Origin: a virus
Lineage: Duplodnaviria; Caudoviricetes
Reading direction: 5' to 3' (one strand)
Length of the DNA stretch: 64,000 nt
IMG/VR virus record: IMGVR_UViG_3300033067_002128
Location: 34,432-98,431 of that record
The notes below the pieces were generated by a model that did not search any database, was not told where the DNA came from, and saw only the letters and a program-made list of their open reading frames with translations. The position numbers were made by a program, and so were the translations under genes. Positions 1-64,000 of the stretch are shown here, one piece after another. Each line of letters starts with the position of its first letter. Within the stretch, counting starts at the first letter, position 1.

Positions 1-75
1 GTAGAGGTCGAAAAATCTCCAGAAGTCCAAGAAACAGAATCAGATGGACAAGAAGGAGCTACTCAAGAAGGCTGA
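1..75 (+). CDS. 3' end of an upstream hypothetical protein (acidic C-terminus), truncated by window edge
   Basis: Frame 1 open from base 1: VEVEKSPEVQETESDGQEGATQEG, TGA at 73-75; overlaps start of next gene. Confidence 0.55.
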   Translation, partial: VEVEKSPEVQETESDGQEGATQEG

Positions 76-922
76 ATCGGTTCTTTTTGATATTTTGCGC
101 GGCTACAGTATTTTAAATGCTGGAAGCCGCGAATTGTATTTCAAACACTTTACTTTGCTTGATTCCCTTTCTTTCGAGGAAGAGTATAACAAAAGTTTGG
201 CATCCGCGAAAAGATCGGGAATTAAAGACGAAGCCGCCATTATAGCCGAGGCTATTAAATCCAAAAAGTGGTCCATACAAAAAGAAGAAGAGATAAAATC
301 ATTGATTTGGAGCATAGAAAAGCTGTCTGCCGCCTCTAAGAAAATATCCGACAGATGGCAAAGAAAAAGCGCCGAACAAAATGTAAAAGACAAGCAAGAG
401 GAATTGTCGAAAATTCAAGATGCTCGTCGTGAGATTTGCTCTTTCAGCGCGGAATCTTTTGCAGAAACAAAAAAGATAAAGAGAATCATTGCTTCTTCAC
501 TATATGAAGACGAGAAGTTGGAGAAAAAACTTGACGAGTCTGAAATTTTCCTATATTCAAAACAGTTTTTTGATAAAATTTCGGATTTAAATGAATCAAA
601 AGTCATAGCTTGCGCGGCCTATAATACCTCCTTTTTTGAGGTATTCTCGTTAAATTATAGGACTCCACATGTGCTATTAAAGAATGTCGGAATGGAAATG
701 ACCGTATTCCAGAAGAATCTTTTGGTCTATGCCAATGCCCTTCTTAATAAGCTAAGGAATGTCAATGTCCCAGAAAACATTCTGGAAGACGCAATAAGTG
801 TTCTTAATTATAAAGAGGTTGAGAAGAGTTCTGGCAAGAATACAAGCGTGGGCTTGGATGACTTGAAGGAAAAAAGCGCAAAAAATGGCGGCCAATTAAA
901 TCCCGAAGATTTTATTACATAA
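44..922 (+). CDS. hypothetical protein, possible tail assembly chaperone
   Basis: 292 aa helical, charged protein immediately upstream of the tape measure gene; function from position only. Confidence 0.4.
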   Translation: MDKKELLKKAESVLFDILRGYSILNAGSRELYFKHFTLLDSLSFEEEYNKSLASAKRSGIKDEAAIIAEAIKSKKWSIQKEEEIKSLIWSIEKLSAASKKISDRWQRKSAEQNVKDKQEELSKIQDARREICSFSAESFAETKKIKRIIASSLYEDEKLEKKLDESEIFLYSKQFFDKISDLNESKVIACAAYNTSFFEVFSLNYRTPHVLLKNVGMEMTVFQKNLLVYANALLNKLRNVNVPENILEDAISVLNYKEVEKSSGKNTSVGLDDLKEKSAKNGGQLNPEDFIT

Positions 923-923
923 G

Positions 924-929
924 GTGTAA
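924..929 (+). promoter_or_regulatory. GTGTAA phage late-promoter-like motif upstream of TMP
   Basis: GTGTAA 9 nt before the TMP ATG; same motif recurs before many late genes. Confidence 0.6.
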
Positions 930-938
930 TTAGAGGAA

Positions 939-3900
939 ATGGCAGGACAAGCATTTAATGCCCAAATGAATTTGACTCTGAATTCTCAGAGTCTTAATAC
1001 CGCTACCAAAGAGATTAGGCAGGCGTTGGGTCGTATTACAGGAAACGCTTCAGAGTTCCAGAAATCGCTTGATGCTTCGACTGCCCGTGTTTTTGCTTTC
1101 GGTGCCACCACTTTGGTTATTCAGGGCGTTAATCAGGCATTTAAGGCTCTTATCGGCACGACAATTGAGGTCGAGAAGAGAATGACGGAAATCAAAACAA
1201 TCTTTAGTGGAACGGCCCAAGAATTCAACGCTTTCCGCGAAAGCGTCTTCCAAGTTGCAAAAGATACTGGACAGGCATTTTCAGTAGTTGCGGATGCTGC
1301 GGCAGAATTTGCCCGTCAAGGTCTTAACGCAGAAGAAACGGCAAAAAGACTTGAGGCCGCTCTTGTCTTGACAAATGTTTCTGGTCTTGATTCGGTTAAA
1401 TCCGTCAATACTCTTACGGCAGCCATTAACGGTTTCAAATCGGCTGCTTTGACGGCAGAACAAGTAACCAACAAATTGGTTGCGGTTGATACCAGATTCG
1501 CTGTTTCGGCAAAAGACCTCGCAGACGGGTTGACCCGTGCTGGTTCTACGGCAGAAGATGCTAGGGTCAGCTTTGACGAATTGTTGGGTATTATTACTGC
1601 CGTTCAACAAAAAACCCAGCGCGGTGGTGCTGTTATTGGTAACGCCCTTAAAACGATTTTTACAAGATTGGGTCGCCAAGGAGCCATTGAAGACTTGCAG
1701 GCTCTTGGGGTGGCAATTGATGAATCTCAAAGCGGCATTCAAAAACTCAAAGCTCTTGGAGAGGCGTTTGAGGCCGCATCTGGCGATCCGTCAAAACAAA
1801 ACAAAATTAAAGAAATTTCCGCTGGTGGTTTCCAAATTAACATCATTTCTGCCGCTTTAAAAGATTTAAATAGCGAACAATCTATATTTGCCGACGCGAC
1901 AAAAGCTTCGACAAATGCCGCGCAGGAAGGATACGAAAAGAACGCCAAAATTGTCAAAACCCTTAGTGGTCAGATTAACGCCTTGATTGTCAGCCTAACA
2001 AATATGGCTGAAAAGGTGGGCCAGATAACTTTTGCGCCGATTTTGGGAACTCTTGTTGATATTGCTTCGAAAGTTTCTGGATTTTTAAATGAGGCTCTTG
2101 ATCCAGAAAAAGGAAACGCTTTTGTCAAGGGGATATTGAAGAGCATCGGGTCTTTTGTCAGTGGGCCGGGACTCGTTTTGCTTACGACGGCCTTTATTAA
2201 AGTTATATCTTTGGTCGCCAAGTTTGCCAAAGACGGATTCAAATCCGTTCTCTCTATTAATTCCGAGTCTGAAAAATTAAAGAGTATTCAGGTTGGCATT
2301 GTCAATAGCTTGAATACAGATAAAAAGTTTCGTGAGGCAATTCTAAGCACCACCTTGACTCATGCGGAAAAACAGCAAGCTATTGCCGATGCGATCAATA
2401 GGGAAAACAAATTGTTGCGCGAGCAGGAAAGAATTCTAACAGCCATTGGCAAGTTTGCCCTTTCCAGAGGCATATCTGGATTTGATACTGGAAGCGGGTT
2501 TGTCGATCCAAAAGGCAAGCCGAAAAATGCCGCAAAAGGCTTCGTCCCTTCTTTCCAAGCTTCCGCACAGGAAACAATGATGGAAACATCTGCGGCAAGA
2601 GAGCATGGTTATAAAGCTGGCAAAGTATTCAATACAAGATTGTATGATGGAACTGGAGGATCGTTCAAAGCCACCGTAAATAGTGCTGAAAAAATCAAAA
2701 CGGTCAAAGGGCCGAATGGAGAATTAGGGACTTATGTAATTCCTCCTAATGGTTTGGCAGCAAAAGGCTTTGTGCCGAATTATGCTCCAATAAAAGCTCC
2801 GTATGCTGGCGCAAAAAAAATTCGCGAAGCTGAACAAAATGGAACTTTAGAATCTTATAAAAAAGGAGGAACTTATTTCTTTCCAGATGGTTCGCAGGCA
2901 GCAGAATCTCAAGTTTTAACTGTAACAAGAAGAAGCGAAAACATTTCGGCAAGAGATGAAGCAAGAACTCAACTTCGTGGTGGAAGTTTTGGAATGCTTG
3001 TTCCTAATTTGGGATTTGTCAGAGACAATCCTCAATTCATAGGTTCTATAGACAAAACCCCTTATGTTATTGATAACTTGGCCATTCGCGGTCCAGATTT
3101 ATCAAAGACTGATCGTGCCGCAGATCCAAATGACGAATTGTTAAAGAAAAACATTGTTTCAAAAATCATAGACGAAAGCGCCAAATTTGCCAACTCTTTA
3201 GGCGGATCAAGACTCGACAGAAAAGCAATCACCACGCAATTTTCAAAAAATAGCGGAGCAAGAGGCGCGATCAATGGTGCTGTCGGCGCAGCCTTTGATG
3301 CTTCTGTTTTGGCGGCTTATCCTTCTGGAAGATATTCGGATAGTAAAAACAAAGAATTGAATAAAATTGGCGGTGATTTTGATTTAAGAAATGTTGATAA
3401 TGATGTAAAGACTCTTTTTAATTTGCCAAGGACAGTAACAACAGCCGACTTCAAGGCTTCTCCTTCTTCCGACAATATAAAAAGCTTCGTTGGTAAAATA
3501 ATGAAGGAACAGCGTGTTACCGCGACCCAAAAAGGAGAGATAACAAGAATAGACAACAGAAACAAAAAACTGCAAGGGAAGGCTTCTGGTTTTGTTCCGA
3601 ATTTTTCTCAAAAACCCCAAAAACTCCAAGAAGGAGATGATTTCGAAAAGCGCGTTTTCGGATACTTGGGTATGAAACCACCAGCAGGCAGAAGATTGGA
3701 TTTCGAACCAACGGAATTAAGACGCCAGCCTCCAGTTAGAAAATCAAGAATTGGCCTGCAAGGAGATTATGGGGACGTAAAGCTTTCTGGAGCGGATACA
3801 AATGAACATAACTTTTTAGGGAAACTAATTGCTCATTTTGGGTTGGCAGACAAAATCCAAAATTTATGGGACTCTGGCAGAAGAAAGGCTCCTATAGATT

Positions 3901-6900
3901 TAAATGCTTTAGAGCCAAAAATTAATAGCGCGTCTCTTTTCTACGAAGCCGATCCATCTATTTATCAAAGAGACACATTAAAAGCCTCGATTTCGGATGT
4001 TCTTCATTCTTCAAGGCCAAGAAAGGGAGAAAACAGCAAACTACTTGAAAAATTCAATTTTGCAAGAGCCAAAAAGGGCATATCTACATCCTCTGCTGTC
4101 AAACCGCAATATCGCGGTAAAGAATTGCAGGCGACAATTTTCAGGGATGGAATTTTAGACCCGTCGAATCTTGAAATAGATGAGCCATTTGGCAAGGGGT
4201 TTGTTCCAAACTTTGGTCTTAAAAACATAATTGAGTCTGCTAAATTTGCAGGGAACGCCGCTAAAACATTTGGAAAAGCCTTACCAAAGGGGACAATATC
4301 TTCCGCCGTTAAAGGTCAACTCGATCCAGAAACAATTTGGCCTCAACTGGAAGCTTTTATAATGAGACCAGAAAAGCTTATAACAAACATAGCTTCTTTG
4401 GAAAAAGCGAAAACAACAATTCGGACATTTCTTTCAAATGATATATTAAGGGACCGTTTTGCCAAAAGAGTTGCCCCATTGATAAACACTGATTTTTATA
4501 ACAACGCAGATGCATTAAAAAGCAGAGATTATTCATCATTAGAAGAAAATCCAGAAGACGAAAATTATCTAAAATACAAGCTTTTGGGAGGAACAAAGTC
4601 TATAAAAGATTCTGGATTTTCTGTTTCTGGCATTTCAGAAAAAGGAGCTTTCTCGAAATTGAAGCAAGGCTCTTATTATGCAAAAGACGTTGCTGACGCC
4701 GCAAGGCGGGCTATAAACCACGACCAAATGGGAAATCCTAATGTGAATGGGGATCAATATGATCCGAGAATGCTCGATAAAAAAGGCAAGTTTTACGGGT
4801 ATTCGAGTCTTTTAGGTGGATTCACAGGAAGAGTAAAGCAATACAAGGGTAAAAAATTTGCTTCATATAATGACAGATGGGATGTTGATCTAAATGCCCA
4901 AGAGAAAAAAATGCTGTATAGGCATCTATCAGGAGAAGAAATTTCTCAAGAAGAATTTTACAATTTTACTGGCTCAACAAACTCTTATGAAGCTCAATCT
5001 TTTGCCCCTTATATTCTTAGAGAACTCGTCTCCGCTATTCCTAAAGCACAACCAGCACGATTCAAGGGTGTTGTGTCATTGGCAAATGGGTTTGTTCCTA
5101 ATTTTGTCCGCTCAAGTAGAAAAATGGGTTCTGGAGAATATGGTTCTTTCTATAAACTAAACGATAAAATAGGAACAAAAAGATTTAATAAAGAAACTCC
5201 TCGGGATAAAATTCCCGTGGAAACATCTGATATTGTAGAGGAATACGCTAATGCATCTCTTCTTGCGAACGTTCCTGTTGTGCGCGGTATTACTGGACCA
5301 AAAGTTGTGAATAGTCTGGAGGACGCAATCCGCGCACGCAGAATCCGCAAGGAAATTGTCACTTGGCCAATGGCTAAAGACGCAATCGGATTAACAGAGT
5401 CAAGCAATGTTGGTGATATTCTGGAATGGAATTTGACCGATAATGGATTAATGGCGAGTGATTTGCATGGCAATAATTATGCGATGAACCAACAAGCCGT
5501 GAGATTTTTTAATGAAAACGACGGGTTGCCGATGCTTGGCAAGGGAAGTCGTTCTGGATGGATGGGAGAGTTTGCTAGAAGTGGATCTATGGCGTCTATT
5601 GTTGACGCTGGATTGATGCACGCAACATCTCAAAATTTAAAGAACTACATAAGTAATATTGCTTCTCAAGCATCTCAAATTTTAGGAATTAGTTCCACTA
5701 CAAAAAAACAACAAAGTTCCAAAATCCGCTCGACAACAGCGAAAACTGCGGCAAATGGCTTTATTCCAAACTTCAATATCTTCAAAGCTTTCCCTCAAAA
5801 GAACGAGCGCATGAGCTTCGTTGGTGCGGCAAAAAGAGGCAATTCTAAAGTCCTCGACACCATGCAAAAGGCTGGTATAAACTTGAAGCCTTCAAGATTC
5901 GGCCAAGCGCCAGATATTGGAAAACTCAAGAAACTATTCCAGCTTAAAGACAGTCAACAGCCATTCAATTCCTTTTTTAACAAAGCTTATGAAGTGGCCG
6001 ACACAAAAACCAAAACAGGCGCATCTGAAGATCAAATGCTTGCTGAGTTTTGGAACTTGTATGGTAAAAATCCAATTGTCCAAAAAGAACTCTCCAATAT
6101 CAAGGCGGAAGGTTTTGTTCCGAACTTTGCAGACGCCAAAAAACAAAAAACTCCAATCAAAGGCCGCAACACATTCCAAAAAGAATGGCTAACCGAGCAA
6201 TCCAAAAAAACAGGAGTTTCATTAAATAATCCAGACGCCGTTTTCAAACTTGGCGCGAAGTTCGCCAAGAAGTATCCTAATGACCAATACATGATGGCGC
6301 TTGCTGAAGGTTTTGTTCCCAATTTCGTCTCTAAATCAAGAATGATGGGTTTTGGGGCTCAAGGTTCTTTTGCCAAACTGAACGAAAACGTTGGAGTCAA
6401 GAAATTTGATAAATCGTTATCTCCGCAAAAACTACAAACCGCTTTAGAGCGTGAATGGTTGTCCGCGCAGCATTTGTGGGAGTCCACACAAGGCGAAATG
6501 GTCACTGGCCCGAAAGTTCTTTCAAGCCTAGCCGACTCAATTAGAAGAAAGGGCATAAGAAAAGAAATCATCAATGACCCGCTTGCAAGAGCCGCCGTTG
6601 GGGGAGAAAAGGCCAGAGAATTCGGCATAGGCTTCTTGAAAAATCTGGTATTGCAGAAAACAGGATTAGAGATTCCTGATTTGCATGGTTCGAATTATAC
6701 AGTCAATGATGCGGCCAAAGAGTATCTCTTGGGTGACGCTTCCAAAAAAGCGGGGGCGAAGTTTAATATCATTGATACTGGTTTGGCCAAGGCGGTTGGA
6801 TACAAGGCTCAAGAAGCATACAGAAGATTATATGCCCAAAAAGAGCAAGCTAAGAAAAAAGCCGCTTCTGGTTTTATCCCGAACTTCTCCGCAGTAAACG

Positions 6901-9900
6901 ACGCAATCAAACGCGAACAATCCGCTGGCGTTCCAAAATCCGCAATTTATCTCGACTCTTCTCCCCAATTAAAGTCTTCTAGGAACCCTAGTGGTTTAAT
7001 GGTGGCGAACTCCATTGATGAACCAAAAGGAGGCTATCAGGGCATTCAAAGAGCCAAAAAGGAAGGCAAGAATCCAAAAATGTATGGTGCCGCTGGAGGG
7101 TTTGTGCCGAATTATGCGGCAAAAATTGGTGGTATATCTGTAAAAAGTGGGACCGCTTCCTTTGATCTGAATGCAAGTGCAAAATTAAATGATGCGTTGC
7201 AAAATATGGCAAAAGAAATGCGGGCTGGAAAAATGACTTTATCTACGGCAAGAAAAAATTTTGAAAGTCTGACCAAAACACTTGGAGTATCAAACCAATC
7301 CCAAAAAGACTTAAATTCCAAAGGTCAAGGATTAATTGGCGCTTATGATCTTGAAATGAAAAACAGAAAAGCTCTTGCCGATTCTATCAGACAAGGAAGG
7401 GCTCAAAGGGGCAAAAAAACTTCGGGTCCGAACGGTTTTGATAAAACTCTTGAAATGGCAAAAGGCGGCTTAGATAAGTTTAATAATAAACTTATAGGTG
7501 CTCAATTTGGTCTTTTCGCAATATCAACTGCTGCCGAAGGTCTTGTTGGAGATAATAAAGAGCTTTCAGAAGGAATACAAAAAACAACTCAACTTCTTGG
7601 TTCTGCTCTTGCTATATCACAAGTTGCGCCAGCTTTTCTCTCTCTTCTTACCCCCATTGGACTTGTTGTGGGCGCTTTCGCGTTAGCGGGTGCAGCAATT
7701 TTATATTTTAACTCTCAAATTAAAAAATTCGAAAATGAAGGAGAAGTAACTAAGGGTAAAATCAGGTCTGTTCGTGGATCACAAAATCAACGAAAAATAA
7801 CAGAACTAACTGCTGCTGGCGTTGATCCAGTTGAAATTGAAGCTATACAAAAAAGACAAACGGCGGTTGAAGAAGCTAGAAATAAAGCTGAAGCCGAAAG
7901 ATCGAAGTTGGAAAAATTACAAAATAATCGTGATTTAGCTGGATCAGGGATTTTGGGAAACAGTATAATTACAAAAGATTTGGATCAGAAAATCAAAAAC
8001 CAATCTCCAATTTCAGAAGCAGCAGACGCGGCATATCAAGCTCTTGCAGATCAATTTGATAAAGACAATGAGGCGGCAAAGAAAGCGGCGGAAGACCTTA
8101 AAAAGTCATTTGACTTTGCCAAAAGACTCTCTTCTGATAAGGGTTTCGTGGGAGAACGAGCAAGCGCGGCTCTTACTGAATTTGCGACACAAGATAAAAG
8201 ATTTAAAGACGCTAAAAAAGCAAAAGCAGAAATTGATGGCCAATTAAAAAACGAAAACATAAAAGGCGAAGCAAGAAACGCTTTACAAAACAAACAACAA
8301 CAAGCCGAAGAGGAATTTAATTCAGCCGATACTTCTCTTAAATTCGCCCTTAACGAACTCCAAGCCATATTCAAAAGAGGCGGTAAAGACCTAAGCTCAG
8401 AACTTAAAATTGCTGCCGACATGTTTAAAGCCAGAATGTCTAAATTAAATGAAGAAATTGAAAAATCTGGAGAAGCATTAAGAAAAAGAAGCGAGATTTT
8501 AAACATAACCCAATCAATCAACGCTCCAGAAGATGAAAAATTTTCTAAAGTCCTACCAAAACTTTTAGAAATTCAAGGAGCCAAAACAAACGCGCAATTC
8601 GCTCAAAACGAATTTAACAAAGGGTTTTCCGATATTTCAAAAATATTTGATCCATCAATCTTGAAAATTGATGATACTCCACAAAAAAACAAAGCACAGG
8701 CTGAAAGAGATCTTATTGCGCAAAATAGATCAGTTTCAAATCCAGAAGGAACGCTAACTAAAGACCAACAAGGCAAAATAGACGAAAACTTTAAGAAAGA
8801 ACTTGACGCAGCTCAACAAAAAGCCCTAGAAAGTGCAAAAACAAAATTGCCAAAAATTGAAGAAAGCATAAAAAGTGGAGATGCTCAAAGTAGGCTTTTC
8901 GAAACATTTGTAAGTGGCGGCGAAAAGGCTTTTGACCAAGTGTTTAAAGGCTCTTTCTCTTTTGTGGATTTAGGAACAGAAGGCGGAAAGGCGCTATATG
9001 ATTCCTTATTAGAGGGCGCAAAAAATTTCAAAGGAGCAATTATTGAAGGCTATACAAAAGCCAAAAATATTCAAAACGAAATCAATAATCAAATTAAACA
9101 AACTGGACTGGAGTTAATAAAAGCCCAAAAAGAAGCCTTGTCGAGTCTTCCTTCCACGCTGGAGAAAATTAAAGAAGGTCCATCTGTTGATCCTTTGGCT
9201 CTTTTCAAAAAATTTGAAGAAGCTGCAAAATTACTCAAAACTGGAAAAGCAGAAGATGCCAAAAAGGCAACAGACATTCTTTCTTCAACTTCAAAAGATT
9301 CCGAAGCTTTCAAGGGTTTATTTGGTCAAAAATCTTTAGAAGGAATCCAAGAAAGGGCTGGGCTTGATCCAAGCGCGGTTGCAAAAACAGTCGAATCCGC
9401 GACATTCAGTAAAACTATTTTTGATTCAATAGAAAATACAATTAAAGATAGTCTTACTGGCGGGAATCGTCTTCAAGCGACAAAAGCACTTGAAAATGTC
9501 AAGGCCGACCCATCAAAAATTAATGAGTTTATTGAGACAATAAACCGCACATTTACTGGTAGCCTTGCTGGCAAAGGAAAGCAGATTACATCTTCTGTCC
9601 AAATGTTTGCTCCTCAAGGACCGTCTTCTCAAGACATAACCAGAAGACTGGCTGGAACATCAGAAATAAAATTTGCCGATAAGGAAACGGTTGAAGGGCT
9701 TAAAAAGGCAATTGCTGAATTTTCTAAAAATGCCCAAGACCCAAAAGCGTTTGAAGGGCTTAAAAAACAATTAGAGTCGGTTTTCGGTCAAGAAAAAGGA
9801 AGCAAGGCCGCAGAAGCTTATAAAACAGCCGCAAATAGAACCCGTGAGTTTTCTCCAGAAGATGATGCTGTAAAGGGTCTTACCGAAAGACAAAAACAAC

Positions 9901-10133
9901 TTCAAGTAGAAATGAAAATGGTGGAAGAACAAATCAAGGGTTTTGCCGCTGCTTTCGATAAAACAAGTATAACAAAATCTATTGATGCTTTGGATCAGGC
10001 TGTTAAAGATGCTTCAACTGGAGTCACAAGTTTTGCGACAATGACAAAAACGCTAGACAATATTTCTGTCAATATTCTTGGAAGGCTTTCTAAGATTGAG
10101 GAAAAAATAGGTGCGGCAGGGAAGAATCCATGA
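939..10133 (+). CDS. tail tape measure protein with central array of motif-delimited cargo domains
   Basis: N-terminal TP901-like TMP region (AAAEFARQGL...SAKDLADGLTRAGSTA...GGAVIGNALKTIFTRL), hydrophobic segments near aa 405-430 and 2185-2260, long coiled-coil C-terminus, located before tail-tip genes. Confidence 0.9.
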   Translation: MAGQAFNAQMNLTLNSQSLNTATKEIRQALGRITGNASEFQKSLDASTARVFAFGATTLVIQGVNQAFKALIGTTIEVEKRMTEIKTIFSGTAQEFNAFRESVFQVAKDTGQAFSVVADAAAEFARQGLNAEETAKRLEAALVLTNVSGLDSVKSVNTLTAAINGFKSAALTAEQVTNKLVAVDTRFAVSAKDLADGLTRAGSTAEDARVSFDELLGIITAVQQKTQRGGAVIGNALKTIFTRLGRQGAIEDLQALGVAIDESQSGIQKLKALGEAFEAASGDPSKQNKIKEISAGGFQINIISAALKDLNSEQSIFADATKASTNAAQEGYEKNAKIVKTLSGQINALIVSLTNMAEKVGQITFAPILGTLVDIASKVSGFLNEALDPEKGNAFVKGILKSIGSFVSGPGLVLLTTAFIKVISLVAKFAKDGFKSVLSINSESEKLKSIQVGIVNSLNTDKKFREAILSTTLTHAEKQQAIADAINRENKLLREQERILTAIGKFALSRGISGFDTGSGFVDPKGKPKNAAKGFVPSFQASAQETMMETSAAREHGYKAGKVFNTRLYDGTGGSFKATVNSAEKIKTVKGPNGELGTYVIPPNGLAAKGFVPNYAPIKAPYAGAKKIREAEQNGTLESYKKGGTYFFPDGSQAAESQVLTVTRRSENISARDEARTQLRGGSFGMLVPNLGFVRDNPQFIGSIDKTPYVIDNLAIRGPDLSKTDRAADPNDELLKKNIVSKIIDESAKFANSLGGSRLDRKAITTQFSKNSGARGAINGAVGAAFDASVLAAYPSGRYSDSKNKELNKIGGDFDLRNVDNDVKTLFNLPRTVTTADFKASPSSDNIKSFVGKIMKEQRVTATQKGEITRIDNRNKKLQGKASGFVPNFSQKPQKLQEGDDFEKRVFGYLGMKPPAGRRLDFEPTELRRQPPVRKSRIGLQGDYGDVKLSGADTNEHNFLGKLIAHFGLADKIQNLWDSGRRKAPIDLNALEPKINSASLFYEADPSIYQRDTLKASISDVLHSSRPRKGENSKLLEKFNFARAKKGISTSSAVKPQYRGKELQATIFRDGILDPSNLEIDEPFGKGFVPNFGLKNIIESAKFAGNAAKTFGKALPKGTISSAVKGQLDPETIWPQLEAFIMRPEKLITNIASLEKAKTTIRTFLSNDILRDRFAKRVAPLINTDFYNNADALKSRDYSSLEENPEDENYLKYKLLGGTKSIKDSGFSVSGISEKGAFSKLKQGSYYAKDVADAARRAINHDQMGNPNVNGDQYDPRMLDKKGKFYGYSSLLGGFTGRVKQYKGKKFASYNDRWDVDLNAQEKKMLYRHLSGEEISQEEFYNFTGSTNSYEAQSFAPYILRELVSAIPKAQPARFKGVVSLANGFVPNFVRSSRKMGSGEYGSFYKLNDKIGTKRFNKETPRDKIPVETSDIVEEYANASLLANVPVVRGITGPKVVNSLEDAIRARRIRKEIVTWPMAKDAIGLTESSNVGDILEWNLTDNGLMASDLHGNNYAMNQQAVRFFNENDGLPMLGKGSRSGWMGEFARSGSMASIVDAGLMHATSQNLKNYISNIASQASQILGISSTTKKQQSSKIRSTTAKTAANGFIPNFNIFKAFPQKNERMSFVGAAKRGNSKVLDTMQKAGINLKPSRFGQAPDIGKLKKLFQLKDSQQPFNSFFNKAYEVADTKTKTGASEDQMLAEFWNLYGKNPIVQKELSNIKAEGFVPNFADAKKQKTPIKGRNTFQKEWLTEQSKKTGVSLNNPDAVFKLGAKFAKKYPNDQYMMALAEGFVPNFVSKSRMMGFGAQGSFAKLNENVGVKKFDKSLSPQKLQTALEREWLSAQHLWESTQGEMVTGPKVLSSLADSIRRKGIRKEIINDPLARAAVGGEKAREFGIGFLKNLVLQKTGLEIPDLHGSNYTVNDAAKEYLLGDASKKAGAKFNIIDTGLAKAVGYKAQEAYRRLYAQKEQAKKKAASGFIPNFSAVNDAIKREQSAGVPKSAIYLDSSPQLKSSRNPSGLMVANSIDEPKGGYQGIQRAKKEGKNPKMYGAAGGFVPNYAAKIGGISVKSGTASFDLNASAKLNDALQNMAKEMRAGKMTLSTARKNFESLTKTLGVSNQSQKDLNSKGQGLIGAYDLEMKNRKALADSIRQGRAQRGKKTSGPNGFDKTLEMAKGGLDKFNNKLIGAQFGLFAISTAAEGLVGDNKELSEGIQKTTQLLGSALAISQVAPAFLSLLTPIGLVVGAFALAGAAILYFNSQIKKFENEGEVTKGKIRSVRGSQNQRKITELTAAGVDPVEIEAIQKRQTAVEEARNKAEAERSKLEKLQNNRDLAGSGILGNSIITKDLDQKIKNQSPISEAADAAYQALADQFDKDNEAAKKAAEDLKKSFDFAKRLSSDKGFVGERASAALTEFATQDKRFKDAKKAKAEIDGQLKNENIKGEARNALQNKQQQAEEEFNSADTSLKFALNELQAIFKRGGKDLSSELKIAADMFKARMSKLNEEIEKSGEALRKRSEILNITQSINAPEDEKFSKVLPKLLEIQGAKTNAQFAQNEFNKGFSDISKIFDPSILKIDDTPQKNKAQAERDLIAQNRSVSNPEGTLTKDQQGKIDENFKKELDAAQQKALESAKTKLPKIEESIKSGDAQSRLFETFVSGGEKAFDQVFKGSFSFVDLGTEGGKALYDSLLEGAKNFKGAIIEGYTKAKNIQNEINNQIKQTGLELIKAQKEALSSLPSTLEKIKEGPSVDPLALFKKFEEAAKLLKTGKAEDAKKATDILSSTSKDSEAFKGLFGQKSLEGIQERAGLDPSAVAKTVESATFSKTIFDSIENTIKDSLTGGNRLQATKALENVKADPSKINEFIETINRTFTGSLAGKGKQITSSVQMFAPQGPSSQDITRRLAGTSEIKFADKETVEGLKKAIAEFSKNAQDPKAFEGLKKQLESVFGQEKGSKAAEAYKTAANRTREFSPEDDAVKGLTERQKQLQVEMKMVEEQIKGFAAAFDKTSITKSIDALDQAVKDASTGVTSFATMTKTLDNISVNILGRLSKIEEKIGAAGKNP
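2529..7115 (+). repeat. ten dispersed copies of peptide motif xAxGF[VI]PN[FY] within TMP
   Basis: Copies start at 2529 (AAKGFVPSF), 2757 (AAKGFVPNY), 3579 (KASGFVPNF), 4188 (FGKGFVPNF), 5079 (LANGFVPNF), 5748 (AANGFIPNF), 6102 (KAEGFVPNF), 6300 (LAEGFVPNF), 6861 (AASGFIPNF), 7089 (AAGGFVPNY). Confidence 0.95.
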
Positions 10134-11650
10134 GCCTAATCATCAACAAAATCTCCTCCTCTTCCCTTCAGATAAACTATAATTATCTGGAGTCTGATTT
10201 GCTTTTTGGTTATACTGTCGCGGCGACTTACAAAATCGACTTTTCGGATGTCAGTTATACCAACGAGGCAAACGTCCTTTTCGAAGGCGTCGAAGCTCTT
10301 CGCCAAGCCTATCAAAGAAAAAACTTGGTCGCCAGAATTGGCGGCGATGAATTCATCAATGGAAGATTAACCAGTCATTCTTTCGAAGAGTCTGTTTTGG
10401 TGGGGAATTCTTCCTGCTCAATAACCATTGAAGAATCAAAGCGCCTGAATGAATACTCAAGTCACGAATTCGCCCAACATATTCCTAGCCCACAATGGAT
10501 CGAATCTTTCCAAGAAAACTTCTCGTTTTCGAGATCGGGCGACTCTTATTCTTCGTCAAGGAATGTCTCTTTAAAATATAAACAGGACGCTGGCTCCCAA
10601 TTTTTAAACAATGCCAAACTTTTCTTGCGTAATTTTTATTTTAATGCGCGGCCAAATTTGGGTTATCATGTTGATGGGATTTCTGAAAACGGAAGATTTG
10701 ACGGAGGATTCAGACCATTAATTTCAGAGACGATTGACCTTTTGGGGCTTTCTGTTTCAATTCAGGAAAATCTCGAAACTTCATCCATCAGCGGCGATCA
10801 CTCAAAGCGCCAAACTTACTCTCTTGAAATCGGCCAAGATGGCTATTTGCAAAAGAAATATACCGTCGAAATTAAAGCCATCAAGGAGCCTCTGGAACAA
10901 GTTGCCAACGCGGCCTGTAAGACAATCACAGATGCCCTTATAGCGTCAAATTCGGCCCAATTTGGCAACCCTATAGAAATCGGGAAGGGTCTTAATAAAG
11001 ACGGAGGAGAAATCAGTCTCTCAATGTCTTTTTCGAACAACCCAAGCCTCAATTCCGCAACAACAACCACCTATTCTGTCACAAAAAATAGAAGACAGGC
11101 GTTTTTTGATTATTCTTTAAATATCGACATTCTTTCTGAGGGGACAAACCAAATACAAAAAGCAGACAACTCAAAAGCATACTGGATTTCTGTTGTTCCG
11201 ACATACCCCACAAAAATACAAACCCTGTTCCCAGAAGCGACCCCTCTTTACGAAAAAGAACATTCGACAAACTTTGAGTATAAAGATGGGAAAATTGTTG
11301 ACAGCGCGACATTTACAGATGATCCCGCCTACAATCCAAGTGGGCTTCCAGACGGCATAATCAAATTAAAATTCTCAAACAGCCAAAACCCAAAGCTTGA
11401 CAGAATTCGCACTTTTATTGACTTGGGCGATAAAAAAGAGAAAATCGAATTAAGCGACCTATTGACCATAGGTAATGGCTCTTTTTCAATGGAGGCTACG
11501 GCTTACAAGTCGAAAGGAATGAATTTCGCCGCAGACTATTTGAAATCTGTGACTTTTTCAATAGGGGAAACCCTATATGTAAACGGTGAAACCATAACAA
11601 TTAGCTCCGAGGGGTCGGCAAGCCGTGTAATAAGCTACGAGTTTATTTAA
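10130..11650 (+). CDS. putative tail tip/baseplate structural protein
   Basis: 506 aa, beta-rich S/T/Y composition, ATGA-coupled to TMP. Confidence 0.5.
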   Translation: MSLIINKISSSSLQINYNYLESDLLFGYTVAATYKIDFSDVSYTNEANVLFEGVEALRQAYQRKNLVARIGGDEFINGRLTSHSFEESVLVGNSSCSITIEESKRLNEYSSHEFAQHIPSPQWIESFQENFSFSRSGDSYSSSRNVSLKYKQDAGSQFLNNAKLFLRNFYFNARPNLGYHVDGISENGRFDGGFRPLISETIDLLGLSVSIQENLETSSISGDHSKRQTYSLEIGQDGYLQKKYTVEIKAIKEPLEQVANAACKTITDALIASNSAQFGNPIEIGKGLNKDGGEISLSMSFSNNPSLNSATTTTYSVTKNRRQAFFDYSLNIDILSEGTNQIQKADNSKAYWISVVPTYPTKIQTLFPEATPLYEKEHSTNFEYKDGKIVDSATFTDDPAYNPSGLPDGIIKLKFSNSQNPKLDRIRTFIDLGDKKEKIELSDLLTIGNGSFSMEATAYKSKGMNFAADYLKSVTFSIGETLYVNGETITISSEGSASRVISYEFI

Positions 11651-11651
11651 C

Positions 11652-13208
11652 ATGGCTGTCTCCTACGGTTCCTTTAATTTTCCAAGTCCTTTACCTATTG
11701 CCGCATGGGGTGACGAGCCTATTTATGTCGCTGGGGAATTGGATGGGGCTTTGACAAGAATTACTCTGGTTGGAGCAATCACTGGTTCAAATTTGTCGGG
11801 TTTGTCTGTCGCCAAGAAGCAAATGATTAGCGGTCTTTTGAGCGAATATCAGACTTTAGCCATAGAAGGGGAGTCGTTTACTTATTGCAAACCAACATCC
11901 CTAAATTTTTCAGAATCAGACCTTACGACCATTCTTCCTTATTCTATCGAGTTTGAAAGATATGACAAAAAATCATTTTCTCAATATTATGGCGTTTTAA
12001 ATCCGACAAATGTTTGGACTTATTCGGAACAACAAGGACGAGTTGTGCAGGCGAGTCATTCCGTTTCCGCGCAAGGCGTGAAAACTGGTTCTGCCGATCC
12101 TTTGGCAACGGCTAGGACTTTTGTTAATTCGAAATTAACTGGTTTCCAAAATCTAAGCATAATCAATCCAAGCGGGACCGCTTTTCTGACTTCGAAAACA
12201 GAAGAGGTTGATCGGTTTCAGAATATTTATTCTGTTACTGAGAACTATTCCTTTTCAACCAGTCGCGAGCCAATAACCAATAGCGGTATTGTAAGCGCAA
12301 ACGCGCAAATTAACTACGTCAAGGGTGGCGAATCTTCCGTTGCGGTTAATGGTTCTATTTTCGGCAACATTACTGGCGCTCAAGTCACAACAGGAATGTT
12401 CACGCCGACCAATGCCCAAAATTTTGCCTTGAATGCAATAGAACGCTCCAAGTCTCAATACGAAAGCGGAATTTATGGGGTTTTGGCCAAGGGTCCGACT
12501 TCTTATAATTATGACATTAATACAGGAGAGAATAAAATAGACTTTTCTTTTCAATTTAAAGACCCGTTTAATGTAAGAACTGGCGATGTTCTTAACGAAT
12601 ACACCGTTGCAGTCAGCGCGACGAAAGACAACAATACGCTCACCGCAGCAATCAATGGCACGCTGTCTTACGACTCTTCTTTTGATATATTTTCGGGAGG
12701 GGCGATTGAGATTTCTCCAAGATATTTGAAAATTTTGGCGGAATTCAATAGCTTGAATTTTTACGCTCTGGCACAAGAAAAGTATTCTGAATTCATTGAT
12801 GTCGTATCAGGATACGAAACTTCAAAATATCTTAATCCAATCCCACTAAGCGAAAGCGTAACTAAAAATCCATATACCCCAAACATCACATATTCTTATT
12901 CCTACGACAATAGGGTTGATATTTCCTCTGGTCAATTGAAAAATCTTTCAATTCAAATTACTGACACACTGCCAATATCAAAAACACAAATCCAAGAATC
13001 CAATAACGGATTCGCAACACAGCAAACCGTTTCCAGAACGCTTGGCAAGTTGCAGGTTTCGGCCTCTTGCGAAGAGACTGGAGCAAAACTGCCACTCTTG
13101 AAACAAGTCTCATCTGGTTATCTTTTCGGGAAAAACTGTCAGATTTTTGAAGAAAACTGGAATACGGGCGATTCAACAACAAGCTATCAAATAGGTTCTT
13201 ATTATTAA
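11652..13208 (+). CDS. putative tail tip/baseplate structural protein
   Basis: 518 aa beta-rich, similar alternating pattern to the preceding gene (YSVTENYSFS), GTGTAA at 11625. Confidence 0.5.
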   Translation: MAVSYGSFNFPSPLPIAAWGDEPIYVAGELDGALTRITLVGAITGSNLSGLSVAKKQMISGLLSEYQTLAIEGESFTYCKPTSLNFSESDLTTILPYSIEFERYDKKSFSQYYGVLNPTNVWTYSEQQGRVVQASHSVSAQGVKTGSADPLATARTFVNSKLTGFQNLSIINPSGTAFLTSKTEEVDRFQNIYSVTENYSFSTSREPITNSGIVSANAQINYVKGGESSVAVNGSIFGNITGAQVTTGMFTPTNAQNFALNAIERSKSQYESGIYGVLAKGPTSYNYDINTGENKIDFSFQFKDPFNVRTGDVLNEYTVAVSATKDNNTLTAAINGTLSYDSSFDIFSGGAIEISPRYLKILAEFNSLNFYALAQEKYSEFIDVVSGYETSKYLNPIPLSESVTKNPYTPNITYSYSYDNRVDISSGQLKNLSIQITDTLPISKTQIQESNNGFATQQTVSRTLGKLQVSASCEETGAKLPLLKQVSSGYLFGKNCQIFEENWNTGDSTTSYQIGSYY

Positions 13209-14545
13209 TGAGTGCGGCGGCATTAGATTATCAAATTAACACATACCTTGGTTCGAATGAGCCTTTGTTGGTTTATTATGATTTTAACAATTCTTCTGTT
13301 TTCACCGCTCAAAGCGGTTCTACACATCAGGCATATTTGAGAAATGTTTATCCGAGCCCCAATACAGGCGCATATTATGGGAAAATAGTCGGGGCAACTG
13401 GAGCAAGCTCAGGCGCAGCCATGACGCTTGCAACTGGTGCTGGCGGCTTCCTGACAAGCGGCGAAGGAGACTTCAGGAAAAACAGTGTGGAGATTTCAGG
13501 CTCTTCTTCAATACCCATCAACTATTGCTCCTATCTTTTTTCAATAGAGCCAGACCTATCAAAAGATGGGGTTATTTTTGGTTCGTTTGAAAAAGTCGTC
13601 GAAACCGCTGGGAGTCAACAAATTGTCTCTTCAAAAGGATTCAACTTGGGGACAACGGCTCGCGGGCAGATATTCTTGCAGTCTTTGTCAAGAGATGGAG
13701 AATATTGCTTTGTCACGAACAATTTCGAGCTGGCTCCAAAAAATGTAATAGGAGTTAATTTCAGCGAAAGTCAGGCAAGAATTTTCAGGTTCGATTACTT
13801 AAACGACAAGATATATACGAACGAATTCTCACTTGATACAACCCACATTCAAAACAACAATTTATATCTCGGAAGCTCTGTTGATTTTTATAGGAATTCT
13901 GGACAGAAATTGTATAGTGGTAAAATGGATGAATTTCTGTTGTTTAACGGGCAGGTCCCTCAGAGCGTTTTGTTTGAAATAGGCAAGGGGTTGGTTTCAG
14001 AATATTATTATTCAAGTGGTGCGGTGACAAGCGGACAGGTGGTTTCTGGATACAACACCAGCTTTATTTATAAAACTGGAGTTACTGGAGCTTATGCGAA
14101 CATAACTGGATACACCTCTGTTAGAAGTGGTGTTGAGGCATTTACTCAAAGTATTCTGTTCACAGGAAACGTTCAGGTAAAAGAAGGCGACAGATTCTAC
14201 AAAAACTATACTTCTTATCTTGAAGAGCAGGGCTTCTTAAGCGGAATCAATGCAGACAAATATTCTCCAACTGGAGATGCTGCATTCGCAACGCTCGGGT
14301 TACAGGCTGGCAACACATCCTCTTCTGGTTATTCTCTTTCTCAGTCGTTTTCACAATCCAATATAAACATTCCTCTTTACCAGATGGTTTATTTGACTGG
14401 AATAACAGATCAGATTTCTGGGATCGTGAATACTCCGATTTATAATACAATATATTCAACTGGAGCCGCCGTTTCTGGAGTTACAATTTCTGGAAACATC
14501 GACAAGCTTCAGAAAAACTATATTTACTACATGGGCAACCGATGA
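13208..14545 (+). CDS. LamG/concanavalin A-like domain virion protein, S/T-G rich
   Basis: LLVYYDFN at N-terminus and NLYLGSS...YSGKMDEFLLFN, typical LamG-like jellyroll motifs. Confidence 0.65.
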   Translation: MSAAALDYQINTYLGSNEPLLVYYDFNNSSVFTAQSGSTHQAYLRNVYPSPNTGAYYGKIVGATGASSGAAMTLATGAGGFLTSGEGDFRKNSVEISGSSSIPINYCSYLFSIEPDLSKDGVIFGSFEKVVETAGSQQIVSSKGFNLGTTARGQIFLQSLSRDGEYCFVTNNFELAPKNVIGVNFSESQARIFRFDYLNDKIYTNEFSLDTTHIQNNNLYLGSSVDFYRNSGQKLYSGKMDEFLLFNGQVPQSVLFEIGKGLVSEYYYSSGAVTSGQVVSGYNTSFIYKTGVTGAYANITGYTSVRSGVEAFTQSILFTGNVQVKEGDRFYKNYTSYLEEQGFLSGINADKYSPTGDAAFATLGLQAGNTSSSGYSLSQSFSQSNINIPLYQMVYLTGITDQISGIVNTPIYNTIYSTGAAVSGVTISGNIDKLQKNYIYYMGNR

Positions 14546-15330
14546 AGGTTTACGATTATTCATTCAAGACAGGCGCGACAATTGGCGATCTTTATTCTCC
14601 AAAGGACGATACGTGCTTTCAAGACTGGTATCAATTTACTCTTGGGTTGGTTATTACTTCGCCAGATGTAAGTGGGATCAATTCCACAAGACTGTCTTGC
14701 AACGGCCAAACACTAGCAGAACAAAACGGAACGTTAGTGAATGTTGGATTTGATCCTGTTTATTTGAACAGCGGAGATTATTATTTCAGGTCGGGAGAGA
14801 ATTATAATTTTGGTTTGTTTAATGAGAATTTTCAGGAGGCGGATTTGGCGGATTCGGCTTATTTCTATAATCTGAAAGACGATTTAAGAGAAATCCCGAT
14901 GGGGACTGGCGCGGACAGGACCGCCAGACAAACAAATTTAAGAACTGGAATTTTAACCAAGTTCCCAGAAAAATACAATAATACGGGCTTGAATTCTTTC
15001 GATTATTTTGCCAACGGACAAAAATTATATTCTGGTGTCTCTGGAGTAGGTGGATACAGGATAATAGGAAGCCTTTTTCTCTATTATGAAGATTTTTCTG
15101 GAAAGATTTTCGCAATTCCTAAAAATTCTGGATTGGGAAACATAACGGGAGAGAATGCCGACATCTATGGCCAAAACTACGTGGAATCAACAGTTTTTGG
15201 ATACATTAATGGCGCGTCTCTTCATAAAAATAACTGGCTTGAGCTTTCTACTGGTGTAACCTTAATCAAGACGGGTGTTCAAGCTTCTATTTTTGAACCA
15301 GTCCAAAAAACAGAAATCATAGAGCTTTGA
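14542..15330 (+). CDS. hypothetical virion protein, S/T-G rich
   Basis: 262 aa ORF translationally coupled within tail operon. Confidence 0.5.
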   Translation: MKVYDYSFKTGATIGDLYSPKDDTCFQDWYQFTLGLVITSPDVSGINSTRLSCNGQTLAEQNGTLVNVGFDPVYLNSGDYYFRSGENYNFGLFNENFQEADLADSAYFYNLKDDLREIPMGTGADRTARQTNLRTGILTKFPEKYNNTGLNSFDYFANGQKLYSGVSGVGGYRIIGSLFLYYEDFSGKIFAIPKNSGLGNITGENADIYGQNYVESTVFGYINGASLHKNNWLELSTGVTLIKTGVQASIFEPVQKTEIIEL

Positions 15331-17630
15331 GTTTAAAAAATTTAGATATTTCTTATGGATTTGGAGGAGAGCCTTCAACGGCATCTGTTTCTTTTGTTTA
15401 TAAGAAAAAAGAATGTGGGGAAACTTCCGCGATCCCAAAAATTAGCACATTTGGAGAAAGTTTGCTGTCTGGAAATACTCAGATAGATGGTCTGTTGCGA
15501 AATTTTGTGGTTACAACCAGAAAAGACTCAAAGGAGGCTGGATTTCGAACAATCAGCTATGAATTGGTTGATAGAGAAGCAAAAAGATTGGAGTCGATAG
15601 CTGTTTTGGTAAGGGGAATTACGGCCCCACCAATAGGGAATAGTCTTGATGATTTTAGGAGATTTTTTAATGCTGCTGAATTTGGGATAGGAATTGGACA
15701 GATGGGGGACAGTCTTCCGTCATTTAATGGAAAAATAGCTGTTATAGGTCAAACATTTTCAGTTGTTTCGGCATCTGTTGGAGACGAATCTGCCACAGTT
15801 TATTATACTGGAGGTAAATTATCCCACCAAACTCCCAGAGTATTAACTCCAGACCTTATCGACGCGATTAATGAAAACGCTAAAAACTGTTCTCTACAAT
15901 ATGGGTATTATTTGTCTGATTTTGAAAAACTGTTGCGTATGTGCGGGTATGAGGTAAACAACTTTCCAAAAGAAAACAATTTAATGCTTTTGGATTTCGG
16001 CGGCTCTTTGAAAGATTGTGTCGGTTCTGTGGCCTCAATGTTTGGAATGTATTGGATAGTAAGGGGCAATGTTATAACTTTTTATACTTCTGCGGAAATT
16101 AGTTCTTTTGCCGTTCCAAATTTCAATAATGATACAAACCCAAACATTCTTTCTTGCAGCTTTTCGGAAGACGTATTGGGGAGGGCTTCTGTTGGGGTAA
16201 TTGTCGGCAACGGAGACTCTGAATTTGATTCTAAGAATTTTGAGTTCGATGGGAAGCAGATTTCTTTAACGTTTAATTATTTGGATTTTGCAGACGCCCT
16301 CAAGACTTCTGTTGCGTGGATTCAAAACTTTTTATCATTTTTTAAATTTGCAGGCAATGGAGAGCAGTTTAATAAACTTTTCCTATCCGAAGCATTGAGA
16401 ACCGACCAAAAAAAAGAAGGCAGGATGGTCGAGCAACCATTATTTAAAAAATATTATCCAAAAGGCAAAATAAAAGAAAGCCCAGATGGAGGCTATCAAT
16501 CAAAAGGCTTGTATGAAATCGAAGACGACATCGACAATAGGTTGGACCTTGAGAAAAACAATCCGTTTCTTCAAAAATACCTTGATCTTTACTTGTTAAA
16601 AGACGAATCTGGAGAAGAGTTCCTTTTGCCAACAGAAACTCCAATTTATGATATTGTGAAAAACGCTTGCGAGGGATTTGCTTCTATTTATATATCTGAC
16701 CCTTTTTCCAAAAGTAGAAAAAAAAGATATGCGGTTACTCCAAAGGATGGTATGACTGTTTCGAATGCGTATTTGGGGTCAACTAATATAAGCGAAATTC
16801 CAGAGCTTGCTTCTGTATATGGTATATTGGCCGCTTTGACAACAGAAAAAGAGGTAAAAAAAACCATTGCGGACCTTTATGAAGACACACAAGCGAAAAA
16901 AAACAATGAAGCGGAAACAATCCTTGATCTTGAAGAAAGTTATTTTTGCGTAGGAATAGTTGATTATATGCAATATTTGGAATCTTTAGAAATTTGGGGT
17001 AAATGTCAAGAATCCGTCCTTGATTCAACCTCAAATTCTTCTGGACAAGTAGTGAAACTTGGTGCTGGAAATTCTCCATATTTTGCAACAAGCAAAGAAG
17101 AATCCGAAAAATTAAAAAATGTTTTAAACCAGTCAAAGGTTTTATATGAGGAGGTGTTGAAAGACGTTAAAAAAGAAATAAAAACAAAAGCCACAGAAAT
17201 ACAAGACGAGGATCAAACTACGGTAGAGGATGAGGATTTGTCCATTTACTCGTCTTTTTATAAATCTTTCAAGACCAGACTTCCGAACGTGTTTGATCTT
17301 TCAACAATTTCTGTTTTAAAATTTGAAGGAAATTTGGGAGAGGCCGAACACTTGGCGTCTAATTTCTCCAATTTGGTCGGGCCAGCGTTCAACCTCAAAA
17401 CGTCCAGCGTTTCTTATTCTGGGCTTGTTATTCCAGACGATACTCCAGTATTGACAGATTCTTCTTTTTCTTTTTCTGGAGGAAGTATTGAAACCTCCTT
17501 ATCTTATTCCAATAAGGAATTTATGGCCGAATCCGAGTCCGTAATCTTGTCGAGTTATTCCGCAAACACTTCCAACAATGTAAGGCGCAGTCTAAACACA
17601 AGACAGCGAGGATTCCTTGGTATTCATTAA
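15327..17630 (+). CDS. putative baseplate hub/tail-associated protein
   Basis: 767 aa; N-terminal ISYGFGGEPSTASVSFV and SLKDCVGSVASMFGMYWIV resemble hub-type proteins; last gene of tail operon. Confidence 0.45.
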   Translation: MSLKNLDISYGFGGEPSTASVSFVYKKKECGETSAIPKISTFGESLLSGNTQIDGLLRNFVVTTRKDSKEAGFRTISYELVDREAKRLESIAVLVRGITAPPIGNSLDDFRRFFNAAEFGIGIGQMGDSLPSFNGKIAVIGQTFSVVSASVGDESATVYYTGGKLSHQTPRVLTPDLIDAINENAKNCSLQYGYYLSDFEKLLRMCGYEVNNFPKENNLMLLDFGGSLKDCVGSVASMFGMYWIVRGNVITFYTSAEISSFAVPNFNNDTNPNILSCSFSEDVLGRASVGVIVGNGDSEFDSKNFEFDGKQISLTFNYLDFADALKTSVAWIQNFLSFFKFAGNGEQFNKLFLSEALRTDQKKEGRMVEQPLFKKYYPKGKIKESPDGGYQSKGLYEIEDDIDNRLDLEKNNPFLQKYLDLYLLKDESGEEFLLPTETPIYDIVKNACEGFASIYISDPFSKSRKKRYAVTPKDGMTVSNAYLGSTNISEIPELASVYGILAALTTEKEVKKTIADLYEDTQAKKNNEAETILDLEESYFCVGIVDYMQYLESLEIWGKCQESVLDSTSNSSGQVVKLGAGNSPYFATSKEESEKLKNVLNQSKVLYEEVLKDVKKEIKTKATEIQDEDQTTVEDEDLSIYSSFYKSFKTRLPNVFDLSTISVLKFEGNLGEAEHLASNFSNLVGPAFNLKTSSVSYSGLVIPDDTPVLTDSSFSFSGGSIETSLSYSNKEFMAESESVILSSYSANTSNNVRRSLNTRQRGFLGIH

Positions 17631-18400
17631 AGACCGTTCAAAAGAGGCAAAAGCTTTCTGCATTCTTTGGCTGGAATATTTGAATATTGCGTCCAGTTTT
17701 TGGCATCTTCGTTTTTATAGGAGCCGTTTTTCCACTGTTCGCGAAGCCAAGCGATGAAAGCCTCGAAAGAAGCCATTCCCTTTTCAGTGGCCAGTTTTTC
17801 AAGAGTTCCTTGTGGCTTGAGAACAGAAAGATCGGAAGTGTTTTCAGATGAGTCTATCGACAAGGACTTTCCAGATTTGTCAATTTCATCATCACCAACG
17901 ATATTGATATTTAAAAAGTTGCGCACGCAACGGACAAATGCCCTATTACAGGCAATGGTTTCGAGAAACTTGTGGCAGAATCTATCGGTATTTTCTACGG
18001 ATGCGTTTGCGAAATCCTCAAAAAACACTGGTTCCATATTGGTAATATAATTTGGAATCCAATTAATTCTACAGCTTGCGACCACATACTCTCTGTCACC
18101 GCTCAAACTATAAGAAACAGACGAATATCCCCTCAGTTTGGCGACATCCTTGATGCCTCCAAGTAGAATTAAAAGTTGCTTGTCTGTCAGGCCTTCGGTT
18201 GACTTTGGGATTTCTTGTCTTCGCATTTCAAACCATTCCTTATTCACATAAAGAAATTCTGGCTTAATCATGGCTCTCCAGTTGATTGAGCCGTCTTCAT
18301 TGAAGACATATTCTACACTTTTCAAAAGACCAAAATGATCCCTCGAATATTTTTCAACAGCTTCTAGTCTTAAATTTACAACTTCAATTTCTTCACTCAT
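17627..18400 (-). CDS. putative single-strand annealing protein (Rad52/RecT/Sak-like)
   Basis: LGGIKDVAKLRG and ETIACNRAFVRCVRNFLNI...DEI resemble the SSAP MAxKRAxxRAxR...DE motif; start set at MSEEIE (18400). Confidence 0.45.
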   Translation of the reverse strand: MSEEIEVVNLRLEAVEKYSRDHFGLLKSVEYVFNEDGSINWRAMIKPEFLYVNKEWFEMRRQEIPKSTEGLTDKQLLILLGGIKDVAKLRGYSSVSYSLSGDREYVVASCRINWIPNYITNMEPVFFEDFANASVENTDRFCHKFLETIACNRAFVRCVRNFLNINIVGDDEIDKSGKSLSIDSSENTSDLSVLKPQGTLEKLATEKGMASFEAFIAWLREQWKNGSYKNEDAKNWTQYSNIPAKECRKLLPLLNGL

Positions 18401-19511
18401 TTTCGGCAGTATAGATATAAAGCCAATCCAAGTCAAGCAGAAAAAGTTCTTGGGATTTTAAAGCCTCCAAGTAGGAAAAATATTGTTTATTTCCAATCAG
18501 TATTTTTTTATTTGATTTGGCTTTGACTTTCTTATCAAGAATTCCCTTGATCTTTTCTGCGTTTCCTTTTGCTATTGTGTTTAAATCGTGGAAAACAACT
18601 TCGTAGTCAAAGAATTTAAATCTTTGGGCGGAAAGATGCTCCTCGGAAACGCACAATAAATTAATGTGAATTCCAAGATTTTTCACCCTTTTGACAAAGG
18701 GTTCATCAAATGATTCGGCAATATAATTAATTACCGAAATACGGCGCAACGACAGAAGTTCATCGGAAATTGGAGCGGATAGGGTAACTTCGACAAAATT
18801 GTTTCTCAGTAGGTCGTGCAGCACTGCCTCATTGTGGCATATATCCATTCTTACATTTATTTTCGGGTTCTGGATATTTGTGTGTTCTGTTGGAACCACA
18901 TCAACACACTGTTCATTATATCTTGATCCAATAAAAAGTGTTTTGAGCCTTATGTCTTTTTTAATTCTAAGGGCCTCAAGAATATTGGTCGCAATAATTT
19001 CTGGCTTTACCGAATTAATTGTTTTGTTTTGTTCGTTAGGATCATATGATGGTCTTCCGACTTGTTCGAACGAACATATTTCTTTCGTTTTGTTTTTCGC
19101 CATTTTCCATGGGCGAGTGTTGTTTGGGTTGGTGTGAGAATAGATGGAAACAAGAGGCACGGAAAACTCTCCAGCAAAATAACAATAAATAGAGTCTGTG
19201 CCTACATGGCAAAGCGAATTTTGAATAATGAAAGCCGCCTGTTTTTTTGAAACGGAAATATGTTTATGGGCTGATTGTATTTTTTGAGCCTCGTCATCAA
19301 GAATCTGTATGATTCTTATTTTTTTCTTTGAGAGAATCGGTGACAATATTTCCAAAACCTCCTCCCAATAATCATAATGGGTAGCTCGGCAGTTTCCGTG
19401 ATAAATTGTTATATATTTTTCCTCAACAATAGGAAAAAAAGCTGGGACGATCTTTGGCGCTCCTATTTTAACCCCGCATGATTTTGCGTATTCCTGAATA
19501 ATGTGGCTCAT
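18393..19511 (-). CDS. glycosyltransferase family 9-like protein (C-terminal GT-B half plus extension)
   Basis: AFIIQNSLCHVGTDSIYCYFAGEFSVPLVSIYSHTNP matches the GT9 nucleotide-binding motif. Confidence 0.65.
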   Translation of the reverse strand: MSHIIQEYAKSCGVKIGAPKIVPAFFPIVEEKYITIYHGNCRATHYDYWEEVLEILSPILSKKKIRIIQILDDEAQKIQSAHKHISVSKKQAAFIIQNSLCHVGTDSIYCYFAGEFSVPLVSIYSHTNPNNTRPWKMAKNKTKEICSFEQVGRPSYDPNEQNKTINSVKPEIIATNILEALRIKKDIRLKTLFIGSRYNEQCVDVVPTEHTNIQNPKINVRMDICHNEAVLHDLLRNNFVEVTLSAPISDELLSLRRISVINYIAESFDEPFVKRVKNLGIHINLLCVSEEHLSAQRFKFFDYEVVFHDLNTIAKGNAEKIKGILDKKVKAKSNKKILIGNKQYFSYLEALKSQELFLLDLDWLYIYTAENE

Positions 19512-21247
19512 AAAGAGAATTGTATCAAATCTTTTCCGTTGTGTTGATAGGCAAAGAATTTTTGAGTTGTCGCGTGAGGCAAAAAGGCGATTTCAAAATA
19601 ACCCTTGTGTTCTGCGCGTCCTTCCAAAAGAAACAGACTATCTACACCATCCTGATAGGGAATCAGCTTGTGAACGTCTTTGTTATCTTCAATGAGTTCG
19701 TAGTATTCTGGTTTGGTAATAAAATAGATGTTGTATTCTGGATAGGTTTTCTTTATATTTCCAATTAATGCGTTTGTGGCGAAAACATCTTGCTCCGATT
19801 GAGGCATTACTACGGCAATGCGCTTGCCTTCGTCATCTTTGTCGAGAAGGTCTTCGAAAAGAGGTTGTTTTTGTTTTGGGGCGTCGGGCGTTGCCGCTGG
19901 GATAAAGTATGCGTGAACGTCTAAAACGATAGCCTTTAGTCTGTCAATGGTTTTTTGGACACAAAATTTATCTTTGATATGGTTTTGGCCATTCAAAATA
20001 AGCCGTTGTTTTTCTTCTGCGGACATGTTCAGGACATTCTCAAGTTTTTCAGCAATGTCGATTGGGCATGTCGTGGCCTTGATAAATTGGGTATTGGGTT
20101 CCCTATATTCGCTCCATTTCAAAGGAATGCCTCCTTGGTGTTCATAACAAGAATCTGTTCCGCATGAATATTCTGTAACAAGGGTAATCAGTCCAGCGGC
20201 CTTTGCTTCTTGAATTGGCAACTCCTGACCGCCGCTTGTAAATGGGTGGCAATATACGTCCATGCAATTATATATCTCGTTCAGTTGCTCTTCTGAAACC
20301 CCAATTGCGCTGTTTTTTGTGTGAACTGTTTTTTTGTTTCCACATGCTGGACAATCTTTTTCTTCTCCAATATATGGATGTATGAAATAATTTCCGCATT
20401 TATGGCAGACATAACTCGCTAACAAATCTTTTTGGTCAAGTTTTTTTTCGTTAATAAATCTCAGAATGTCCCATCCATTATGGCTATCGGACCAGTCGGT
20501 ATGCAAGTGTAATTTGGCTTTTAGTTCAGGATTGCGTTCTTTGAAAATTCGAAAACCTTCTAAAATATTTGGAACTGATTTTCTAAGCTGGTTTTTGAAA
20601 ACGAACCCAATTACAAAACTATCGTCAATTCCAAATTTTTGGCGTATTTCGTTTTTATTTGCAAGGGGCTTGAAGTTTGAATAATTTACGGCCCCATGAA
20701 GCGTTTCTACATTTTGGCACCCTATTTTTTTCATTTCTTCTTCCGCAAAAGAAGCCCATACAAGAAACCTGTCACATTTTTCGTAAGTGTTTTTTGACTC
20801 TGGTAATAAAGGAAGACTGTCAAGGGTTGTCCAAATTATTTTTGGAATTTTATCCCACCAAGGCTTTGATTCAAACTCCCGAAACGCCCAAATGTCTTCT
20901 ATTCCTATATAAACATCTGGCTGGCATTCTTCGATGATTTTATCTATTGTATAAAAGCCATAAGAAGCAGCCTGTTGTCTGCCTGCATCGTTGCCTATTT
21001 GTTGAATAATGGATTGGTCTGATGGGGCTGTTCCATAGCTCTTCCAAGGTGTTTTAATATCTGATCCATAATAGACTCCGTTTGCCGCCTCTATTACTTC
21101 AATATCTGGATCATTGAAAAGTCCGAGAAGAATATTTTTCATATTCTTCCCGAACCCTGTAACCATTTTTGAATGGTTTGAATGAGCCAGCACGCGAATT
21201 TTTCTTTTTTTAACCCCGTGACTATTTTCTTGTGTAATTAAGTGCAT
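19508..21247 (-). CDS. GT4-like glycosyltransferase with Zn-ribbon insert and C-terminal GT9 N-domain
   Basis: TGFGKN, NQLRKSVP, DVYCHPFTSGGQELPIQEAKAAG; CHKC...CPAC insert; C-terminal RIAVVMPQSEQDV...IKKTYPEYNIYFIT. Confidence 0.8.
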   Translation of the reverse strand: MHLITQENSHGVKKRKIRVLAHSNHSKMVTGFGKNMKNILLGLFNDPDIEVIEAANGVYYGSDIKTPWKSYGTAPSDQSIIQQIGNDAGRQQAASYGFYTIDKIIEECQPDVYIGIEDIWAFREFESKPWWDKIPKIIWTTLDSLPLLPESKNTYEKCDRFLVWASFAEEEMKKIGCQNVETLHGAVNYSNFKPLANKNEIRQKFGIDDSFVIGFVFKNQLRKSVPNILEGFRIFKERNPELKAKLHLHTDWSDSHNGWDILRFINEKKLDQKDLLASYVCHKCGNYFIHPYIGEEKDCPACGNKKTVHTKNSAIGVSEEQLNEIYNCMDVYCHPFTSGGQELPIQEAKAAGLITLVTEYSCGTDSCYEHQGGIPLKWSEYREPNTQFIKATTCPIDIAEKLENVLNMSAEEKQRLILNGQNHIKDKFCVQKTIDRLKAIVLDVHAYFIPAATPDAPKQKQPLFEDLLDKDDEGKRIAVVMPQSEQDVFATNALIGNIKKTYPEYNIYFITKPEYYELIEDNKDVHKLIPYQDGVDSLFLLEGRAEHKGYFEIAFLPHATTQKFFAYQHNGKDLIQFSL

Positions 21248-22262
21248 GAAAAGTAAGATTAGAAAAAAGCGCAGATTTCTTTCGGATGAAGATAAAAAAC
21301 TTATATGTGTATTATATGAAAAAGGAGAAACTTGTCAAGTAATTGGAGAAAAATTAAATTCCGATCCAAGCTGGATCACCCAAATAGTAAAAAAGATGGG
21401 TGTTTGGAAACCAAAACAAGAAAGATACAAAGATGTCGGAAGGTCAATGAACGACAATCAGATAGAGCAAATGAAACAAATGCATAAATCTGGAAAAAGA
21501 TATACTGAAATTTCAAAAGAAATTGGGAGAACTTTGGCTTCTATTAAGAACGCCGCATTTAGAGAAAATCTTATTGGTTATACTAGAAAATATGAAATAG
21601 ACGAAGACTGGTTAAACGAAATTGATTCTCCAGAAAAGGCTGTTTTTTTGGGTTTGTTTTTTGCTGATGGTTGTAACGTTTCTGAAAACTCAAGATGTGA
21701 ACTTTTTCTTCAAGAAAAAGACAAACAATATTTAGATCAGTTGAATTCATTTTTTACCAACAAGCCACTTACGAAAAGATTTTCGTCAAAATATAGTAAA
21801 AATACAAAAGATCAATTTGGGATTCAAATTTTTTCTCAAAAATGGACCGATAATTTGTCCAGATATGGGGCCGTGCCAAATAAGACGTTTTTAATAAGGG
21901 ATGTCAAAAATTTACCGCATAAATATGAAAAATATTTTATACGTGGCCTTTTTGAGGGAGATGGATGCCTATATCGCTCAAAAGGTGGTTATTTTTATTT
22001 TTCGTTAGTTGGGCCAATGGCTTTTATGATTTATTGTAAAGACATGATCTTAAAAAGAACGGGCGCTAAATTAAATATTTACAAGAGTAAACAACATCTT
22101 AACGATACATTTACATTAAAAACAACAAATCAAGCGGACACCAAAAAAGTAATAAATTGGATTTATTCTGACCATTTAGAAATAGCAATGGAAAGAAAAT
22201 ATAAAAAAGCCGTAGAAATGATAAACACGTTCTACGGCTTAATTTTACAAGACGAAGCTTAA
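21246..22262 (+). CDS. free-standing LAGLIDADG homing endonuclease
   Basis: FLGLFFADGC and FIRGLFEGDGC motifs, N-terminal HTH segments, C-terminal MERK. Confidence 0.9.
   Translation: MKSKIRKKRRFLSDEDKKLICVLYEKGETCQVIGEKLNSDPSWITQIVKKMGVWKPKQERYKDVGRSMNDNQIEQMKQMHKSGKRYTEISKEIGRTLASIKNAAFRENLIGYTRKYEIDEDWLNEIDSPEKAVFLGLFFADGCNVSENSRCELFLQEKDKQYLDQLNSFFTNKPLTKRFSSKYSKNTKDQFGIQIFSQKWTDNLSRYGAVPNKTFLIRDVKNLPHKYEKYFIRGLFEGDGCLYRSKGGYFYFSLVGPMAFMIYCKDMILKRTGAKLNIYKSKQHLNDTFTLKTTNQADTKKVINWIYSDHLEIAMERKYKKAVEMINTFYGLILQDEA
21311..21338 (-). promoter_or_regulatory. consensus sigma70-type promoter inside the endonuclease gene, facing the glycosyltransferase operon
   Basis: Minus strand TTGACA-N16-TATAAT. 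Confidence 0.65.
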
Positions 22263-22269
22263 TTTAATT

Positions 22270-22860
22270 CTAAAAAGGTACATCTTGGTCGTCGTCTTCA
22301 ACAGGAACCTTTGGAGCTGGCTTTTTCGGTGCTGGTTTGCTATTTTCTTGTTCTGACTCATGCCTGCTTCCCTTAGATGCCTCAAACTCCAAATCCCATC
22401 GAATGTATTGCTTTAACAGTTCTGCCAGAACCTCTGTTTCTCCCGCTTCAAGAGCGACCTTGAAAACGGAAGAGGAATTTTTTGAAATAGACAGGCCAAA
22501 AGCTGGACTTGAGTATGTTTTGTCTCCATTTTGATCCTTGATTACCCTGTCCTTGTCCCAAGGGGTGAATTTGATAATGGTGGTGTCATCATTGAATTTG
22601 TGGAAAAAGACGACTGGAATTCTGCTTCTTAGAGAAGAAAGCATCTCTCCAGCCTCGTTGGCGTTCATTTTGAAATTGCCAGATTTTTGAGGGTTTTTCG
22701 TATTAGCCGAAAATGAGCCTCTTTTTGTTGAATCGTCCCAACTTGCTTGCTGAATGGCGCTGATAAAAAGATTTGGAGAACCGTCTTTTCCAGTTCCTAC
22801 AGAAAAAGACATCGCGCATCCAGTGTTTTTGCTGTTGGGCTTGTAAATTTGGTATTTCAT
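22270..22860 (-). CDS. putative single-stranded DNA-binding protein
   Basis: Beta-rich body, Pro/Lys linker and acidic tail EDDDQDVPF mimicking the bacterial SSB C-terminal DDDIPF. Confidence 0.6.
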   Translation of the reverse strand: MKYQIYKPNSKNTGCAMSFSVGTGKDGSPNLFISAIQQASWDDSTKRGSFSANTKNPQKSGNFKMNANEAGEMLSSLRSRIPVVFFHKFNDDTTIIKFTPWDKDRVIKDQNGDKTYSSPAFGLSISKNSSSVFKVALEAGETEVLAELLKQYIRWDLEFEASKGSRHESEQENSKPAPKKPAPKVPVEDDDQDVPF

Positions 22861-22902
22861 AAGTTTAAAGTGTAATTTTTCTTAGACAGACTATTCTAAG
22901 GA

Positions 22903-24057
22903 ATGTATTACAAAATTCAACCAGAACAAATCGAATTACATGCTTTTTCAAGCCCAAGTGGAGATTTGGGTTTTCAGGTCGGGACAAATTATGTTTATGC
23001 GAATTTGTCTAGGAGCCTGACTGGTGTTTTTGGGATTTCTGGGGGCCTTGTTATTAACGGGGTGTCTTTGGCTATGCCGTCTGCGACAAACTCTGTTCAG
23101 GGATCGGACAGTTTTTCGTTTGGCGGTATTAATAATACGATTTCTGGAGTAAGAAACGCCGCTATCAATTCCGAGTCCTCTACAATTTATGGAACTGGAA
23201 ACGCCGCAATAAATTCTTATCTCCCTAATTTCCCATCTTCATCATTAAAAAATACAATTATTGGCGGCGAGGGAGTTCAAATTTTGGCGAATACCACTGG
23301 AGCGATGATTTTAAAAGACAGAACCGCTTCCGCGCTCTCTTCAAAGGGAAATCATACCTTGGCAATGTCTTTTGCTAGTGGAATTTTTATTGAGAATGGT
23401 GGATTGAGAATTAATAACGGTAATTTAATTGTTGTTTCTAGCAATTCTGGGATTTTTTCTGGTGGATTACAGGTATTTGGTAGCGCAAGAAAGAACGGAG
23501 TTGAATTGGCTACAACTGGAGACTTGGGAACAACAAGTGGTGCTCTTAATACAAAAATTATCAACACTGGAGCCTATGCCGTTAGCGCAAGCGGAGCGTT
23601 GAATACAGCAATTGTCAACACTGGAGCCTATGCCGTTAGCGCAAGCGGAGCGTTGAATACAGCAATTGTCAATATGGGTGCTCTTATTAATACGTCGAGT
23701 GGTGCGTTGAACACCAAGATCATCAATACTGGAGCTTATGCGTTCAATGCTAGTGGGGCATTAAATTCAGGTATTGTAGCGGTTTCTGGCTCTTCCGTTT
23801 TTAAAACTGGCAATCAAACAATTAGTGGAACAAAAACCCTTGTTGACAGCCCTGTTTCAAATCAAAGCATATATTTGCAAGGAAACAGCGGAATACTGTC
23901 TGGAATTTCTGGAGCATCCTCACTTGTTCCAACTGGATCGGGACATTCTATTGGCTCAAGAGGGCTTATTTCTTATTCTGGGCAGTTTTTATATTTGAAA
24001 ATATCAGACTCTCCTCATATTTGGGTGCGCCATTCTGGAGACATTGTTTGGCCTTAA
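22903..24057 (+). CDS. putative fibre/virion protein with 18-aa tandem repeats
   Basis: G/S/N-rich, KTGNQTISGTKT fibre motif, C-terminal PTGSG...GLISYSGQFLYLK...WVR; GTGTAA at 22870. Confidence 0.65.
   Translation: MYYKIQPEQIELHAFSSPSGDLGFQVGTNYVYANLSRSLTGVFGISGGLVINGVSLAMPSATNSVQGSDSFSFGGINNTISGVRNAAINSESSTIYGTGNAAINSYLPNFPSSSLKNTIIGGEGVQILANTTGAMILKDRTASALSSKGNHTLAMSFASGIFIENGGLRINNGNLIVVSSNSGIFSGGLQVFGSARKNGVELATTGDLGTTSGALNTKIINTGAYAVSASGALNTAIVNTGAYAVSASGALNTAIVNMGALINTSSGALNTKIINTGAYAFNASGALNSGIVAVSGSSVFKTGNQTISGTKTLVDSPVSNQSIYLQGNSGILSGISGASSLVPTGSGHSIGSRGLISYSGQFLYLKISDSPHIWVRHSGDIVWP
23536..23778 (+). repeat. 54-bp tandem repeat (SGALNTxIxNTGAYAxxA), about 4.5 copies
   Basis: Exact 54-bp duplication at 23563/23617 plus diverged copies. 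Confidence 0.9.
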
Positions 24058-24431
24058 AACTCAATTTTAACTTTTGAGTTTTCAATAACTTTTGGCTTGT
24101 CGAGAAGGTGGTCTTTGCCTACTTTTTTCTTATAGTCTGAAAACATTTTTCTTTTAACGGGGTCTTCTTTGCCATGTGATTCGGCGCGTTTTTCGGAGAG
24201 TTCGGCAGAAAGGTCCATGACATCTCCAACCGTTCCCCTTTTGTTGGTTTTTCTAATAAATTCGCTGGATGAAAAAGGGTCGATTTTAGTGTCTATTGAT
24301 GCAGAGGGAACGGTGAATATTCTTTGCCAGATATGCCCGTCTTCCTCATAAACATGTTCATCGTTCATGCCTTGAAGAACTTCTTTTACTTCTCCTGTTT
24401 CTGGATGTTTATATAAATATATTACAGGCAC
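24054..24431 (-). CDS. FmdB-like small protein
   Basis: MPVIYLYKHPETGEVKEVLQGM...WQRIFTVP resembles the FmdB family N-terminus, without the Cys ligands. Confidence 0.5.
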   Translation of the reverse strand: MPVIYLYKHPETGEVKEVLQGMNDEHVYEEDGHIWQRIFTVPSASIDTKIDPFSSSEFIRKTNKRGTVGDVMDLSAELSEKRAESHGKEDPVKRKMFSDYKKKVGKDHLLDKPKVIENSKVKIEF

Positions 24432-25180
24432 GATGAAAACCTCTCTTTCTTTCTTGTCAAGAACATTTCTGCTTCTTGATATAATTTTTCGTTCAATTTC
24501 GCTAAATTATTTTTGCCTGTGATAACTAATCTCCAAATATTTTGCTCTGATTTAATTTTATTTGTTTCAATCTCTTCTTGGTTTAAAGATTTTTGCACTT
24601 CTGTAAGAAAATCGTATGTCCCAAGAAAATAGGCTTGTTTTTGATTGTTAGTGGTATATATTGATCCGTCACCATCAAAATAGCCTCTTAAAAAATCCCA
24701 CAAAAATTTCTGAGGCACTTGTTCATATGATGGGAATCTAAGAATTAAAGATTTTTTAGGACAACAACCTAGTTTTATTAAATCTTGTTTCATTTCTGCA
24801 CTAGAAAACCAAATTGTTTTAGCTTTCTCATGTTTTGGATTTTTATAAAGAGACTTTGACAGTTGAATTTCTTTTTTGAGAAAAGAGAGCAATTCAGTAT
24901 CATTAGAAACAAAGGAAATTTGGTTCGTTGTAGAGCTTACGCTACCGTCAGCATATAAAAGACCTAATAAATAAGCTTTGTTGCGAGAGTCAATTTTAGA
25001 AAAGTAAGAATGATTCAATTTGTAACCTAATCTATATTGATTCTTGCTTGCTACATGTAACTCATGTTTTTTTAAAGTGTCCGAAATTATTTTCTGGCGA
25101 CATTTAGCCCGCTCGCTAATTTCTTTAATTGTCAGACCTTCCTTATATAAGGATACGGCTTTTTCTTCTGAAATTCTCAT
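24422..25180 (-). CDS. free-standing LAGLIDADG homing endonuclease
   Basis: AYLLGLLYADGSV and FLRGYFDGDGSI; start set at MRISEE, 8 nt after GTGTAA. Confidence 0.9.
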   Translation of the reverse strand: MRISEEKAVSLYKEGLTIKEISERAKCRQKIISDTLKKHELHVASKNQYRLGYKLNHSYFSKIDSRNKAYLLGLLYADGSVSSTTNQISFVSNDTELLSFLKKEIQLSKSLYKNPKHEKAKTIWFSSAEMKQDLIKLGCCPKKSLILRFPSYEQVPQKFLWDFLRGYFDGDGSIYTTNNQKQAYFLGTYDFLTEVQKSLNQEEIETNKIKSEQNIWRLVITGKNNLAKLNEKLYQEAEMFLTRKKERFSSCL

Positions 25181-25208
25181 ATTCATATTTACACAAAAAT
25201 CCAAAAAA

Positions 25209-26300
25209 TTATAACATCCTCCCTAAAATTTGCTCAATAGATTTCTCGTATGAGAATTTTTCAATTAAATCTATTCTTTCATATTTTTTACGATGATTTT
25301 GTAATTGGATTATAGCTTCATCCATTTTTTCTCCAATAGCATTGACGTTCGTTGTGTAGAAATTTCCTTGGGAAAAAGGGAGGCCCTCTCTAAAAAAAAC
25401 TCCGTCATAGCACTTTTCTTTGCCATCTGGATAAAGCTTAATAATGTTTTCTCCTTCTGCCCAATCTTTATGAGCCATTCCTTGCCCGACTATACAAATA
25501 TTTCCAAGACAGGCAGAATTGAAGCTTGGCAAATTCCATCCTTCATTAAAATTACATCCAGAAAGGTCAATATCAATTGCATTCAAGACTTCATTCACTT
25601 CTGAGTTTGTCTTTAGTGCTGGAAGCAGGTTTAAATTGGTCCAACGCTGCCCTCCAAGCGTTTGATTTATAATCTGACTATAATCCTCGGAAGAAAAGAA
25701 AGGGTTGTTTACAAGGCATGTGAGTTGAAATTCGGGGTTGTTGCCAAATTTGGAAAGCCACGTTTGAATAATGGCTTGGGTGTTCTTTCTTTTTTCAAAC
25801 TTTCCGATCAATCCAAAGTGAATAACTTTTTCTCCAAGATATTTTTTATTGGTCTTGCAAAAGTCTTGATCAAACCCAAGGGGGACAAAAGAAACGTTGT
25901 CACAACCCCTTTCTTTAAAATGGTTACATGATTCGGAAGAAGAGAAAAAAACATGTTCTTGGCTTTTTACAATGTTGATTTCTTCCTGAGTCGGAGAGTC
26001 ACATTCGTAAAATGTGTAAAGAAACTGTTTGGGTGCAACTCTTTGTTCTCCTCCATTAAGATGCCACAATTTTAATGTTGGATTTTTCTTATCAAGAGTT
26101 TGATAGCGTTCGTAGGCGGATTTTTGAATCCACTCCAACAGTTTTGGATCAGCTTTATCGAAAGCTTCGAAATTGGCCGTATTGCCTTGTGGAAAAAAGG
26201 AAACGGAAACGCCCTTCTTCCAAAATTCTCTTAAAAAGTTGAAAGAAACATTCCCAAAACTCAAAGAGTTAATTGGCGCGTCAAAATGTAATTGGGTCAT
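25209..26300 (-). CDS. glycosyltransferase (GT-B, GT4-like)
   Basis: VPLGFD, IGKFEKRKN, EGWNLPSFNSACLG motifs. Confidence 0.8.
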   Translation of the reverse strand: MTQLHFDAPINSLSFGNVSFNFLREFWKKGVSVSFFPQGNTANFEAFDKADPKLLEWIQKSAYERYQTLDKKNPTLKLWHLNGGEQRVAPKQFLYTFYECDSPTQEEINIVKSQEHVFFSSSESCNHFKERGCDNVSFVPLGFDQDFCKTNKKYLGEKVIHFGLIGKFEKRKNTQAIIQTWLSKFGNNPEFQLTCLVNNPFFSSEDYSQIINQTLGGQRWTNLNLLPALKTNSEVNEVLNAIDIDLSGCNFNEGWNLPSFNSACLGNICIVGQGMAHKDWAEGENIIKLYPDGKEKCYDGVFFREGLPFSQGNFYTTNVNAIGEKMDEAIIQLQNHRKKYERIDLIEKFSYEKSIEQILGRML

Positions 26301-26874
26301 TTTTTATTGTTTTTTGAAATTGTTGAATCGCCTTGTTGTGAATATCAATGCATCCCTGAATGCTTAAATTCATTATTTTCGCAATTGTTTTCCAAGGCGT
26401 TAGTTTTCTTCCTGTTGACGAGAAGTATCTTTCTTTAAAAATTTGAGTTACTCTTGGGTCTTCGTGAGCTTCAATAAGATAGCAGATTTTTTTCATGAAC
26501 TCCCTTTGGGAAGAGGCTTGGCAGGGGTTTTGTTCTTTTGATTCCTGCTCAAACTCTATGTCGTCAAAGTTGATGATTTTCGAGTTTTTTTTATTGACTG
26601 TTTTATTGGAGAGACAATTGTATTTTGTTCTGTTCGCGAGATAGGTGCAAAATTTGCTCTTATTTATGTCCCATTCAAGGGCGGCTGAATAAATGTTGAA
26701 GTCTTTATCGTCCATCATGTCATTGATCTGGGTATTGGTCAGATGCTTTTGCCCATATCTTCTGATCATTTCCACATAAATTCCAGAGTGTCGAGAGATA
26801 AGCTCTTTTAAAGAGTCATTGTCTTTGTATTCTTTTATTTCCTTGATAAGATATTCGTCAGGGTCTTGGGTCAT
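26281..26874 (-). CDS. phage RNA polymerase sigma factor (sigma70-like regions 2 and 4)
   Basis: LKELISRHSGIY, AALEWDINKSKFCTYL (region 2), C-terminal HTH TPWKTIAKIMNLSIQGCIDIHNKAI. Confidence 0.75.
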   Translation of the reverse strand: MTQDPDEYLIKEIKEYKDNDSLKELISRHSGIYVEMIRRYGQKHLTNTQINDMMDDKDFNIYSAALEWDINKSKFCTYLANRTKYNCLSNKTVNKKNSKIINFDDIEFEQESKEQNPCQASSQREFMKKICYLIEAHEDPRVTQIFKERYFSSTGRKLTPWKTIAKIMNLSIQGCIDIHNKAIQQFQKTIKNDPITF

Positions 26875-27473
26875 TGAAAAAAGCTGATATTGGAGTAGTA
26901 GAATTGTTCGCAGTATTCTTGGGTCATGTTTTTCAATTCGTGTTCATCTTTTGAGTCTTGCCAAGAAATTAGGAAATCCGCCTCTTTCTTTAAAATAGGA
27001 TCGTTTCTTTTTTCATCATTATTGGCTGGTTTGACAAAATCTTTTTTCCCATTGTTCAAATGAAAACGGGAAACATGAATTAATTTTCCGTTTTTTTCCT
27101 TGAGCCATTGAAGTTCGTCAGCCTTTTCTTCCGCAAATCGCAAATCTGAGATGATTGTAATATCAGGATTTTCCGCTATAATTCTTTGCTCGACATTTTC
27201 AAGCCAATACCTTCCTTGGGTTTGGTTGCGTTTGGCACAGCCGTAGGCTACAAGAAGGGGGCGAATCAATTCTTTTTCTTTGCCATCTGCTTGAAACGGA
27301 TCAATGTTGAATTTTTCTATTAAAAAAGGAGAAATCTCATGCTTGAGTTGGTCTGCGAAAGACGCCCGAAACACTTTAATACTTGGGTTCATTTCACCAA
27401 TTACTTTCGCGAGGCCATTTGCAATGGTATCTTTTCCCGCTCTTGCGACTCCTGATACTGCGATAATTTTCAT
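26871..27473 (-). CDS. deoxynucleoside monophosphate kinase
   Basis: IIAVSGVARAGKDT P-loop, SFADQLK, RPLLVAYG, ISDLRF. Confidence 0.85.
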   Translation of the reverse strand: MKIIAVSGVARAGKDTIANGLAKVIGEMNPSIKVFRASFADQLKHEISPFLIEKFNIDPFQADGKEKELIRPLLVAYGCAKRNQTQGRYWLENVEQRIIAENPDITIISDLRFAEEKADELQWLKEKNGKLIHVSRFHLNNGKKDFVKPANNDEKRNDPILKKEADFLISWQDSKDEHELKNMTQEYCEQFYYSNISFFQ

Positions 27474-27810
27474 ATTTTAATTCCCAATCTTTAATAATCG
27501 TTTCTCTAAATTCTGATAAAACTTCTACGGTGAACCAGCGACAAGGGTATTTACCATTCTGCTTCTCTACATGAAAGAAGATATTATTTACAATATTATT
27601 GAGTTTAGATTTATCAATATTAAAAAACTCATTTCTATTTGGAAGGTGCAATGTCGCAGAACCGCCTACAATAGAACCATAATATATTCCATTCCACAAA
27701 ACAGCGTAGCAGATATTTCTACCGACAAAACCTTTAGGTTGAGAATAATGGATAGACATATTAGCTAATATTCTGTCATCAGTTCTTTTTATTTGTTCTA
27801 AAATTAGCAT
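27394..27810 (-). pseudogene. 3'-truncated DUF4338/Mom-like (GNAT-fold) gene
   Basis: HYSQPKGFVGRNICYAV...LNNIVNNIFF...DWELKY then runs out of frame into the dNMP kinase start; expected C-terminal half absent. Confidence 0.5.
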
Positions 27811-27914
27811 TTTCTACCTTAGTTTACACTAAATTTATCTAAAAGTCAATAAAATTCTTTCGTTGTATGAAAATAAATTGGATATTTTGTAATTTTTAGT
27901 GTAAAATATACTAG

Positions 27915-29066
27915 ATGGGTAAATTAACATACAATACAAGACTAGTTTTTCAGAGCGATGCTGACAAAGATAAAATTGTCGAAATGCTCCAAAAACAGCG
28001 TTTTGCTTGGAATGAATGTTCTAAGGTTAAGTTTAATATCGCTAAAAACTCCATTGTCGAACTACATTCGGCATTTTATACTAAATTTAGGCAAAGTCAA
28101 CCAGAAATTCCTAGTCAAGTGGTAATTTCAGCCGAACAATCTGTTTTGTCCGCGTATCGTAGTATAAAATCAAATAAACAAAAGCTAGATAAGCCGCCCG
28201 AAAAGAAAAAATTAAGTATTCGTTTAGATAAAAGAACTTACTCATATAAAAATGGTATTTTTAGCATAATTAGTTTAGAAAAACGTGTCAAATGCTCCCT
28301 TTATATTTATCCTAAATTACAGGAATTAATTTCTAAATACCGTTTCTGTGACCCGCTTTTATTCGAGAAAAACGGAGAAGTTTGGATTTGTTTAACATTT
28401 AATATTCCAGAAGTTTTATCACAAAATAAGTTAGCGGTCGGGGTTGACGTTGGAATTTGTAATCTAGCGGCAACTAGCGAAGGGAATCTATACCAAGACA
28501 AGGCTTTTAACAGTAGAAAACGAAAACTACGCTTTAACAAACGTAAATTACAGTCTAAATCAAAAACTTCTAAATCTGCTAGGCGAAAACTAAAGAAGCT
28601 AAAACGCAAAGAACGGAACATAAATCAAAATTTTAGTCATCATTTAGCTAATAAAATAATTTCTAATACAAAAGCTGATACGATTGTATTGGAGAATCTT
28701 AAATCTATTAAGGTTAAAAAACATAAGTATCAAAATAAAAATAGAATTAGTCAAGTTCCAATGTTTGAACTAAGACGGATTCTTACCTATAAGGCACTCT
28801 TGTCTAATAAACAAGTGATAACGGTTAGTCCAGCATATACGAGTCAAATTGACCATCGCACAGGTAAATTGGATGGAAAACGTATTGGTGGTAGGTATAT
28901 CGGAAAAGATAATCAAATTTTACACGCTGACGTTAATGCGGCCTGTAATATTGGTTTACGTTCCAAACTCCCATGCTCAATAAGTAATTATTATGCGTGG
29001 CAGGCGAAAGTCAACTCGCCAATCATAGGCTTCGGTAGCTTACAAGCATCTATGGCTTTAGCCTAG
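27915..29066 (+). CDS. tnpB: RNA-guided endonuclease TnpB (IS200/IS605 family), no adjacent transposase
   Basis: RuvC motifs AVGVDVG, IVLENL, HADVNAACNI; YKA...VSPAYTSQ; Zn-finger Cys replaced (IDHRT, YIGKD). Confidence 0.9.
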   Translation: MGKLTYNTRLVFQSDADKDKIVEMLQKQRFAWNECSKVKFNIAKNSIVELHSAFYTKFRQSQPEIPSQVVISAEQSVLSAYRSIKSNKQKLDKPPEKKKLSIRLDKRTYSYKNGIFSIISLEKRVKCSLYIYPKLQELISKYRFCDPLLFEKNGEVWICLTFNIPEVLSQNKLAVGVDVGICNLAATSEGNLYQDKAFNSRKRKLRFNKRKLQSKSKTSKSARRKLKKLKRKERNINQNFSHHLANKIISNTKADTIVLENLKSIKVKKHKYQNKNRISQVPMFELRRILTYKALLSNKQVITVSPAYTSQIDHRTGKLDGKRIGGRYIGKDNQILHADVNAACNIGLRSKLPCSISNYYAWQAKVNSPIIGFGSLQASMALA

Positions 29067-29097
29067 ATGTTGTTGACATTTAGTTTGTGCTTCCAAA
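28995..29097 (+). ncRNA. putative TnpB omega/reRNA 3' scaffold, element right end and guide
   Basis: GTCAAC (29010) complementary to GTTGAC (29072); hairpin GCATCTA-TGGCTTTAGCC-TAGATGT; putative end TTGAC at 29073-29077 followed by flank; 5' boundary unknown. Confidence 0.55.
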
Positions 29098-29610
29098 TCC
29101 ACTATCCCCACGCTCTGTTTCTCCTACTTGTCCAACTACAAGATTTGGGATAAAAGATTGAGAAAACACCAATTGGGCGATCTTGTCTCCTTTCTTGTAA
29201 ATCTTTTCAAGATCAATCTCTGTGACATAATTCTCGTAGATGTATTCTGGTTCGGAATCCTTGATATATTTAAATTTTGTTACGTCTTTTGGCTGCCAAA
29301 GATAGTTGAATCTTACAAGAATCTTTCCTCTGTATCCATTGTCGATTACTCCGACAGAATTACAAAGCTGTAGGTTATATTTGGAAATTGAGGAACGGGG
29401 GAAAACCAAAGAAAAGAAATCTTTTGGCGGATCTATTTTTAAATCGACCTCGTATTCAATATAGTCGATTGATTCGTAATAAGGAGAATCTTCTCCCGTT
29501 TTTTCTCCAACAATTTTTGGGCCAGAAGATGCCACTAGGTCAAATCCGACATCGCCTTTTTTGGCTGGAAGAAGGATATTATTGAGGTTTGAACACGTTA
29601 CAGGGGACAT
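29080..29610 (-). CDS. dut: dUTPase (trimeric type)
   Basis: GDVGFDL, FPRSSISK, NSVGVIDNGYRG, GDKIAQLV, ERGDSGFGST motifs; start set at MSPVT, downstream of promoter. Confidence 0.95.
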   Translation of the reverse strand: MSPVTCSNLNNILLPAKKGDVGFDLVASSGPKIVGEKTGEDSPYYESIDYIEYEVDLKIDPPKDFFSLVFPRSSISKYNLQLCNSVGVIDNGYRGKILVRFNYLWQPKDVTKFKYIKDSEPEYIYENYVTEIDLEKIYKKGDKIAQLVFSQSFIPNLVVGQVGETERGDSGFGSTN

Positions 29611-29617
29611 TTGAGCC

Positions 29618-29645
29618 ATTATACTCAACGAGTTGAAGAAGTCAA
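29618..29645 (-). promoter_or_regulatory. sigma70-type promoter for dut
   Basis: Minus strand TTGACT-N16-TATAAT, 7 nt before ATG at 29610. Confidence 0.65.
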
Positions 29646-29668
29646 GAAAAATATTTTTGTGAATTTAC

Positions 29669-29696
29669 TTGACAAACTTGAAATCTGCATTATAAT
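29669..29696 (+). promoter_or_regulatory. consensus sigma70-type promoter
   Basis: TTGACA-N16-TATAAT. Confidence 0.7.
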
Positions 29697-29850
29697 ACGT
29701 GTAATTACACGTTTTACGTGTATTTCGGGGTTTACGTGGGATATGGGGTTTACGTGTATTTGATGGTTAAAGTGAGAATACATGGTTGACGTTAAGAAAG
29801 ATATTATTCGCTATCGCTCATAATATCTTAGAGAAAATCTGAAGATTTTC
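29696..29850. repeat. palindrome, 18-19 bp period direct repeats and two hairpins (candidate origin/regulatory locus)
   Basis: ACGTGTAATTACACGT palindrome 29697-29712; TACGTG at 29696, 29715, 29733, 29751; AAGATATTAT-N12-ATAATATCTT 29798-29829; GAAAATC-TGAA-GATTTTC 29833-29850. Confidence 0.75.
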
Positions 29851-29915
29851 ACTTTCTTAAATTTCTTCTTGCAAAGATAAGAGGTTTGTCTTAGCATGTG
29901 TAAAGCAACAAGCGT

Positions 29916-32900
29916 ATGGAAACAAAAGTTCAAGAATATAATGAGGCTCAGTGTTTTTCGGAGATTTTAACAAAGGATTTTTTAACACCCTACCTTTTTA
30001 AAAACCCGAAATGGGGTTTCAACGGTTTAGGTTATATAGTATTCAAAAGAACATATTCCAGAAAGATTTGTGATGGTGTCAGCGAGGAATGGTGGCAGAC
30101 TGTAGCAAGGTGTATCAATGGCGCACAAAAAATTGGAGCAAAATACACCAGAGAAGAAGCAGAACGACTTTTCGATCTTGTTTTCAATTTAAAATGTAAT
30201 TTTGCTGGGCGAATGTTGTGGCAACTTGGCACATCTACTGTAGATAGATTCGGGCTGGCCAGCCTTTTGAATTGTTTTTCTTGGGATACCGAAATTGTAA
30301 CGGAAGATGGCATTAAACGAATAGGCGATCTTAATGGACAAACAGTATCGCTAATGTCTAGGAATGGGAAATACATTAAGTCTGAGATTAAAAGTTTTGG
30401 CCAACAAAAAATTTGGGAATTAAAACTTTCCAGAGGAAAATCTAAAAAAACCGTTCACACAACAGAGAATCATAGGTGGTTCCGTAGGGCTTATAGAAAC
30501 GGCGAAGAGAGAAATAACGCCAACAAAAAAGAGATTCTTACTAAAGATTTGAAAATTGGAGATAAGCTAGTCTCAACATTTGGGCAATCAATTAAAAATA
30601 TAAAACCTTCACCCTACGGGATTATTGCAGGTATTGTTTTTGGAGACGGGTCTGTTTGTAGCAACATAGCTCAAGTTAGATTGTGCGGAGCAAAAGATGC
30701 TCAATTATTGAAGTATTTCCATAATCCTAAAATTTACCCCTACGAAGGAGACGTTATTGTTACTGGCCTTCCAAAATATTTTAAAGAAAAACCTAGCCTT
30801 GATATGGATAAGGGGTATTTGTATGGGTGGCTTGCTGGATATTTTGCCGCAGACGGCTCTGTAAAGAAAGGAGGACAAATTAGACTTTCTTCGGCTGACA
30901 AAGGAAATTTAATGTTTGTCCGTGATGTTTTAGTTAAATTAGGAATAGCTTATAGCCCAATCATAAGCCAAAATAGAATTGGAATTGGGCAGACAGAAGC
31001 CTCCACCTTATATTCAATTAATATAAATGGCTCTGATTTAACATCTGACTTCTTTTTGATCGAATCTCATCAAAACCGATTTAACGAATGCAAATACAAA
31101 AACGCTCAAGATTGGACGGTAGAATCTGTTAAAAATACAGACAGAAGTGAAGAAGTATATTGTGCAGTAGTTCCTGAAGTCCATGAGTTCGTTTTGGAGG
31201 GAAATATTTTAACTGGAAACTGCTGGTATGTTTCCATGCGAGAGATTGAGGACTTCTGTTTTGTATTTGAGCATCTAATGCTTGGCGGCGGCGTTGGCTT
31301 TTCTGTAAGGAGAGAAGATATTCACGAACTCCCGCGAGTTAAAAAAGGAGTGTCCATCACTCACAACAAAGAAAAAGATGCTGATTTTATTGTTCCCGAT
31401 TCCAGACAAGGGTGGGTGGAACTACTGAGGAAGGTAATGCAATCCTTTTTTGAGACAGGAAAATCATTTTCATATTCAACAATTCTTGTAAGAGGTTCTG
31501 GAGAACCCATAAAAGGATTTGGTGGAACTGCAAGTGGTCCCCAAATTCTTGTGGAAGGTCTGGAATCAATATGTGGTGTTTTGAGAAATAGAGAGGGGAA
31601 AAAACTACGCTCTATTGATGTATTGGACATCAACAACATCATTGGAGATATAGTTGTTGCGGGAAATGTTAGAAGAAGCGCTGAAATTGCTATTGGTGAT
31701 CCAGATGATTATCTTTATCTTCGCGCTAAAAATTGGAGCAATGGAAATATTCCTAATTGGCGCGGAAAGTCGAATAACAGTATTGAGGCAGACACCTTCA
31801 AGCATATCAGCGACGAAATTTGGGATAATGGTTATATTCTTGATCCGAAAACAGACATGGCAAAAGGGGAGCCTTATGGCTTTATCAATATGAAGCTTTG
31901 TCAAAAATACGGAAGAATTGGAGAAGAAAAGAAGGATAATTGCGAGGGAGTTAATCCTTCGATGCCCGCAGGAGTTCTTGTAGCAACAACAAAAGGTATT
32001 TTTGAAATTCAAGATCTAGTTGATCAAGAGTTTTTTGTTAAGTCTATGGATGGCACGTTTGCCAAGGCCAAATGTTTCTACAGCGGAAATAAACCTATCT
32101 ACAGAATCAATCTAGGAAAACACCAAAACACCTTTTCTACCAAGGAACACAAGTGGCCTGTTCTTAGAGATAATAAAATTCAAAAGGTAGAAGCGTCTGA
32201 TCTTAAAATCGGAGATTTGATTCCATTAAATCTAAACGAAGAGATTGGCATTGCTGGCAATACCAATTTGACTTATGATGAGGGATTTTTAATCGGGACA
32301 ATTCTCGGAGACGGGTGGATTAGCAAAAGATCCACTAGCGAGAAATATTCTGCTGGTATTTGTTTTTCTCTCCAAGAAAGAGAGCGAGCAGAAAAGGTTT
32401 TAAAAATAGTTAATTCATTAAAACCCAATCCATCTTCTATTTCGGTTGAGGAAGGCGGTCTCGTAATTCAATTCACAGACAAACAATTTATTGAAAAGTT
32501 ACTAAATTATTACGGAATTCCGCTTTCTATTGAAAAAGACATCCCATCTTCTATCTGGAAATCTAATGATATTTATATTAAAGGTTTTGTTGACGGTTTT
32601 CTTTCTGCGGACGGAAACGTAGAAACAAACAAGTCGATATGCCTAACAACTTCTAGGAAAAATCTCGCTGTTAATTTTTCCAAACTAATGTCTTTCTACG
32701 GAATTCCCACATCAATTTATGGAAGAGACGTTTCTGGATCGTTTCCAAACAAGAAAGATTATAAAAAAACCTATTCGTCATGGAGAGTGAAAATATCTGT
32801 AGGAAATATTAAAAAGTTTAATAAATTGTTTTCATTGTCTGAAAACAGCAAACAAGAGGGGATTGAGTCATCTCTTGCGGCATCCGCAAAATGCGCCAAT

Positions 32901-33911
32901 AGAAAAGAATTATCTTATGCCGTTGTTAAAGACATTGAATTGCAAGCCTCGGAAGACGTTTGGGATATAACGGTATATCACGAACAACACGTTTTCCCCT
33001 CTCAATATTGCTTTACAGGCAATTGCGCCGAAATTACTCTTGCAGATGGAGAAGCATGTAATCTTTCAGAACTTTATCTCAACAATATAACCTCAAAAGA
33101 AGAACTGATCGAATGTGCCAGACTTCTTTATAAAACTCAGAAAGCAGTCTGGAATTTGCCCGCCCTTTACGAAAAGACAGACAAAATTGTAAAAAAGAAC
33201 AGAAGAATCGGCCTTGGAGTTACTGGCGTTTGTCAGTCTTTTGAGAAGCTTGATTGGCTTGACGAGTGCTACAACGAATTAAAAAAATTCGACCAAGCTT
33301 GGAGTAAAGAACTCGGTATTCCTGAGAGCATTAAATTAACAACCGTCAAACCATCTGGAACGCTTTCCTTGTTGGGTGGCGCTACCGCAGGGGTTCATCC
33401 AGCCTATTCTCGATTTTTTATTCGAAGAGTAAGGATGGCGAGTTCCGATCCGCTGATTAAGCTTTGCAGGGAGGCGGGATACAAGACCGAATATGTGCGC
33501 CGATTTGACGGTAGCGAGGATTATGGGACCACGGTGGTCGAATTCCCATGTCAGTTCGAAGAAAGCACTATTACTGCCGATAAGATGGGCGCTGTTGACC
33601 AATTGGAACTTACAAAGAAACTCCAGAAAATTTGGGCCGACAATTCTGTTTCTGTGACTGTTTATTATCAGCCAGAAGAGCTGGATGCCATCAAGGCTTG
33701 GATGAGCGATAATTATGAGAAAAATATGAAGACTCTCAGTTTTCTCATGCACTCCAAACATGGCTTTGTTCAAGCGCCATTGGAAGAAATTTCGGAAGAG
33801 GAATACCATAAGCAAATTAAAAAGGTCAAACCGATTGAAGCCATGTTTGATGTGGGCTCCGAAATTCTTGAAGGCGTAGAATGCGAATCTGGCGCTTGCC
33901 CACTGCGATGA
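29916..33911 (+). CDS. nrdJ: class II (B12-dependent) ribonucleotide reductase with two inteins
   Basis: KRTYSR, AGRMLWQLG, LN/CW, GNVRRSAEI, NP/CAE, TTVKPSGT, C-terminal CESGACP; about 660 aa after splicing. Confidence 0.95.
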   Translation: METKVQEYNEAQCFSEILTKDFLTPYLFKNPKWGFNGLGYIVFKRTYSRKICDGVSEEWWQTVARCINGAQKIGAKYTREEAERLFDLVFNLKCNFAGRMLWQLGTSTVDRFGLASLLNCFSWDTEIVTEDGIKRIGDLNGQTVSLMSRNGKYIKSEIKSFGQQKIWELKLSRGKSKKTVHTTENHRWFRRAYRNGEERNNANKKEILTKDLKIGDKLVSTFGQSIKNIKPSPYGIIAGIVFGDGSVCSNIAQVRLCGAKDAQLLKYFHNPKIYPYEGDVIVTGLPKYFKEKPSLDMDKGYLYGWLAGYFAADGSVKKGGQIRLSSADKGNLMFVRDVLVKLGIAYSPIISQNRIGIGQTEASTLYSININGSDLTSDFFLIESHQNRFNECKYKNAQDWTVESVKNTDRSEEVYCAVVPEVHEFVLEGNILTGNCWYVSMREIEDFCFVFEHLMLGGGVGFSVRREDIHELPRVKKGVSITHNKEKDADFIVPDSRQGWVELLRKVMQSFFETGKSFSYSTILVRGSGEPIKGFGGTASGPQILVEGLESICGVLRNREGKKLRSIDVLDINNIIGDIVVAGNVRRSAEIAIGDPDDYLYLRAKNWSNGNIPNWRGKSNNSIEADTFKHISDEIWDNGYILDPKTDMAKGEPYGFINMKLCQKYGRIGEEKKDNCEGVNPSMPAGVLVATTKGIFEIQDLVDQEFFVKSMDGTFAKAKCFYSGNKPIYRINLGKHQNTFSTKEHKWPVLRDNKIQKVEASDLKIGDLIPLNLNEEIGIAGNTNLTYDEGFLIGTILGDGWISKRSTSEKYSAGICFSLQERERAEKVLKIVNSLKPNPSSISVEEGGLVIQFTDKQFIEKLLNYYGIPLSIEKDIPSSIWKSNDIYIKGFVDGFLSADGNVETNKSICLTTSRKNLAVNFSKLMSFYGIPTSIYGRDVSGSFPNKKDYKKTYSSWRVKISVGNIKKFNKLFSLSENSKQEGIESSLAASAKCANRKELSYAVVKDIELQASEDVWDITVYHEQHVFPSQYCFTGNCAEITLADGEACNLSELYLNNITSKEELIECARLLYKTQKAVWNLPALYEKTDKIVKKNRRIGLGVTGVCQSFEKLDWLDECYNELKKFDQAWSKELGIPESIKLTTVKPSGTLSLLGGATAGVHPAYSRFFIRRVRMASSDPLIKLCREAGYKTEYVRRFDGSEDYGTTVVEFPCQFEESTITADKMGAVDQLELTKKLQKIWADNSVSVTVYYQPEELDAIKAWMSDNYEKNMKTLSFLMHSKHGFVQAPLEEISEEEYHKQIKKVKPIEAMFDVGSEILEGVECESGACPLR
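30273..31220 (+). mobile_element. intein 1 in NrdJ (316 aa) with LAGLIDADG endonuclease
   Basis: CFSWDTEIVT...TTENHRW...IAGIVFGDG...LAGYFAADG...VYCAVVPEVHEFVLEGNILTGN followed by Cys. Confidence 0.9.
31959..33023 (+). mobile_element. intein 2 in NrdJ (355 aa, Ser1) with LAGLIDADG endonuclease
   Basis: NP|SMPAGVLVAT...STKEHKW...IGTILGDG...VDGFLSADG...VWDITV...FTGN|CAE, at the catalytic Cys. Confidence 0.9.
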
Positions 33912-34096
33912 TTACCCATTGTATCTGTCATAATTTGCCTTTTCTTCTTATTTTGGAAATGGCCAAGAACAAGAACCTAAAAAACATAGAAGAAATAAAA
34001 AAAGAAGGCATTTGCAATAAATGTTGTCTATGCAACAAATATGTGGAGAGGATGTTGAGGACGGGAGAGACGAAATTTAGTGTTGACGTTTTTTAG
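33908..34096 (+). CDS. BFD-like [2Fe-2S]-binding small protein
   Basis: MITHCICHN...ICNKCCLC; ATGA-coupled to nrdJ. Confidence 0.6.
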   Translation: MITHCICHNLPFLLILEMAKNKNLKNIEEIKKEGICNKCCLCNKYVERMLRTGETKFSVDVF

Positions 34097-34110
34097 TTTT
34101 TAGATAAACT
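34083..34110 (+). promoter_or_regulatory. sigma70-type promoter for glycan cluster
   Basis: TTGACG-N16-TAAACT, 7 nt before GTG at 34118. Confidence 0.5.
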
Positions 34111-34117
34111 AGTTCTA

Positions 34118-34828
34118 GTGAGGATTACTGTCATTACTTCTGTTTTTAATTCTTCTTACTTTATTGGTCATTTTCTTGACGATATAAGAAGGCAAACTAT
34201 TTTTGAAGATTGTGAATTCTTTTTTCTCGATGCGGGAGGGAATGATGGAAGCAGGCTAGAAATATTAAAATTAGCTCAATTTTACCCAAATATCCAATAT
34301 TTTAACATTGGCCCGAAAAACATTTATGAGACTTGGAATCTAGGAGTCGTTCTCTCTAAGACAAAATATTTAACAAATTGGAATACGGATGACCGTCGAT
34401 TGCCAGATTCTTTAGAAAAACAAGTAAAGTTTTTAGACGAAAATCCAGATATTGATTTATGTTATGGCCAAACTTTGTGGGTTGACACTCCGAATCTCAT
34501 AGTAGAAGAAAGCCCGCAAGAGAATAAAACACCTTGTTTTAATGCCACACTTGAAACAATGCTTCAATTTAATTCTCCTCACTGTCTTCCTGTTTGGAGA
34601 AAATCCCTTCATGAGAAGCATGGATTATTTGACGATAAATTTTTCTCTGCTGGAGATTATGAAATGTGGATGCGGGCGCTTAATCGCGGATCGAAATTTG
34701 GGAAACTGGACGAAGTAGTGGGTTCTTATTATAGGAACCCAAAAGGAATAAGTTCCAACCCCGAAACTTTGAATAAGGCTGTGGAAGAAGTGATGAAAAT
34801 AAGAGAATTTTATGGAAACAAAACCTAA
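34118..34828 (+). CDS. glycosyltransferase family 2
   Basis: ITVITSVFN, IYETWNLGV, NWNTDD, AGDYEMWMR. Confidence 0.85.
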   Translation: MRITVITSVFNSSYFIGHFLDDIRRQTIFEDCEFFFLDAGGNDGSRLEILKLAQFYPNIQYFNIGPKNIYETWNLGVVLSKTKYLTNWNTDDRRLPDSLEKQVKFLDENPDIDLCYGQTLWVDTPNLIVEESPQENKTPCFNATLETMLQFNSPHCLPVWRKSLHEKHGLFDDKFFSAGDYEMWMRALNRGSKFGKLDEVVGSYYRNPKGISSNPETLNKAVEEVMKIREFYGNKT

Positions 34829-35630
34829 ACTAACTTTGGCCTGCTCTGTTACAGAGTCTCACCTGAAAGAATTCCTCCTTCTTAAATTCTCTGCGGAACT
34901 ATTTCACGAATGCGAGTGGTTTCTTTCCTGTGACTGTTTTTGCTATGAGTTCTTTAAAAAAGAACAATACAATAATTGTTTATGTCAAAACCTAGACCTA
35001 CAAAACGGCAAAGTCTTTGGCAACGAACAAGAAATTAGCAACTTTTATGGGGTAATTGATGGTAAATTTAGGGCCGTAGAGGCGGGAATTAAGGCCAGAG
35101 CGGGGTGTTTATTAGTAGATTCAGATATCATCTTTACAGCCCCGTTTATTGGATCTACGAATATTTATAATGCAGACGCGGTTCTTTCTCCCCACTACCA
35201 ATGGAATTCTGAAATGGACAAAGCTTGGGGTTTTTATAATGTTGGATTTGTTTACATTTGGAGTCTTGACTTTTTGAAGGCGTGGGAGGAAGAAACAAAA
35301 AACGGAAGACACCAATTTGAGCAAGTGCCAATTGAGGTGGTAGCTAGGACAGAAAAATTTCGCTTAACCATATTCCCAATTGGAGAAAATATGGGTTGGT
35401 GGAGATTCAATAATGAATTCTCAAAACATAGGTTTTTGTCCTTCGGGAATATCGGAGATTGTATTCTTTTTGATGGAAATCAGGTTGGTAGTTTCCACTT
35501 CCACACGTTTGTCCCTTGCCGTCATAGCGAAAAATTTAAACAATATATTTTTATGATTTTCGCCCATACAGAATCGGGAAGAAAAATTTTAGGAGAATAT
35601 AACAGATTAAAATCATGGTCGGCTCATTAA
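34812..35630 (+). CDS. putative GT-A fold nucleotide-sugar transferase
   Basis: LLVDSDIIF DxD motif, LSPH, FYNVGFV, FEQ, FHFH. Confidence 0.65.
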   Translation: METKPKLTLACSVTESHLKEFLLLKFSAELFHECEWFLSCDCFCYEFFKKEQYNNCLCQNLDLQNGKVFGNEQEISNFYGVIDGKFRAVEAGIKARAGCLLVDSDIIFTAPFIGSTNIYNADAVLSPHYQWNSEMDKAWGFYNVGFVYIWSLDFLKAWEEETKNGRHQFEQVPIEVVARTEKFRLTIFPIGENMGWWRFNNEFSKHRFLSFGNIGDCILFDGNQVGSFHFHTFVPCRHSEKFKQYIFMIFAHTESGRKILGEYNRLKSWSAH

Positions 35631-36229
35631 CACACATATTTGACAAATCCAAACCAAAATGCAAGGGCATAATCCATGTCGGAGGCCATTTTGGTCAAGA
35701 GATTCCTTTTTATTTAGAAAAGATAACAAGAAACGTTATTGTTTATGAACCTCTTGACGCTACATTCAAAACTTTGTTTAACTCCTTTGGATATTCAGTT
35801 GAATGTCGTCAAAAAGCGGTTGGCAACTTCAATGGAGAAGTTGAACTCAATGTTGAAGAGGCAAATGCTGGGCAATCATCTTCTGTTTTGAAACCAAAGG
35901 CTCATTTGGAACAATATCCCCAAATTGTTTTTACAAAGACAGAGAAGGTTCCTATTGTTACTCTTGACTCAGATATCGAGAATCCAGAAAAATTCAATGT
36001 TTTGGCGGTTGATGTGCAAGGATACGAACTGGAAGTATTCAAAGGTGCAGAACAACTTTTAAAGAACCATATAGAGTATATTCTATGTGAAGTCAATTGT
36101 GCCGAAATGTATGAAAATTGCGCACAGATTGGCGACATTGACGAATACTTGGGGACTCTTGAGTTCAAGAGAATTTTAACAAGTTGGGACGGGGGTAATT
36201 GGGGAGACGCCTTATATGCAAGACTTTGA
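35615..36229 (+). CDS. FkbM family methyltransferase
   Basis: IIHVGGHFGQE, YEP, SSSVL, VDVQGYELEVFKG, WGDALY. Confidence 0.9.
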   Translation: MVGSLTHIFDKSKPKCKGIIHVGGHFGQEIPFYLEKITRNVIVYEPLDATFKTLFNSFGYSVECRQKAVGNFNGEVELNVEEANAGQSSSVLKPKAHLEQYPQIVFTKTEKVPIVTLDSDIENPEKFNVLAVDVQGYELEVFKGAEQLLKNHIEYILCEVNCAEMYENCAQIGDIDEYLGTLEFKRILTSWDGGNWGDALYARL

Positions 36230-37085
36230 TCCATATCAAGTAGAACTTTTCAAAAGATTTGAGAGATTCAGACCGCCTTATAACGGCCCAGCCTATCCTC
36301 CTTATCATAAAGGGCCATATCTTGAAGAATATTTCTTTCAGGATTTCTTGTTAAGAGAAAAGAAGGTCGAGCAGTTTTTTATTCCTATCTTTTGGACAAA
36401 TTGTTACCTTTCGGGAACAATTGATGGCTTGCAGGAAGAATTGAACAAACTTGATCCCGAGCTTGAATATTTTTGCGTCGCTCAACACGACGATGCGATC
36501 ATGGAAATACTTCCTCCTAAAACAGCCTGCTTTAATGCTGGAGGGAATAAAGATGGAATTCCAATTCCTCTTGTTTGTTCTAAAGTCCCAAATTTTATTC
36601 TTCCAAAATTCGAAGACAAAAAAATATTTTGTTCGTTTGTTGGCTCGATGACGCACCCCATTAGGTCGAAGATGTTGGCCGAGCTTCATGATAAAGCTGG
36701 GTTTTCCATTCATACCAAAAACTGGAACCAAAAAATAGAAGACGATCTTTGCTTATTTTTTTTAGAAAAAACTTGCGAAAGCATATTTTCTCTTTGCCCG
36801 CGTGGATATGGAGCTTCTTCTTTTAGATTTTATGAGACTCTTCAATTAGGTTCCGTCCCTATTTTTATTTATGACAAACCGTGGTTTCCTTATGAGGATT
36901 ATATTAATTGGGACTTGTTTTCCATTCGGGTCCACGAATCAGAGATAAAAAAAATTCCTGACATTTTAGTAGAAAAAACTCCATTTGCCCCCAAAATGAT
37001 TGAGCGAGGAAGAGAGGCTTACGCTAGATTTTTTTCTCTCTTTGCTCTTCCAGATCAAATTTACAGAATTTTAAATAATCGGTGA
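36216..37085 (+). CDS. exostosin family (GT47-like) glycosyltransferase
   Basis: FCSFVGS, SIFSLCPRGYGASSFRFYETLQLGSVPIFI...PYEDYINW. Confidence 0.85.
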   Translation: MQDFDPYQVELFKRFERFRPPYNGPAYPPYHKGPYLEEYFFQDFLLREKKVEQFFIPIFWTNCYLSGTIDGLQEELNKLDPELEYFCVAQHDDAIMEILPPKTACFNAGGNKDGIPIPLVCSKVPNFILPKFEDKKIFCSFVGSMTHPIRSKMLAELHDKAGFSIHTKNWNQKIEDDLCLFFLEKTCESIFSLCPRGYGASSFRFYETLQLGSVPIFIYDKPWFPYEDYINWDLFSIRVHESEIKKIPDILVEKTPFAPKMIERGREAYARFFSLFALPDQIYRILNNR

Positions 37086-37831
37086 AAAAATACCTCCTAG
37101 TTATAGCTCGCTACAAAGACGAGCGGCAGGAAATTTTTGAGAAATTTATTTCTCCGAAGAATAAAGATTATTGCTTTCGACACAAACTTGACTATTTGCT
37201 CATAGATAATTCTGTAGATTTGCCTTTATTCAGGGGCAATCCTACTTGGTGGAAGTTTACCGTTCCTTGTGCGTTGATTCGTGGTGGAAATATTAGAGAG
37301 GGAGACTTGCTCGTTCACTTTGATGCTGACATGGTAATCTGCAAGCCAGAATATGAATATACCACTTCAAGAAGTTTTTCTTACTCTATAGATAATGGCA
37401 ATACTCATTGTATGGGTAATTATTGCATGAGAATCAATGACTGGACGGTAGATTTAGTTGATAAAATATTGGACGAAGATTTTTATCAAAAAAATAAAGA
37501 CACAAAACATTGGCTAGAATTCAGGGAGCAGGCCGCGTGGTATTCTTTGGCAGGTATCCATTCCCACAGTTGGACTTCTTTTTTCGAACTTCCATTTTAT
37601 GGATTTAATGGGAGAGAAAACTCTGAAAATATTGCTTTTGGAATTAAAGAACTAATGAGTCGCGTCGAAATAAAAGATGCCCGTTGGAACACAACCCTTC
37701 TGGCAGAAGAGGCTGACGATCCCGTATCTCAAATGCTTCAACAATACAACATAAACAAAACCCCCAAAAAAGAAACAATTATCCGACATTTTGCTGGAGG
37801 GCAACCTTGGAGAGAAGAGTATTTCAGATGA
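37082..37831 (+). CDS. putative glycosyltransferase (GT34-like)
   Basis: NKDYCFRH, PTWWK, HFDADM DxD motif, REQAAW, IRHFAG. Confidence 0.65.
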   Translation: MKKYLLVIARYKDERQEIFEKFISPKNKDYCFRHKLDYLLIDNSVDLPLFRGNPTWWKFTVPCALIRGGNIREGDLLVHFDADMVICKPEYEYTTSRSFSYSIDNGNTHCMGNYCMRINDWTVDLVDKILDEDFYQKNKDTKHWLEFREQAAWYSLAGIHSHSWTSFFELPFYGFNGRENSENIAFGIKELMSRVEIKDARWNTTLLAEEADDPVSQMLQQYNINKTPKKETIIRHFAGGQPWREEYFR

Positions 37832-38571
37832 ACAAATTAGGATTCGTGATTACATGTTTTGATGAAGTAAACGCTATTGATATGGCGCTGACTTCTTTAA
37901 GGTATCATTATCCAGAAGAAGGAGTTGTTGTTTTTTGCGAAGGTGATGTTGAGGCTTTTGATTTCATGGGAGCAAAACATGAGGCTAGGATCTGCAAATC
38001 CTCCGATACTCAAAGTCACCTCTTAAAACTGTCCGATCAAAACTACAAACAAGAAGATCAATTTAATGTGGAATTAGCAATGAAGGTTTTGTTGACTAGG
38101 ATTTCTTTAGCCTGTTCTTGGAATGATTGTGAGTATTTATTGCTTCATTGTCCAGACACCTTGATTCGTGGGAAGATCAGTATTCCAGACGGGTCTGGGC
38201 TTTTGGGCTCTCTAGTGAATCCTTATTTTATACCAAAGATTAACAACGTGTTAGTCAAATATGGAGGAATCCCTGTTGCTGCTTTTGGCGCGGTTCCAGC
38301 TATTTTCAATGTGGCCGATTTTAGAAAAGCATATCAAATCATCAAAAATCGTCCAATCATTTTGACTGAATTGGCCGAGGCTTCCTGTTATTCTTTTTCA
38401 CATGATATTTTCATGTCCTGTCTTTTTTCTTTGATAGGGAAAAGAGAAGAATATAATCCTCAAATTGTCGAATGTGGAAGAAATCCGAATTGGATGCAAA
38501 CAGATTGCCCAATTATCCATCAATTCCGAACATTTTACCCAAAACGAAAAACAAAATATGGCAGCGCTTGA
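37828..38571 (+). CDS. putative glycosyltransferase (GT-A-like)
   Basis: GFVITCFDE, EYLLLHCPDTLIRG, PIIHQF; start at MNKLGF. Confidence 0.55.
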   Translation: MNKLGFVITCFDEVNAIDMALTSLRYHYPEEGVVVFCEGDVEAFDFMGAKHEARICKSSDTQSHLLKLSDQNYKQEDQFNVELAMKVLLTRISLACSWNDCEYLLLHCPDTLIRGKISIPDGSGLLGSLVNPYFIPKINNVLVKYGGIPVAAFGAVPAIFNVADFRKAYQIIKNRPIILTELAEASCYSFSHDIFMSCLFSLIGKREEYNPQIVECGRNPNWMQTDCPIIHQFRTFYPKRKTKYGSA

Positions 38572-39154
38572 AGATATTCTAAAAACATCAATTGAAAGCA
38601 AGGGAGATTCTGATAGGCATCTAATAGTTCTTTTCTCTATCGCTTTGGCAACTAAGGGAAAGAATTATATTGAATTAGGGGTCCGAGGCGGGACGACTAC
38701 AATTCCAATCCTTGAGGCGGCGAAACTGAATAAAGGAGTTGTCTATTCCGTTGATATAGACGATGGGCCAAAAATTAGCTCATTGAACTGGCGCTTCCAT
38801 AAGCAAGATGCCATAGAATTTCTAAAAACATGGGAGGAAACAAGTATGCCAAGCCCAGATTTTGTCTATGTTGACGATTGGCATTCGTATGATCACGTTA
38901 AAAAAGAATTGGAGATTCTCGATAGAATAGTTACTCCGAAAACGATAATCGTCTTACATGATTTGATGTATGGAAATACCTGCCCGTATTATCATTCTGA
39001 TCTTACCTTGGAAGACGGCCAATGGGCCAATGGAGGTCCGTATAGGGCTGTGGCAGAGCTTAACCCGCAGTTTTGGGAGTTCAGCACCTTACCGTGGAGT
39101 CACGGCCTCACAATCCTTCGAAAGAAGTATTCCAATCGAACTACGACAGTATGA
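38558..39154 (+). CDS. class I SAM-dependent methyltransferase (Methyltransf_24-like)
   Basis: IELGVRGG, YSVDI, FVYVDDWHSYDHV, IVLHD; start at MAALED. Confidence 0.85.
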   Translation: MAALEDILKTSIESKGDSDRHLIVLFSIALATKGKNYIELGVRGGTTTIPILEAAKLNKGVVYSVDIDDGPKISSLNWRFHKQDAIEFLKTWEETSMPSPDFVYVDDWHSYDHVKKELEILDRIVTPKTIIVLHDLMYGNTCPYYHSDLTLEDGQWANGGPYRAVAELNPQFWEFSTLPWSHGLTILRKKYSNRTTTV

Positions 39155-39960
39155 AAATTCTTGTATTGGGCAGCGAAGGACAAATTGGAAAGCCTGTTTG
39201 TGAGTTCTTATTTAAGAGCGGCCATACGGTTCTACGATTCGATATAAAAATAGCAGAAGCTCACGATCTAAGAAAATATACTCGGGCATTGGAATCTGGT
39301 GTTGAGTGGGCTGATTTTGTTTATTATTTTGCCTCTGATGTTGGAGGTTCTAAATATCTTGAATCTAAACAAGACTCTTTTGAATTTATCAGAGACAATC
39401 TGGCGATTATGCAAAATACTTTTGGGGTTCTTGAGAAATACAAGAAACCGTTTGTTTTTACCTCTTCTCAAATGGCAGAACAGCCAGACTCCACTTATGG
39501 TAATTTAAAACTCATAGGCGAAAGATACACAAAATCTCTAGGAGGAATGTTCATCCGTCTTTGGAACGTTTATGGCAAGGAAGAAGACGAAGAAAAAAGT
39601 CATGTAATTACGGATTTCATTTCTCAAGCCAAAAATGGCAAAATACAGTGCCGCACGAATGGAGAGGAAGAGCGTCAGTTTTTACATGTGGACGATTTTT
39701 GTAGATGTATTCTGACGCTCACAGAACGTTACGAAGAGATAGACAAAAGCCACAATATTGATATCTCAAGTTTTCAGTGGACCAAAATCAAAGATTTAGC
39801 TGATATTTGTTGTATTCTTTTTCCTTGTGTAGCTGAGTTTTCTGACCGATATGATCAAACTCAAAAAAATTATAAGAACGACCCAAAAAGAGATATTTTG
39901 AAATTCTGGCAACCCCAAATTTCTCTTTCAGAAGGAATAAAAAAGATAGTTTTAGAATGA
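39151..39960 (+). CDS. NAD-dependent epimerase/dehydratase (SDR)
   Basis: MKILVLGSEGQIG, FTSS, YGNLK (YxxxK), RLWNVYG, RQFLHVDD. Confidence 0.9.
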   Translation: MKILVLGSEGQIGKPVCEFLFKSGHTVLRFDIKIAEAHDLRKYTRALESGVEWADFVYYFASDVGGSKYLESKQDSFEFIRDNLAIMQNTFGVLEKYKKPFVFTSSQMAEQPDSTYGNLKLIGERYTKSLGGMFIRLWNVYGKEEDEEKSHVITDFISQAKNGKIQCRTNGEEERQFLHVDDFCRCILTLTERYEEIDKSHNIDISSFQWTKIKDLADICCILFPCVAEFSDRYDQTQKNYKNDPKRDILKFWQPQISLSEGIKKIVLE

Positions 39961-40577
39961 TTCAGATTCATTACGAGGGAAGATTCGGTAATCAGTTGTT
40001 GCAATACGCTCATGCTGTAGCAGACTCCATTGAGTCGGGGGAAGGAATACAAAATCCAATGGATACAAAAATTGTTCAATATGATAAAATTATTGACGAA
40101 AATGATATTCGCGAGCAGCGAGGTTATTGCCAGTCTCCAGAAACAGTAGAAAAATTATCTCGAAATAGATTAAAAATTTTCCCCGAAATTTCAGAAAAAG
40201 AGGGGGTTTTTGTGCATTTAAGAATGGGGGACATTGAATATAGGGGTGGATGCAGGCCCACTGTCGTTTATTATAAAGAGGCTTTAAAACAAAGCGGGCA
40301 GACTAGAGGATTTATTAGTTCCGACTCTCCTAGACATTCAGATGTTTGTTCTCTGATGGAAGAATTTGGATTAGAAAAATTTGAAGCAGGAGAGGAGGAG
40401 ACTATTTTATTCGGCTCTCAATTCAAAAATAAAATTTTGTCTTTGGGGACTTTTAGTTGGTGGATTGGTTTTTTAGGCAGTCAGAATAACGTCATTTGCC
40501 CAAAGTGGACTAATTACGACATTTGGCACGGAGATATTTTTTGTGTTGAAAATTGGAATGTTTTAGATATAAAATAA
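39957..40577 (+). CDS. alpha-1,2-fucosyltransferase-like (GT11)
   Basis: GRFGNQLLQYA, VHLRMGD, YYKEAL, SSDS, GTFSWW. Confidence 0.85.
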   Translation: MIQIHYEGRFGNQLLQYAHAVADSIESGEGIQNPMDTKIVQYDKIIDENDIREQRGYCQSPETVEKLSRNRLKIFPEISEKEGVFVHLRMGDIEYRGGCRPTVVYYKEALKQSGQTRGFISSDSPRHSDVCSLMEEFGLEKFEAGEEETILFGSQFKNKILSLGTFSWWIGFLGSQNNVICPKWTNYDIWHGDIFCVENWNVLDIK

Positions 40578-40579
40578 AT

Positions 40580-41638
40580 ATGCAATCCACAGCCGTTATA
40601 ACAGGAGCAAACTCAATGGACGGCAAAACGCTCGCCCATTTCCTTCTAAACAAGGGATACAAGGTTATTCTTACTTATCGCCGCAATACTTTTTTTGATG
40701 AATTGTCTTTACGTAAAATTTTTGTAAATGATCTTTTGGCTAATCCAAATTCTTCTCTTTTTTTTGAACCCTGCGACATTTCGTGCCATTCCAGCGTGAA
40801 GGCTTGCATATTATCAGTGTTGGAACACCATGGACACATTGATGAACTTTACCTTTTGGCTGCGAATTCCCATGTCGGAGATTCTTTCCGCAACAAGGAA
40901 CTCTCCATTCAAACAAATGGCCAAAGCGTTTATTTCTTTCTCGAAACATTGAAAAACCACAGTCGGGACACGCGGACATATTTTGCGGCGACAAGTGAGT
41001 TGGTCGGAGGAATTGATTCTGGGACTTTTGATGAGACTTGCCTTTGGAATCCACGCTCCCCTTACGCTATTGGAAAAGAGTTGGGCGCAAGATGGGTTAA
41101 TTTTTACAGGGATTCCCTTGACGCCAATCTCTTTGCTTGTTACGGAGTTCTCTTCAACCACTCTAACACATACCGTTCTCAAGATTTTGCCATTCGCAAG
41201 ATCACGAATACCGCCGCCAAAATTGCCTTGGGTAAAACCGACAAACTGACGCTCGGGCATCTTGATTGGGCGCGTGATGAACATTGGTCCGACTTTGGAT
41301 GCGAAGCCATGTGGAAAATGTTGCAGCTTGATTCGCCAGATAATTTTGTTGTCGGCAATGGAGAATGTCATTGGGGAGAAGAGTTTGTCGAAAGCGCATT
41401 TTCATATTTTAATTTGGATTGGAAAAAGCACGTAGTATTCAGCGATGAATTTAAAAGACCAAATGAGGTTGTGAGACTTATTTCAAACCCAGTTAAAGCA
41501 GAAGCAAAACTTGGCTGGATTAAAAACAGAATTTCATTTAAAAAACATATTGAGTTAATGTGCGACTATGACTATCAATTAGAGTCGGGTCAAACTCCAA
41601 TTCGGCCAGATGTTTTCAAGATTACTGAATCTTCTTGA
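40580..41638 (+). CDS. gmd: GDP-mannose 4,6-dehydratase
   Basis: AVITGANSMDG, LAANSHVGDSF, AATSEL, PRSPYAIGK, GVLFNH, FAIRKIT, RPNEV. Confidence 0.9.
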   Translation: MQSTAVITGANSMDGKTLAHFLLNKGYKVILTYRRNTFFDELSLRKIFVNDLLANPNSSLFFEPCDISCHSSVKACILSVLEHHGHIDELYLLAANSHVGDSFRNKELSIQTNGQSVYFFLETLKNHSRDTRTYFAATSELVGGIDSGTFDETCLWNPRSPYAIGKELGARWVNFYRDSLDANLFACYGVLFNHSNTYRSQDFAIRKITNTAAKIALGKTDKLTLGHLDWARDEHWSDFGCEAMWKMLQLDSPDNFVVGNGECHWGEEFVESAFSYFNLDWKKHVVFSDEFKRPNEVVRLISNPVKAEAKLGWIKNRISFKKHIELMCDYDYQLESGQTPIRPDVFKITESS

Positions 41639-41671
41639 CTTTTTTCTCTTCTTGCTGTAAAAAGAAGAAGA

Positions 41672-42046
41672 ATGCCTCGCAAGAAAAAAGAACCAAAGCC
41701 CCCGTCTTTCCATAAAGACAGGCAATTCTTTATTTCTCGCATGCTTGGGAATGCCAAATCTCCCAGCTATAAACTAGACATGATGATCGCGAAGGAGGTG
41801 TTTGAGACCTTCAATAACGACATTGATTTCTTACATAAGGTCAAGCGACCCTTTGAATTCGATCCCCAAAAGGGATTACTGTATTTTAAATCTCCCGCAG
41901 GGAAGGAATATTTGAGAAAAAAATACACCGAATTTAAATTCATTATTCCAGAAAGCGAAAAACCAGTTGATTTAGGAGTCAAAAGCGGCGATGATGTATA
42001 TGAAAACAAACCACGGACAATAAGAGAATTTTTATATGGCAGCTAA
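41672..42046 (+). CDS. hypothetical protein
   Basis: 124 aa ORF coupled to recA. Confidence 0.65.
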   Translation: MPRKKKEPKPPSFHKDRQFFISRMLGNAKSPSYKLDMMIAKEVFETFNNDIDFLHKVKRPFEFDPQKGLLYFKSPAGKEYLRKKYTEFKFIIPESEKPVDLGVKSGDDVYENKPRTIREFLYGS

Positions 42047-43196
42047 GAAAAAAAACACTGGAGAAGAAGATCAAGATAAGAAAAAGGTATTGGGGTCAAC
42101 AGAATTTGCCGAGCAATTCTTCAATACTCGCAGAACCGAATTGTATAATTTAGAAGAAGAGTCGGACGAATACTTGGTTTCTACAGGGTCTTTGATCTTG
42201 GATCACAAGATCGGCGGCGGGCTTGGCGCTGGCGTTCAGCGTTTTGTCGGAGTTACGGAGGGCGGTAAGTCAAGCGCGGCTTTAGAAGTAATGAAGAACA
42301 TGCTCAACTCAATTCCGAATTCAAAAGGATTATATGTCAAAGCAGAAGGTCGGCTTTCTAAAAACGTTCAAAATAGATCTGGTGTTAGATTTACCAAAAA
42401 CGCCCAAGAATGGACTCTTGGGACTTGTTTGATTTTTGAGTCGAATATTTTTGATACTGTTTTTGATTTTATCAGGGGAATGCTGCGCAATAATCCGAAT
42501 AAGGAAAAATATTGCATCATCATTGATTCTATGGATGGATTAATCTCTCTTGGAGATATTGAAAAAACTAGCGGAGAAGCCGCAAAGGTTGCCGCTGGTG
42601 CGGTAATGTCTTCTGATTTTCTTAAAAGAGTCTCGTTAGGGATGAGCAAATTTGGACACATGTGCATTATGACATCCCAACAACGCGCAAAAGTTTCTAT
42701 TGGAGACTATGTAAAACAAGACACCAATAATATCACTCAATCAAGTGGAGGCAACGCACAAATGCATTTTCCAGATTGGATTTTCGAGTTCCAAAGAGCG
42801 TTCAAGGCAGACAAAATCGTTGACAAACCCGATGAACCAATTGGCCCGAACAATAAACTTTACGGCCACATTGCCAAAGTTCTTATCTGTAAATCCACAA
42901 ACGAAACAACTGGAGAAACCGTAAGGTATCCAATTAAATATGGCCGCACAGATGGGACCTCCATTTGGATTGAAAGAGAGGTCGTGGATCTTCTTTTAAT
43001 GTGGGGTCTTTTTGAGAAAGGCGGTGCGGGATGGTTTACTGCCGATACAGAACTTCTTGAACATGTTAAATCCCAAGGCTTGGAAATGCCCGAAAAAATT
43101 CAAGGCATTAAAAACATTTATGCTCTTCTTGAAGAGAATGAGGATTTGTTTGTTTGTCTTAGGGATTATGTGAAGGAGAACTTTTTAAAGAAATGA
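42036..43196 (+). CDS. recA: RecA/UvsX-like recombinase
   Basis: STGSLILDHKIGGG, GVTEGGKS Walker A, IIIDSMDGL, SQQRAK, SGGNA. Confidence 0.9.
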   Translation: MAAKKKNTGEEDQDKKKVLGSTEFAEQFFNTRRTELYNLEEESDEYLVSTGSLILDHKIGGGLGAGVQRFVGVTEGGKSSAALEVMKNMLNSIPNSKGLYVKAEGRLSKNVQNRSGVRFTKNAQEWTLGTCLIFESNIFDTVFDFIRGMLRNNPNKEKYCIIIDSMDGLISLGDIEKTSGEAAKVAAGAVMSSDFLKRVSLGMSKFGHMCIMTSQQRAKVSIGDYVKQDTNNITQSSGGNAQMHFPDWIFEFQRAFKADKIVDKPDEPIGPNNKLYGHIAKVLICKSTNETTGETVRYPIKYGRTDGTSIWIEREVVDLLLMWGLFEKGGAGWFTADTELLEHVKSQGLEMPEKIQGIKNIYALLEENEDLFVCLRDYVKENFLKK

Positions 43197-43600
43197 TCTT
43201 CCTCTCAACATCAGGTAGAACAACGAAGTTAAAGAATCCATTTAAGTATTTGATAAATTGGAACGGCAAATGCCGCAGCAAATTCCAAGAGCGCGTCAAA
43301 GCCCTTTTACACCCATATTGGTTTGCCGATATTGTTTTTGAAGAGATGCCAGTAATTGGAACGCGCCTGACCCTTGATTTTTATAATGCCAACAGAAAAA
43401 TAGCCTTAGAGGCGGATGGAAGCCAACATTACAAATTCAATCCCCATTTTCACGGAAACAATCGCTCAAAATTTCTTAGCCAACTCCAGAGGGACGAGAA
43501 AAAGGAAGTTTTTTGCGAACTGAACAACATTAGGCTTGTAAGAATTATAGAATCTGATAGATTGGATAAATCGCTCCTCAAAGAACTTGAATTAATATGA
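43193..43600 (+). CDS. DUF559/Vsr-like restriction-fold endonuclease
   Basis: SKFQ, LTLDFY, IALEADGSQHY, QRDEKKEVFCELNNIRLVRI. Confidence 0.75.
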   Translation: MIFLSTSGRTTKLKNPFKYLINWNGKCRSKFQERVKALLHPYWFADIVFEEMPVIGTRLTLDFYNANRKIALEADGSQHYKFNPHFHGNNRSKFLSQLQRDEKKEVFCELNNIRLVRIIESDRLDKSLLKELELI

Positions 43601-43821
43601 AAAAAGAAAACCTAGTATCAATCCCAAACTCCATTTTAACAAAAATCTTTGATAATACTGGTTCTTCTTCTGGCGGCAATCGTGGATTTGTTCTTTTTTA
43701 TATCAATCCTGACGGAACTCCAACAGTGACTTCCAAGACAGAAAACGCCTGTGTTTCTTTGGCTCTTAGAAAAGTAATGGAAATGTTTCTCGACGAGACA
43801 GACCCCAACGAACAACAATGA
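43597..43821 (+). CDS. hypothetical protein
   Basis: 74 aa, ATGA-coupled on both sides. Confidence 0.7.
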   Translation: MKKENLVSIPNSILTKIFDNTGSSSGGNRGFVLFYINPDGTPTVTSKTENACVSLALRKVMEMFLDETDPNEQQ

Positions 43822-45362
43822 TTTATTCTTACGAATTAGAAAAAAAAGTCCTTAGCGGACTAATCCAGCATCAACACAAGTGGGCCGAAGTGTCTGCCTT
43901 TCTCAAAGATAATGATTTTTATTTTGAGGATTCGAAGGTTAATGTTTCGATTTTCAAACTAATTAGAAACGCCCTAGATAATGCCGAGGCGATTGACGAG
44001 ACCATTCTTGTTCAGAGGTTGAACCAATTGAAGGTTAGTTTTCCTGACAGCATTGATATTGCAGAGTATGTTTATTCGCTCGCTTTCTACAAAATCACAG
44101 AGGAAATCTTTATTGCCTCCGTTCGTGAGTTGAAGAAATTTACCGCAAGAAGGGAGATTTATAATTCCTGCAAAGAAGTAGCCTCTTTTGTTAAAGGAGT
44201 CGATCCTAGTTTGAAGTATTCTGAAATTGTAGATCAGGCAGACAAGCTTTATAATAAAGGAATCAAGGATTTCGAGGCTTATGATCGCGGGCCAATTAAT
44301 TTGTTTGAATTGGCCGAACCAATGATCGAAGAGCGCGGCAACAATCCTGTGACGGAGTTTGGATTGATGGGACCGCACAAGAGGATTAATGAGATTTACG
44401 GCTCTCTTCTCAGGGGCGGGAATATAACAATTGTGGTGGCCAGAAGCGCGGTTGGGAAGAGCCAATTCGCGATGGACTTTTGCACCAAAGTTTCGGCAAT
44501 TTATAATCACGTTCCCGTTCTTCATTTTGATAACGGGGAAATGAGCGAAGAAGAACTGATTGAGCGCCAAATGTCGGCCATGACAGGTTTGCCGACATAT
44601 TTATTCTCTACGGGTAAATGGCGCACTTCTTCATACAAAGGAATGTCTTCTGAGGAAATTGTGGCGTTGACTCGCTCGACCTTCAAGAAATTAAAGGGAA
44701 CCCAATTTCACTACGAAAATGTCGCTGGATTGAGCGCTGATGAAATGGTTTCTCTTCTTAAGAGATTCTATTATTCTAAAGTAGGACGCGGGAACAAAAT
44801 GATTTTCAGTTTCGACTATATTAAGAGCGACTTCTCTAATTCAGACAAGGGAGACGGCTGGATGCAGGTTGGTAAGATGGTCGATAAATTCAAACAATGC
44901 ATTCACAAGGAACTCTGTTTTGATGGAGACAGACCCGTGGCAATGTTTAGTTCTGTTCAATCAAACAGGCTAGGCATCACCACCAATAGAACCGCAGATA
45001 ATATTGTGGAAGACGAAAGCGTAGTTTCCCTTTCGGATAACATCACCCAATTCTGCTCTCACCTTTTCCTTCTTAGAAAGAAGCTGTTAGAAGAAATTCA
45101 AGCGGAGGGAGGTAGGTTTGGCACCCATAAACTTATCAACTTAAAAGCCCGCCATTTGGGAGAAGACGCGATGAGTCATCTTGATCCCGTTACTATGCCA
45201 GATGGTTCTAAGAAAAACAATTTCATCAACCTAGATTTCCAAAATTTCAGTATCACCGAAAAGGGAGATTTGAAGAACATAGTTCGATCCATGCAGAACA
45301 ATGATGTAGATTTAGAACAGGATAATAATGATGGTGGCGTTCCATTTATTTTAAGACAATGA
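43818..45362 (+). CDS. dnaB: DnaB-like replicative helicase
   Basis: ARSAVGKS Walker A, NGEMSEEEL, FDYIK, QSNR, SLSDNITQ, LKAR. Confidence 0.9.
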   Translation: MIYSYELEKKVLSGLIQHQHKWAEVSAFLKDNDFYFEDSKVNVSIFKLIRNALDNAEAIDETILVQRLNQLKVSFPDSIDIAEYVYSLAFYKITEEIFIASVRELKKFTARREIYNSCKEVASFVKGVDPSLKYSEIVDQADKLYNKGIKDFEAYDRGPINLFELAEPMIEERGNNPVTEFGLMGPHKRINEIYGSLLRGGNITIVVARSAVGKSQFAMDFCTKVSAIYNHVPVLHFDNGEMSEEELIERQMSAMTGLPTYLFSTGKWRTSSYKGMSSEEIVALTRSTFKKLKGTQFHYENVAGLSADEMVSLLKRFYYSKVGRGNKMIFSFDYIKSDFSNSDKGDGWMQVGKMVDKFKQCIHKELCFDGDRPVAMFSSVQSNRLGITTNRTADNIVEDESVVSLSDNITQFCSHLFLLRKKLLEEIQAEGGRFGTHKLINLKARHLGEDAMSHLDPVTMPDGSKKNNFINLDFQNFSITEKGDLKNIVRSMQNNDVDLEQDNNDGGVPFILRQ

Positions 45363-45562
45363 CCGTCAAATTCACAAATCCGACAGATAAATATGTTTCA
45401 CTACTTCTTGGAAACAAAGGAGGAACTTTAAATACTATTTTTGTTTATATCGACCCCTACAATTATTCTATATATGAAGCAAACGGCAGTATATTTGCTC
45501 GCTTTTTTAAAGAATTTTCAGAAGATTTAGTGAGATTTAAAATTCAACATGACAGACTATAA
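45359..45562 (+). CDS. hypothetical protein
   Basis: 67 aa, overlaps both neighbours. Confidence 0.55.
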   Translation: MTVKFTNPTDKYVSLLLGNKGGTLNTIFVYIDPYNYSIYEANGSIFARFFKEFSEDLVRFKIQHDRL

Positions 45563-46598
45563 ATCCATCCTAGAAAACCTCGGCTACAAACTATCCGACA
45601 GAGGTTCATTCTGGCAAACCAACGCCGTTTACAGAGGTGGCGACAACATGACCGCCATTCTAGTGTATAAAAACAATGGTGTTTGGAAGGATTTTGTGGA
45701 AGACACCAACTATATGCCTTTCGAAGCCCTGCTTGAAAAGACATTAAACACAAAAGATAAGTTAAAGATTAGGGAGCTTCTAAAAAACAAAACCAGCGAA
45801 GACTTCTCGCCAACCTCAAAAAAGAAACTATTGATCCAAGAAAAAACATACGACCCTTCCTGCCTAAGGAAACTGCTCCCTCATTACGACTTTTATGTTA
45901 AAAGGGGAATCACCAAGGAAACTCTTCAAGATTACCAATGCGGCCTTGCTACAGGAGGCAAACTTTATCAGAGAATCGTCTTTCCAATCTTTAATAAAGA
46001 CGGCAAAATTCACGGTTTCTCTGGGCGCAAGGTTTTGGATAAAAACGACTCTCCGAAGTGGCTCCATAATGGCAAAAAGACAGACTGGTTTTATCCATTC
46101 TTCACCACGCCAAAGACCGAAGAAAAGATCCAAGAAAAAAAATCAGTTTTTCTTCTTGAGTCCATTGGTGATTCTTTGGCGATGTATGATGCTGGATTAG
46201 AGAACAACTTGGTCTGTTTCGGAGTGGCCATAAGTCCTAAATTTATAGCACATTTGGCCACTTTGGATTTGGAGCGGATTTATGTGAGCTTGAATAATGA
46301 TTCTGATTCTGAAAGAAACAGAGGCTTTGAGGGGGCGTTTAAAGTTATCTGCAAACTGGCCCAAACCATAGACTTCAAAAAATTGTATTTTGCTCCTCCA
46401 TTTAAAAATGATTTTGGGGCGATGAACAAATTGGAAATTGAATCTTTTTATTCGGAAGCGAAAAATCTCGATCATCAGTTGTCAATGAGTCAAATTATCG
46501 AATTTGGCAAAAAGATGAACGCTGAAACAAAACAAAGCGCGGCATTCGTTAAAGATTTAAAGAATTTGTGCAAGCTTTATAATTTCCATTACAAATGA
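45549..46598 (+). CDS. dnaG: DNA primase (DnaG-like TOPRIM)
   Basis: RIVFPIFN..GKIHGFSGR, PKW, FLLESIGD, SLNND; N-terminal Zn-binding Cys absent. Confidence 0.85.
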   Translation: MTDYKSILENLGYKLSDRGSFWQTNAVYRGGDNMTAILVYKNNGVWKDFVEDTNYMPFEALLEKTLNTKDKLKIRELLKNKTSEDFSPTSKKKLLIQEKTYDPSCLRKLLPHYDFYVKRGITKETLQDYQCGLATGGKLYQRIVFPIFNKDGKIHGFSGRKVLDKNDSPKWLHNGKKTDWFYPFFTTPKTEEKIQEKKSVFLLESIGDSLAMYDAGLENNLVCFGVAISPKFIAHLATLDLERIYVSLNNDSDSERNRGFEGAFKVICKLAQTIDFKKLYFAPPFKNDFGAMNKLEIESFYSEAKNLDHQLSMSQIIEFGKKMNAETKQSAAFVKDLKNLCKLYNFHYK

Positions 46599-47803
46599 AC
46601 AAAATCACAGCAAGCGTAGCAGGAATTTCTTTTGTCTTGAAAGAAAATCCCTCTTTAAAATACTCTGAGATAAAAGAAGGGGAATCCATTTCCATTATTC
46701 CAGAACCAGAAAACGATTATGATCCGAAAGCAATTCGTCTTGAATACAATGGAATGAAAATCGGTTATGTCCCGCGTAAAAAAGAGGGCTTGGATTTCAG
46801 CGTTCAATCTTGGTGTGGCGATCATATTGATGTTGTTTCGGCTAAAATAGATCAGGTTTGGTATCAGAAGGATGGGAAGACTACTTTTGAATATTCCGAA
46901 GGTTGCGAGTTGGTGGGGATATATGTCAAGTTTGAAATTCCGATTAAGGACGAATCCGAGTATGACACAATCATAACAAAGAATTCGTTTTCTGAGCCTG
47001 ATGTTATCGTGGACTTCAATGACACAAAACACATCTACAACATGCGCTTCAACGGGGGGACTAAGGTTCTCAAAGGTGGGACGACCTTTATTAAAAGATT
47101 CTACGAGCCCTTTGACTCAAAAAGAATTGCCCGCCAATGTTCAAAATATTGGGGAGTGGCCGCTTCCGAGATTGAGGAAATGTGGCTGTCCAATGGCGCT
47201 GTAGCTGGAGCCTTCGGAACCGTTATCCATCAAGCCCTAGAACACTATATCAATTTCAAAAAAGCTGGGGATACCATCACAAAAACTCGCAAAGCCTCTG
47301 GCAAGGATGTTGACGGCAATTATGCCATGCCCAAACACCCGTTTTTAAAGAAAACAATTCAATCTCTCAACAAACTAACCGACAAACTCGACAAGGAATA
47401 CGGGGTTCAAGAAGTTGTTGCAGAAGCCCTTGTCACTGATTCCGCGACTGGTTGGGGTGGGTTGATTGACCGCCTAGTTATTATTGACAAAAAGAAAAAA
47501 ATCGCCCGAGTTCAAGACTATAAGGTAAACATCGGGGCAGAAAAAGAAGAAGCCCACAGCAAACCTAAAGCTCCGTTCTCGCATCTTCCAGCCAACAAAT
47601 TAACCAAATATGCCTTACAATTGAGCTTCTATGCTTCTATTTTGAAAAAACACGGATGGACTATTGAAGGACTAGATGTGTTCATTTTCGAGGAGAAATG
47701 GGTTCACAGAGTTCTTGATTTGATTGATTTTTCTGAATATAAGGAAGAGATTAAAGAAGAATTTGCCAAAAAAGTAGTTGACAAATACGATCCTTTCCTG
47801 TAG
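46595..47803 (+). CDS. HIRAN domain fused to PD-(D/E)xK exonuclease
   Basis: VAGISF...PEPENDYDPKAI...KIGYVPR (HIRAN); FNDTKHIY, GTVIH, GLIDRL, QDYK, YALQLSFYA (Cas4/RecB-like). Confidence 0.8.
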   Translation: MNKITASVAGISFVLKENPSLKYSEIKEGESISIIPEPENDYDPKAIRLEYNGMKIGYVPRKKEGLDFSVQSWCGDHIDVVSAKIDQVWYQKDGKTTFEYSEGCELVGIYVKFEIPIKDESEYDTIITKNSFSEPDVIVDFNDTKHIYNMRFNGGTKVLKGGTTFIKRFYEPFDSKRIARQCSKYWGVAASEIEEMWLSNGAVAGAFGTVIHQALEHYINFKKAGDTITKTRKASGKDVDGNYAMPKHPFLKKTIQSLNKLTDKLDKEYGVQEVVAEALVTDSATGWGGLIDRLVIIDKKKKIARVQDYKVNIGAEKEEAHSKPKAPFSHLPANKLTKYALQLSFYASILKKHGWTIEGLDVFIFEEKWVHRVLDLIDFSEYKEEIKEEFAKKVVDKYDPFL

Positions 47804-47806
47804 AGT
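47778..47806 (+). promoter_or_regulatory. sigma70-type promoter
   Basis: TTGACA-N17-TAGAGT, 6 nt before GTG at 47813. Confidence 0.55.
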
Positions 47807-47812
47807 GAATTA

Positions 47813-48514
47813 GTGCAGGCTCTCTTCAAAACCCACGCAAGTATCGGGAAAAGTTTATTAAAAAATTCCGACATCTTAGACTTCCAGAAAGACCAAAATT
47901 TAAAAAAAGTAGTCGCCGTTGAGGACTCTTTTTATGGATTTCGTGAATTGAATTCCAAGTTACTCGAAAGAAAGTGTGATTTGGTTTTTGGGATTAGACT
48001 TCCCGTGGTGCAAAACGCCACCGATGAACGGCCATCCAAGTTGGTTTTCTTCGCCAAAAACAATGACGGAGTGCGGCAAATTAAAAAACTCTATACGAAA
48101 ACCTTCTGTTCGGACGCCCAAACGCTGTGTCTTAATGACTTGACTGCGGGCGAGTTTTCTGATACAAGAGTCGCCGTGCCGTTCTATGATTCGTTTATTT
48201 ACAACAATATTTTCCATTTTGGGCTTTGTGAGGTTGATCTTGGGAGGTTCGATCATTTCTTTTTTGAAGAATCAAACGATCATCCCTTTGATTTCATGAT
48301 TTCGGCCCAGCTTAGGAAGATCGCCAAGCCAGAGCAAATCGTGGCCGCGAAGTCGATTTACTACAAGAATAGAGAGGATGTTGAGGCTTTTCAGTTTTAT
48401 AAAAGTTGCACTTCAAGAAGTGGCGGGAAGCAACCGTCCTACGGTAATCCTCAACTTGAGCATTTTTGTTCGGCTGAGTTTTGCATCGAGTCTTACTTGG
48501 AGAGCCTTTCCTAA
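47813..48514 (+). CDS. stand-alone PHP domain of DNA polymerase III alpha
   Basis: FKTHASIGKSLL, VEDSFYGF, VFGIRL, FFAKNNDGVRQIKKLYT. Confidence 0.75.
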   Translation: MQALFKTHASIGKSLLKNSDILDFQKDQNLKKVVAVEDSFYGFRELNSKLLERKCDLVFGIRLPVVQNATDERPSKLVFFAKNNDGVRQIKKLYTKTFCSDAQTLCLNDLTAGEFSDTRVAVPFYDSFIYNNIFHFGLCEVDLGRFDHFFFEESNDHPFDFMISAQLRKIAKPEQIVAAKSIYYKNREDVEAFQFYKSCTSRSGGKQPSYGNPQLEHFCSAEFCIESYLESLS

Positions 48515-48543
48515 AGGTCATAAATGCGTGTATCCATATTTAT

Positions 48544-49503
48544 ATGGATACAGAACGATACATCAAAGAAAATTATAAGAAGATACCCACAAAACAAATT
48601 GCAGAACAGCTTGGAATAAAAGTCGCCACTGTTAAGCGACTGGCCAACAAAATTGGCGTTGGAAGTTTTTCTCGCGAAACAGAGCTTTTGGTTCCAGAAA
48701 TTTTAGACAAATATTACAAAAAGAAGCTTACAATAAAAACAATTTCTTCTCAAGTAGGTCTTTCTAAAGTCACCCTCAAAGGAGTATTAAAAAAATACGG
48801 TGTAGGAGGCAGGACTCGATCAGAAATGAATATAAAATATTCATGCGACATTGATTATTTTACTAATATAGACACTCCAGAAAAAGCTTATTGGTTTGGT
48901 TTTATTGCCGCTGACGGTAATTTGTGCGAAGGGAAAGTAACCATATCTTTGCATAAAAAAGATTTTTCGCTGTTAAAAAAGTTCAAAAAAGCCCTAAAAT
49001 ACAAGGGTAATTTTTATTTTAACAAAAAGAGCCCAATGATCTCGATTCGGATAAGAAGGCAAAAACTTTACGAAAGTTTAAAAAAACACGGCCTTATGGA
49101 AGCAAAAACGCATAAGATAGACGATTCTATTTTCTTGAAGATTCCTGAAAATTTAGTATTGCCCGCCATTCATGGGTATTTTGATGGAGACGGTTGCTTT
49201 TCTCTTGTTAAAAACACTGGAGTCTCAATGAGTATTTTAGGTAATGAATCTTTTTTGCTATATTTTAGAGATTTTTTTGTTAAAAATGGCTTGGATTTTG
49301 GAGCAGCCTTAATAAAGAAAGACAAAAGAACTAGATTTACTTATTCTTTTAACAAATATTTAAATAAAGATAATATGGTAAAAATATACAATTTGTTTTA
49401 TAATAGCGAAAATTCTTCAAAAGATTTCCTTGACAGAAAGAGAAAAAAATTATACGATCAGATTTGCGATGTTGGATTACAATCAGAAATACATGATCTA
49501 TGA
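48544..49503 (+). CDS. free-standing LAGLIDADG homing endonuclease
   Basis: AYWFGFIAADGN and IHGYFDGDGC; start set at MDTERY, 10 nt after GTGTAT. Confidence 0.9.
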   Translation: MDTERYIKENYKKIPTKQIAEQLGIKVATVKRLANKIGVGSFSRETELLVPEILDKYYKKKLTIKTISSQVGLSKVTLKGVLKKYGVGGRTRSEMNIKYSCDIDYFTNIDTPEKAYWFGFIAADGNLCEGKVTISLHKKDFSLLKKFKKALKYKGNFYFNKKSPMISIRIRRQKLYESLKKHGLMEAKTHKIDDSIFLKIPENLVLPAIHGYFDGDGCFSLVKNTGVSMSILGNESFLLYFRDFFVKNGLDFGAALIKKDKRTRFTYSFNKYLNKDNMVKIYNLFYNSENSSKDFLDRKRKKLYDQICDVGLQSEIHDL

Positions 49504-50131
49504 CGGGGAATCGGACGGTTTAAATCTTGTTTCTGTAAAATGTTGGCAACTTGCTTGGGCTTTGGCTACGGGCAATCGGATAACAGACATATTCAACCGA
49601 TTCATTTATTGGCCAGATTTGGAGGTTTCCGAGGGGGCAGCAAGGGTTACTGGATTTGACGTTGGATATTATCAATCCATTGGGAAAAAGAACAAGACAT
49701 ACAGGGTCAAGGGGAAAATATTCAAAGCCGAAGAGCCATCAGTGGTTTTGAATGATTTTATAAAGGGTGTTGGCGATCCAGAACGTCTCATCATAGGGCA
49801 GAACCTTCTCGGTTTCGACGTATTTTTAATCGCTTCACTTCAAAAGTGGATGGGGCAAAAACCAGATTATTCTTATATTTCTCGTATCTATGATACCCAC
49901 GTATTAGGAAAGGCTTATAAAGAAGGCCTCCAGAAACCGACCAGTGGAGATTTTCTTGCTTGGCAGTATAAAATCAAACACGATAAAACGCTCAAAGCTA
50001 AATCCTCACAACTTTATCAATTGAAGAATTTAGGGATCGAGTTCGATGAGGCAAAACTTCACGATGCCATAACAGACGTTGAGAACACCTTCAAGATTTT
50101 CCTAGAACTCAAAAAAAGAATGAATTTCTAA
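49469..50131 (+). CDS. DEDDh 3'-5' exonuclease (Pol III epsilon-like)
   Basis: YDGESDGL, GQNLLGFD, YDT, LHDAITDV; start set at MLDYNQ. Confidence 0.85.
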   Translation: MLDYNQKYMIYDGESDGLNLVSVKCWQLAWALATGNRITDIFNRFIYWPDLEVSEGAARVTGFDVGYYQSIGKKNKTYRVKGKIFKAEEPSVVLNDFIKGVGDPERLIIGQNLLGFDVFLIASLQKWMGQKPDYSYISRIYDTHVLGKAYKEGLQKPTSGDFLAWQYKIKHDKTLKAKSSQLYQLKNLGIEFDEAKLHDAITDVENTFKIFLELKKRMNF

Positions 50132-52698
50132 TGTTTGAAGACTTTACCACATACGATGACCACGAAAACGCTGGAGTCGAACTTCCGAAGATTTACTTAT
50201 CGGAAGACGAATTCCATGCGATTGACCCTAAGTTGAGTATTAAATCATCCAGTTTGGATGTTTTAAAGAGTCTTTCGCGCCAAGGAATTAAAGATCGCGG
50301 CATTGACAAGATGCCAAACAAAAAGGATTACTATGATCGCGCCAAATATGAGATCGAGGTTTTCGATGAATTGGGATTTGTGGATTACATTCTGTTGAAT
50401 TGGGATATTATCGGGTATTGTCACAAGATGGGGATTCCCGTTGGTGGTGGGCGCGGTTCCTCAGCGGGGAGTTTGATACTTTACCTTCTCAATGTTACGA
50501 ATGTTGACCCAATTGAACACGGACTATTCTTCGAAAGATTTGTATCAAAAACAAGAGCGAAGAAAGTCACAGATAAGCGAGGCAAAGAATTTCTTGTTGG
50601 AAGCCTTCTTCCTGATGTCGATTCAGACATTTCTTATGATCAACGCCAAAGAGTTATTTCTTATATTGAAGAAAAGCATAAAGGACGGACTTCAAAAATT
50701 CTTACCTTCAATACCTTTAGTTCCAAGCTTTGCATACGCGAGGCTGTAAAATATTTTGAGGAGGCAAAAGAAGACGACGCCAATATCGTTAGCGATATGA
50801 TCCCGAAAAATCACGGTGTCGTCTCAGAGCTATCAAAAGCAAAACAAGACAACGAAGTTTTTGGAAGATGGACGGAAATCCATAAAAAAACTTATGAAAA
50901 CGCACTAAAGATTCAAGACTTATATAAGAACACTGGAGTTCATCCTTCTGGAATCGCCATTTGCGCGGACAATATTGAAGAAGTAATGCCTCTCCAAAAG
51001 ACTAAAGAAGGAGCAATTGTTTCTGGTTATGACATGGATGGCGTTTCTGATTTGATGGTGAAGTTCGACATTCTTGGACTTAGGACTTTGACGATTGCGG
51101 ATAATACATGCAAAAAACTTGGCATTAGTCTTGATTCAATCGACCACAACGACCCATTTGTTTATCAAGTTTTGCAGGATTTCAGACATCCAGTTGGGTT
51201 GTTTCAAATTTCCGCCGAAACAAACTTTAAGGTTTGTCAACAAGTCAAACCTCTTTCTCTCGCAGAACTGTCTGATGTTATCGCCCTTGCCCGCCCAGCA
51301 ACCCTTCAATTTATTTCAGATTACGTAGAACAAAAGAAAAATCCAAGAAAGATCGGAGTCAACGATGATTTGGATGAACTTCTTCAAAATTCGAAGAACG
51401 TCATGCTCTATCAGGAAACAATGATGTTCGCTGCGAATAAGGTTTTTGGCATGAGCCTTGAAGAAGCCGAAACGCTTCGCCGTGTTGTGGGAAAAAAGAA
51501 GCTTGATGAAATTCCCGCTTGGAAAGAAAAGATTTACGATGCTGCCGAAAAGAAAGGCCTCAATTCACAGGTGGCGGATTATTTTTGGGCCTTTGTAGAA
51601 GCTGCTGGAAATTATTCTTTCAATCTAAGCCATAGCCGCGCTTACGCGATTCTTGCCGCGAAGACTGTTTATTTAAAATTTAAGCATCCACAAGAGTTTT
51701 TCATTTCTGTCTTAGAATCCAGCCAATTCGAACCAAACCCCCTAGAAACCGTAGCAGAAGTAAATCAAGAACTCCGAGACTTTGGAATCAAACTGCTACC
51801 ACCCTCCCTAGAGAAGTCTCACATGAACTTTTCAGTAGAAGAAGGAAACATTAGATATGGCTTAAACAGCATCAAAGGCATCTCAGGAAAGTCTTTCCAA
51901 GCCTTGATTGATTTTCGAGGCCATCAATTCAATAACAAATATGAAGTCTTCATGGGGGCAAAACATGCTGGCCTTAACATTTCCGTCCTCGCGGCACTCA
52001 TTCAAGCAGGAGCCATGCAGGATTCAGGCAAGGACCGCAGCAGATTGGTTCTTGAGGCACAAGCCTTCAATCTTCTTACAGACCGAGAGAAGCGTAATTT
52101 CTGCAAGATTGGAGAGCGTTTTGGGTATGATGTCCTTAATTCCATTTCAGAAATTGTTGAGAAAAAAATTCTTGGAGATGACAATAAGGCAATCATTTCG
52201 GAAAAGAGATTTACAACTTTGAAAAACAACTTCAAAAAATACCGCGAAGTCTATCAACACAATCGCAAATTTGAAAAGTTTGCCAATTGGTGGTATGAAA
52301 CCACCCTTCTTGGATACAGTTATTCGTTTTCTTTGAAAGAGTGCTTCTTGGATGAATTTGAAACAATGTCAAACACTCTTGAGCTTCAAAGTATTGAAGA
52401 AAAAGGAAAATTCAAGACGGCTGTTCAAGTAATTGACTTTTTCATAAAGACAAGCGCGGCTGGTAACAAATACATGAATATATCTGCCAGCGACGAAAAA
52501 GGAGCGGCCAAGTTTCTTTTTATGGACAATAGGCGCGAAGAAAAGTTGACAGAATTTATCAACTCTGGTAATAAGATAAGCAAGGGAGATGTTTTAATTC
52601 TTTCAGGAAGCAAAAGCGGCGACACAAACTTTGTCGATACAATTAAAATCATCGACACAAAAATTTACATGAGAAGCAGCGAAATCAAAAATGATTAA
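50131..52698 (+). CDS. dnaE: DNA polymerase III alpha catalytic subunit lacking PHP domain
   Basis: GRGSSAGSL, LFFERF, PDVDSD, HPSG, KFDILGL, YSFNLSH, IRYGLNSIKG, C-terminal OB fold. Confidence 0.95.
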   Translation: MFEDFTTYDDHENAGVELPKIYLSEDEFHAIDPKLSIKSSSLDVLKSLSRQGIKDRGIDKMPNKKDYYDRAKYEIEVFDELGFVDYILLNWDIIGYCHKMGIPVGGGRGSSAGSLILYLLNVTNVDPIEHGLFFERFVSKTRAKKVTDKRGKEFLVGSLLPDVDSDISYDQRQRVISYIEEKHKGRTSKILTFNTFSSKLCIREAVKYFEEAKEDDANIVSDMIPKNHGVVSELSKAKQDNEVFGRWTEIHKKTYENALKIQDLYKNTGVHPSGIAICADNIEEVMPLQKTKEGAIVSGYDMDGVSDLMVKFDILGLRTLTIADNTCKKLGISLDSIDHNDPFVYQVLQDFRHPVGLFQISAETNFKVCQQVKPLSLAELSDVIALARPATLQFISDYVEQKKNPRKIGVNDDLDELLQNSKNVMLYQETMMFAANKVFGMSLEEAETLRRVVGKKKLDEIPAWKEKIYDAAEKKGLNSQVADYFWAFVEAAGNYSFNLSHSRAYAILAAKTVYLKFKHPQEFFISVLESSQFEPNPLETVAEVNQELRDFGIKLLPPSLEKSHMNFSVEEGNIRYGLNSIKGISGKSFQALIDFRGHQFNNKYEVFMGAKHAGLNISVLAALIQAGAMQDSGKDRSRLVLEAQAFNLLTDREKRNFCKIGERFGYDVLNSISEIVEKKILGDDNKAIISEKRFTTLKNNFKKYREVYQHNRKFEKFANWWYETTLLGYSYSFSLKECFLDEFETMSNTLELQSIEEKGKFKTAVQVIDFFIKTSAAGNKYMNISASDEKGAAKFLFMDNRREEKLTEFINSGNKISKGDVLILSGSKSGDTNFVDTIKIIDTKIYMRSSEIKND

Positions 52699-55021
52699 TT
52701 CAACCATCAGCAATCATCTTCAAGCGAACATAGAAAGAGCAAAAACTCTTGCTTTGAGTTTAGGCAGAAATGGAGTCGATCCAGATTTGCTTTTATATAC
52801 GCTTTTAACATTCCCGTCTTTGGGGGCGTCTTCCATTTTCAAGAATTCTGGTTTGGATGTAGAGGGGCTGCAATCATTGATCACTGACGAAATAAATAAT
52901 AAAAAACCAAGCAGATCGCCGTCAGACCATCTTTCCCTAAAAACAAAAAACCTGTTAAAAATCGCAGAAAATTTAAGCATTGGCAGTTTTGAACTCGATT
53001 ATGTTTGCTCGGAACTGCTCTTTCTTTGTTTTTTTTCAGAGGATTTTGCTCCGAAATCATTAAAGAAATTTTTCAACGTTCAATCTGTTGAGGAATTGAA
53101 CCAAATGGATGCCATCCAAAAACTTTTTCAATCTACAGCAATGTATTTGAAGGATTATGAGTTTGAAGACGAGGAGGAAGATGTTGTCCAAGATTTTAAG
53201 GCCGAGGGAAACTCTTCTGACAACTATTTGGACATGTTCGAAGACAATCCTATTCTTTCTCAGTTCGCGGAGAACTTGAATTTAAAGGCAATACAAGGGG
53301 CGTTTGAACAGATTGTTGATTTTGACAACAAAATTGGCGAGTTGGCGGCGATTCTTTGCAGAAAGAAAAAACCGAATGCAATTCTAGTCGGTATCGGAGG
53401 GTGCGGAAAAAGTTCTATTGTCGAATCTCTTGCCCTTAGAATCGTTCGTGGCGAAGCGCCAGAGCTTTTGGCAAACAAGGTCATCTATTCTCTCAACCTC
53501 TCTTCCATGGTGGCTGGAACGATCTACAGAGGCCAGTTTGAAGAAAGACTGAAAAACTTTGTATCCGAAATTAAAAAATACAACAATATCATTCTTTTTG
53601 TTGATGAAATTCATACGCTAGTTGGCGCTGGAGGCGGATCATCTTCTTCTCTTGAAGCTTCAAACGCCCTTAAGCCAGAACTTGCTCGCGGAACAATTTC
53701 CTGTATTGGGGCCACTACCATCAACGAATATACGGAGACGATTAAAAAAGACTCCGCTCTTGATAGGCGATTTGAAAGAGTTCTTGTAAGAGAACCGTCC
53801 AAATTCATAATGCAGGAAATTCTACCCACAATTGTTTCCCATTACGAAGACTTCCATGGAGTTGAATATTCTCAAGAGTTTGTAAACAATGTTGTAGAAT
53901 TTTGCGAAAGGTTTTTGCCGAATAGGGCGTATCCAGACAAAGCGGTGACTGTTATCGACCATTGTGGCGCACAAGCGAAAGTCAATTTTTGGGAGACAGA
54001 CGACTCAGTAAAAGAATCCCATAAGCGCATTTTGTCCAAGATAGACGATCTTGGGGAAATTCCTGCGGCATTGTTTGAGGATTTAAATCAAAAACTTGAA
54101 CTTTGGCAGGAAAAAGTAATGAAGGAAAAGCCTGTTGTCGGACTACAACATCTAAAAGATTATTTCGAAACAAAGAAAAACCCCCTTTCCTCTCCAGAAG
54201 TTTGTAAAAATGTTTCGTTGTTCATGAGAAGAGAATTTGTGGGCCAAAAGAAAACCCTGAAAGATTTTTTTGAAACTCTTGGCAAAGTGTCAATGGGTTT
54301 GGGTAAAAAAGCTTCAACATCTTGTCCAGATAGTTATTTGTTTTACGGAGCCAAGTCTTCTGGCAAAACACTCTTTGCAAAAACCCTAAAAAACGCCCTT
54401 GAGAAGAACGGCTCTTCTGTCATTTATTATAGCGGATCACAGTTGGCAGACGCATATTCGCCTTACAAAATCATTTCCGAACACGGCAAAAACACAACAT
54501 TATGTGAAAAAGTCGTAATGAATCCAAACTGTGTGATTATTATTGACGATTTTGACGATATTCATTTTACCTGCATTGATTTGTTCTCTCAGATTCTTAA
54601 AGACGGCAAATTACAAATGAGCAATGGAGATATTGCGGATTTTTCTAATTGCAAATTTGTTTTTACTTGCAAGGCAGACGAGTCCTCTTCAATGGGCTTC
54701 AATTCTTCGAAAGAAAATCTTGGCCCGAAGTTGAATAAAAAACTTTTGGCACTTATGGAGCAGTCTTTATTTCTTTCAAATCCCCTTCCAAGAGACTTGA
54801 GGAGAATCGTTTACAATAGACTTAAAAAGATAAAAACAAATCTTTTGTTTCAAGATGTCGGTTTTGAGTTCAACTTTAAATTTATTCAAAATTTGGTAGA
54901 AAAAAACAAATGCGAAGAAAATTGTGCGGAAACAGTCAACAGGGCAATCGAATCAGAAATTGTGGGCATTGTTGCTCAAAAAATTATCAATGGAGACAAA
55001 GAAATCCATCTTTGTTCTTGA
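52691..55021 (+). CDS. ClpA/ClpC-like AAA+ ATPase
   Basis: Clp N-domain, GIGGCGKS, AGTIYRGQFEER, FVDEIH, LKPELARG, DSALDRRF, PDKA; second AAA GAKSSGKT; SSMGF loop. Confidence 0.9.
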   Translation: MINSTISNHLQANIERAKTLALSLGRNGVDPDLLLYTLLTFPSLGASSIFKNSGLDVEGLQSLITDEINNKKPSRSPSDHLSLKTKNLLKIAENLSIGSFELDYVCSELLFLCFFSEDFAPKSLKKFFNVQSVEELNQMDAIQKLFQSTAMYLKDYEFEDEEEDVVQDFKAEGNSSDNYLDMFEDNPILSQFAENLNLKAIQGAFEQIVDFDNKIGELAAILCRKKKPNAILVGIGGCGKSSIVESLALRIVRGEAPELLANKVIYSLNLSSMVAGTIYRGQFEERLKNFVSEIKKYNNIILFVDEIHTLVGAGGGSSSSLEASNALKPELARGTISCIGATTINEYTETIKKDSALDRRFERVLVREPSKFIMQEILPTIVSHYEDFHGVEYSQEFVNNVVEFCERFLPNRAYPDKAVTVIDHCGAQAKVNFWETDDSVKESHKRILSKIDDLGEIPAALFEDLNQKLELWQEKVMKEKPVVGLQHLKDYFETKKNPLSSPEVCKNVSLFMRREFVGQKKTLKDFFETLGKVSMGLGKKASTSCPDSYLFYGAKSSGKTLFAKTLKNALEKNGSSVIYYSGSQLADAYSPYKIISEHGKNTTLCEKVVMNPNCVIIIDDFDDIHFTCIDLFSQILKDGKLQMSNGDIADFSNCKFVFTCKADESSSMGFNSSKENLGPKLNKKLLALMEQSLFLSNPLPRDLRRIVYNRLKKIKTNLLFQDVGFEFNFKFIQNLVEKNKCEENCAETVNRAIESEIVGIVAQKIINGDKEIHLCS

Positions 55022-55045
55022 CATTTTTCATAAAACCAGTAACAT
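55018..55045 (+). promoter_or_regulatory. sigma70-type promoter
   Basis: TTGACA-N16-TAACAT, 9 nt before ATG at 55055. Confidence 0.55.
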
Positions 55046-55054
55046 ACAACAAGC

Positions 55055-55258
55055 ATGAAGAAACTAACACAAAGACAAATTGGCGCACTTAATCAAATCC
55101 GCAACTCAAAAGGACGCTTTTTCGGCCTCCATACGACTTCGGGCGAAGTTATGAACGCGCAATTCCGTTCAGAGACAGACTCCTATGTGAACGTCTATGA
55201 TCGCAACAATCGCCGCAATCGCAAACTGGCCAAGACCAGCATCGCTTCTGTCGGCTAA
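55055..55258 (+). CDS. small basic hypothetical protein
   Basis: 67 aa ORF with own promoter and downstream hairpin. Confidence 0.7.
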   Translation: MKKLTQRQIGALNQIRNSKGRFFGLHTTSGEVMNAQFRSETDSYVNVYDRNNRRNRKLAKTSIASVG

Positions 55259-55265
55259 AACCCAA

Positions 55266-55285
55266 GCGGGGGAGAAATCCCCCGC
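55266..55285 (+). terminator. GC-rich hairpin with GAAA tetraloop (terminator or RNA-stabilising)
   Basis: GCGGGGGA-GAAA-TCCCCCGC; no clear U-tract. Confidence 0.5.
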
Positions 55286-55297
55286 CACCCATTTCCA

Positions 55298-55477
55298 ATG
55301 AGAAATAAAAAAGCAAAGCAGATTAGAAAAATTTTCGGTCTTTCCGAGAATTTGGATAATCAAATCCTTAAAAGAACTTACAAAAGATTTAAAAAGCTGT
55401 ATGTCAGAACGCCCAGCAGACAAAAATCCATTCTACTTCAAAGAATTCAATCAAAATACTCCTATGGACAAAACTGA
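55298..55477 (+). CDS. small basic hypothetical protein (59 aa, not in ORF track)
   Basis: MRNKKAKQIRKIFGLSENLDNQILKRTYKRFKKLY...; fills the gap and overlaps the next start. Confidence 0.6.
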   Translation: MRNKKAKQIRKIFGLSENLDNQILKRTYKRFKKLYVRTPSRQKSILLQRIQSKYSYGQN

Positions 55478-55730
55478 GAACACAAAAGAAAGCCCTTCCA
55501 AAAAAGAAAGCCCTTCCAAAAAAGAAAGCCCTTCCAAAAAAGAAGAAAACGATTGGGCAAAAAGGGAAATCGGCGTGCTGTGGAAGCATGCTACGGTTAA
55601 ACAAACCTTTTATTCTGGAAAAATTCAATTGAATGATCAAGAGTGGGATATTGTTTGCTTTACCAACAAGAACAAGCAAAAAGACAGCCATCCCGACATT
55701 CGAATCTACCTTTCCGAACCACCAAAATAA
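55464..55730 (+). CDS. DUF736-like protein with N-terminal KESPSK repeats
   Basis: IGVLWK...FYSGKI...FTNKNKQKDSHPDIRIY; start at MDKTEN. Confidence 0.6.
   Translation: MDKTENTKESPSKKESPSKKESPSKKEENDWAKREIGVLWKHATVKQTFYSGKIQLNDQEWDIVCFTNKNKQKDSHPDIRIYLSEPPK
55485..55544 (+). repeat. 18-bp exact tandem repeat x3 (AAAGAAAGCCCTTCCAAA)
   Basis: Three identical units encoding KESPSK plus a partial unit. Confidence 0.95.
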
Positions 55731-55936
55731 TGACTCCAGAAAAAGAACAGCAACTAAAATCAAAGCTAATTCAACAAATTGTAGGATCGGTTTCCTTTGC
55801 GGAGATTGTAAAGATTCTTCATGAGTTGGCGACAAGAGAAGTTGACCATCAGCTTTCAGAAGCGACAGACGAACAAAAACAAGAGATTTATAATGAACTC
55901 TTTAACGCGGCAGATTCAGAAGCGCCCTCCGAATAA
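55730..55936 (+). CDS. hypothetical protein
   Basis: MTPEKEQQLK..., TAATG-coupled to previous gene. Confidence 0.65.
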   Translation: MTPEKEQQLKSKLIQQIVGSVSFAEIVKILHELATREVDHQLSEATDEQKQEIYNELFNAADSEAPSE

Positions 55937-56113
55937 TGTCGGAGAGTTTTATATTGAGTTCAGGAAGCCTAATGAGCTAGGTTTTTTCCTTTCTTCTTTT
56001 CACAAGACATTTGAATCCGCCCAAAAAGAAAGAGATAGGCTGATTTCTGCTGGAGCGACGGAGGCTCTGATTAAAAAAAGAGAATAGTTTTGGTTTTTGG
56101 TGTATATTTTAGT

Positions 56114-56302
56114 ATGGACACTCAAATTCTTCTTAATTTCCTTAATGAAAACACCATAGTTTCTGTTGTAACTGCTGTCGTGACTATTTTTTCTGCTATT
56201 TCTGCTGTCACAGGAACTCCACCAGCAAACACGCTTTGGGGCAAGCTTTATAAATTAGTAGATTTTTTGTCTTTAAATGTCTTGAAAGCCAAAGACAAGT
56301 AA
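56114..56302 (+). CDS. small membrane protein, putative holin
   Basis: Hydrophobic IVSVVTAVVTIFSAISAVT then TPP...GKLYKLVDFLSLNVLKAK; GTGTAT 8 nt upstream. Confidence 0.55.
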   Translation: MDTQILLNFLNENTIVSVVTAVVTIFSAISAVTGTPPANTLWGKLYKLVDFLSLNVLKAKDK

Positions 56303-56306
56303 ATTT

Positions 56307-57167
56307 GTGAATTACCAAAAAATTCACGATTCAATTATAGAGCGTTCTTTTAATAGGACGCTTTCTTGCTATACAGAAAAGCATCATATTATCCCGAAAT
56401 GCATGGGCGGCGATAACGATCCTTCGAATATTGCCGTTTTAACTCCAGAAGAGCATTTTTTAATTCATCAATTGTTGATTAAAATTTATCCCGATAATTA
56501 CAAATTAGTCCACGCCTGTCAAGCAATGTCAATGACCAATTCTGGCAGAAAAGTCGGAGCTAAATTATACGGTTGGCTCAAAAGAAAGATTTCTATTGCA
56601 AAAACTGGAGAAAATCATCCCTTTTTTGGTAAAAGCTTGTCAGAAGAAACAAGAAACAAAATTTCAAAATCCCATGTTGGATATAAGTATTCAGAAAAAA
56701 CTCGAAAGTTAAAATCTCTTCAAACACAAGGTTCAAAAAACCCCAATTTTGGCAAAAGACATTCGCTAGAAGCGAGAAGAAAAATGTCAGAAGTTAATAT
56801 AGGAAGAACGATGACTGATGCAAACAAAAAAGAAATGTCGAAAAGAATGTTGGGGAATCAAAGGGGGCTAGGTTACAAACATTCCCAACAATCAAGAGAT
56901 AGGATGAGCGAACAGCGAAAGGGAGAGAAACATCCTTTATTTGGGATCGGTCATACTAATGAGACTAAAATAAAAATGAGATCATTATCTCAAGACCGCT
57001 CAAAAACAGTGATTCAGCTTGATCTGAACGGAAAAGAAATAAATAGATTTCCGTCAATAATGGAAGCGCAAAGAGTTACTGGAATTGCAAAACAGTCTAT
57101 TTCGCCCGTTTGCCATGGGAAACATAAACAAGCAGGCGGTTTTCAATGGAAGTTTTCTGGTAAATAA
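56307..57167 (+). CDS. HNH homing endonuclease with NUMOD3/NUMOD1 repeats
   Basis: EKHHIIPKCMGG...LTPEEHFLIH; GENHPFFGKSLSEETR repeats; C-terminal FPSIMEAQRVTG...AGGFQWKF. Confidence 0.9.
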   Translation: MNYQKIHDSIIERSFNRTLSCYTEKHHIIPKCMGGDNDPSNIAVLTPEEHFLIHQLLIKIYPDNYKLVHACQAMSMTNSGRKVGAKLYGWLKRKISIAKTGENHPFFGKSLSEETRNKISKSHVGYKYSEKTRKLKSLQTQGSKNPNFGKRHSLEARRKMSEVNIGRTMTDANKKEMSKRMLGNQRGLGYKHSQQSRDRMSEQRKGEKHPLFGIGHTNETKIKMRSLSQDRSKTVIQLDLNGKEINRFPSIMEAQRVTGIAKQSISPVCHGKHKQAGGFQWKFSGK

Positions 57168-57196
57168 GGTCACTCTTGGAAACAAGAGGGGCTTTT
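57168..57196 (+). terminator. putative intrinsic terminator
   Basis: GGTCACTCTTG-GAAA-CAAGAGGGGCT followed by T run. Confidence 0.5.
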
Positions 57197-57213
57197 GCGT
57201 GTAAAGACAAGAA

Positions 57214-57558
57214 ATGCCAGCAGCGACATACAACTTAAATATAGAAAAAGGAGTGGATTTCTCTATTGGCCTTGTTTTACAGAGAGAAGACGGCCAATAT
57301 GTCGATTTGACCGATACAGGAGTTTGTGTTAAGGCTGAAATTGTTGAGTTTTATGGGCTTGATCCTATTACGGGATTCTTTGTCACAGAAATTCCTCCTA
57401 GCGGCATTACGCTTTCTTTAAATGCAACGGAAACTCTTTCTCTTCCTTACGATAAGGCTTACTATGATGTTGTTGTAAATACTAGCGGTTTTTTGGAAAG
57501 ATTAAAAAAGGGAGAAATTAATATTAGCCAAAACGCCACAAAAAACATTTCGTGTTAA
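57214..57558 (+). CDS. putative virion protein (BppU-like Ig fold)
   Basis: AATYNLNIEKGVDF...VDLT...ITLSLNATET...YYDV...RLKKGEI; GTGTAA 9 nt upstream. Confidence 0.6.
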   Translation: MPAATYNLNIEKGVDFSIGLVLQREDGQYVDLTDTGVCVKAEIVEFYGLDPITGFFVTEIPPSGITLSLNATETLSLPYDKAYYDVVVNTSGFLERLKKGEINISQNATKNISC

Positions 57559-57592
57559 TTAATTTTGTGTAATAAGAAAAAAGAAATAAATC

Positions 57593-58321
57593 ATGGCAAC
57601 ATACACACTTTCCAATACAGCAGGCGAAATTGACACAGGCATAGCTAGGGCTTATGCAAGGATTGGGGATACTGGTTCAAATATTGTTAATTTGGGCCAA
57701 GGCAACATTGCTACAGTAGGTTTAACTGCGGTTGTTGGGACAGTTAATCAAGCGACCTATAATTACAATACCGCTTTTGGTTATAATAATTCAGCGTTTG
57801 GAGCCTATTCCACCGCTTTTGGCAAGAATAATTATACAGAAGAAACTTTTGCCTCCGCTTTTGGGGAGGGAAATTCTGGGAACGGGCCCAATTCTTCTGC
57901 TTTTGGCTCTTTAAATAACGCACTCGGAAACTACTCTTCCGCCTTTGGAGCAAGGAATACGGCGAGCGGATACAGCGCTTCCGCCTTTGGCGTTAGAACT
58001 ACGGCAGGTGGAAACTACTCTTCTGCCTTTGGTTATCAAGCAAAAACAAACACCAATAATTCTCTGGAAATCGGTTACTGGTCTTCCACAATAACAAGAA
58101 AATCGGCCATTCGTCTCCACGGCTCAGGTTATATGGTCTCACCAGTCCCAAGCGGCGACAACACCGCCTATACGGATTGGACTGGAGTCCACGGCTCGGA
58201 ACCAGACGGTTCAATATTCCGTGGAGGACTTGCTTTTAAAGTAAGAACAAACGGCCAACTTTGGGCATATTTCAATAGCGGAGGAACCATTAAATCTGGC
58301 TCCATCGCTTCTTTTCTTTAA
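57593..58321 (+). CDS. YadA-head-like repeat fibre/adhesin protein
   Basis: About eight 14-aa repeats of NxAxGxYSSAFG. Confidence 0.75.
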   Translation: MATYTLSNTAGEIDTGIARAYARIGDTGSNIVNLGQGNIATVGLTAVVGTVNQATYNYNTAFGYNNSAFGAYSTAFGKNNYTEETFASAFGEGNSGNGPNSSAFGSLNNALGNYSSAFGARNTASGYSASAFGVRTTAGGNYSSAFGYQAKTNTNNSLEIGYWSSTITRKSAIRLHGSGYMVSPVPSGDNTAYTDWTGVHGSEPDGSIFRGGLAFKVRTNGQLWAYFNSGGTIKSGSIASFL

Positions 58322-58349
58322 TTGAATTTTTCTTTTTCCGCTCTATAAT
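58322..58349 (+). promoter_or_regulatory. sigma70-type promoter for sulfotransferase
   Basis: TTGAAT-N16-TATAAT, 5 nt before GTG. Confidence 0.55.
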
Positions 58350-58354
58350 CTGTA

Positions 58355-59167
58355 GTGGAAAAACTAATTTTCAATTCTTCAATGCCGCGATCTGGAAGCG
58401 AGTTGCTTCAATGTATTCTTCATCAGAATCCGCGTATTTACGCTTCTCCAACTTCTCCCGTATTGGAGTATATTTTTGCAATTAGACAGAACTTCGACAT
58501 TCCAGAAGTAAAGTCCCAAGACCCTGTTTTAATGAAACAGGCGTTTTTGAATATTTGCCATTCAATTCCGCAGGCATTTTATTCAAAAGTCACCAATCGG
58601 CCAGTTATAATTGACAAAAACAGAGGATGGATTCATTATCATGAATGGACAAGTGAATGGCATCCAAATCCAAAATATATATGCATGATTAGGGATTTGA
58701 GATCAATTTTGGCTTCGTTGGAGAGAATTTACAGAAAGAACAGGCATTCTCCCCAAGGAATCGACAACCCACACCAGTTGACCAATATGACCGTATGGCA
58801 AAGAGTGGATCATTGGCTCGACACTCACCCTGTCGGGTTGGCTCTTTTGAAAACATTGGACGCCTTGGAAAGGGGCCTTGGAGATAAAATCCATTTTGTA
58901 AAATACGAGGAATTATGTAACAATCCCGAAGAAACCATAAATGAAATATATGGATATATTGGAGAGCCGAAATTCTCTCATGATTTTGGATGCATTATCA
59001 AGGAGGTATTCGAAGATAGCTCTCATTTTGGAATTTTTGGGGATCACTCCGTCAAGCCAAACCTTCAACCAGTAAAACAAAATGATTGGTCTGATGTTTT
59101 TTCTGATGAAATTGCCGAATTTATTAAATCAAAAGCCCCATGGTATTTTTCTACTTTTCAATATTAA
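58355..59167 (+). CDS. sulfotransferase family protein
   Basis: SSMPRSGSELL (5'-PSB loop), IDKNR, MIRDLRSILAS (3'-PB), VKYEELCNNP. Confidence 0.85.
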   Translation: MEKLIFNSSMPRSGSELLQCILHQNPRIYASPTSPVLEYIFAIRQNFDIPEVKSQDPVLMKQAFLNICHSIPQAFYSKVTNRPVIIDKNRGWIHYHEWTSEWHPNPKYICMIRDLRSILASLERIYRKNRHSPQGIDNPHQLTNMTVWQRVDHWLDTHPVGLALLKTLDALERGLGDKIHFVKYEELCNNPEETINEIYGYIGEPKFSHDFGCIIKEVFEDSSHFGIFGDHSVKPNLQPVKQNDWSDVFSDEIAEFIKSKAPWYFSTFQY

Positions 59168-59196
59168 GTGTAACAATTTACAACCAATAAACAACA

Positions 59197-59469
59197 ATGG
59201 CAATTTTAAATACCGCTCCAGTCGTAATCCCAGCAACAGACGAGAAGGAATTTCCCGATCTTTGGATTCGCTCTATTCATATTAACGCTCCAAGCACCAC
59301 TCAAGGAAGAGCAATGTTCCAACTTTGCCCATACGACTCTCTTACTGGCGAAATTCTTAATTCCCCAAGAACAATTATAATTGAAGACTTGTGGGCCAAA
59401 ATCAACGAAAGCCCAGAATTCCAAGCTGCAATGGCGGCTATTTTTGCCGCTGTCGAAACCATTAAATAA
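59197..59469 (+). CDS. hypothetical protein (late, possibly fibre-associated)
   Basis: 90 aa ORF with GTGTAA at 59168. Confidence 0.65.
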   Translation: MAILNTAPVVIPATDEKEFPDLWIRSIHINAPSTTQGRAMFQLCPYDSLTGEILNSPRTIIIEDLWAKINESPEFQAAMAAIFAAVETIK

Positions 59470-60440
59470 TGGGAGATTACGGATATTTTTCATATCCTCA
59501 TGTTGGGATAAACGTTCCGAATACTTGTCCGTTTTTTCCCAATATCAGGACTGACGCCGCAGGTATAACTTACATACGCTTCAATCAAAGCTATGTTTTT
59601 GACTGGCAGACCAAAAAAGAAGGCTATAAGGAGCTTGAAGTAATAAAAATATCTGGAATAGACCAAATTTTCCAAATTCCAGCGGAAGAAACACAGGATA
59701 CTAGGTTTTTTGTCAAAATCACAACAGCGGAGTCGCAAGCAAACGTTGCCTCGGCATCTATTGAAAAAAAATATGACGACGAGGTGAAGGGCGGAAGTGG
59801 TGACTTCCATTATAGCGCAGACAACCCAGAAGACGGTTATGCAAATAAAAGCGGAGAATTCTGGATTCCCGTATGTAATTTCAATAAAGACGGGGTTTTA
59901 ATAGACCTATTTTTGCGCGAAAACATTCATTGGCAAAAAATAAACTTCGCCAATTTGCCAGAGGAGGGTAGCGCAGAAAACTGTTTTGGGGTTCTTAAAA
60001 AGTGGGGAGACACTCCATTTAACGATAATCCAAACGTCACTTTCCAAAATTTAATTCAAAGAGAGGCCGAATACACCGAAACAGGAGAACATTTTATAAA
60101 ACTTGAGCAAAGCGGCGGCGGAATCGTGATCACCACGCAGTTACCAGCCCTTGAAGAGAACCAGCAGTGTCTTTTGTGGAGAAGCTCCGATAATCAATGG
60201 CAATGGATCAAGGGGATAAAGGAAAACGCCCAACTTTTGTTTAAAAATAAAGACGGAGAATTATCATTTGTTGATACTTATGACGGAGTTCCTTATGTAA
60301 ATAATGATGAATTACAGTTTCTTAGATTTGATGAAGCTGGCAGTCCCTCCCCAGAACTCCCTTCTTTTGTCGCTTATGATGGAACTGATCTTACATGGGT
60401 CGGCAGCGAAGAATGCGAAGAAACAAATCCAGATGGTTGA
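59469..60440 (+). CDS. hypothetical acidic protein
   Basis: 323 aa ORF, TAATG-coupled. Confidence 0.7.
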   Translation: MGDYGYFSYPHVGINVPNTCPFFPNIRTDAAGITYIRFNQSYVFDWQTKKEGYKELEVIKISGIDQIFQIPAEETQDTRFFVKITTAESQANVASASIEKKYDDEVKGGSGDFHYSADNPEDGYANKSGEFWIPVCNFNKDGVLIDLFLRENIHWQKINFANLPEEGSAENCFGVLKKWGDTPFNDNPNVTFQNLIQREAEYTETGEHFIKLEQSGGGIVITTQLPALEENQQCLLWRSSDNQWQWIKGIKENAQLLFKNKDGELSFVDTYDGVPYVNNDELQFLRFDEAGSPSPELPSFVAYDGTDLTWVGSEECEETNPDG

Positions 60441-60443
60441 AAT

Positions 60444-60941
60444 ATGGCAGTTGTTCCTCATTTGAAAAACGGAAACGTTCTCATTAAGAATGGCGGCGTT
60501 TTGGGTTGTTGTTGCGATGGCGGGCCAGTGGACCCAAATCTTTGTGGGCAGTGCGAGACTAGTAGTTTGTTTATTTATATAAGAGTGGACCTTGCAGTTG
60601 GAATTGGTGTTTTTAATACTTATTGTCATACTGAAACGATTTCACTTGATACTATATTCGGAGTTTCCCCATTTAATAGCGTTGAGACTTGTTGGGTTAA
60701 AAATACTATTATGGTTCAACTTCCAGAAGAATATTATGGGCCAGATTATTTTTATACATTTGATTTAATTTGGCAAGACGACTTGGCCGCATGGATTGTA
60801 AACCCAGAATTTTCGGCATCTGGATTTGCCGTCATATCAAACTCCAGATGCGATCCTTCTGGTTATTACGAAGACACTAATGAAGGCAATATAGTTGCGG
60901 CCATAGAAATTTCTCTATTGCCAATTGATGGTTGTTATTAA
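60444..60941 (+). CDS. hypothetical Cys-rich acidic protein
   Basis: 165 aa ORF; LKNGNVLIKNGGVLGCCC. Confidence 0.65.
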   Translation: MAVVPHLKNGNVLIKNGGVLGCCCDGGPVDPNLCGQCETSSLFIYIRVDLAVGIGVFNTYCHTETISLDTIFGVSPFNSVETCWVKNTIMVQLPEEYYGPDYFYTFDLIWQDDLAAWIVNPEFSASGFAVISNSRCDPSGYYEDTNEGNIVAAIEISLLPIDGCY

Positions 60942-60948
60942 CAAAACC

Positions 60949-61218
60949 CTAAGAAACCTTCCTCAACTTCACAACCACCGTATAACCGTCCCTCGTCTTC
61001 AAATATCTGATTGATTCAATCACATAACCATCAGGTTTTGTTCTCTCCAGACGATTCATCGCCCCTTCATACGAGTATGGACTTGTGGCCGAAATGGTTA
61101 ATGTTTGCAAATGTTTCGGGAAATTTGATTTTTGTAAATCCCTCAAATCCTTTTGACGCTCCGCAAAAGAACTCCCACACATCAAGGCCGAACAAAGAAT
61201 AAAAACTAGTGCTTTCAT
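60949..61218 (-). CDS. small secreted protein
   Basis: Signal peptide MKALVFILCSALMCGSSFA; minus-strand TTGACA-N16-TATTCT promoter at 61225-61252. Confidence 0.7.
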   Translation of the reverse strand: MKALVFILCSALMCGSSFAERQKDLRDLQKSNFPKHLQTLTISATSPYSYEGAMNRLERTKPDGYVIESIRYLKTRDGYTVVVKLRKVS

Positions 61219-61248
61219 GGGTTTAGAATAACCGATTTTGGGCGCTTG

Positions 61249-61386
61249 TCAATCCCAAAGATGAGCTTTTCTTTGGGCTTTCAATTTTTCAATAAGGGCT
61301 ATTTTTTCTCTTCTGGACAAACGAGGACGACGCATTCTTTTTATGCGTTTGAATAGAATTCTTAGGTATTTTAATAGTTTTTCCAT
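61249..61386 (-). CDS. possible 45-aa highly basic peptide (not in ORF track)
   Basis: MEKLLKYLRILFKRIKRMRRPRLSRREKIALIEKLKAQRKAHLWD; fills the gap; minus-strand GTGTAA at 61423-61428. Confidence 0.4.
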   Translation of the reverse strand: MEKLLKYLRILFKRIKRMRRPRLSRREKIALIEKLKAQRKAHLWD

Positions 61387-61432
61387 ACAGAATAAGGAAA
61401 ATCATAAGGCTCTAGTGTAATATTACACGCTT

Positions 61433-62347
61433 ATGGATTTAAAAAGCGATTATTACGTATATGTGCATATAAGGCCAGATACTAAAGAAATATTCTATGT
61501 TGGCAAGGGGAAAAAATATAGGTGCAATTCCAAATCACGCAGAAACGCCTATTGGGAAAACGTTGTGTCTAAAAATTTTGGCATTTTTATTGTAGAAAAA
61601 TTAGCAGACAACATATTAGAATCGTTAGCTTTTGAATTAGAGATTGAATTTATTAAATTTTTAAAAGCAAAAGGCTTTAAAATAACTAATGCGACAGAAG
61701 GTGGAGAGGGGACAAGCGGCTCTCCTCGCCCGAAAAGCGGCGAATGGCGTAATAAAATTTCCGAATCTGCTTCTAACACTCTTCCTGTATTGCAATTTTC
61801 CAAAAGTGGAGATATTGTTGGACGTTATAAAAGCATAGCAGAAGCATCTAAAAACTCTGGGCTTTGTAGCAGTTCGATTAGTAAATGTTGTAAACAAAAA
61901 ATACTAACTGTCGGTAGTTTTATATGGAGATACGACGATGGATCATCGTATGATTTAAGTTATAATCCGAGAAATCGAAAATCTATTAAAATATCTCAAT
62001 ATTCAAAAAACAAAGAACATATCAGAGATTATTCAAGTGTTAATGAAGCGGCAAAAAATTTGGGGCTTTGCAGAAGTAGTATTATAAAAAGCTGTAAAGG
62101 GAAAAATAATTTTTCTGGAGGTTATATCTGGAGATACAACAATGATCATGTTGATAAATTTCAATATGTATCCAAAAGAAGAGTCAGGCCAGTTTCTCAA
62201 TATACCAGAGATAATCAATTAGTCAATAATTTTAAAAGCATCAAAGAAGCATCTGATTTTCTCGGTATTGACGCTGGAGATATATGTTCTTGTTGCAGAG
62301 GAAAACACAAAATCGCTGGTGGATTTGCGTGGAAATATGAAGAGTAG
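61433..62347 (+). CDS. GIY-YIG homing endonuclease with three NUMOD1-like repeats
   Basis: YYVYVHIRPDTKEIFYVGKG, LEIEFI, NATEGGEG; three YKSIAEA...CC...GGFxWRY units. Confidence 0.9.
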   Translation: MDLKSDYYVYVHIRPDTKEIFYVGKGKKYRCNSKSRRNAYWENVVSKNFGIFIVEKLADNILESLAFELEIEFIKFLKAKGFKITNATEGGEGTSGSPRPKSGEWRNKISESASNTLPVLQFSKSGDIVGRYKSIAEASKNSGLCSSSISKCCKQKILTVGSFIWRYDDGSSYDLSYNPRNRKSIKISQYSKNKEHIRDYSSVNEAAKNLGLCRSSIIKSCKGKNNFSGGYIWRYNNDHVDKFQYVSKRRVRPVSQYTRDNQLVNNFKSIKEASDFLGIDAGDICSCCRGKHKIAGGFAWKYEE

Positions 62348-62349
62348 CC

Positions 62350-63102
62350 TCACTTCCGATAATTTATGCAGCCAAAATGCATGAAATCGTAATTTTTTTC
62401 TGGCCCTAAGCCAGTCATTCCGTAAGAGTAAACAATGTCCCAAAAAGCTTTGTATTCAGGTCTAGCCAAGAAAGCTTTGGTTTTGCCCCATTTAAGTTGA
62501 TTATTTTCAGGGTCTATATCAATTACCGCGCCCCAAGAATGATGGGACCACTCGGAACCTCCGCGCATTTTTCGGACGTTTAAGCAGCCTCCGAATTTGT
62601 TTAAACCCAATCTTTCGATTTCTTTTATTCCATAATGATCCAATATGTCTTGAAACATAGCCTTAAAAGATTCGGCACATTTCTTGTGACAACTCATCCT
62701 ATGTATAACGATCTTTGTATCCCAAGCCAACACCATAGGATAGGGAAGATCAATTAAAACTTGGTTTTCCCCTTTTTCACCATAAAATCTTGAAATTTCG
62801 GCGGCGTTTGCCTTGGGCCAGTCTTTATATTTTCCAGAAGAAGGCACGATAATTTGAGGTTTTTTCGCGCCAAGAACTTCTAAAATTTTATTCCAAGTAT
62901 TCGGGCCGTCTTTTGCATCTTCCACAAGTCCAAGCAGTTTTTGCGTTTCTTTAATAATGGAAGGAATTGTTGAATATTGAGCCCCAACACCCATAAAATC
63001 TTTAATGGCAGTCCAAGTTTGCATTCCAGCATCACCATCCACCGTAATATTCAATAGTTTTTGGGCTTGTTTTACTTTTTGTTCTCTGTCAGGAAAGTCC
63101 AT
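62350..63102 (-). CDS. endolysin: M15 family Zn peptidase with N-terminal peptidoglycan-binding repeats
   Basis: QKLLNITVDGDAGMQTW and QKLLGLVEDAKDGPNTW; RKMRGGSEWSHHSWGAVIDID...DFMHF; start at MDFPDR, 8 nt after GTGTAA. Confidence 0.85.
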   Translation of the reverse strand: MDFPDREQKVKQAQKLLNITVDGDAGMQTWTAIKDFMGVGAQYSTIPSIIKETQKLLGLVEDAKDGPNTWNKILEVLGAKKPQIIVPSSGKYKDWPKANAAEISRFYGEKGENQVLIDLPYPMVLAWDTKIVIHRMSCHKKCAESFKAMFQDILDHYGIKEIERLGLNKFGGCLNVRKMRGGSEWSHHSWGAVIDIDPENNQLKWGKTKAFLARPEYKAFWDIVYSYGMTGLGPEKNYDFMHFGCINYRK

Positions 63103-63138
63103 ATTTTCAATTACACCTTTTTTTGTGTAAAAATTAGC

Positions 63139-63480
63139 ATGAGTCCGCGTCTTCTTCAACAACAAATCCACTCTACTTTTGCAACTGGATTGGCAACATG
63201 GGAGGGATTTCGCACGGATATTATCAATTTATACAATTCTGGGACCAATTATGCCGATTTCAACGACCACCTCGTAAGGGAATTCAATAAAAAAATAAGG
63301 GATTTTAATTTCGACTCTGGTTTATATTTTGGTCCTTATGATGGTGGATTGAGATTTATTGGTAGCGAGCTTGGAGTTCCTGCGGACGAAGGATTTGTCT
63401 TTGTCTATGCTGGAGGCCAACAAGTCTTGCTCAATAACGGCGATCAAGTCCAAGTCCCAGAACAATACGCCAACGCCTAA
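63139..63480 (+). CDS. hypothetical late protein
   Basis: Start MSPRLL 8 nt after GTGTAA at 63125. Confidence 0.65.
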   Translation: MSPRLLQQQIHSTFATGLATWEGFRTDIINLYNSGTNYADFNDHLVREFNKKIRDFNFDSGLYFGPYDGGLRFIGSELGVPADEGFVFVYAGGQQVLLNNGDQVQVPEQYANA

Positions 63481-63483
63481 TTT

Positions 63484-64000
63484 ATGAGTCTTATTACTTC
63501 TGTTCCTGTTTCTGATTTTCTTCAATCTGCCGACATTTCAGGGATGCAGACCGTATTGGAGAACGCCTTGAGTTCCGAAATATTGGACCCGAACAATAAT
63601 ACAAATCAGAATTTTACGGTTTTATGGGACGATAATGGTGCCGAGATCCATAATTTGACCAATATTGGAGATAATGTGTTTTCATCTTCAAGCAGAATAG
63701 GATTAAGCATTGGGAATTCAGTAACGAGTATTGGAAATTATGCGTTTCAATTTTGCTCTGGTTTCACGGGGGATTTGGTGATTCCGAATTCTGTGACGAG
63801 TATTGGGAATTATGCGTTTAATTATTGCTCTGGTTTCACGGGGGATTTGGTGATTCCGAATTCTGTGACGAGTATTGGGAGTTATGCGTTTAATTATTGC
63901 TCTGGTTTCACGGGGGATTTGGTGATTGGGAATTCTGTGACGAATATTGGGAATTATGCGTTTCAATCTTGCTCTGGTTTCACGGGGGATTTGGTGATTC
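63484..64000 (+). CDS. BspA-type leucine-rich repeat protein, truncated by window edge
   Basis: Open from ATG 63484; repeats IPNSVTSIGNYAFNYCSGFTGDLV. Confidence 0.9.
   Translation, partial: MSLITSVPVSDFLQSADISGMQTVLENALSSEILDPNNNTNQNFTVLWDDNGAEIHNLTNIGDNVFSSSSRIGLSIGNSVTSIGNYAFQFCSGFTGDLVIPNSVTSIGNYAFNYCSGFTGDLVIPNSVTSIGSYAFNYCSGFTGDLVIGNSVTNIGNYAFQSCSGFTGDLVI
63709..64000 (+). repeat. 72-bp tandem repeat, at least 4 copies
   Basis: Units start at 63709, 63781, 63853, 63925, 63997. Confidence 0.95.

Follow-up and report, generated by a model that had tools for sequence, protein, structure and literature searches.

Cassettes bordered by a common junction peptide in the tape measure protein of an uncultured phage

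The middle half of the tape measure protein (TMP) encoded in this window (64,000 nucleotides, the whole stretch of phage DNA analysed) is a row of nine cassettes, each bordered by copies of one short peptide, and comparison with related TMPs shows that whole modules are swapped between phages, with breakpoints at this junction peptide. The tail thus probably brings preformed enzymes into the host. We tentatively favour reading the middle half of the protein as a polyvalent array of cargo that travels in the tail, with the junction peptide as its processing site.

Layout of the tape measure protein

Translation of nt 939..10133 (+) yields 3064 aa, and the product is, by its family matches, a TP901-type TMP of an uncultured phage: PF10145 (PhageMin_Tail) matches aa 106-282 (E 9e-22; 78.3 bits vs a Pfam cut-off of 33.2), and PHROG TMP families match the ORF with a best E of 1.8e-46. 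Terminase and portal are encoded upstream of the TMP gene; the genes adjoining it had no PHROG or family match. All members of this TMP group are uncultured.

A regular expression, G-F-[VI]-P-[NS]-[FY], finds exactly ten copies of the motif in the TMP (aa 534-2059, nt 2538-7115), starting at aa 534, 610, 884, 1087, 1384, 1607, 1725, 1791, 1978 and 2054, where 0.0004 copies would be expected by chance from composition. Together with the translation, this confirms the ten-copy array of nine segments that the initial annotation had placed between two hydrophobic regions; hydrophobic stretches lie at aa 402-431 and aa 2185-2261, one on each side. The inter-motif segments S1-S9 measure 70, 268, 197, 291, 217, 112, 60, 181 and 70 aa, which equals the earlier lengths once the three upstream residues, counted there in the motif, are subtracted. 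The form x-A-x-G-F-[VI]-P-N-[FY] given before was right as to the ten copies but does not hold exactly in copy 1, which has S instead of N, or in copy 4, where position -2 is G instead of A. The features are as follows.

939..10133, +: TMP ORF, 3064 aa, without Cys (ORF list, translation, PF10145, PHROG)
939..2537, +: conserved N-terminal TMP region (aa 1-533), with PF10145; match in 112/119 homologues
2142..2231, +: hydrophobic segment aa 402-431, within the N-terminal TMP region
2538..2555, +: motif copy 1, GFVPSF (aa 534-539)
2556..2765, +: S1, 70-aa small module, families 3/10 (family clustering)
2766..2783, +: motif copy 2, GFVPNY
2784..3587, +: S2, 268-aa near-universal module (alignment, AF2 model, family HMM)
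3588..3605, +: motif copy 3, GFVPNF
3606..4196, +: S3, 197-aa cassette, in 5 homologues
4197..4214, +: motif copy 4, GFVPNF
4215..5087, +: S4, 291-aa cassette, in 10 homologues
5088..5105, +: motif copy 5, GFVPNF
5106..5756, +: S5, protein-kinase-like cassette (fold, catalytic residues)
5757..5774, +: motif copy 6, GFIPNF
5775..6110, +: S6, 112-aa cassette, in 1 homologue
6111..6128, +: motif copy 7, GFVPNF
6129..6308, +: S7, 60-aa cassette, in 5 homologues
6309..6326, +: motif copy 8, GFVPNF
6327..6869, +: S8, minimal protein-kinase-like cassette (fold, catalytic residues)
6870..6887, +: motif copy 9, GFIPNF
6888..7097, +: S9, 70-aa universal terminal module, in 115/119 homologues (family 0, 171 proteins)
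7098..7115, +: motif copy 10, GFVPNY
7116..10130, +: C-terminal TMP region (aa 2060-3064), hydrophobic, then a long K/E/A-rich, P/Y/W-poor stretch
7491..7721, +: hydrophobic segments aa 2185-2261, within the C-terminal TMP region

In composition, the N and C regions of the TMP are rich in Ala, Lys and Glu and poor in Pro, Tyr and Trp, whereas the array region is Pro/Tyr/Trp-rich and globular, unlike the ruler regions. There is no cysteine among the 3064 residues and only 8 in 342,659 aa across 120 TMPs, while this phage's other long ORFs contain about 1.6% Cys; every module of the array has a pI of 9.4-9.8. The muralytic domains of homologous TMPs lie in the C region, outside the array.

The junction peptide and cassette exchange

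About 200 giant metagenomic TMPs carry the motif, in 1-12 copies each, and the 553 strict copies in 120 homologues give a sharp consensus, A-A-x-G-[FY]-[VI]-P-N-[FY]-A, with G, P and N nearly invariant. Motif conservation lies on the N-terminal side, and the residue after the motif is small (A 72%, V 9%, S 7%). The peptide is peculiar to these proteins: 80 loci held 300 copies within TMP ORFs and none in 806,531 aa of other neighbouring ORF space, and none was found elsewhere in the phage's own 98-kb record. Within the TMPs it marks only module borders and does not occur in the long N and C regions of helical composition. Synonymous codons are mixed at every motif position, both in the ten copies here and in the 300 copies of related loci, and roughly follow background codon usage; nucleotide identity among the ten copies here is only 75%. 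DNA homology between copies is thus weak and the constraint falls on the peptide, which bears out the initial annotation's argument from wobble positions that conservation is at the protein level. All five motif copies modelled with AF2 are low-confidence linkers (pLDDT 41-61), and the flanking motifs were not docked in cis onto S2, S8 or S9.

Across the roughly 200 homologous TMPs, the flanks are conserved while cassettes differ in number, order and identity, as had been anticipated. The 851 inter-motif segments sort into 118 families, common only to these TMPs, with architectures that range from N-1-0-C up to 11 cassettes and with segment homology beginning 0-10 residues from a motif. Close pairs locate the breakpoints at the motif: P0028 and P0064 match at 99.7% identity as far as the motif at aa 629-634, continue into unrelated cassettes and resume 96% identity at the next motif, and P0044 and P0045 (90% identical) differ by one cassette plus one motif. 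The motif's G, P and N are still kept where other parts of the compared TMPs have diverged to 25-40% identity.

Kinase and other cassettes

S5 and S8 are, by predicted fold and residues, catalytically complete minimal protein kinases, which confirms both earlier kinase calls. They are paralogues (36% identity) with the same series of motifs: in S5 a Gly loop at aa 1397-1404, K1414, DLHGNN at 1508-1513 and IVDAG at 1554-1558, and in S8 a Gly loop at aa 1804-1811, K1821, DLHGSN at 1914-1919 and IIDTG at 1944-1948. The Gly-rich loops begin 8 residues past the motif, close behind it as first described. S8 was modelled with pLDDT 95-98; the fold of the kinase cassettes is bilobal, and all 138 Foldseek matches at E <= 1e-3 are kinases. 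In an alignment of 25 family members, G18, G20, K35, E56, D129, N134 and D177 are each at least 90% conserved; these are the Gly-loop glycines, the beta3 Lys, the alphaC Glu, the D and N of the catalytic loop and the DxG Asp. The kinase cassettes had no Pfam match at E <= 10, and the family profile matched no PDB kinase sequence; a search of 1.84 billion representatives found the family almost confined to giant proteins. No sequence-level relation to OspG/NleH (minimal injected effector kinases) or to RIO/Bud32 was found in Pfam or PDB sequences.

For S2 and S3 the initial annotation had suggested nucleases, and here the residue pattern stands but no fold or family match was found for it. S2 shows conservation at G783, F786, D787 (replaced by E in at least 90% of relatives), D815, D837-x-K839 and K853; across 38 aligned sequences G178, D210, K234 and K248 are invariant and F181-E182 reaches at least 90%, with D at 182 in the window. 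These fit the PD-(D/E)xK residue pattern (a helical E/D, a D on a strand and (D/E)-x-K on the strand after it). However, the S2 AF2 model (pLDDT 76.5) had no fold match, its profile matched no nuclease among PDB sequences, and neither S2 nor S3 had a Pfam or PHROG match; for S3, the pattern D-F-E .. L-D-F .. G-D-V-K was read by eye only. The S2 family HMM matches families 1, 7, 18, 19, 20, 23, 24, 47 and 48, among others. S4 had no Pfam, PDB or stand-alone relatives, and the Atlas yielded only unnamed viral clusters. Five of the nine modules (S2, S3, S4, S6 and S7) have no function recognisable by Pfam or PHROG. The terminal S9 is modelled with an alpha-beta-beta-alpha topology (pLDDT about 90). 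TMPs that lack S1 have N regions about 90 aa longer, so that S1 is probably universal. The segments modelled (S2, S8 and S9) fold as independent domains with the motifs in the low-confidence linkers between them, as had been proposed. Among relatives, GNAT matches fall inside motif-bounded 177-178-aa cassettes of P0029, and cassette family 4 gives P-loop hints; the mosaic features of polyvalent proteins are thus present (118 families, variable architectures, kinase, GNAT and P-loop-like modules).

Proposed function and known systems

In the favoured reading, the array is a chain of independently folding, Cys-free, basic modules, in which the conserved small end modules S1 and S9 and the near-universal S2 frame the cassettes. 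It would lie in the tail lumen alongside the rest of the TMP and exit first at infection, and its enzymes (ATP-dependent kinases here, GNAT-like and P-loop-like modules in relatives) would reach the host cytoplasm ahead of phage gene expression. Such delivery is suggested by TMP biology, the absence of Cys and the precedent of phage P23-45, and because kinase, GNAT and P-loop-like modules need cytoplasmic cofactors, we counted them in favour of a cytoplasmic destination. The lack of Cys, the basic pI of every module and the near-confinement of the kinase family to giant proteins fit an array that travels with the TMP. A counter-argument is space, as a tail lumen of about 4 nm would have to take three folded 20-kDa domains for each TMP trimer, which would be tight. 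The least certain step is that the junction peptide may be cleaved during maturation, with recognition on its N-terminal side and the cut beside the following small residue, as at the x-F-[VI]-P-R|A of T5 pb2; cutting at the junctions would release the modules from the ruler. As in a polyprotein, a conserved short site marks each domain border, a small residue follows it, and the motifs lie in linkers. Against cleavage, an invariant Asn-aromatic pair stands where T5 has its Arg cut, the likeness being limited to F-[VI]-P and the following Ala, and a motif of ten residues, four of them invariant, is more stringent than the sites of most proteases and would also fit docking. A search for ClpP, Prp and S78 in the 98-kb record (about 66% complete) found none of them, and no protease was recognised.

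The peptide could, improbably, act as a release device complete in itself, without a separate protease, either through Asn-lyase chemistry or with S2 as a new peptidase that reads the motif. Asparagine-lyase chemistry serves the capsid maturation of nodaviruses, tetraviruses and reoviruses, and here the invariant Asn would cut the chain once the tail tube or ejection gave the right environment. If this were true, the TMP would be a natural plug-in system, in which any module between two motifs is loaded, released and delivered.

A stronger competitor, possible though less probable than the cargo array with processing sites, is that the modules stay uncut and the peptide is a short linear docking motif for a conserved hypothetical partner, which might be a host translocation factor, a chaperone of tail assembly, the lumen of the tail tube or some other stretch of the TMP. 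In that case the array would be one tethered polyvalent protein, membrane-anchored by the hydrophobic segments on both its sides. This would account for the position of the motifs in low-pLDDT linkers, which is usual for linear motifs that depend on a partner, for their very high stringency in G, P and N and restriction to the TMP, and for the lack of a protease in the record; moreover, P23-45 gp96 is described as active while fused to its TMP. However, a chaperone or tube signal would be expected in the helical N and C regions too and not only at module borders, the next domain begins 0-10 residues past the motif, which leaves scant space for a bound partner, and AF2 left the motifs undocked in cis on S2, S8 and S9.

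That the peptide has no partner and is a tolerated inter-domain joint, kept as a common junction for recombinational exchange, seems to us as doubtful as self-release. Breakpoints exactly at the motif in near-identical backgrounds, and cassette families shared only by these TMPs, are what it would predict, but codons are freely mixed among ten copies of 75% nucleotide identity, which places the constraint on the peptide, and a neutral linker would not hold G, P and N invariant across TMPs at 25-40% identity elsewhere. Least likely of all is a mainly structural array, a filler for tail length or a lumen plug in which the enzyme folds are relics without a host role. The five modules without recognisable function would suit it, and S1, S2 and S9, probably universal, near-universal and universal, respectively, could be architectural; yet the kinase catalytic residues are all at least 90% conserved across the family, the rapid turnover of cassettes between near-identical TMPs is characteristic of conflict systems and not of structural parts, and the Pro/Tyr/Trp-rich, globular array does not resemble the ruler regions.

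Text searches of the literature found no published description of the motif-fenced array itself, in line with the novelty first claimed for it, although that claim needs tempering as precedents for enzymes on TMPs and for multi-enzyme chains are known (P23-45 gp96, T5 pb2 and polyvalent proteins). Sle1-type TMP-related effectors of actinobacterial contractile injection systems (Nagakubo et al. 2026, PMC13277306) likewise place a TMP-like protein inside a tail-like tube, with a functional domain exchangeable between species, but that domain is single and C-terminal, the system is contractile and there is no junction motif. Thermus phage P23-45 gp96, a TMP of 5002 aa fused to a virion RNA polymerase that works on the phage's DNA inside infected cells (Chaban et al. 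2024, PMC10770324), is also a giant TMP with a cytoplasm-acting enzyme that passes through the tail; it differs in having one N-terminal enzyme and not a mid-protein array, and no repeated junction motif or cassette exchange has been described for it. T5 pb2 is cut after R1127, between ruler and enzyme domain, during tail assembly, to give pb2* and pb2C, and both products remain in the tail as a trimer (Linares et al. 2023, PMC10038345). The sequence at this cut, ...NANSFVPR|AEGG, shares F-[VI]-P and a following Ala with the motif here, and F-[VIT]-P-R|A is kept in 4 of 5 aligned Demerecviridae TMPs, down to about 40% identity. In T5, however, the site is single and cut after Arg, and the freed domain is a muralytic metallopeptidase that acts on the wall, whereas the present motif occurs at ten sites and has an invariant Asn-aromatic pair. 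Polyvalent proteins are giant phage and conjugative-element polypeptides with many unrelated catalytic domains, among them protein kinases without the C-terminal subdomain, GNATs and nucleases; they are highly mosaic, and injection together with the DNA has been proposed for them. The paper describing them makes no mention of tape measure proteins (Iyer, Burroughs, Anand, de Souza and Aravind 2017, PMC5512222). The kinase family of the present array had no sequence match outside giant TMPs. The array resembles polyvalent proteins as a giant, mosaic chain of unrelated catalytic domains, but their carriers are of head/MuF and conjugative type with no conserved junction peptide, while here the carrier is a TMP and every junction has the same ten-residue motif.

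The junction peptide and the protein that carries it

The ORF at 939-10133 of the window (plus strand, 9,195 nt) is translated into a tape measure protein (TMP) of 3,064 aa, with PF10145 at aa 106-282 (Pfam, E 9e-22) and N-terminal matches to ten PHROG tape-measure families (best E 1.8e-46). By pattern search, the junction peptide G-F-[VI]-P-[NS]-[FY] occurs in this protein in exactly ten copies, where 0.0004 would be predicted from its amino-acid composition. The array that they delimit has one hydrophobic stretch on each side (aa 402-431 and aa 2185-2261), as the initial annotation had described, and the nine segment lengths reported there agree with ours once the three extra residues that it had placed in the motif are subtracted.

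Motif copies and inter-motif segments of the window TMP
Motif copies 1-10: nt 2538-7115, plus strand; starting at aa 534, 610, 884, 1087, 1384, 1607, 1725, 1791, 1978 and 2054
Segments S1-S9, N- to C-terminal, between motif copies: 70, 268, 197, 291, 217, 112, 60, 181 and 70 aa

The motif is shared across the family. With aa 520-2070 as query, 190 proteins matched significantly, almost all of them TMPs of 1,700-5,100 aa; the S9 module, run against IMG/VR, gave 104 confirmed loci, and 80 of these were retained; a locus search with a two-kinase alignment (A1), whose patterns were too narrow, found no loci, and one with alignment A3 found only 4 new ones. Among 120 proteins there are 553 strict copies, 1-12 per protein, with the consensus A(50%)-A/S(88%)-S/G-G(100%)-F-V/I-P(100%)-N(98%)-F/Y-A(72%), Tyr and Leu also being common at motif position 2; in the window, Ala stands at -2 in nine of the ten copies, and copy 1 has Ser in place of Asn. 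Within the 80 loci, 300 copies fall in the TMP ORFs and not one in the remaining six-frame ORF space (806,531 aa), and the phage's own 98-kb record lacks the motif outside the TMP. Different copies use different codons for each of Gly, Phe, Val/Ile, Pro and Asn, confirming an earlier observation; the ten 18-nt window copies share only 75% mutual identity, and in 300 copies from related loci every synonymous codon is present at frequencies near background. This codon variation rules out the motif as a DNA-level recombination site.

The window covers 64 kb at the 3' end of an IMG/VR virus record of 98,431 bp, judged ~66% complete. Terminase and portal genes lie upstream of the TMP gene (PHROG annotation), none of the other neighbour genes has a PHROG match, and the array matches none of the cultured phages in INPHARED (tblastn); the phage represents a deeply divergent, uncultured lineage of siphophage type. 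Immediately before the TMP gene, two ORFs (331 and 305 aa), neither with a PHROG match, overlap by ~68 nt in different frames (window 44-922; 33511-34503 of the phage's own record, G000:C1, equal to 18111-19103 of locus L082); their position and layout are usual for a frameshifted tail assembly chaperone pair, and both are unusually large. The first 420 residues of the terminase ORF (1,033 aa; L082 3901-6999, equal to G000:C1 19301-22399) have further matches, to helicase and endonuclease PHROGs, as if an element such as an intein or homing endonuclease had been inserted or fused there.

Exchange of cassettes among related phages

It had been proposed that the cassettes form a swappable set, and their variation among homologous TMPs, with breakpoints at the motif, bears this out. 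When 200 TMPs were cut at the motif, the 851 internal segments fell into 118 families, in architectures ranging from a minimal N-[S2-like]-[S9-like]-C up to eleven cassettes; that of the window TMP, by family number, is 3-1-26-15-2-49-36-2-0. By BLAST, the homology of each window segment starts and ends 0-10 residues from a motif of the subject protein. Homologues P0028 and P0064 share 99.7% identity as far as aa 634, where a motif ends (629-634); the cassettes that follow, of 193 and 201 aa, are unrelated, and identity is back at 96% from shortly before the next motif. A second pair, P0044 and P0045 (90% identity), differs by one 155-aa cassette and one motif. Both pairs record recent cassette exchange.

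Certain modules recur throughout. S9 is present in 115 of 119 homologues, almost always last, and S2-like modules are present in 106; because the S2-family HMM also captures families 7, 18, 19, 20, 23, 24, 47, 48 and others, a module of S2 type is close to universal. S1-like modules are probably universal too, as the N regions are ~90 aa longer in TMPs without a detected S1. The hhalign probability of 94% between the end modules S1 and S9 is driven by their common flanking motifs.

S9 itself has a long form of ~71 aa and a short form of ~57 aa (L055, L065, L069, L073, L076, L081 and other loci, around 10001-10230), the latter without the stretch Q-G-I-x-R-A-x-x-E-G-x-N-P. At aa 1873-2140 of P0028, compared with the otherwise 94-99% identical P0064, a second S9 and one extra cassette stand at the array end, and S9 can therefore be duplicated. 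The only match among 185,579 species genomes, L095 (CAZDRR010000001.1, 15349-35612; S9 identity 72%), lies on a contig of 139 kb from a MAG with the label Candidatus Saccharibacteria and could be either a host clue or a mis-binned phage contig.

Contents of the cassettes

The reading of S5 and S8 as kinases holds at the level of fold and active site. All 138 Foldseek matches of the S8 model at E <= 1e-3 are protein-kinase-like (Rv3197, Bud32, Rio2, ULK1, IRAK4), and in 25 family members conservation reaches at least 90% for both glycines of the Gly loop, for Lys of beta3 and Glu of alphaC, for D and N of the catalytic loop (D-L-H-G-x-N) and for Asp of DxG. The kinase cassettes have no Pfam match, and their profile finds nothing among PDB sequences; among 1.84 billion representative proteins it finds no more than 62 relatives, in almost all of which the domain is part of a giant protein, and its short matches were rejected as stand-alone genes, being contig-end fragments. 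This kinase family is specific to these TMPs. S5 and S8 are 36% identical to one another and 60% and 64% identical, respectively, to cassettes of other phages; a local duplication is ruled out, since each is closer to other phages' cassettes than to its partner.

AlphaFold2 models built with family alignments gave a pLDDT of 88.0 for the S8-S9 pair (kinase part 95-98, S9 near 90) and a mean pLDDT of 76.5 for S2 (pTM 0.57), whereas all five motif copies in the models have pLDDT 41-61 and none is docked on any domain. The modules are accordingly modelled as independently folding units, with the motif as a predicted linker. A complex prediction for three copies of motif-S9-motif scored 0.01, which lends the complex no support and speaks neither for nor against it.

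S2 had been labelled a nuclease. In its favour, G, D, K and K are invariant in the family and F-E is nearly so (the window has F-D), and its conserved residues are arranged as E/D .. D .. D-x-K, the PD-(D/E)xK nuclease pattern; on the other side, the model has no convincing fold match, nuclease or other (Foldseek against PDB and BFVD; VIA-align, VIA-wide), and the profile search of PDB sequences was empty, so that the residue pattern stands and the label is a hypothesis. S3 (window 3606-4196) has a compact E..D..DxK pattern like that of S2 (D-F-E at aa 901-903, L-D-F at 920-922, G-D-V-K at 945-948) and is not matched by the S2-family HMM. Pfam and PHROG scans of the nine window segments, including S3, S4, S6 and S7, gave nothing meaningful, nor did searches of PDB sequences with S3 and S4. 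In the ESM Atlas, S4 matches only unnamed viral clusters and, weakly, Colicin M at 0.75, probably by chance, and S9 has no usable match; neither S4 nor the S2 family has stand-alone relatives of 140-608 aa.

Twenty cassette representatives from relatives yielded only weak P-loop hints (family 4) in Pfam and PHROGs, and GNAT matches in relatives lie inside motif-bounded cassettes of 177-178 aa. The relatives' recognisable muralytic domains (VanY, NlpC/P60, phage lysozyme, SLT, GH19) are all in the C region past the last motif, never in the array (P0011, P0026, P0031, P0039, P0085), and the array is therefore distinct from classical TMP-embedded lysins; the window TMP's own C region has no muralytic Pfam match.

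Probable delivery and possible role of the junction peptide

The array bears signs of sharing the fate of the TMP: cysteine is absent from the 3,064 residues of the window TMP and occurs 8 times in 342,659 residues of 120 TMPs, as against ~1.6% in the window phage's other long ORFs, and each of the nine modules has a pI of 9.4-9.8, as in the N and C regions. Kinases need ATP and acetyltransferases need acetyl-CoA, so these modules should act in the cytoplasm. The modules probably travel in the tail and enter the host, which is more likely than their cleavage; support for such transport and entry comes from P23-45 gp96, an RNA polymerase fused to a TMP, whose action in infected cells has been demonstrated (PMC10770324).

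The function of the motif is constrained by strong protein-level selection, by its restriction to module borders of the TMP and by its position in flexible linkers. Conservation lies on its N-terminal side, a small residue follows and the next domain starts at once, a pattern that fits a protease site best. On what we take to be their defining features, we set aside a signal peptidase site (no hydrophobic core precedes the motif), a prepilin peptidase site between G and F (no E at +5, no hydrophobic helix), an N-glycosylation sequon (Ser/Thr at +2 unconserved) and docking motifs of the sliding-clamp or SSB-tail type (sequences differ). Cleavage at the motif nevertheless falls a little short of an even chance, because no protease was found: ClpP, Prp and an HK97-type prohead protease are absent from the phage's own record (98 kb, ~66% complete). 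Alternatively, one could envision a docking motif that is never cut, which we regard as rather unlikely; a joint without a partner, set beside the strong selection on its residues, is improbable, and an array of purely structural role slightly more so.

For putative cleavage, a parallel is T5 pb2, which is cut after R1127 in tail assembly, between ruler and enzyme domain, both parts being kept in the tail as trimers (PMC10038345). Its site reads G-N-A-N-S-F-V-P-R before the cut and A-E-G-G after it; among Demerecviridae, F-[VIT]-P-R with A following the cut is retained in Klebsiella, Providencia and Vibrio relatives down to ~40% identity and lost in one Vibrio phage. A run of small residues, F-[VI]-P and a following Ala are common to this site and the motif, a suggestive likeness, though the match is short and post hoc and the cut position is not transferable.

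If this reading is correct, the long-tailed phages of a large, uncultured group carry cargo in the tail lumen, and a variable assortment of pre-made enzymes (kinases, acetyltransferases, others) would reach the cell through the tail before the DNA does. The single known TMP-fused injected enzyme, P23-45 gp96, would thereby be extended to a general and modular system, one that evolves fast and can be likened to polymorphic toxins or to secretion-system effector repertoires, with many new enzyme families to screen for host-takeover or counter-defence roles. The defined junction peptide would be testable as a signal for loading or release when proteins are engineered for delivery by phages, and its many copies would offer a way, at the sequence level, into the proteolytic maturation of TMPs, which is still unexplained (T5 pb2, lambda gpH). 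To this the window TMP contributes two well-resolved kinase cassettes, statistics on motif exclusivity, pairs of near-identical TMPs with swapped cassettes and a comparison of the T5 site among Demerecviridae. Text searches of the literature, by motif strings and by concept, found the array nowhere described. The nearest concept is that of polyvalent proteins, mosaic giant proteins with truncated kinases, GNATs and nucleases, in the account of which neither tape measure proteins nor a junction peptide is mentioned (Iyer et al. 2017, PMC5512222); P23-45 gp96, T5 pb2 and the Sle1 effectors (Nagakubo et al. 2026, PMC13277306) each have one aspect in common with the window array.
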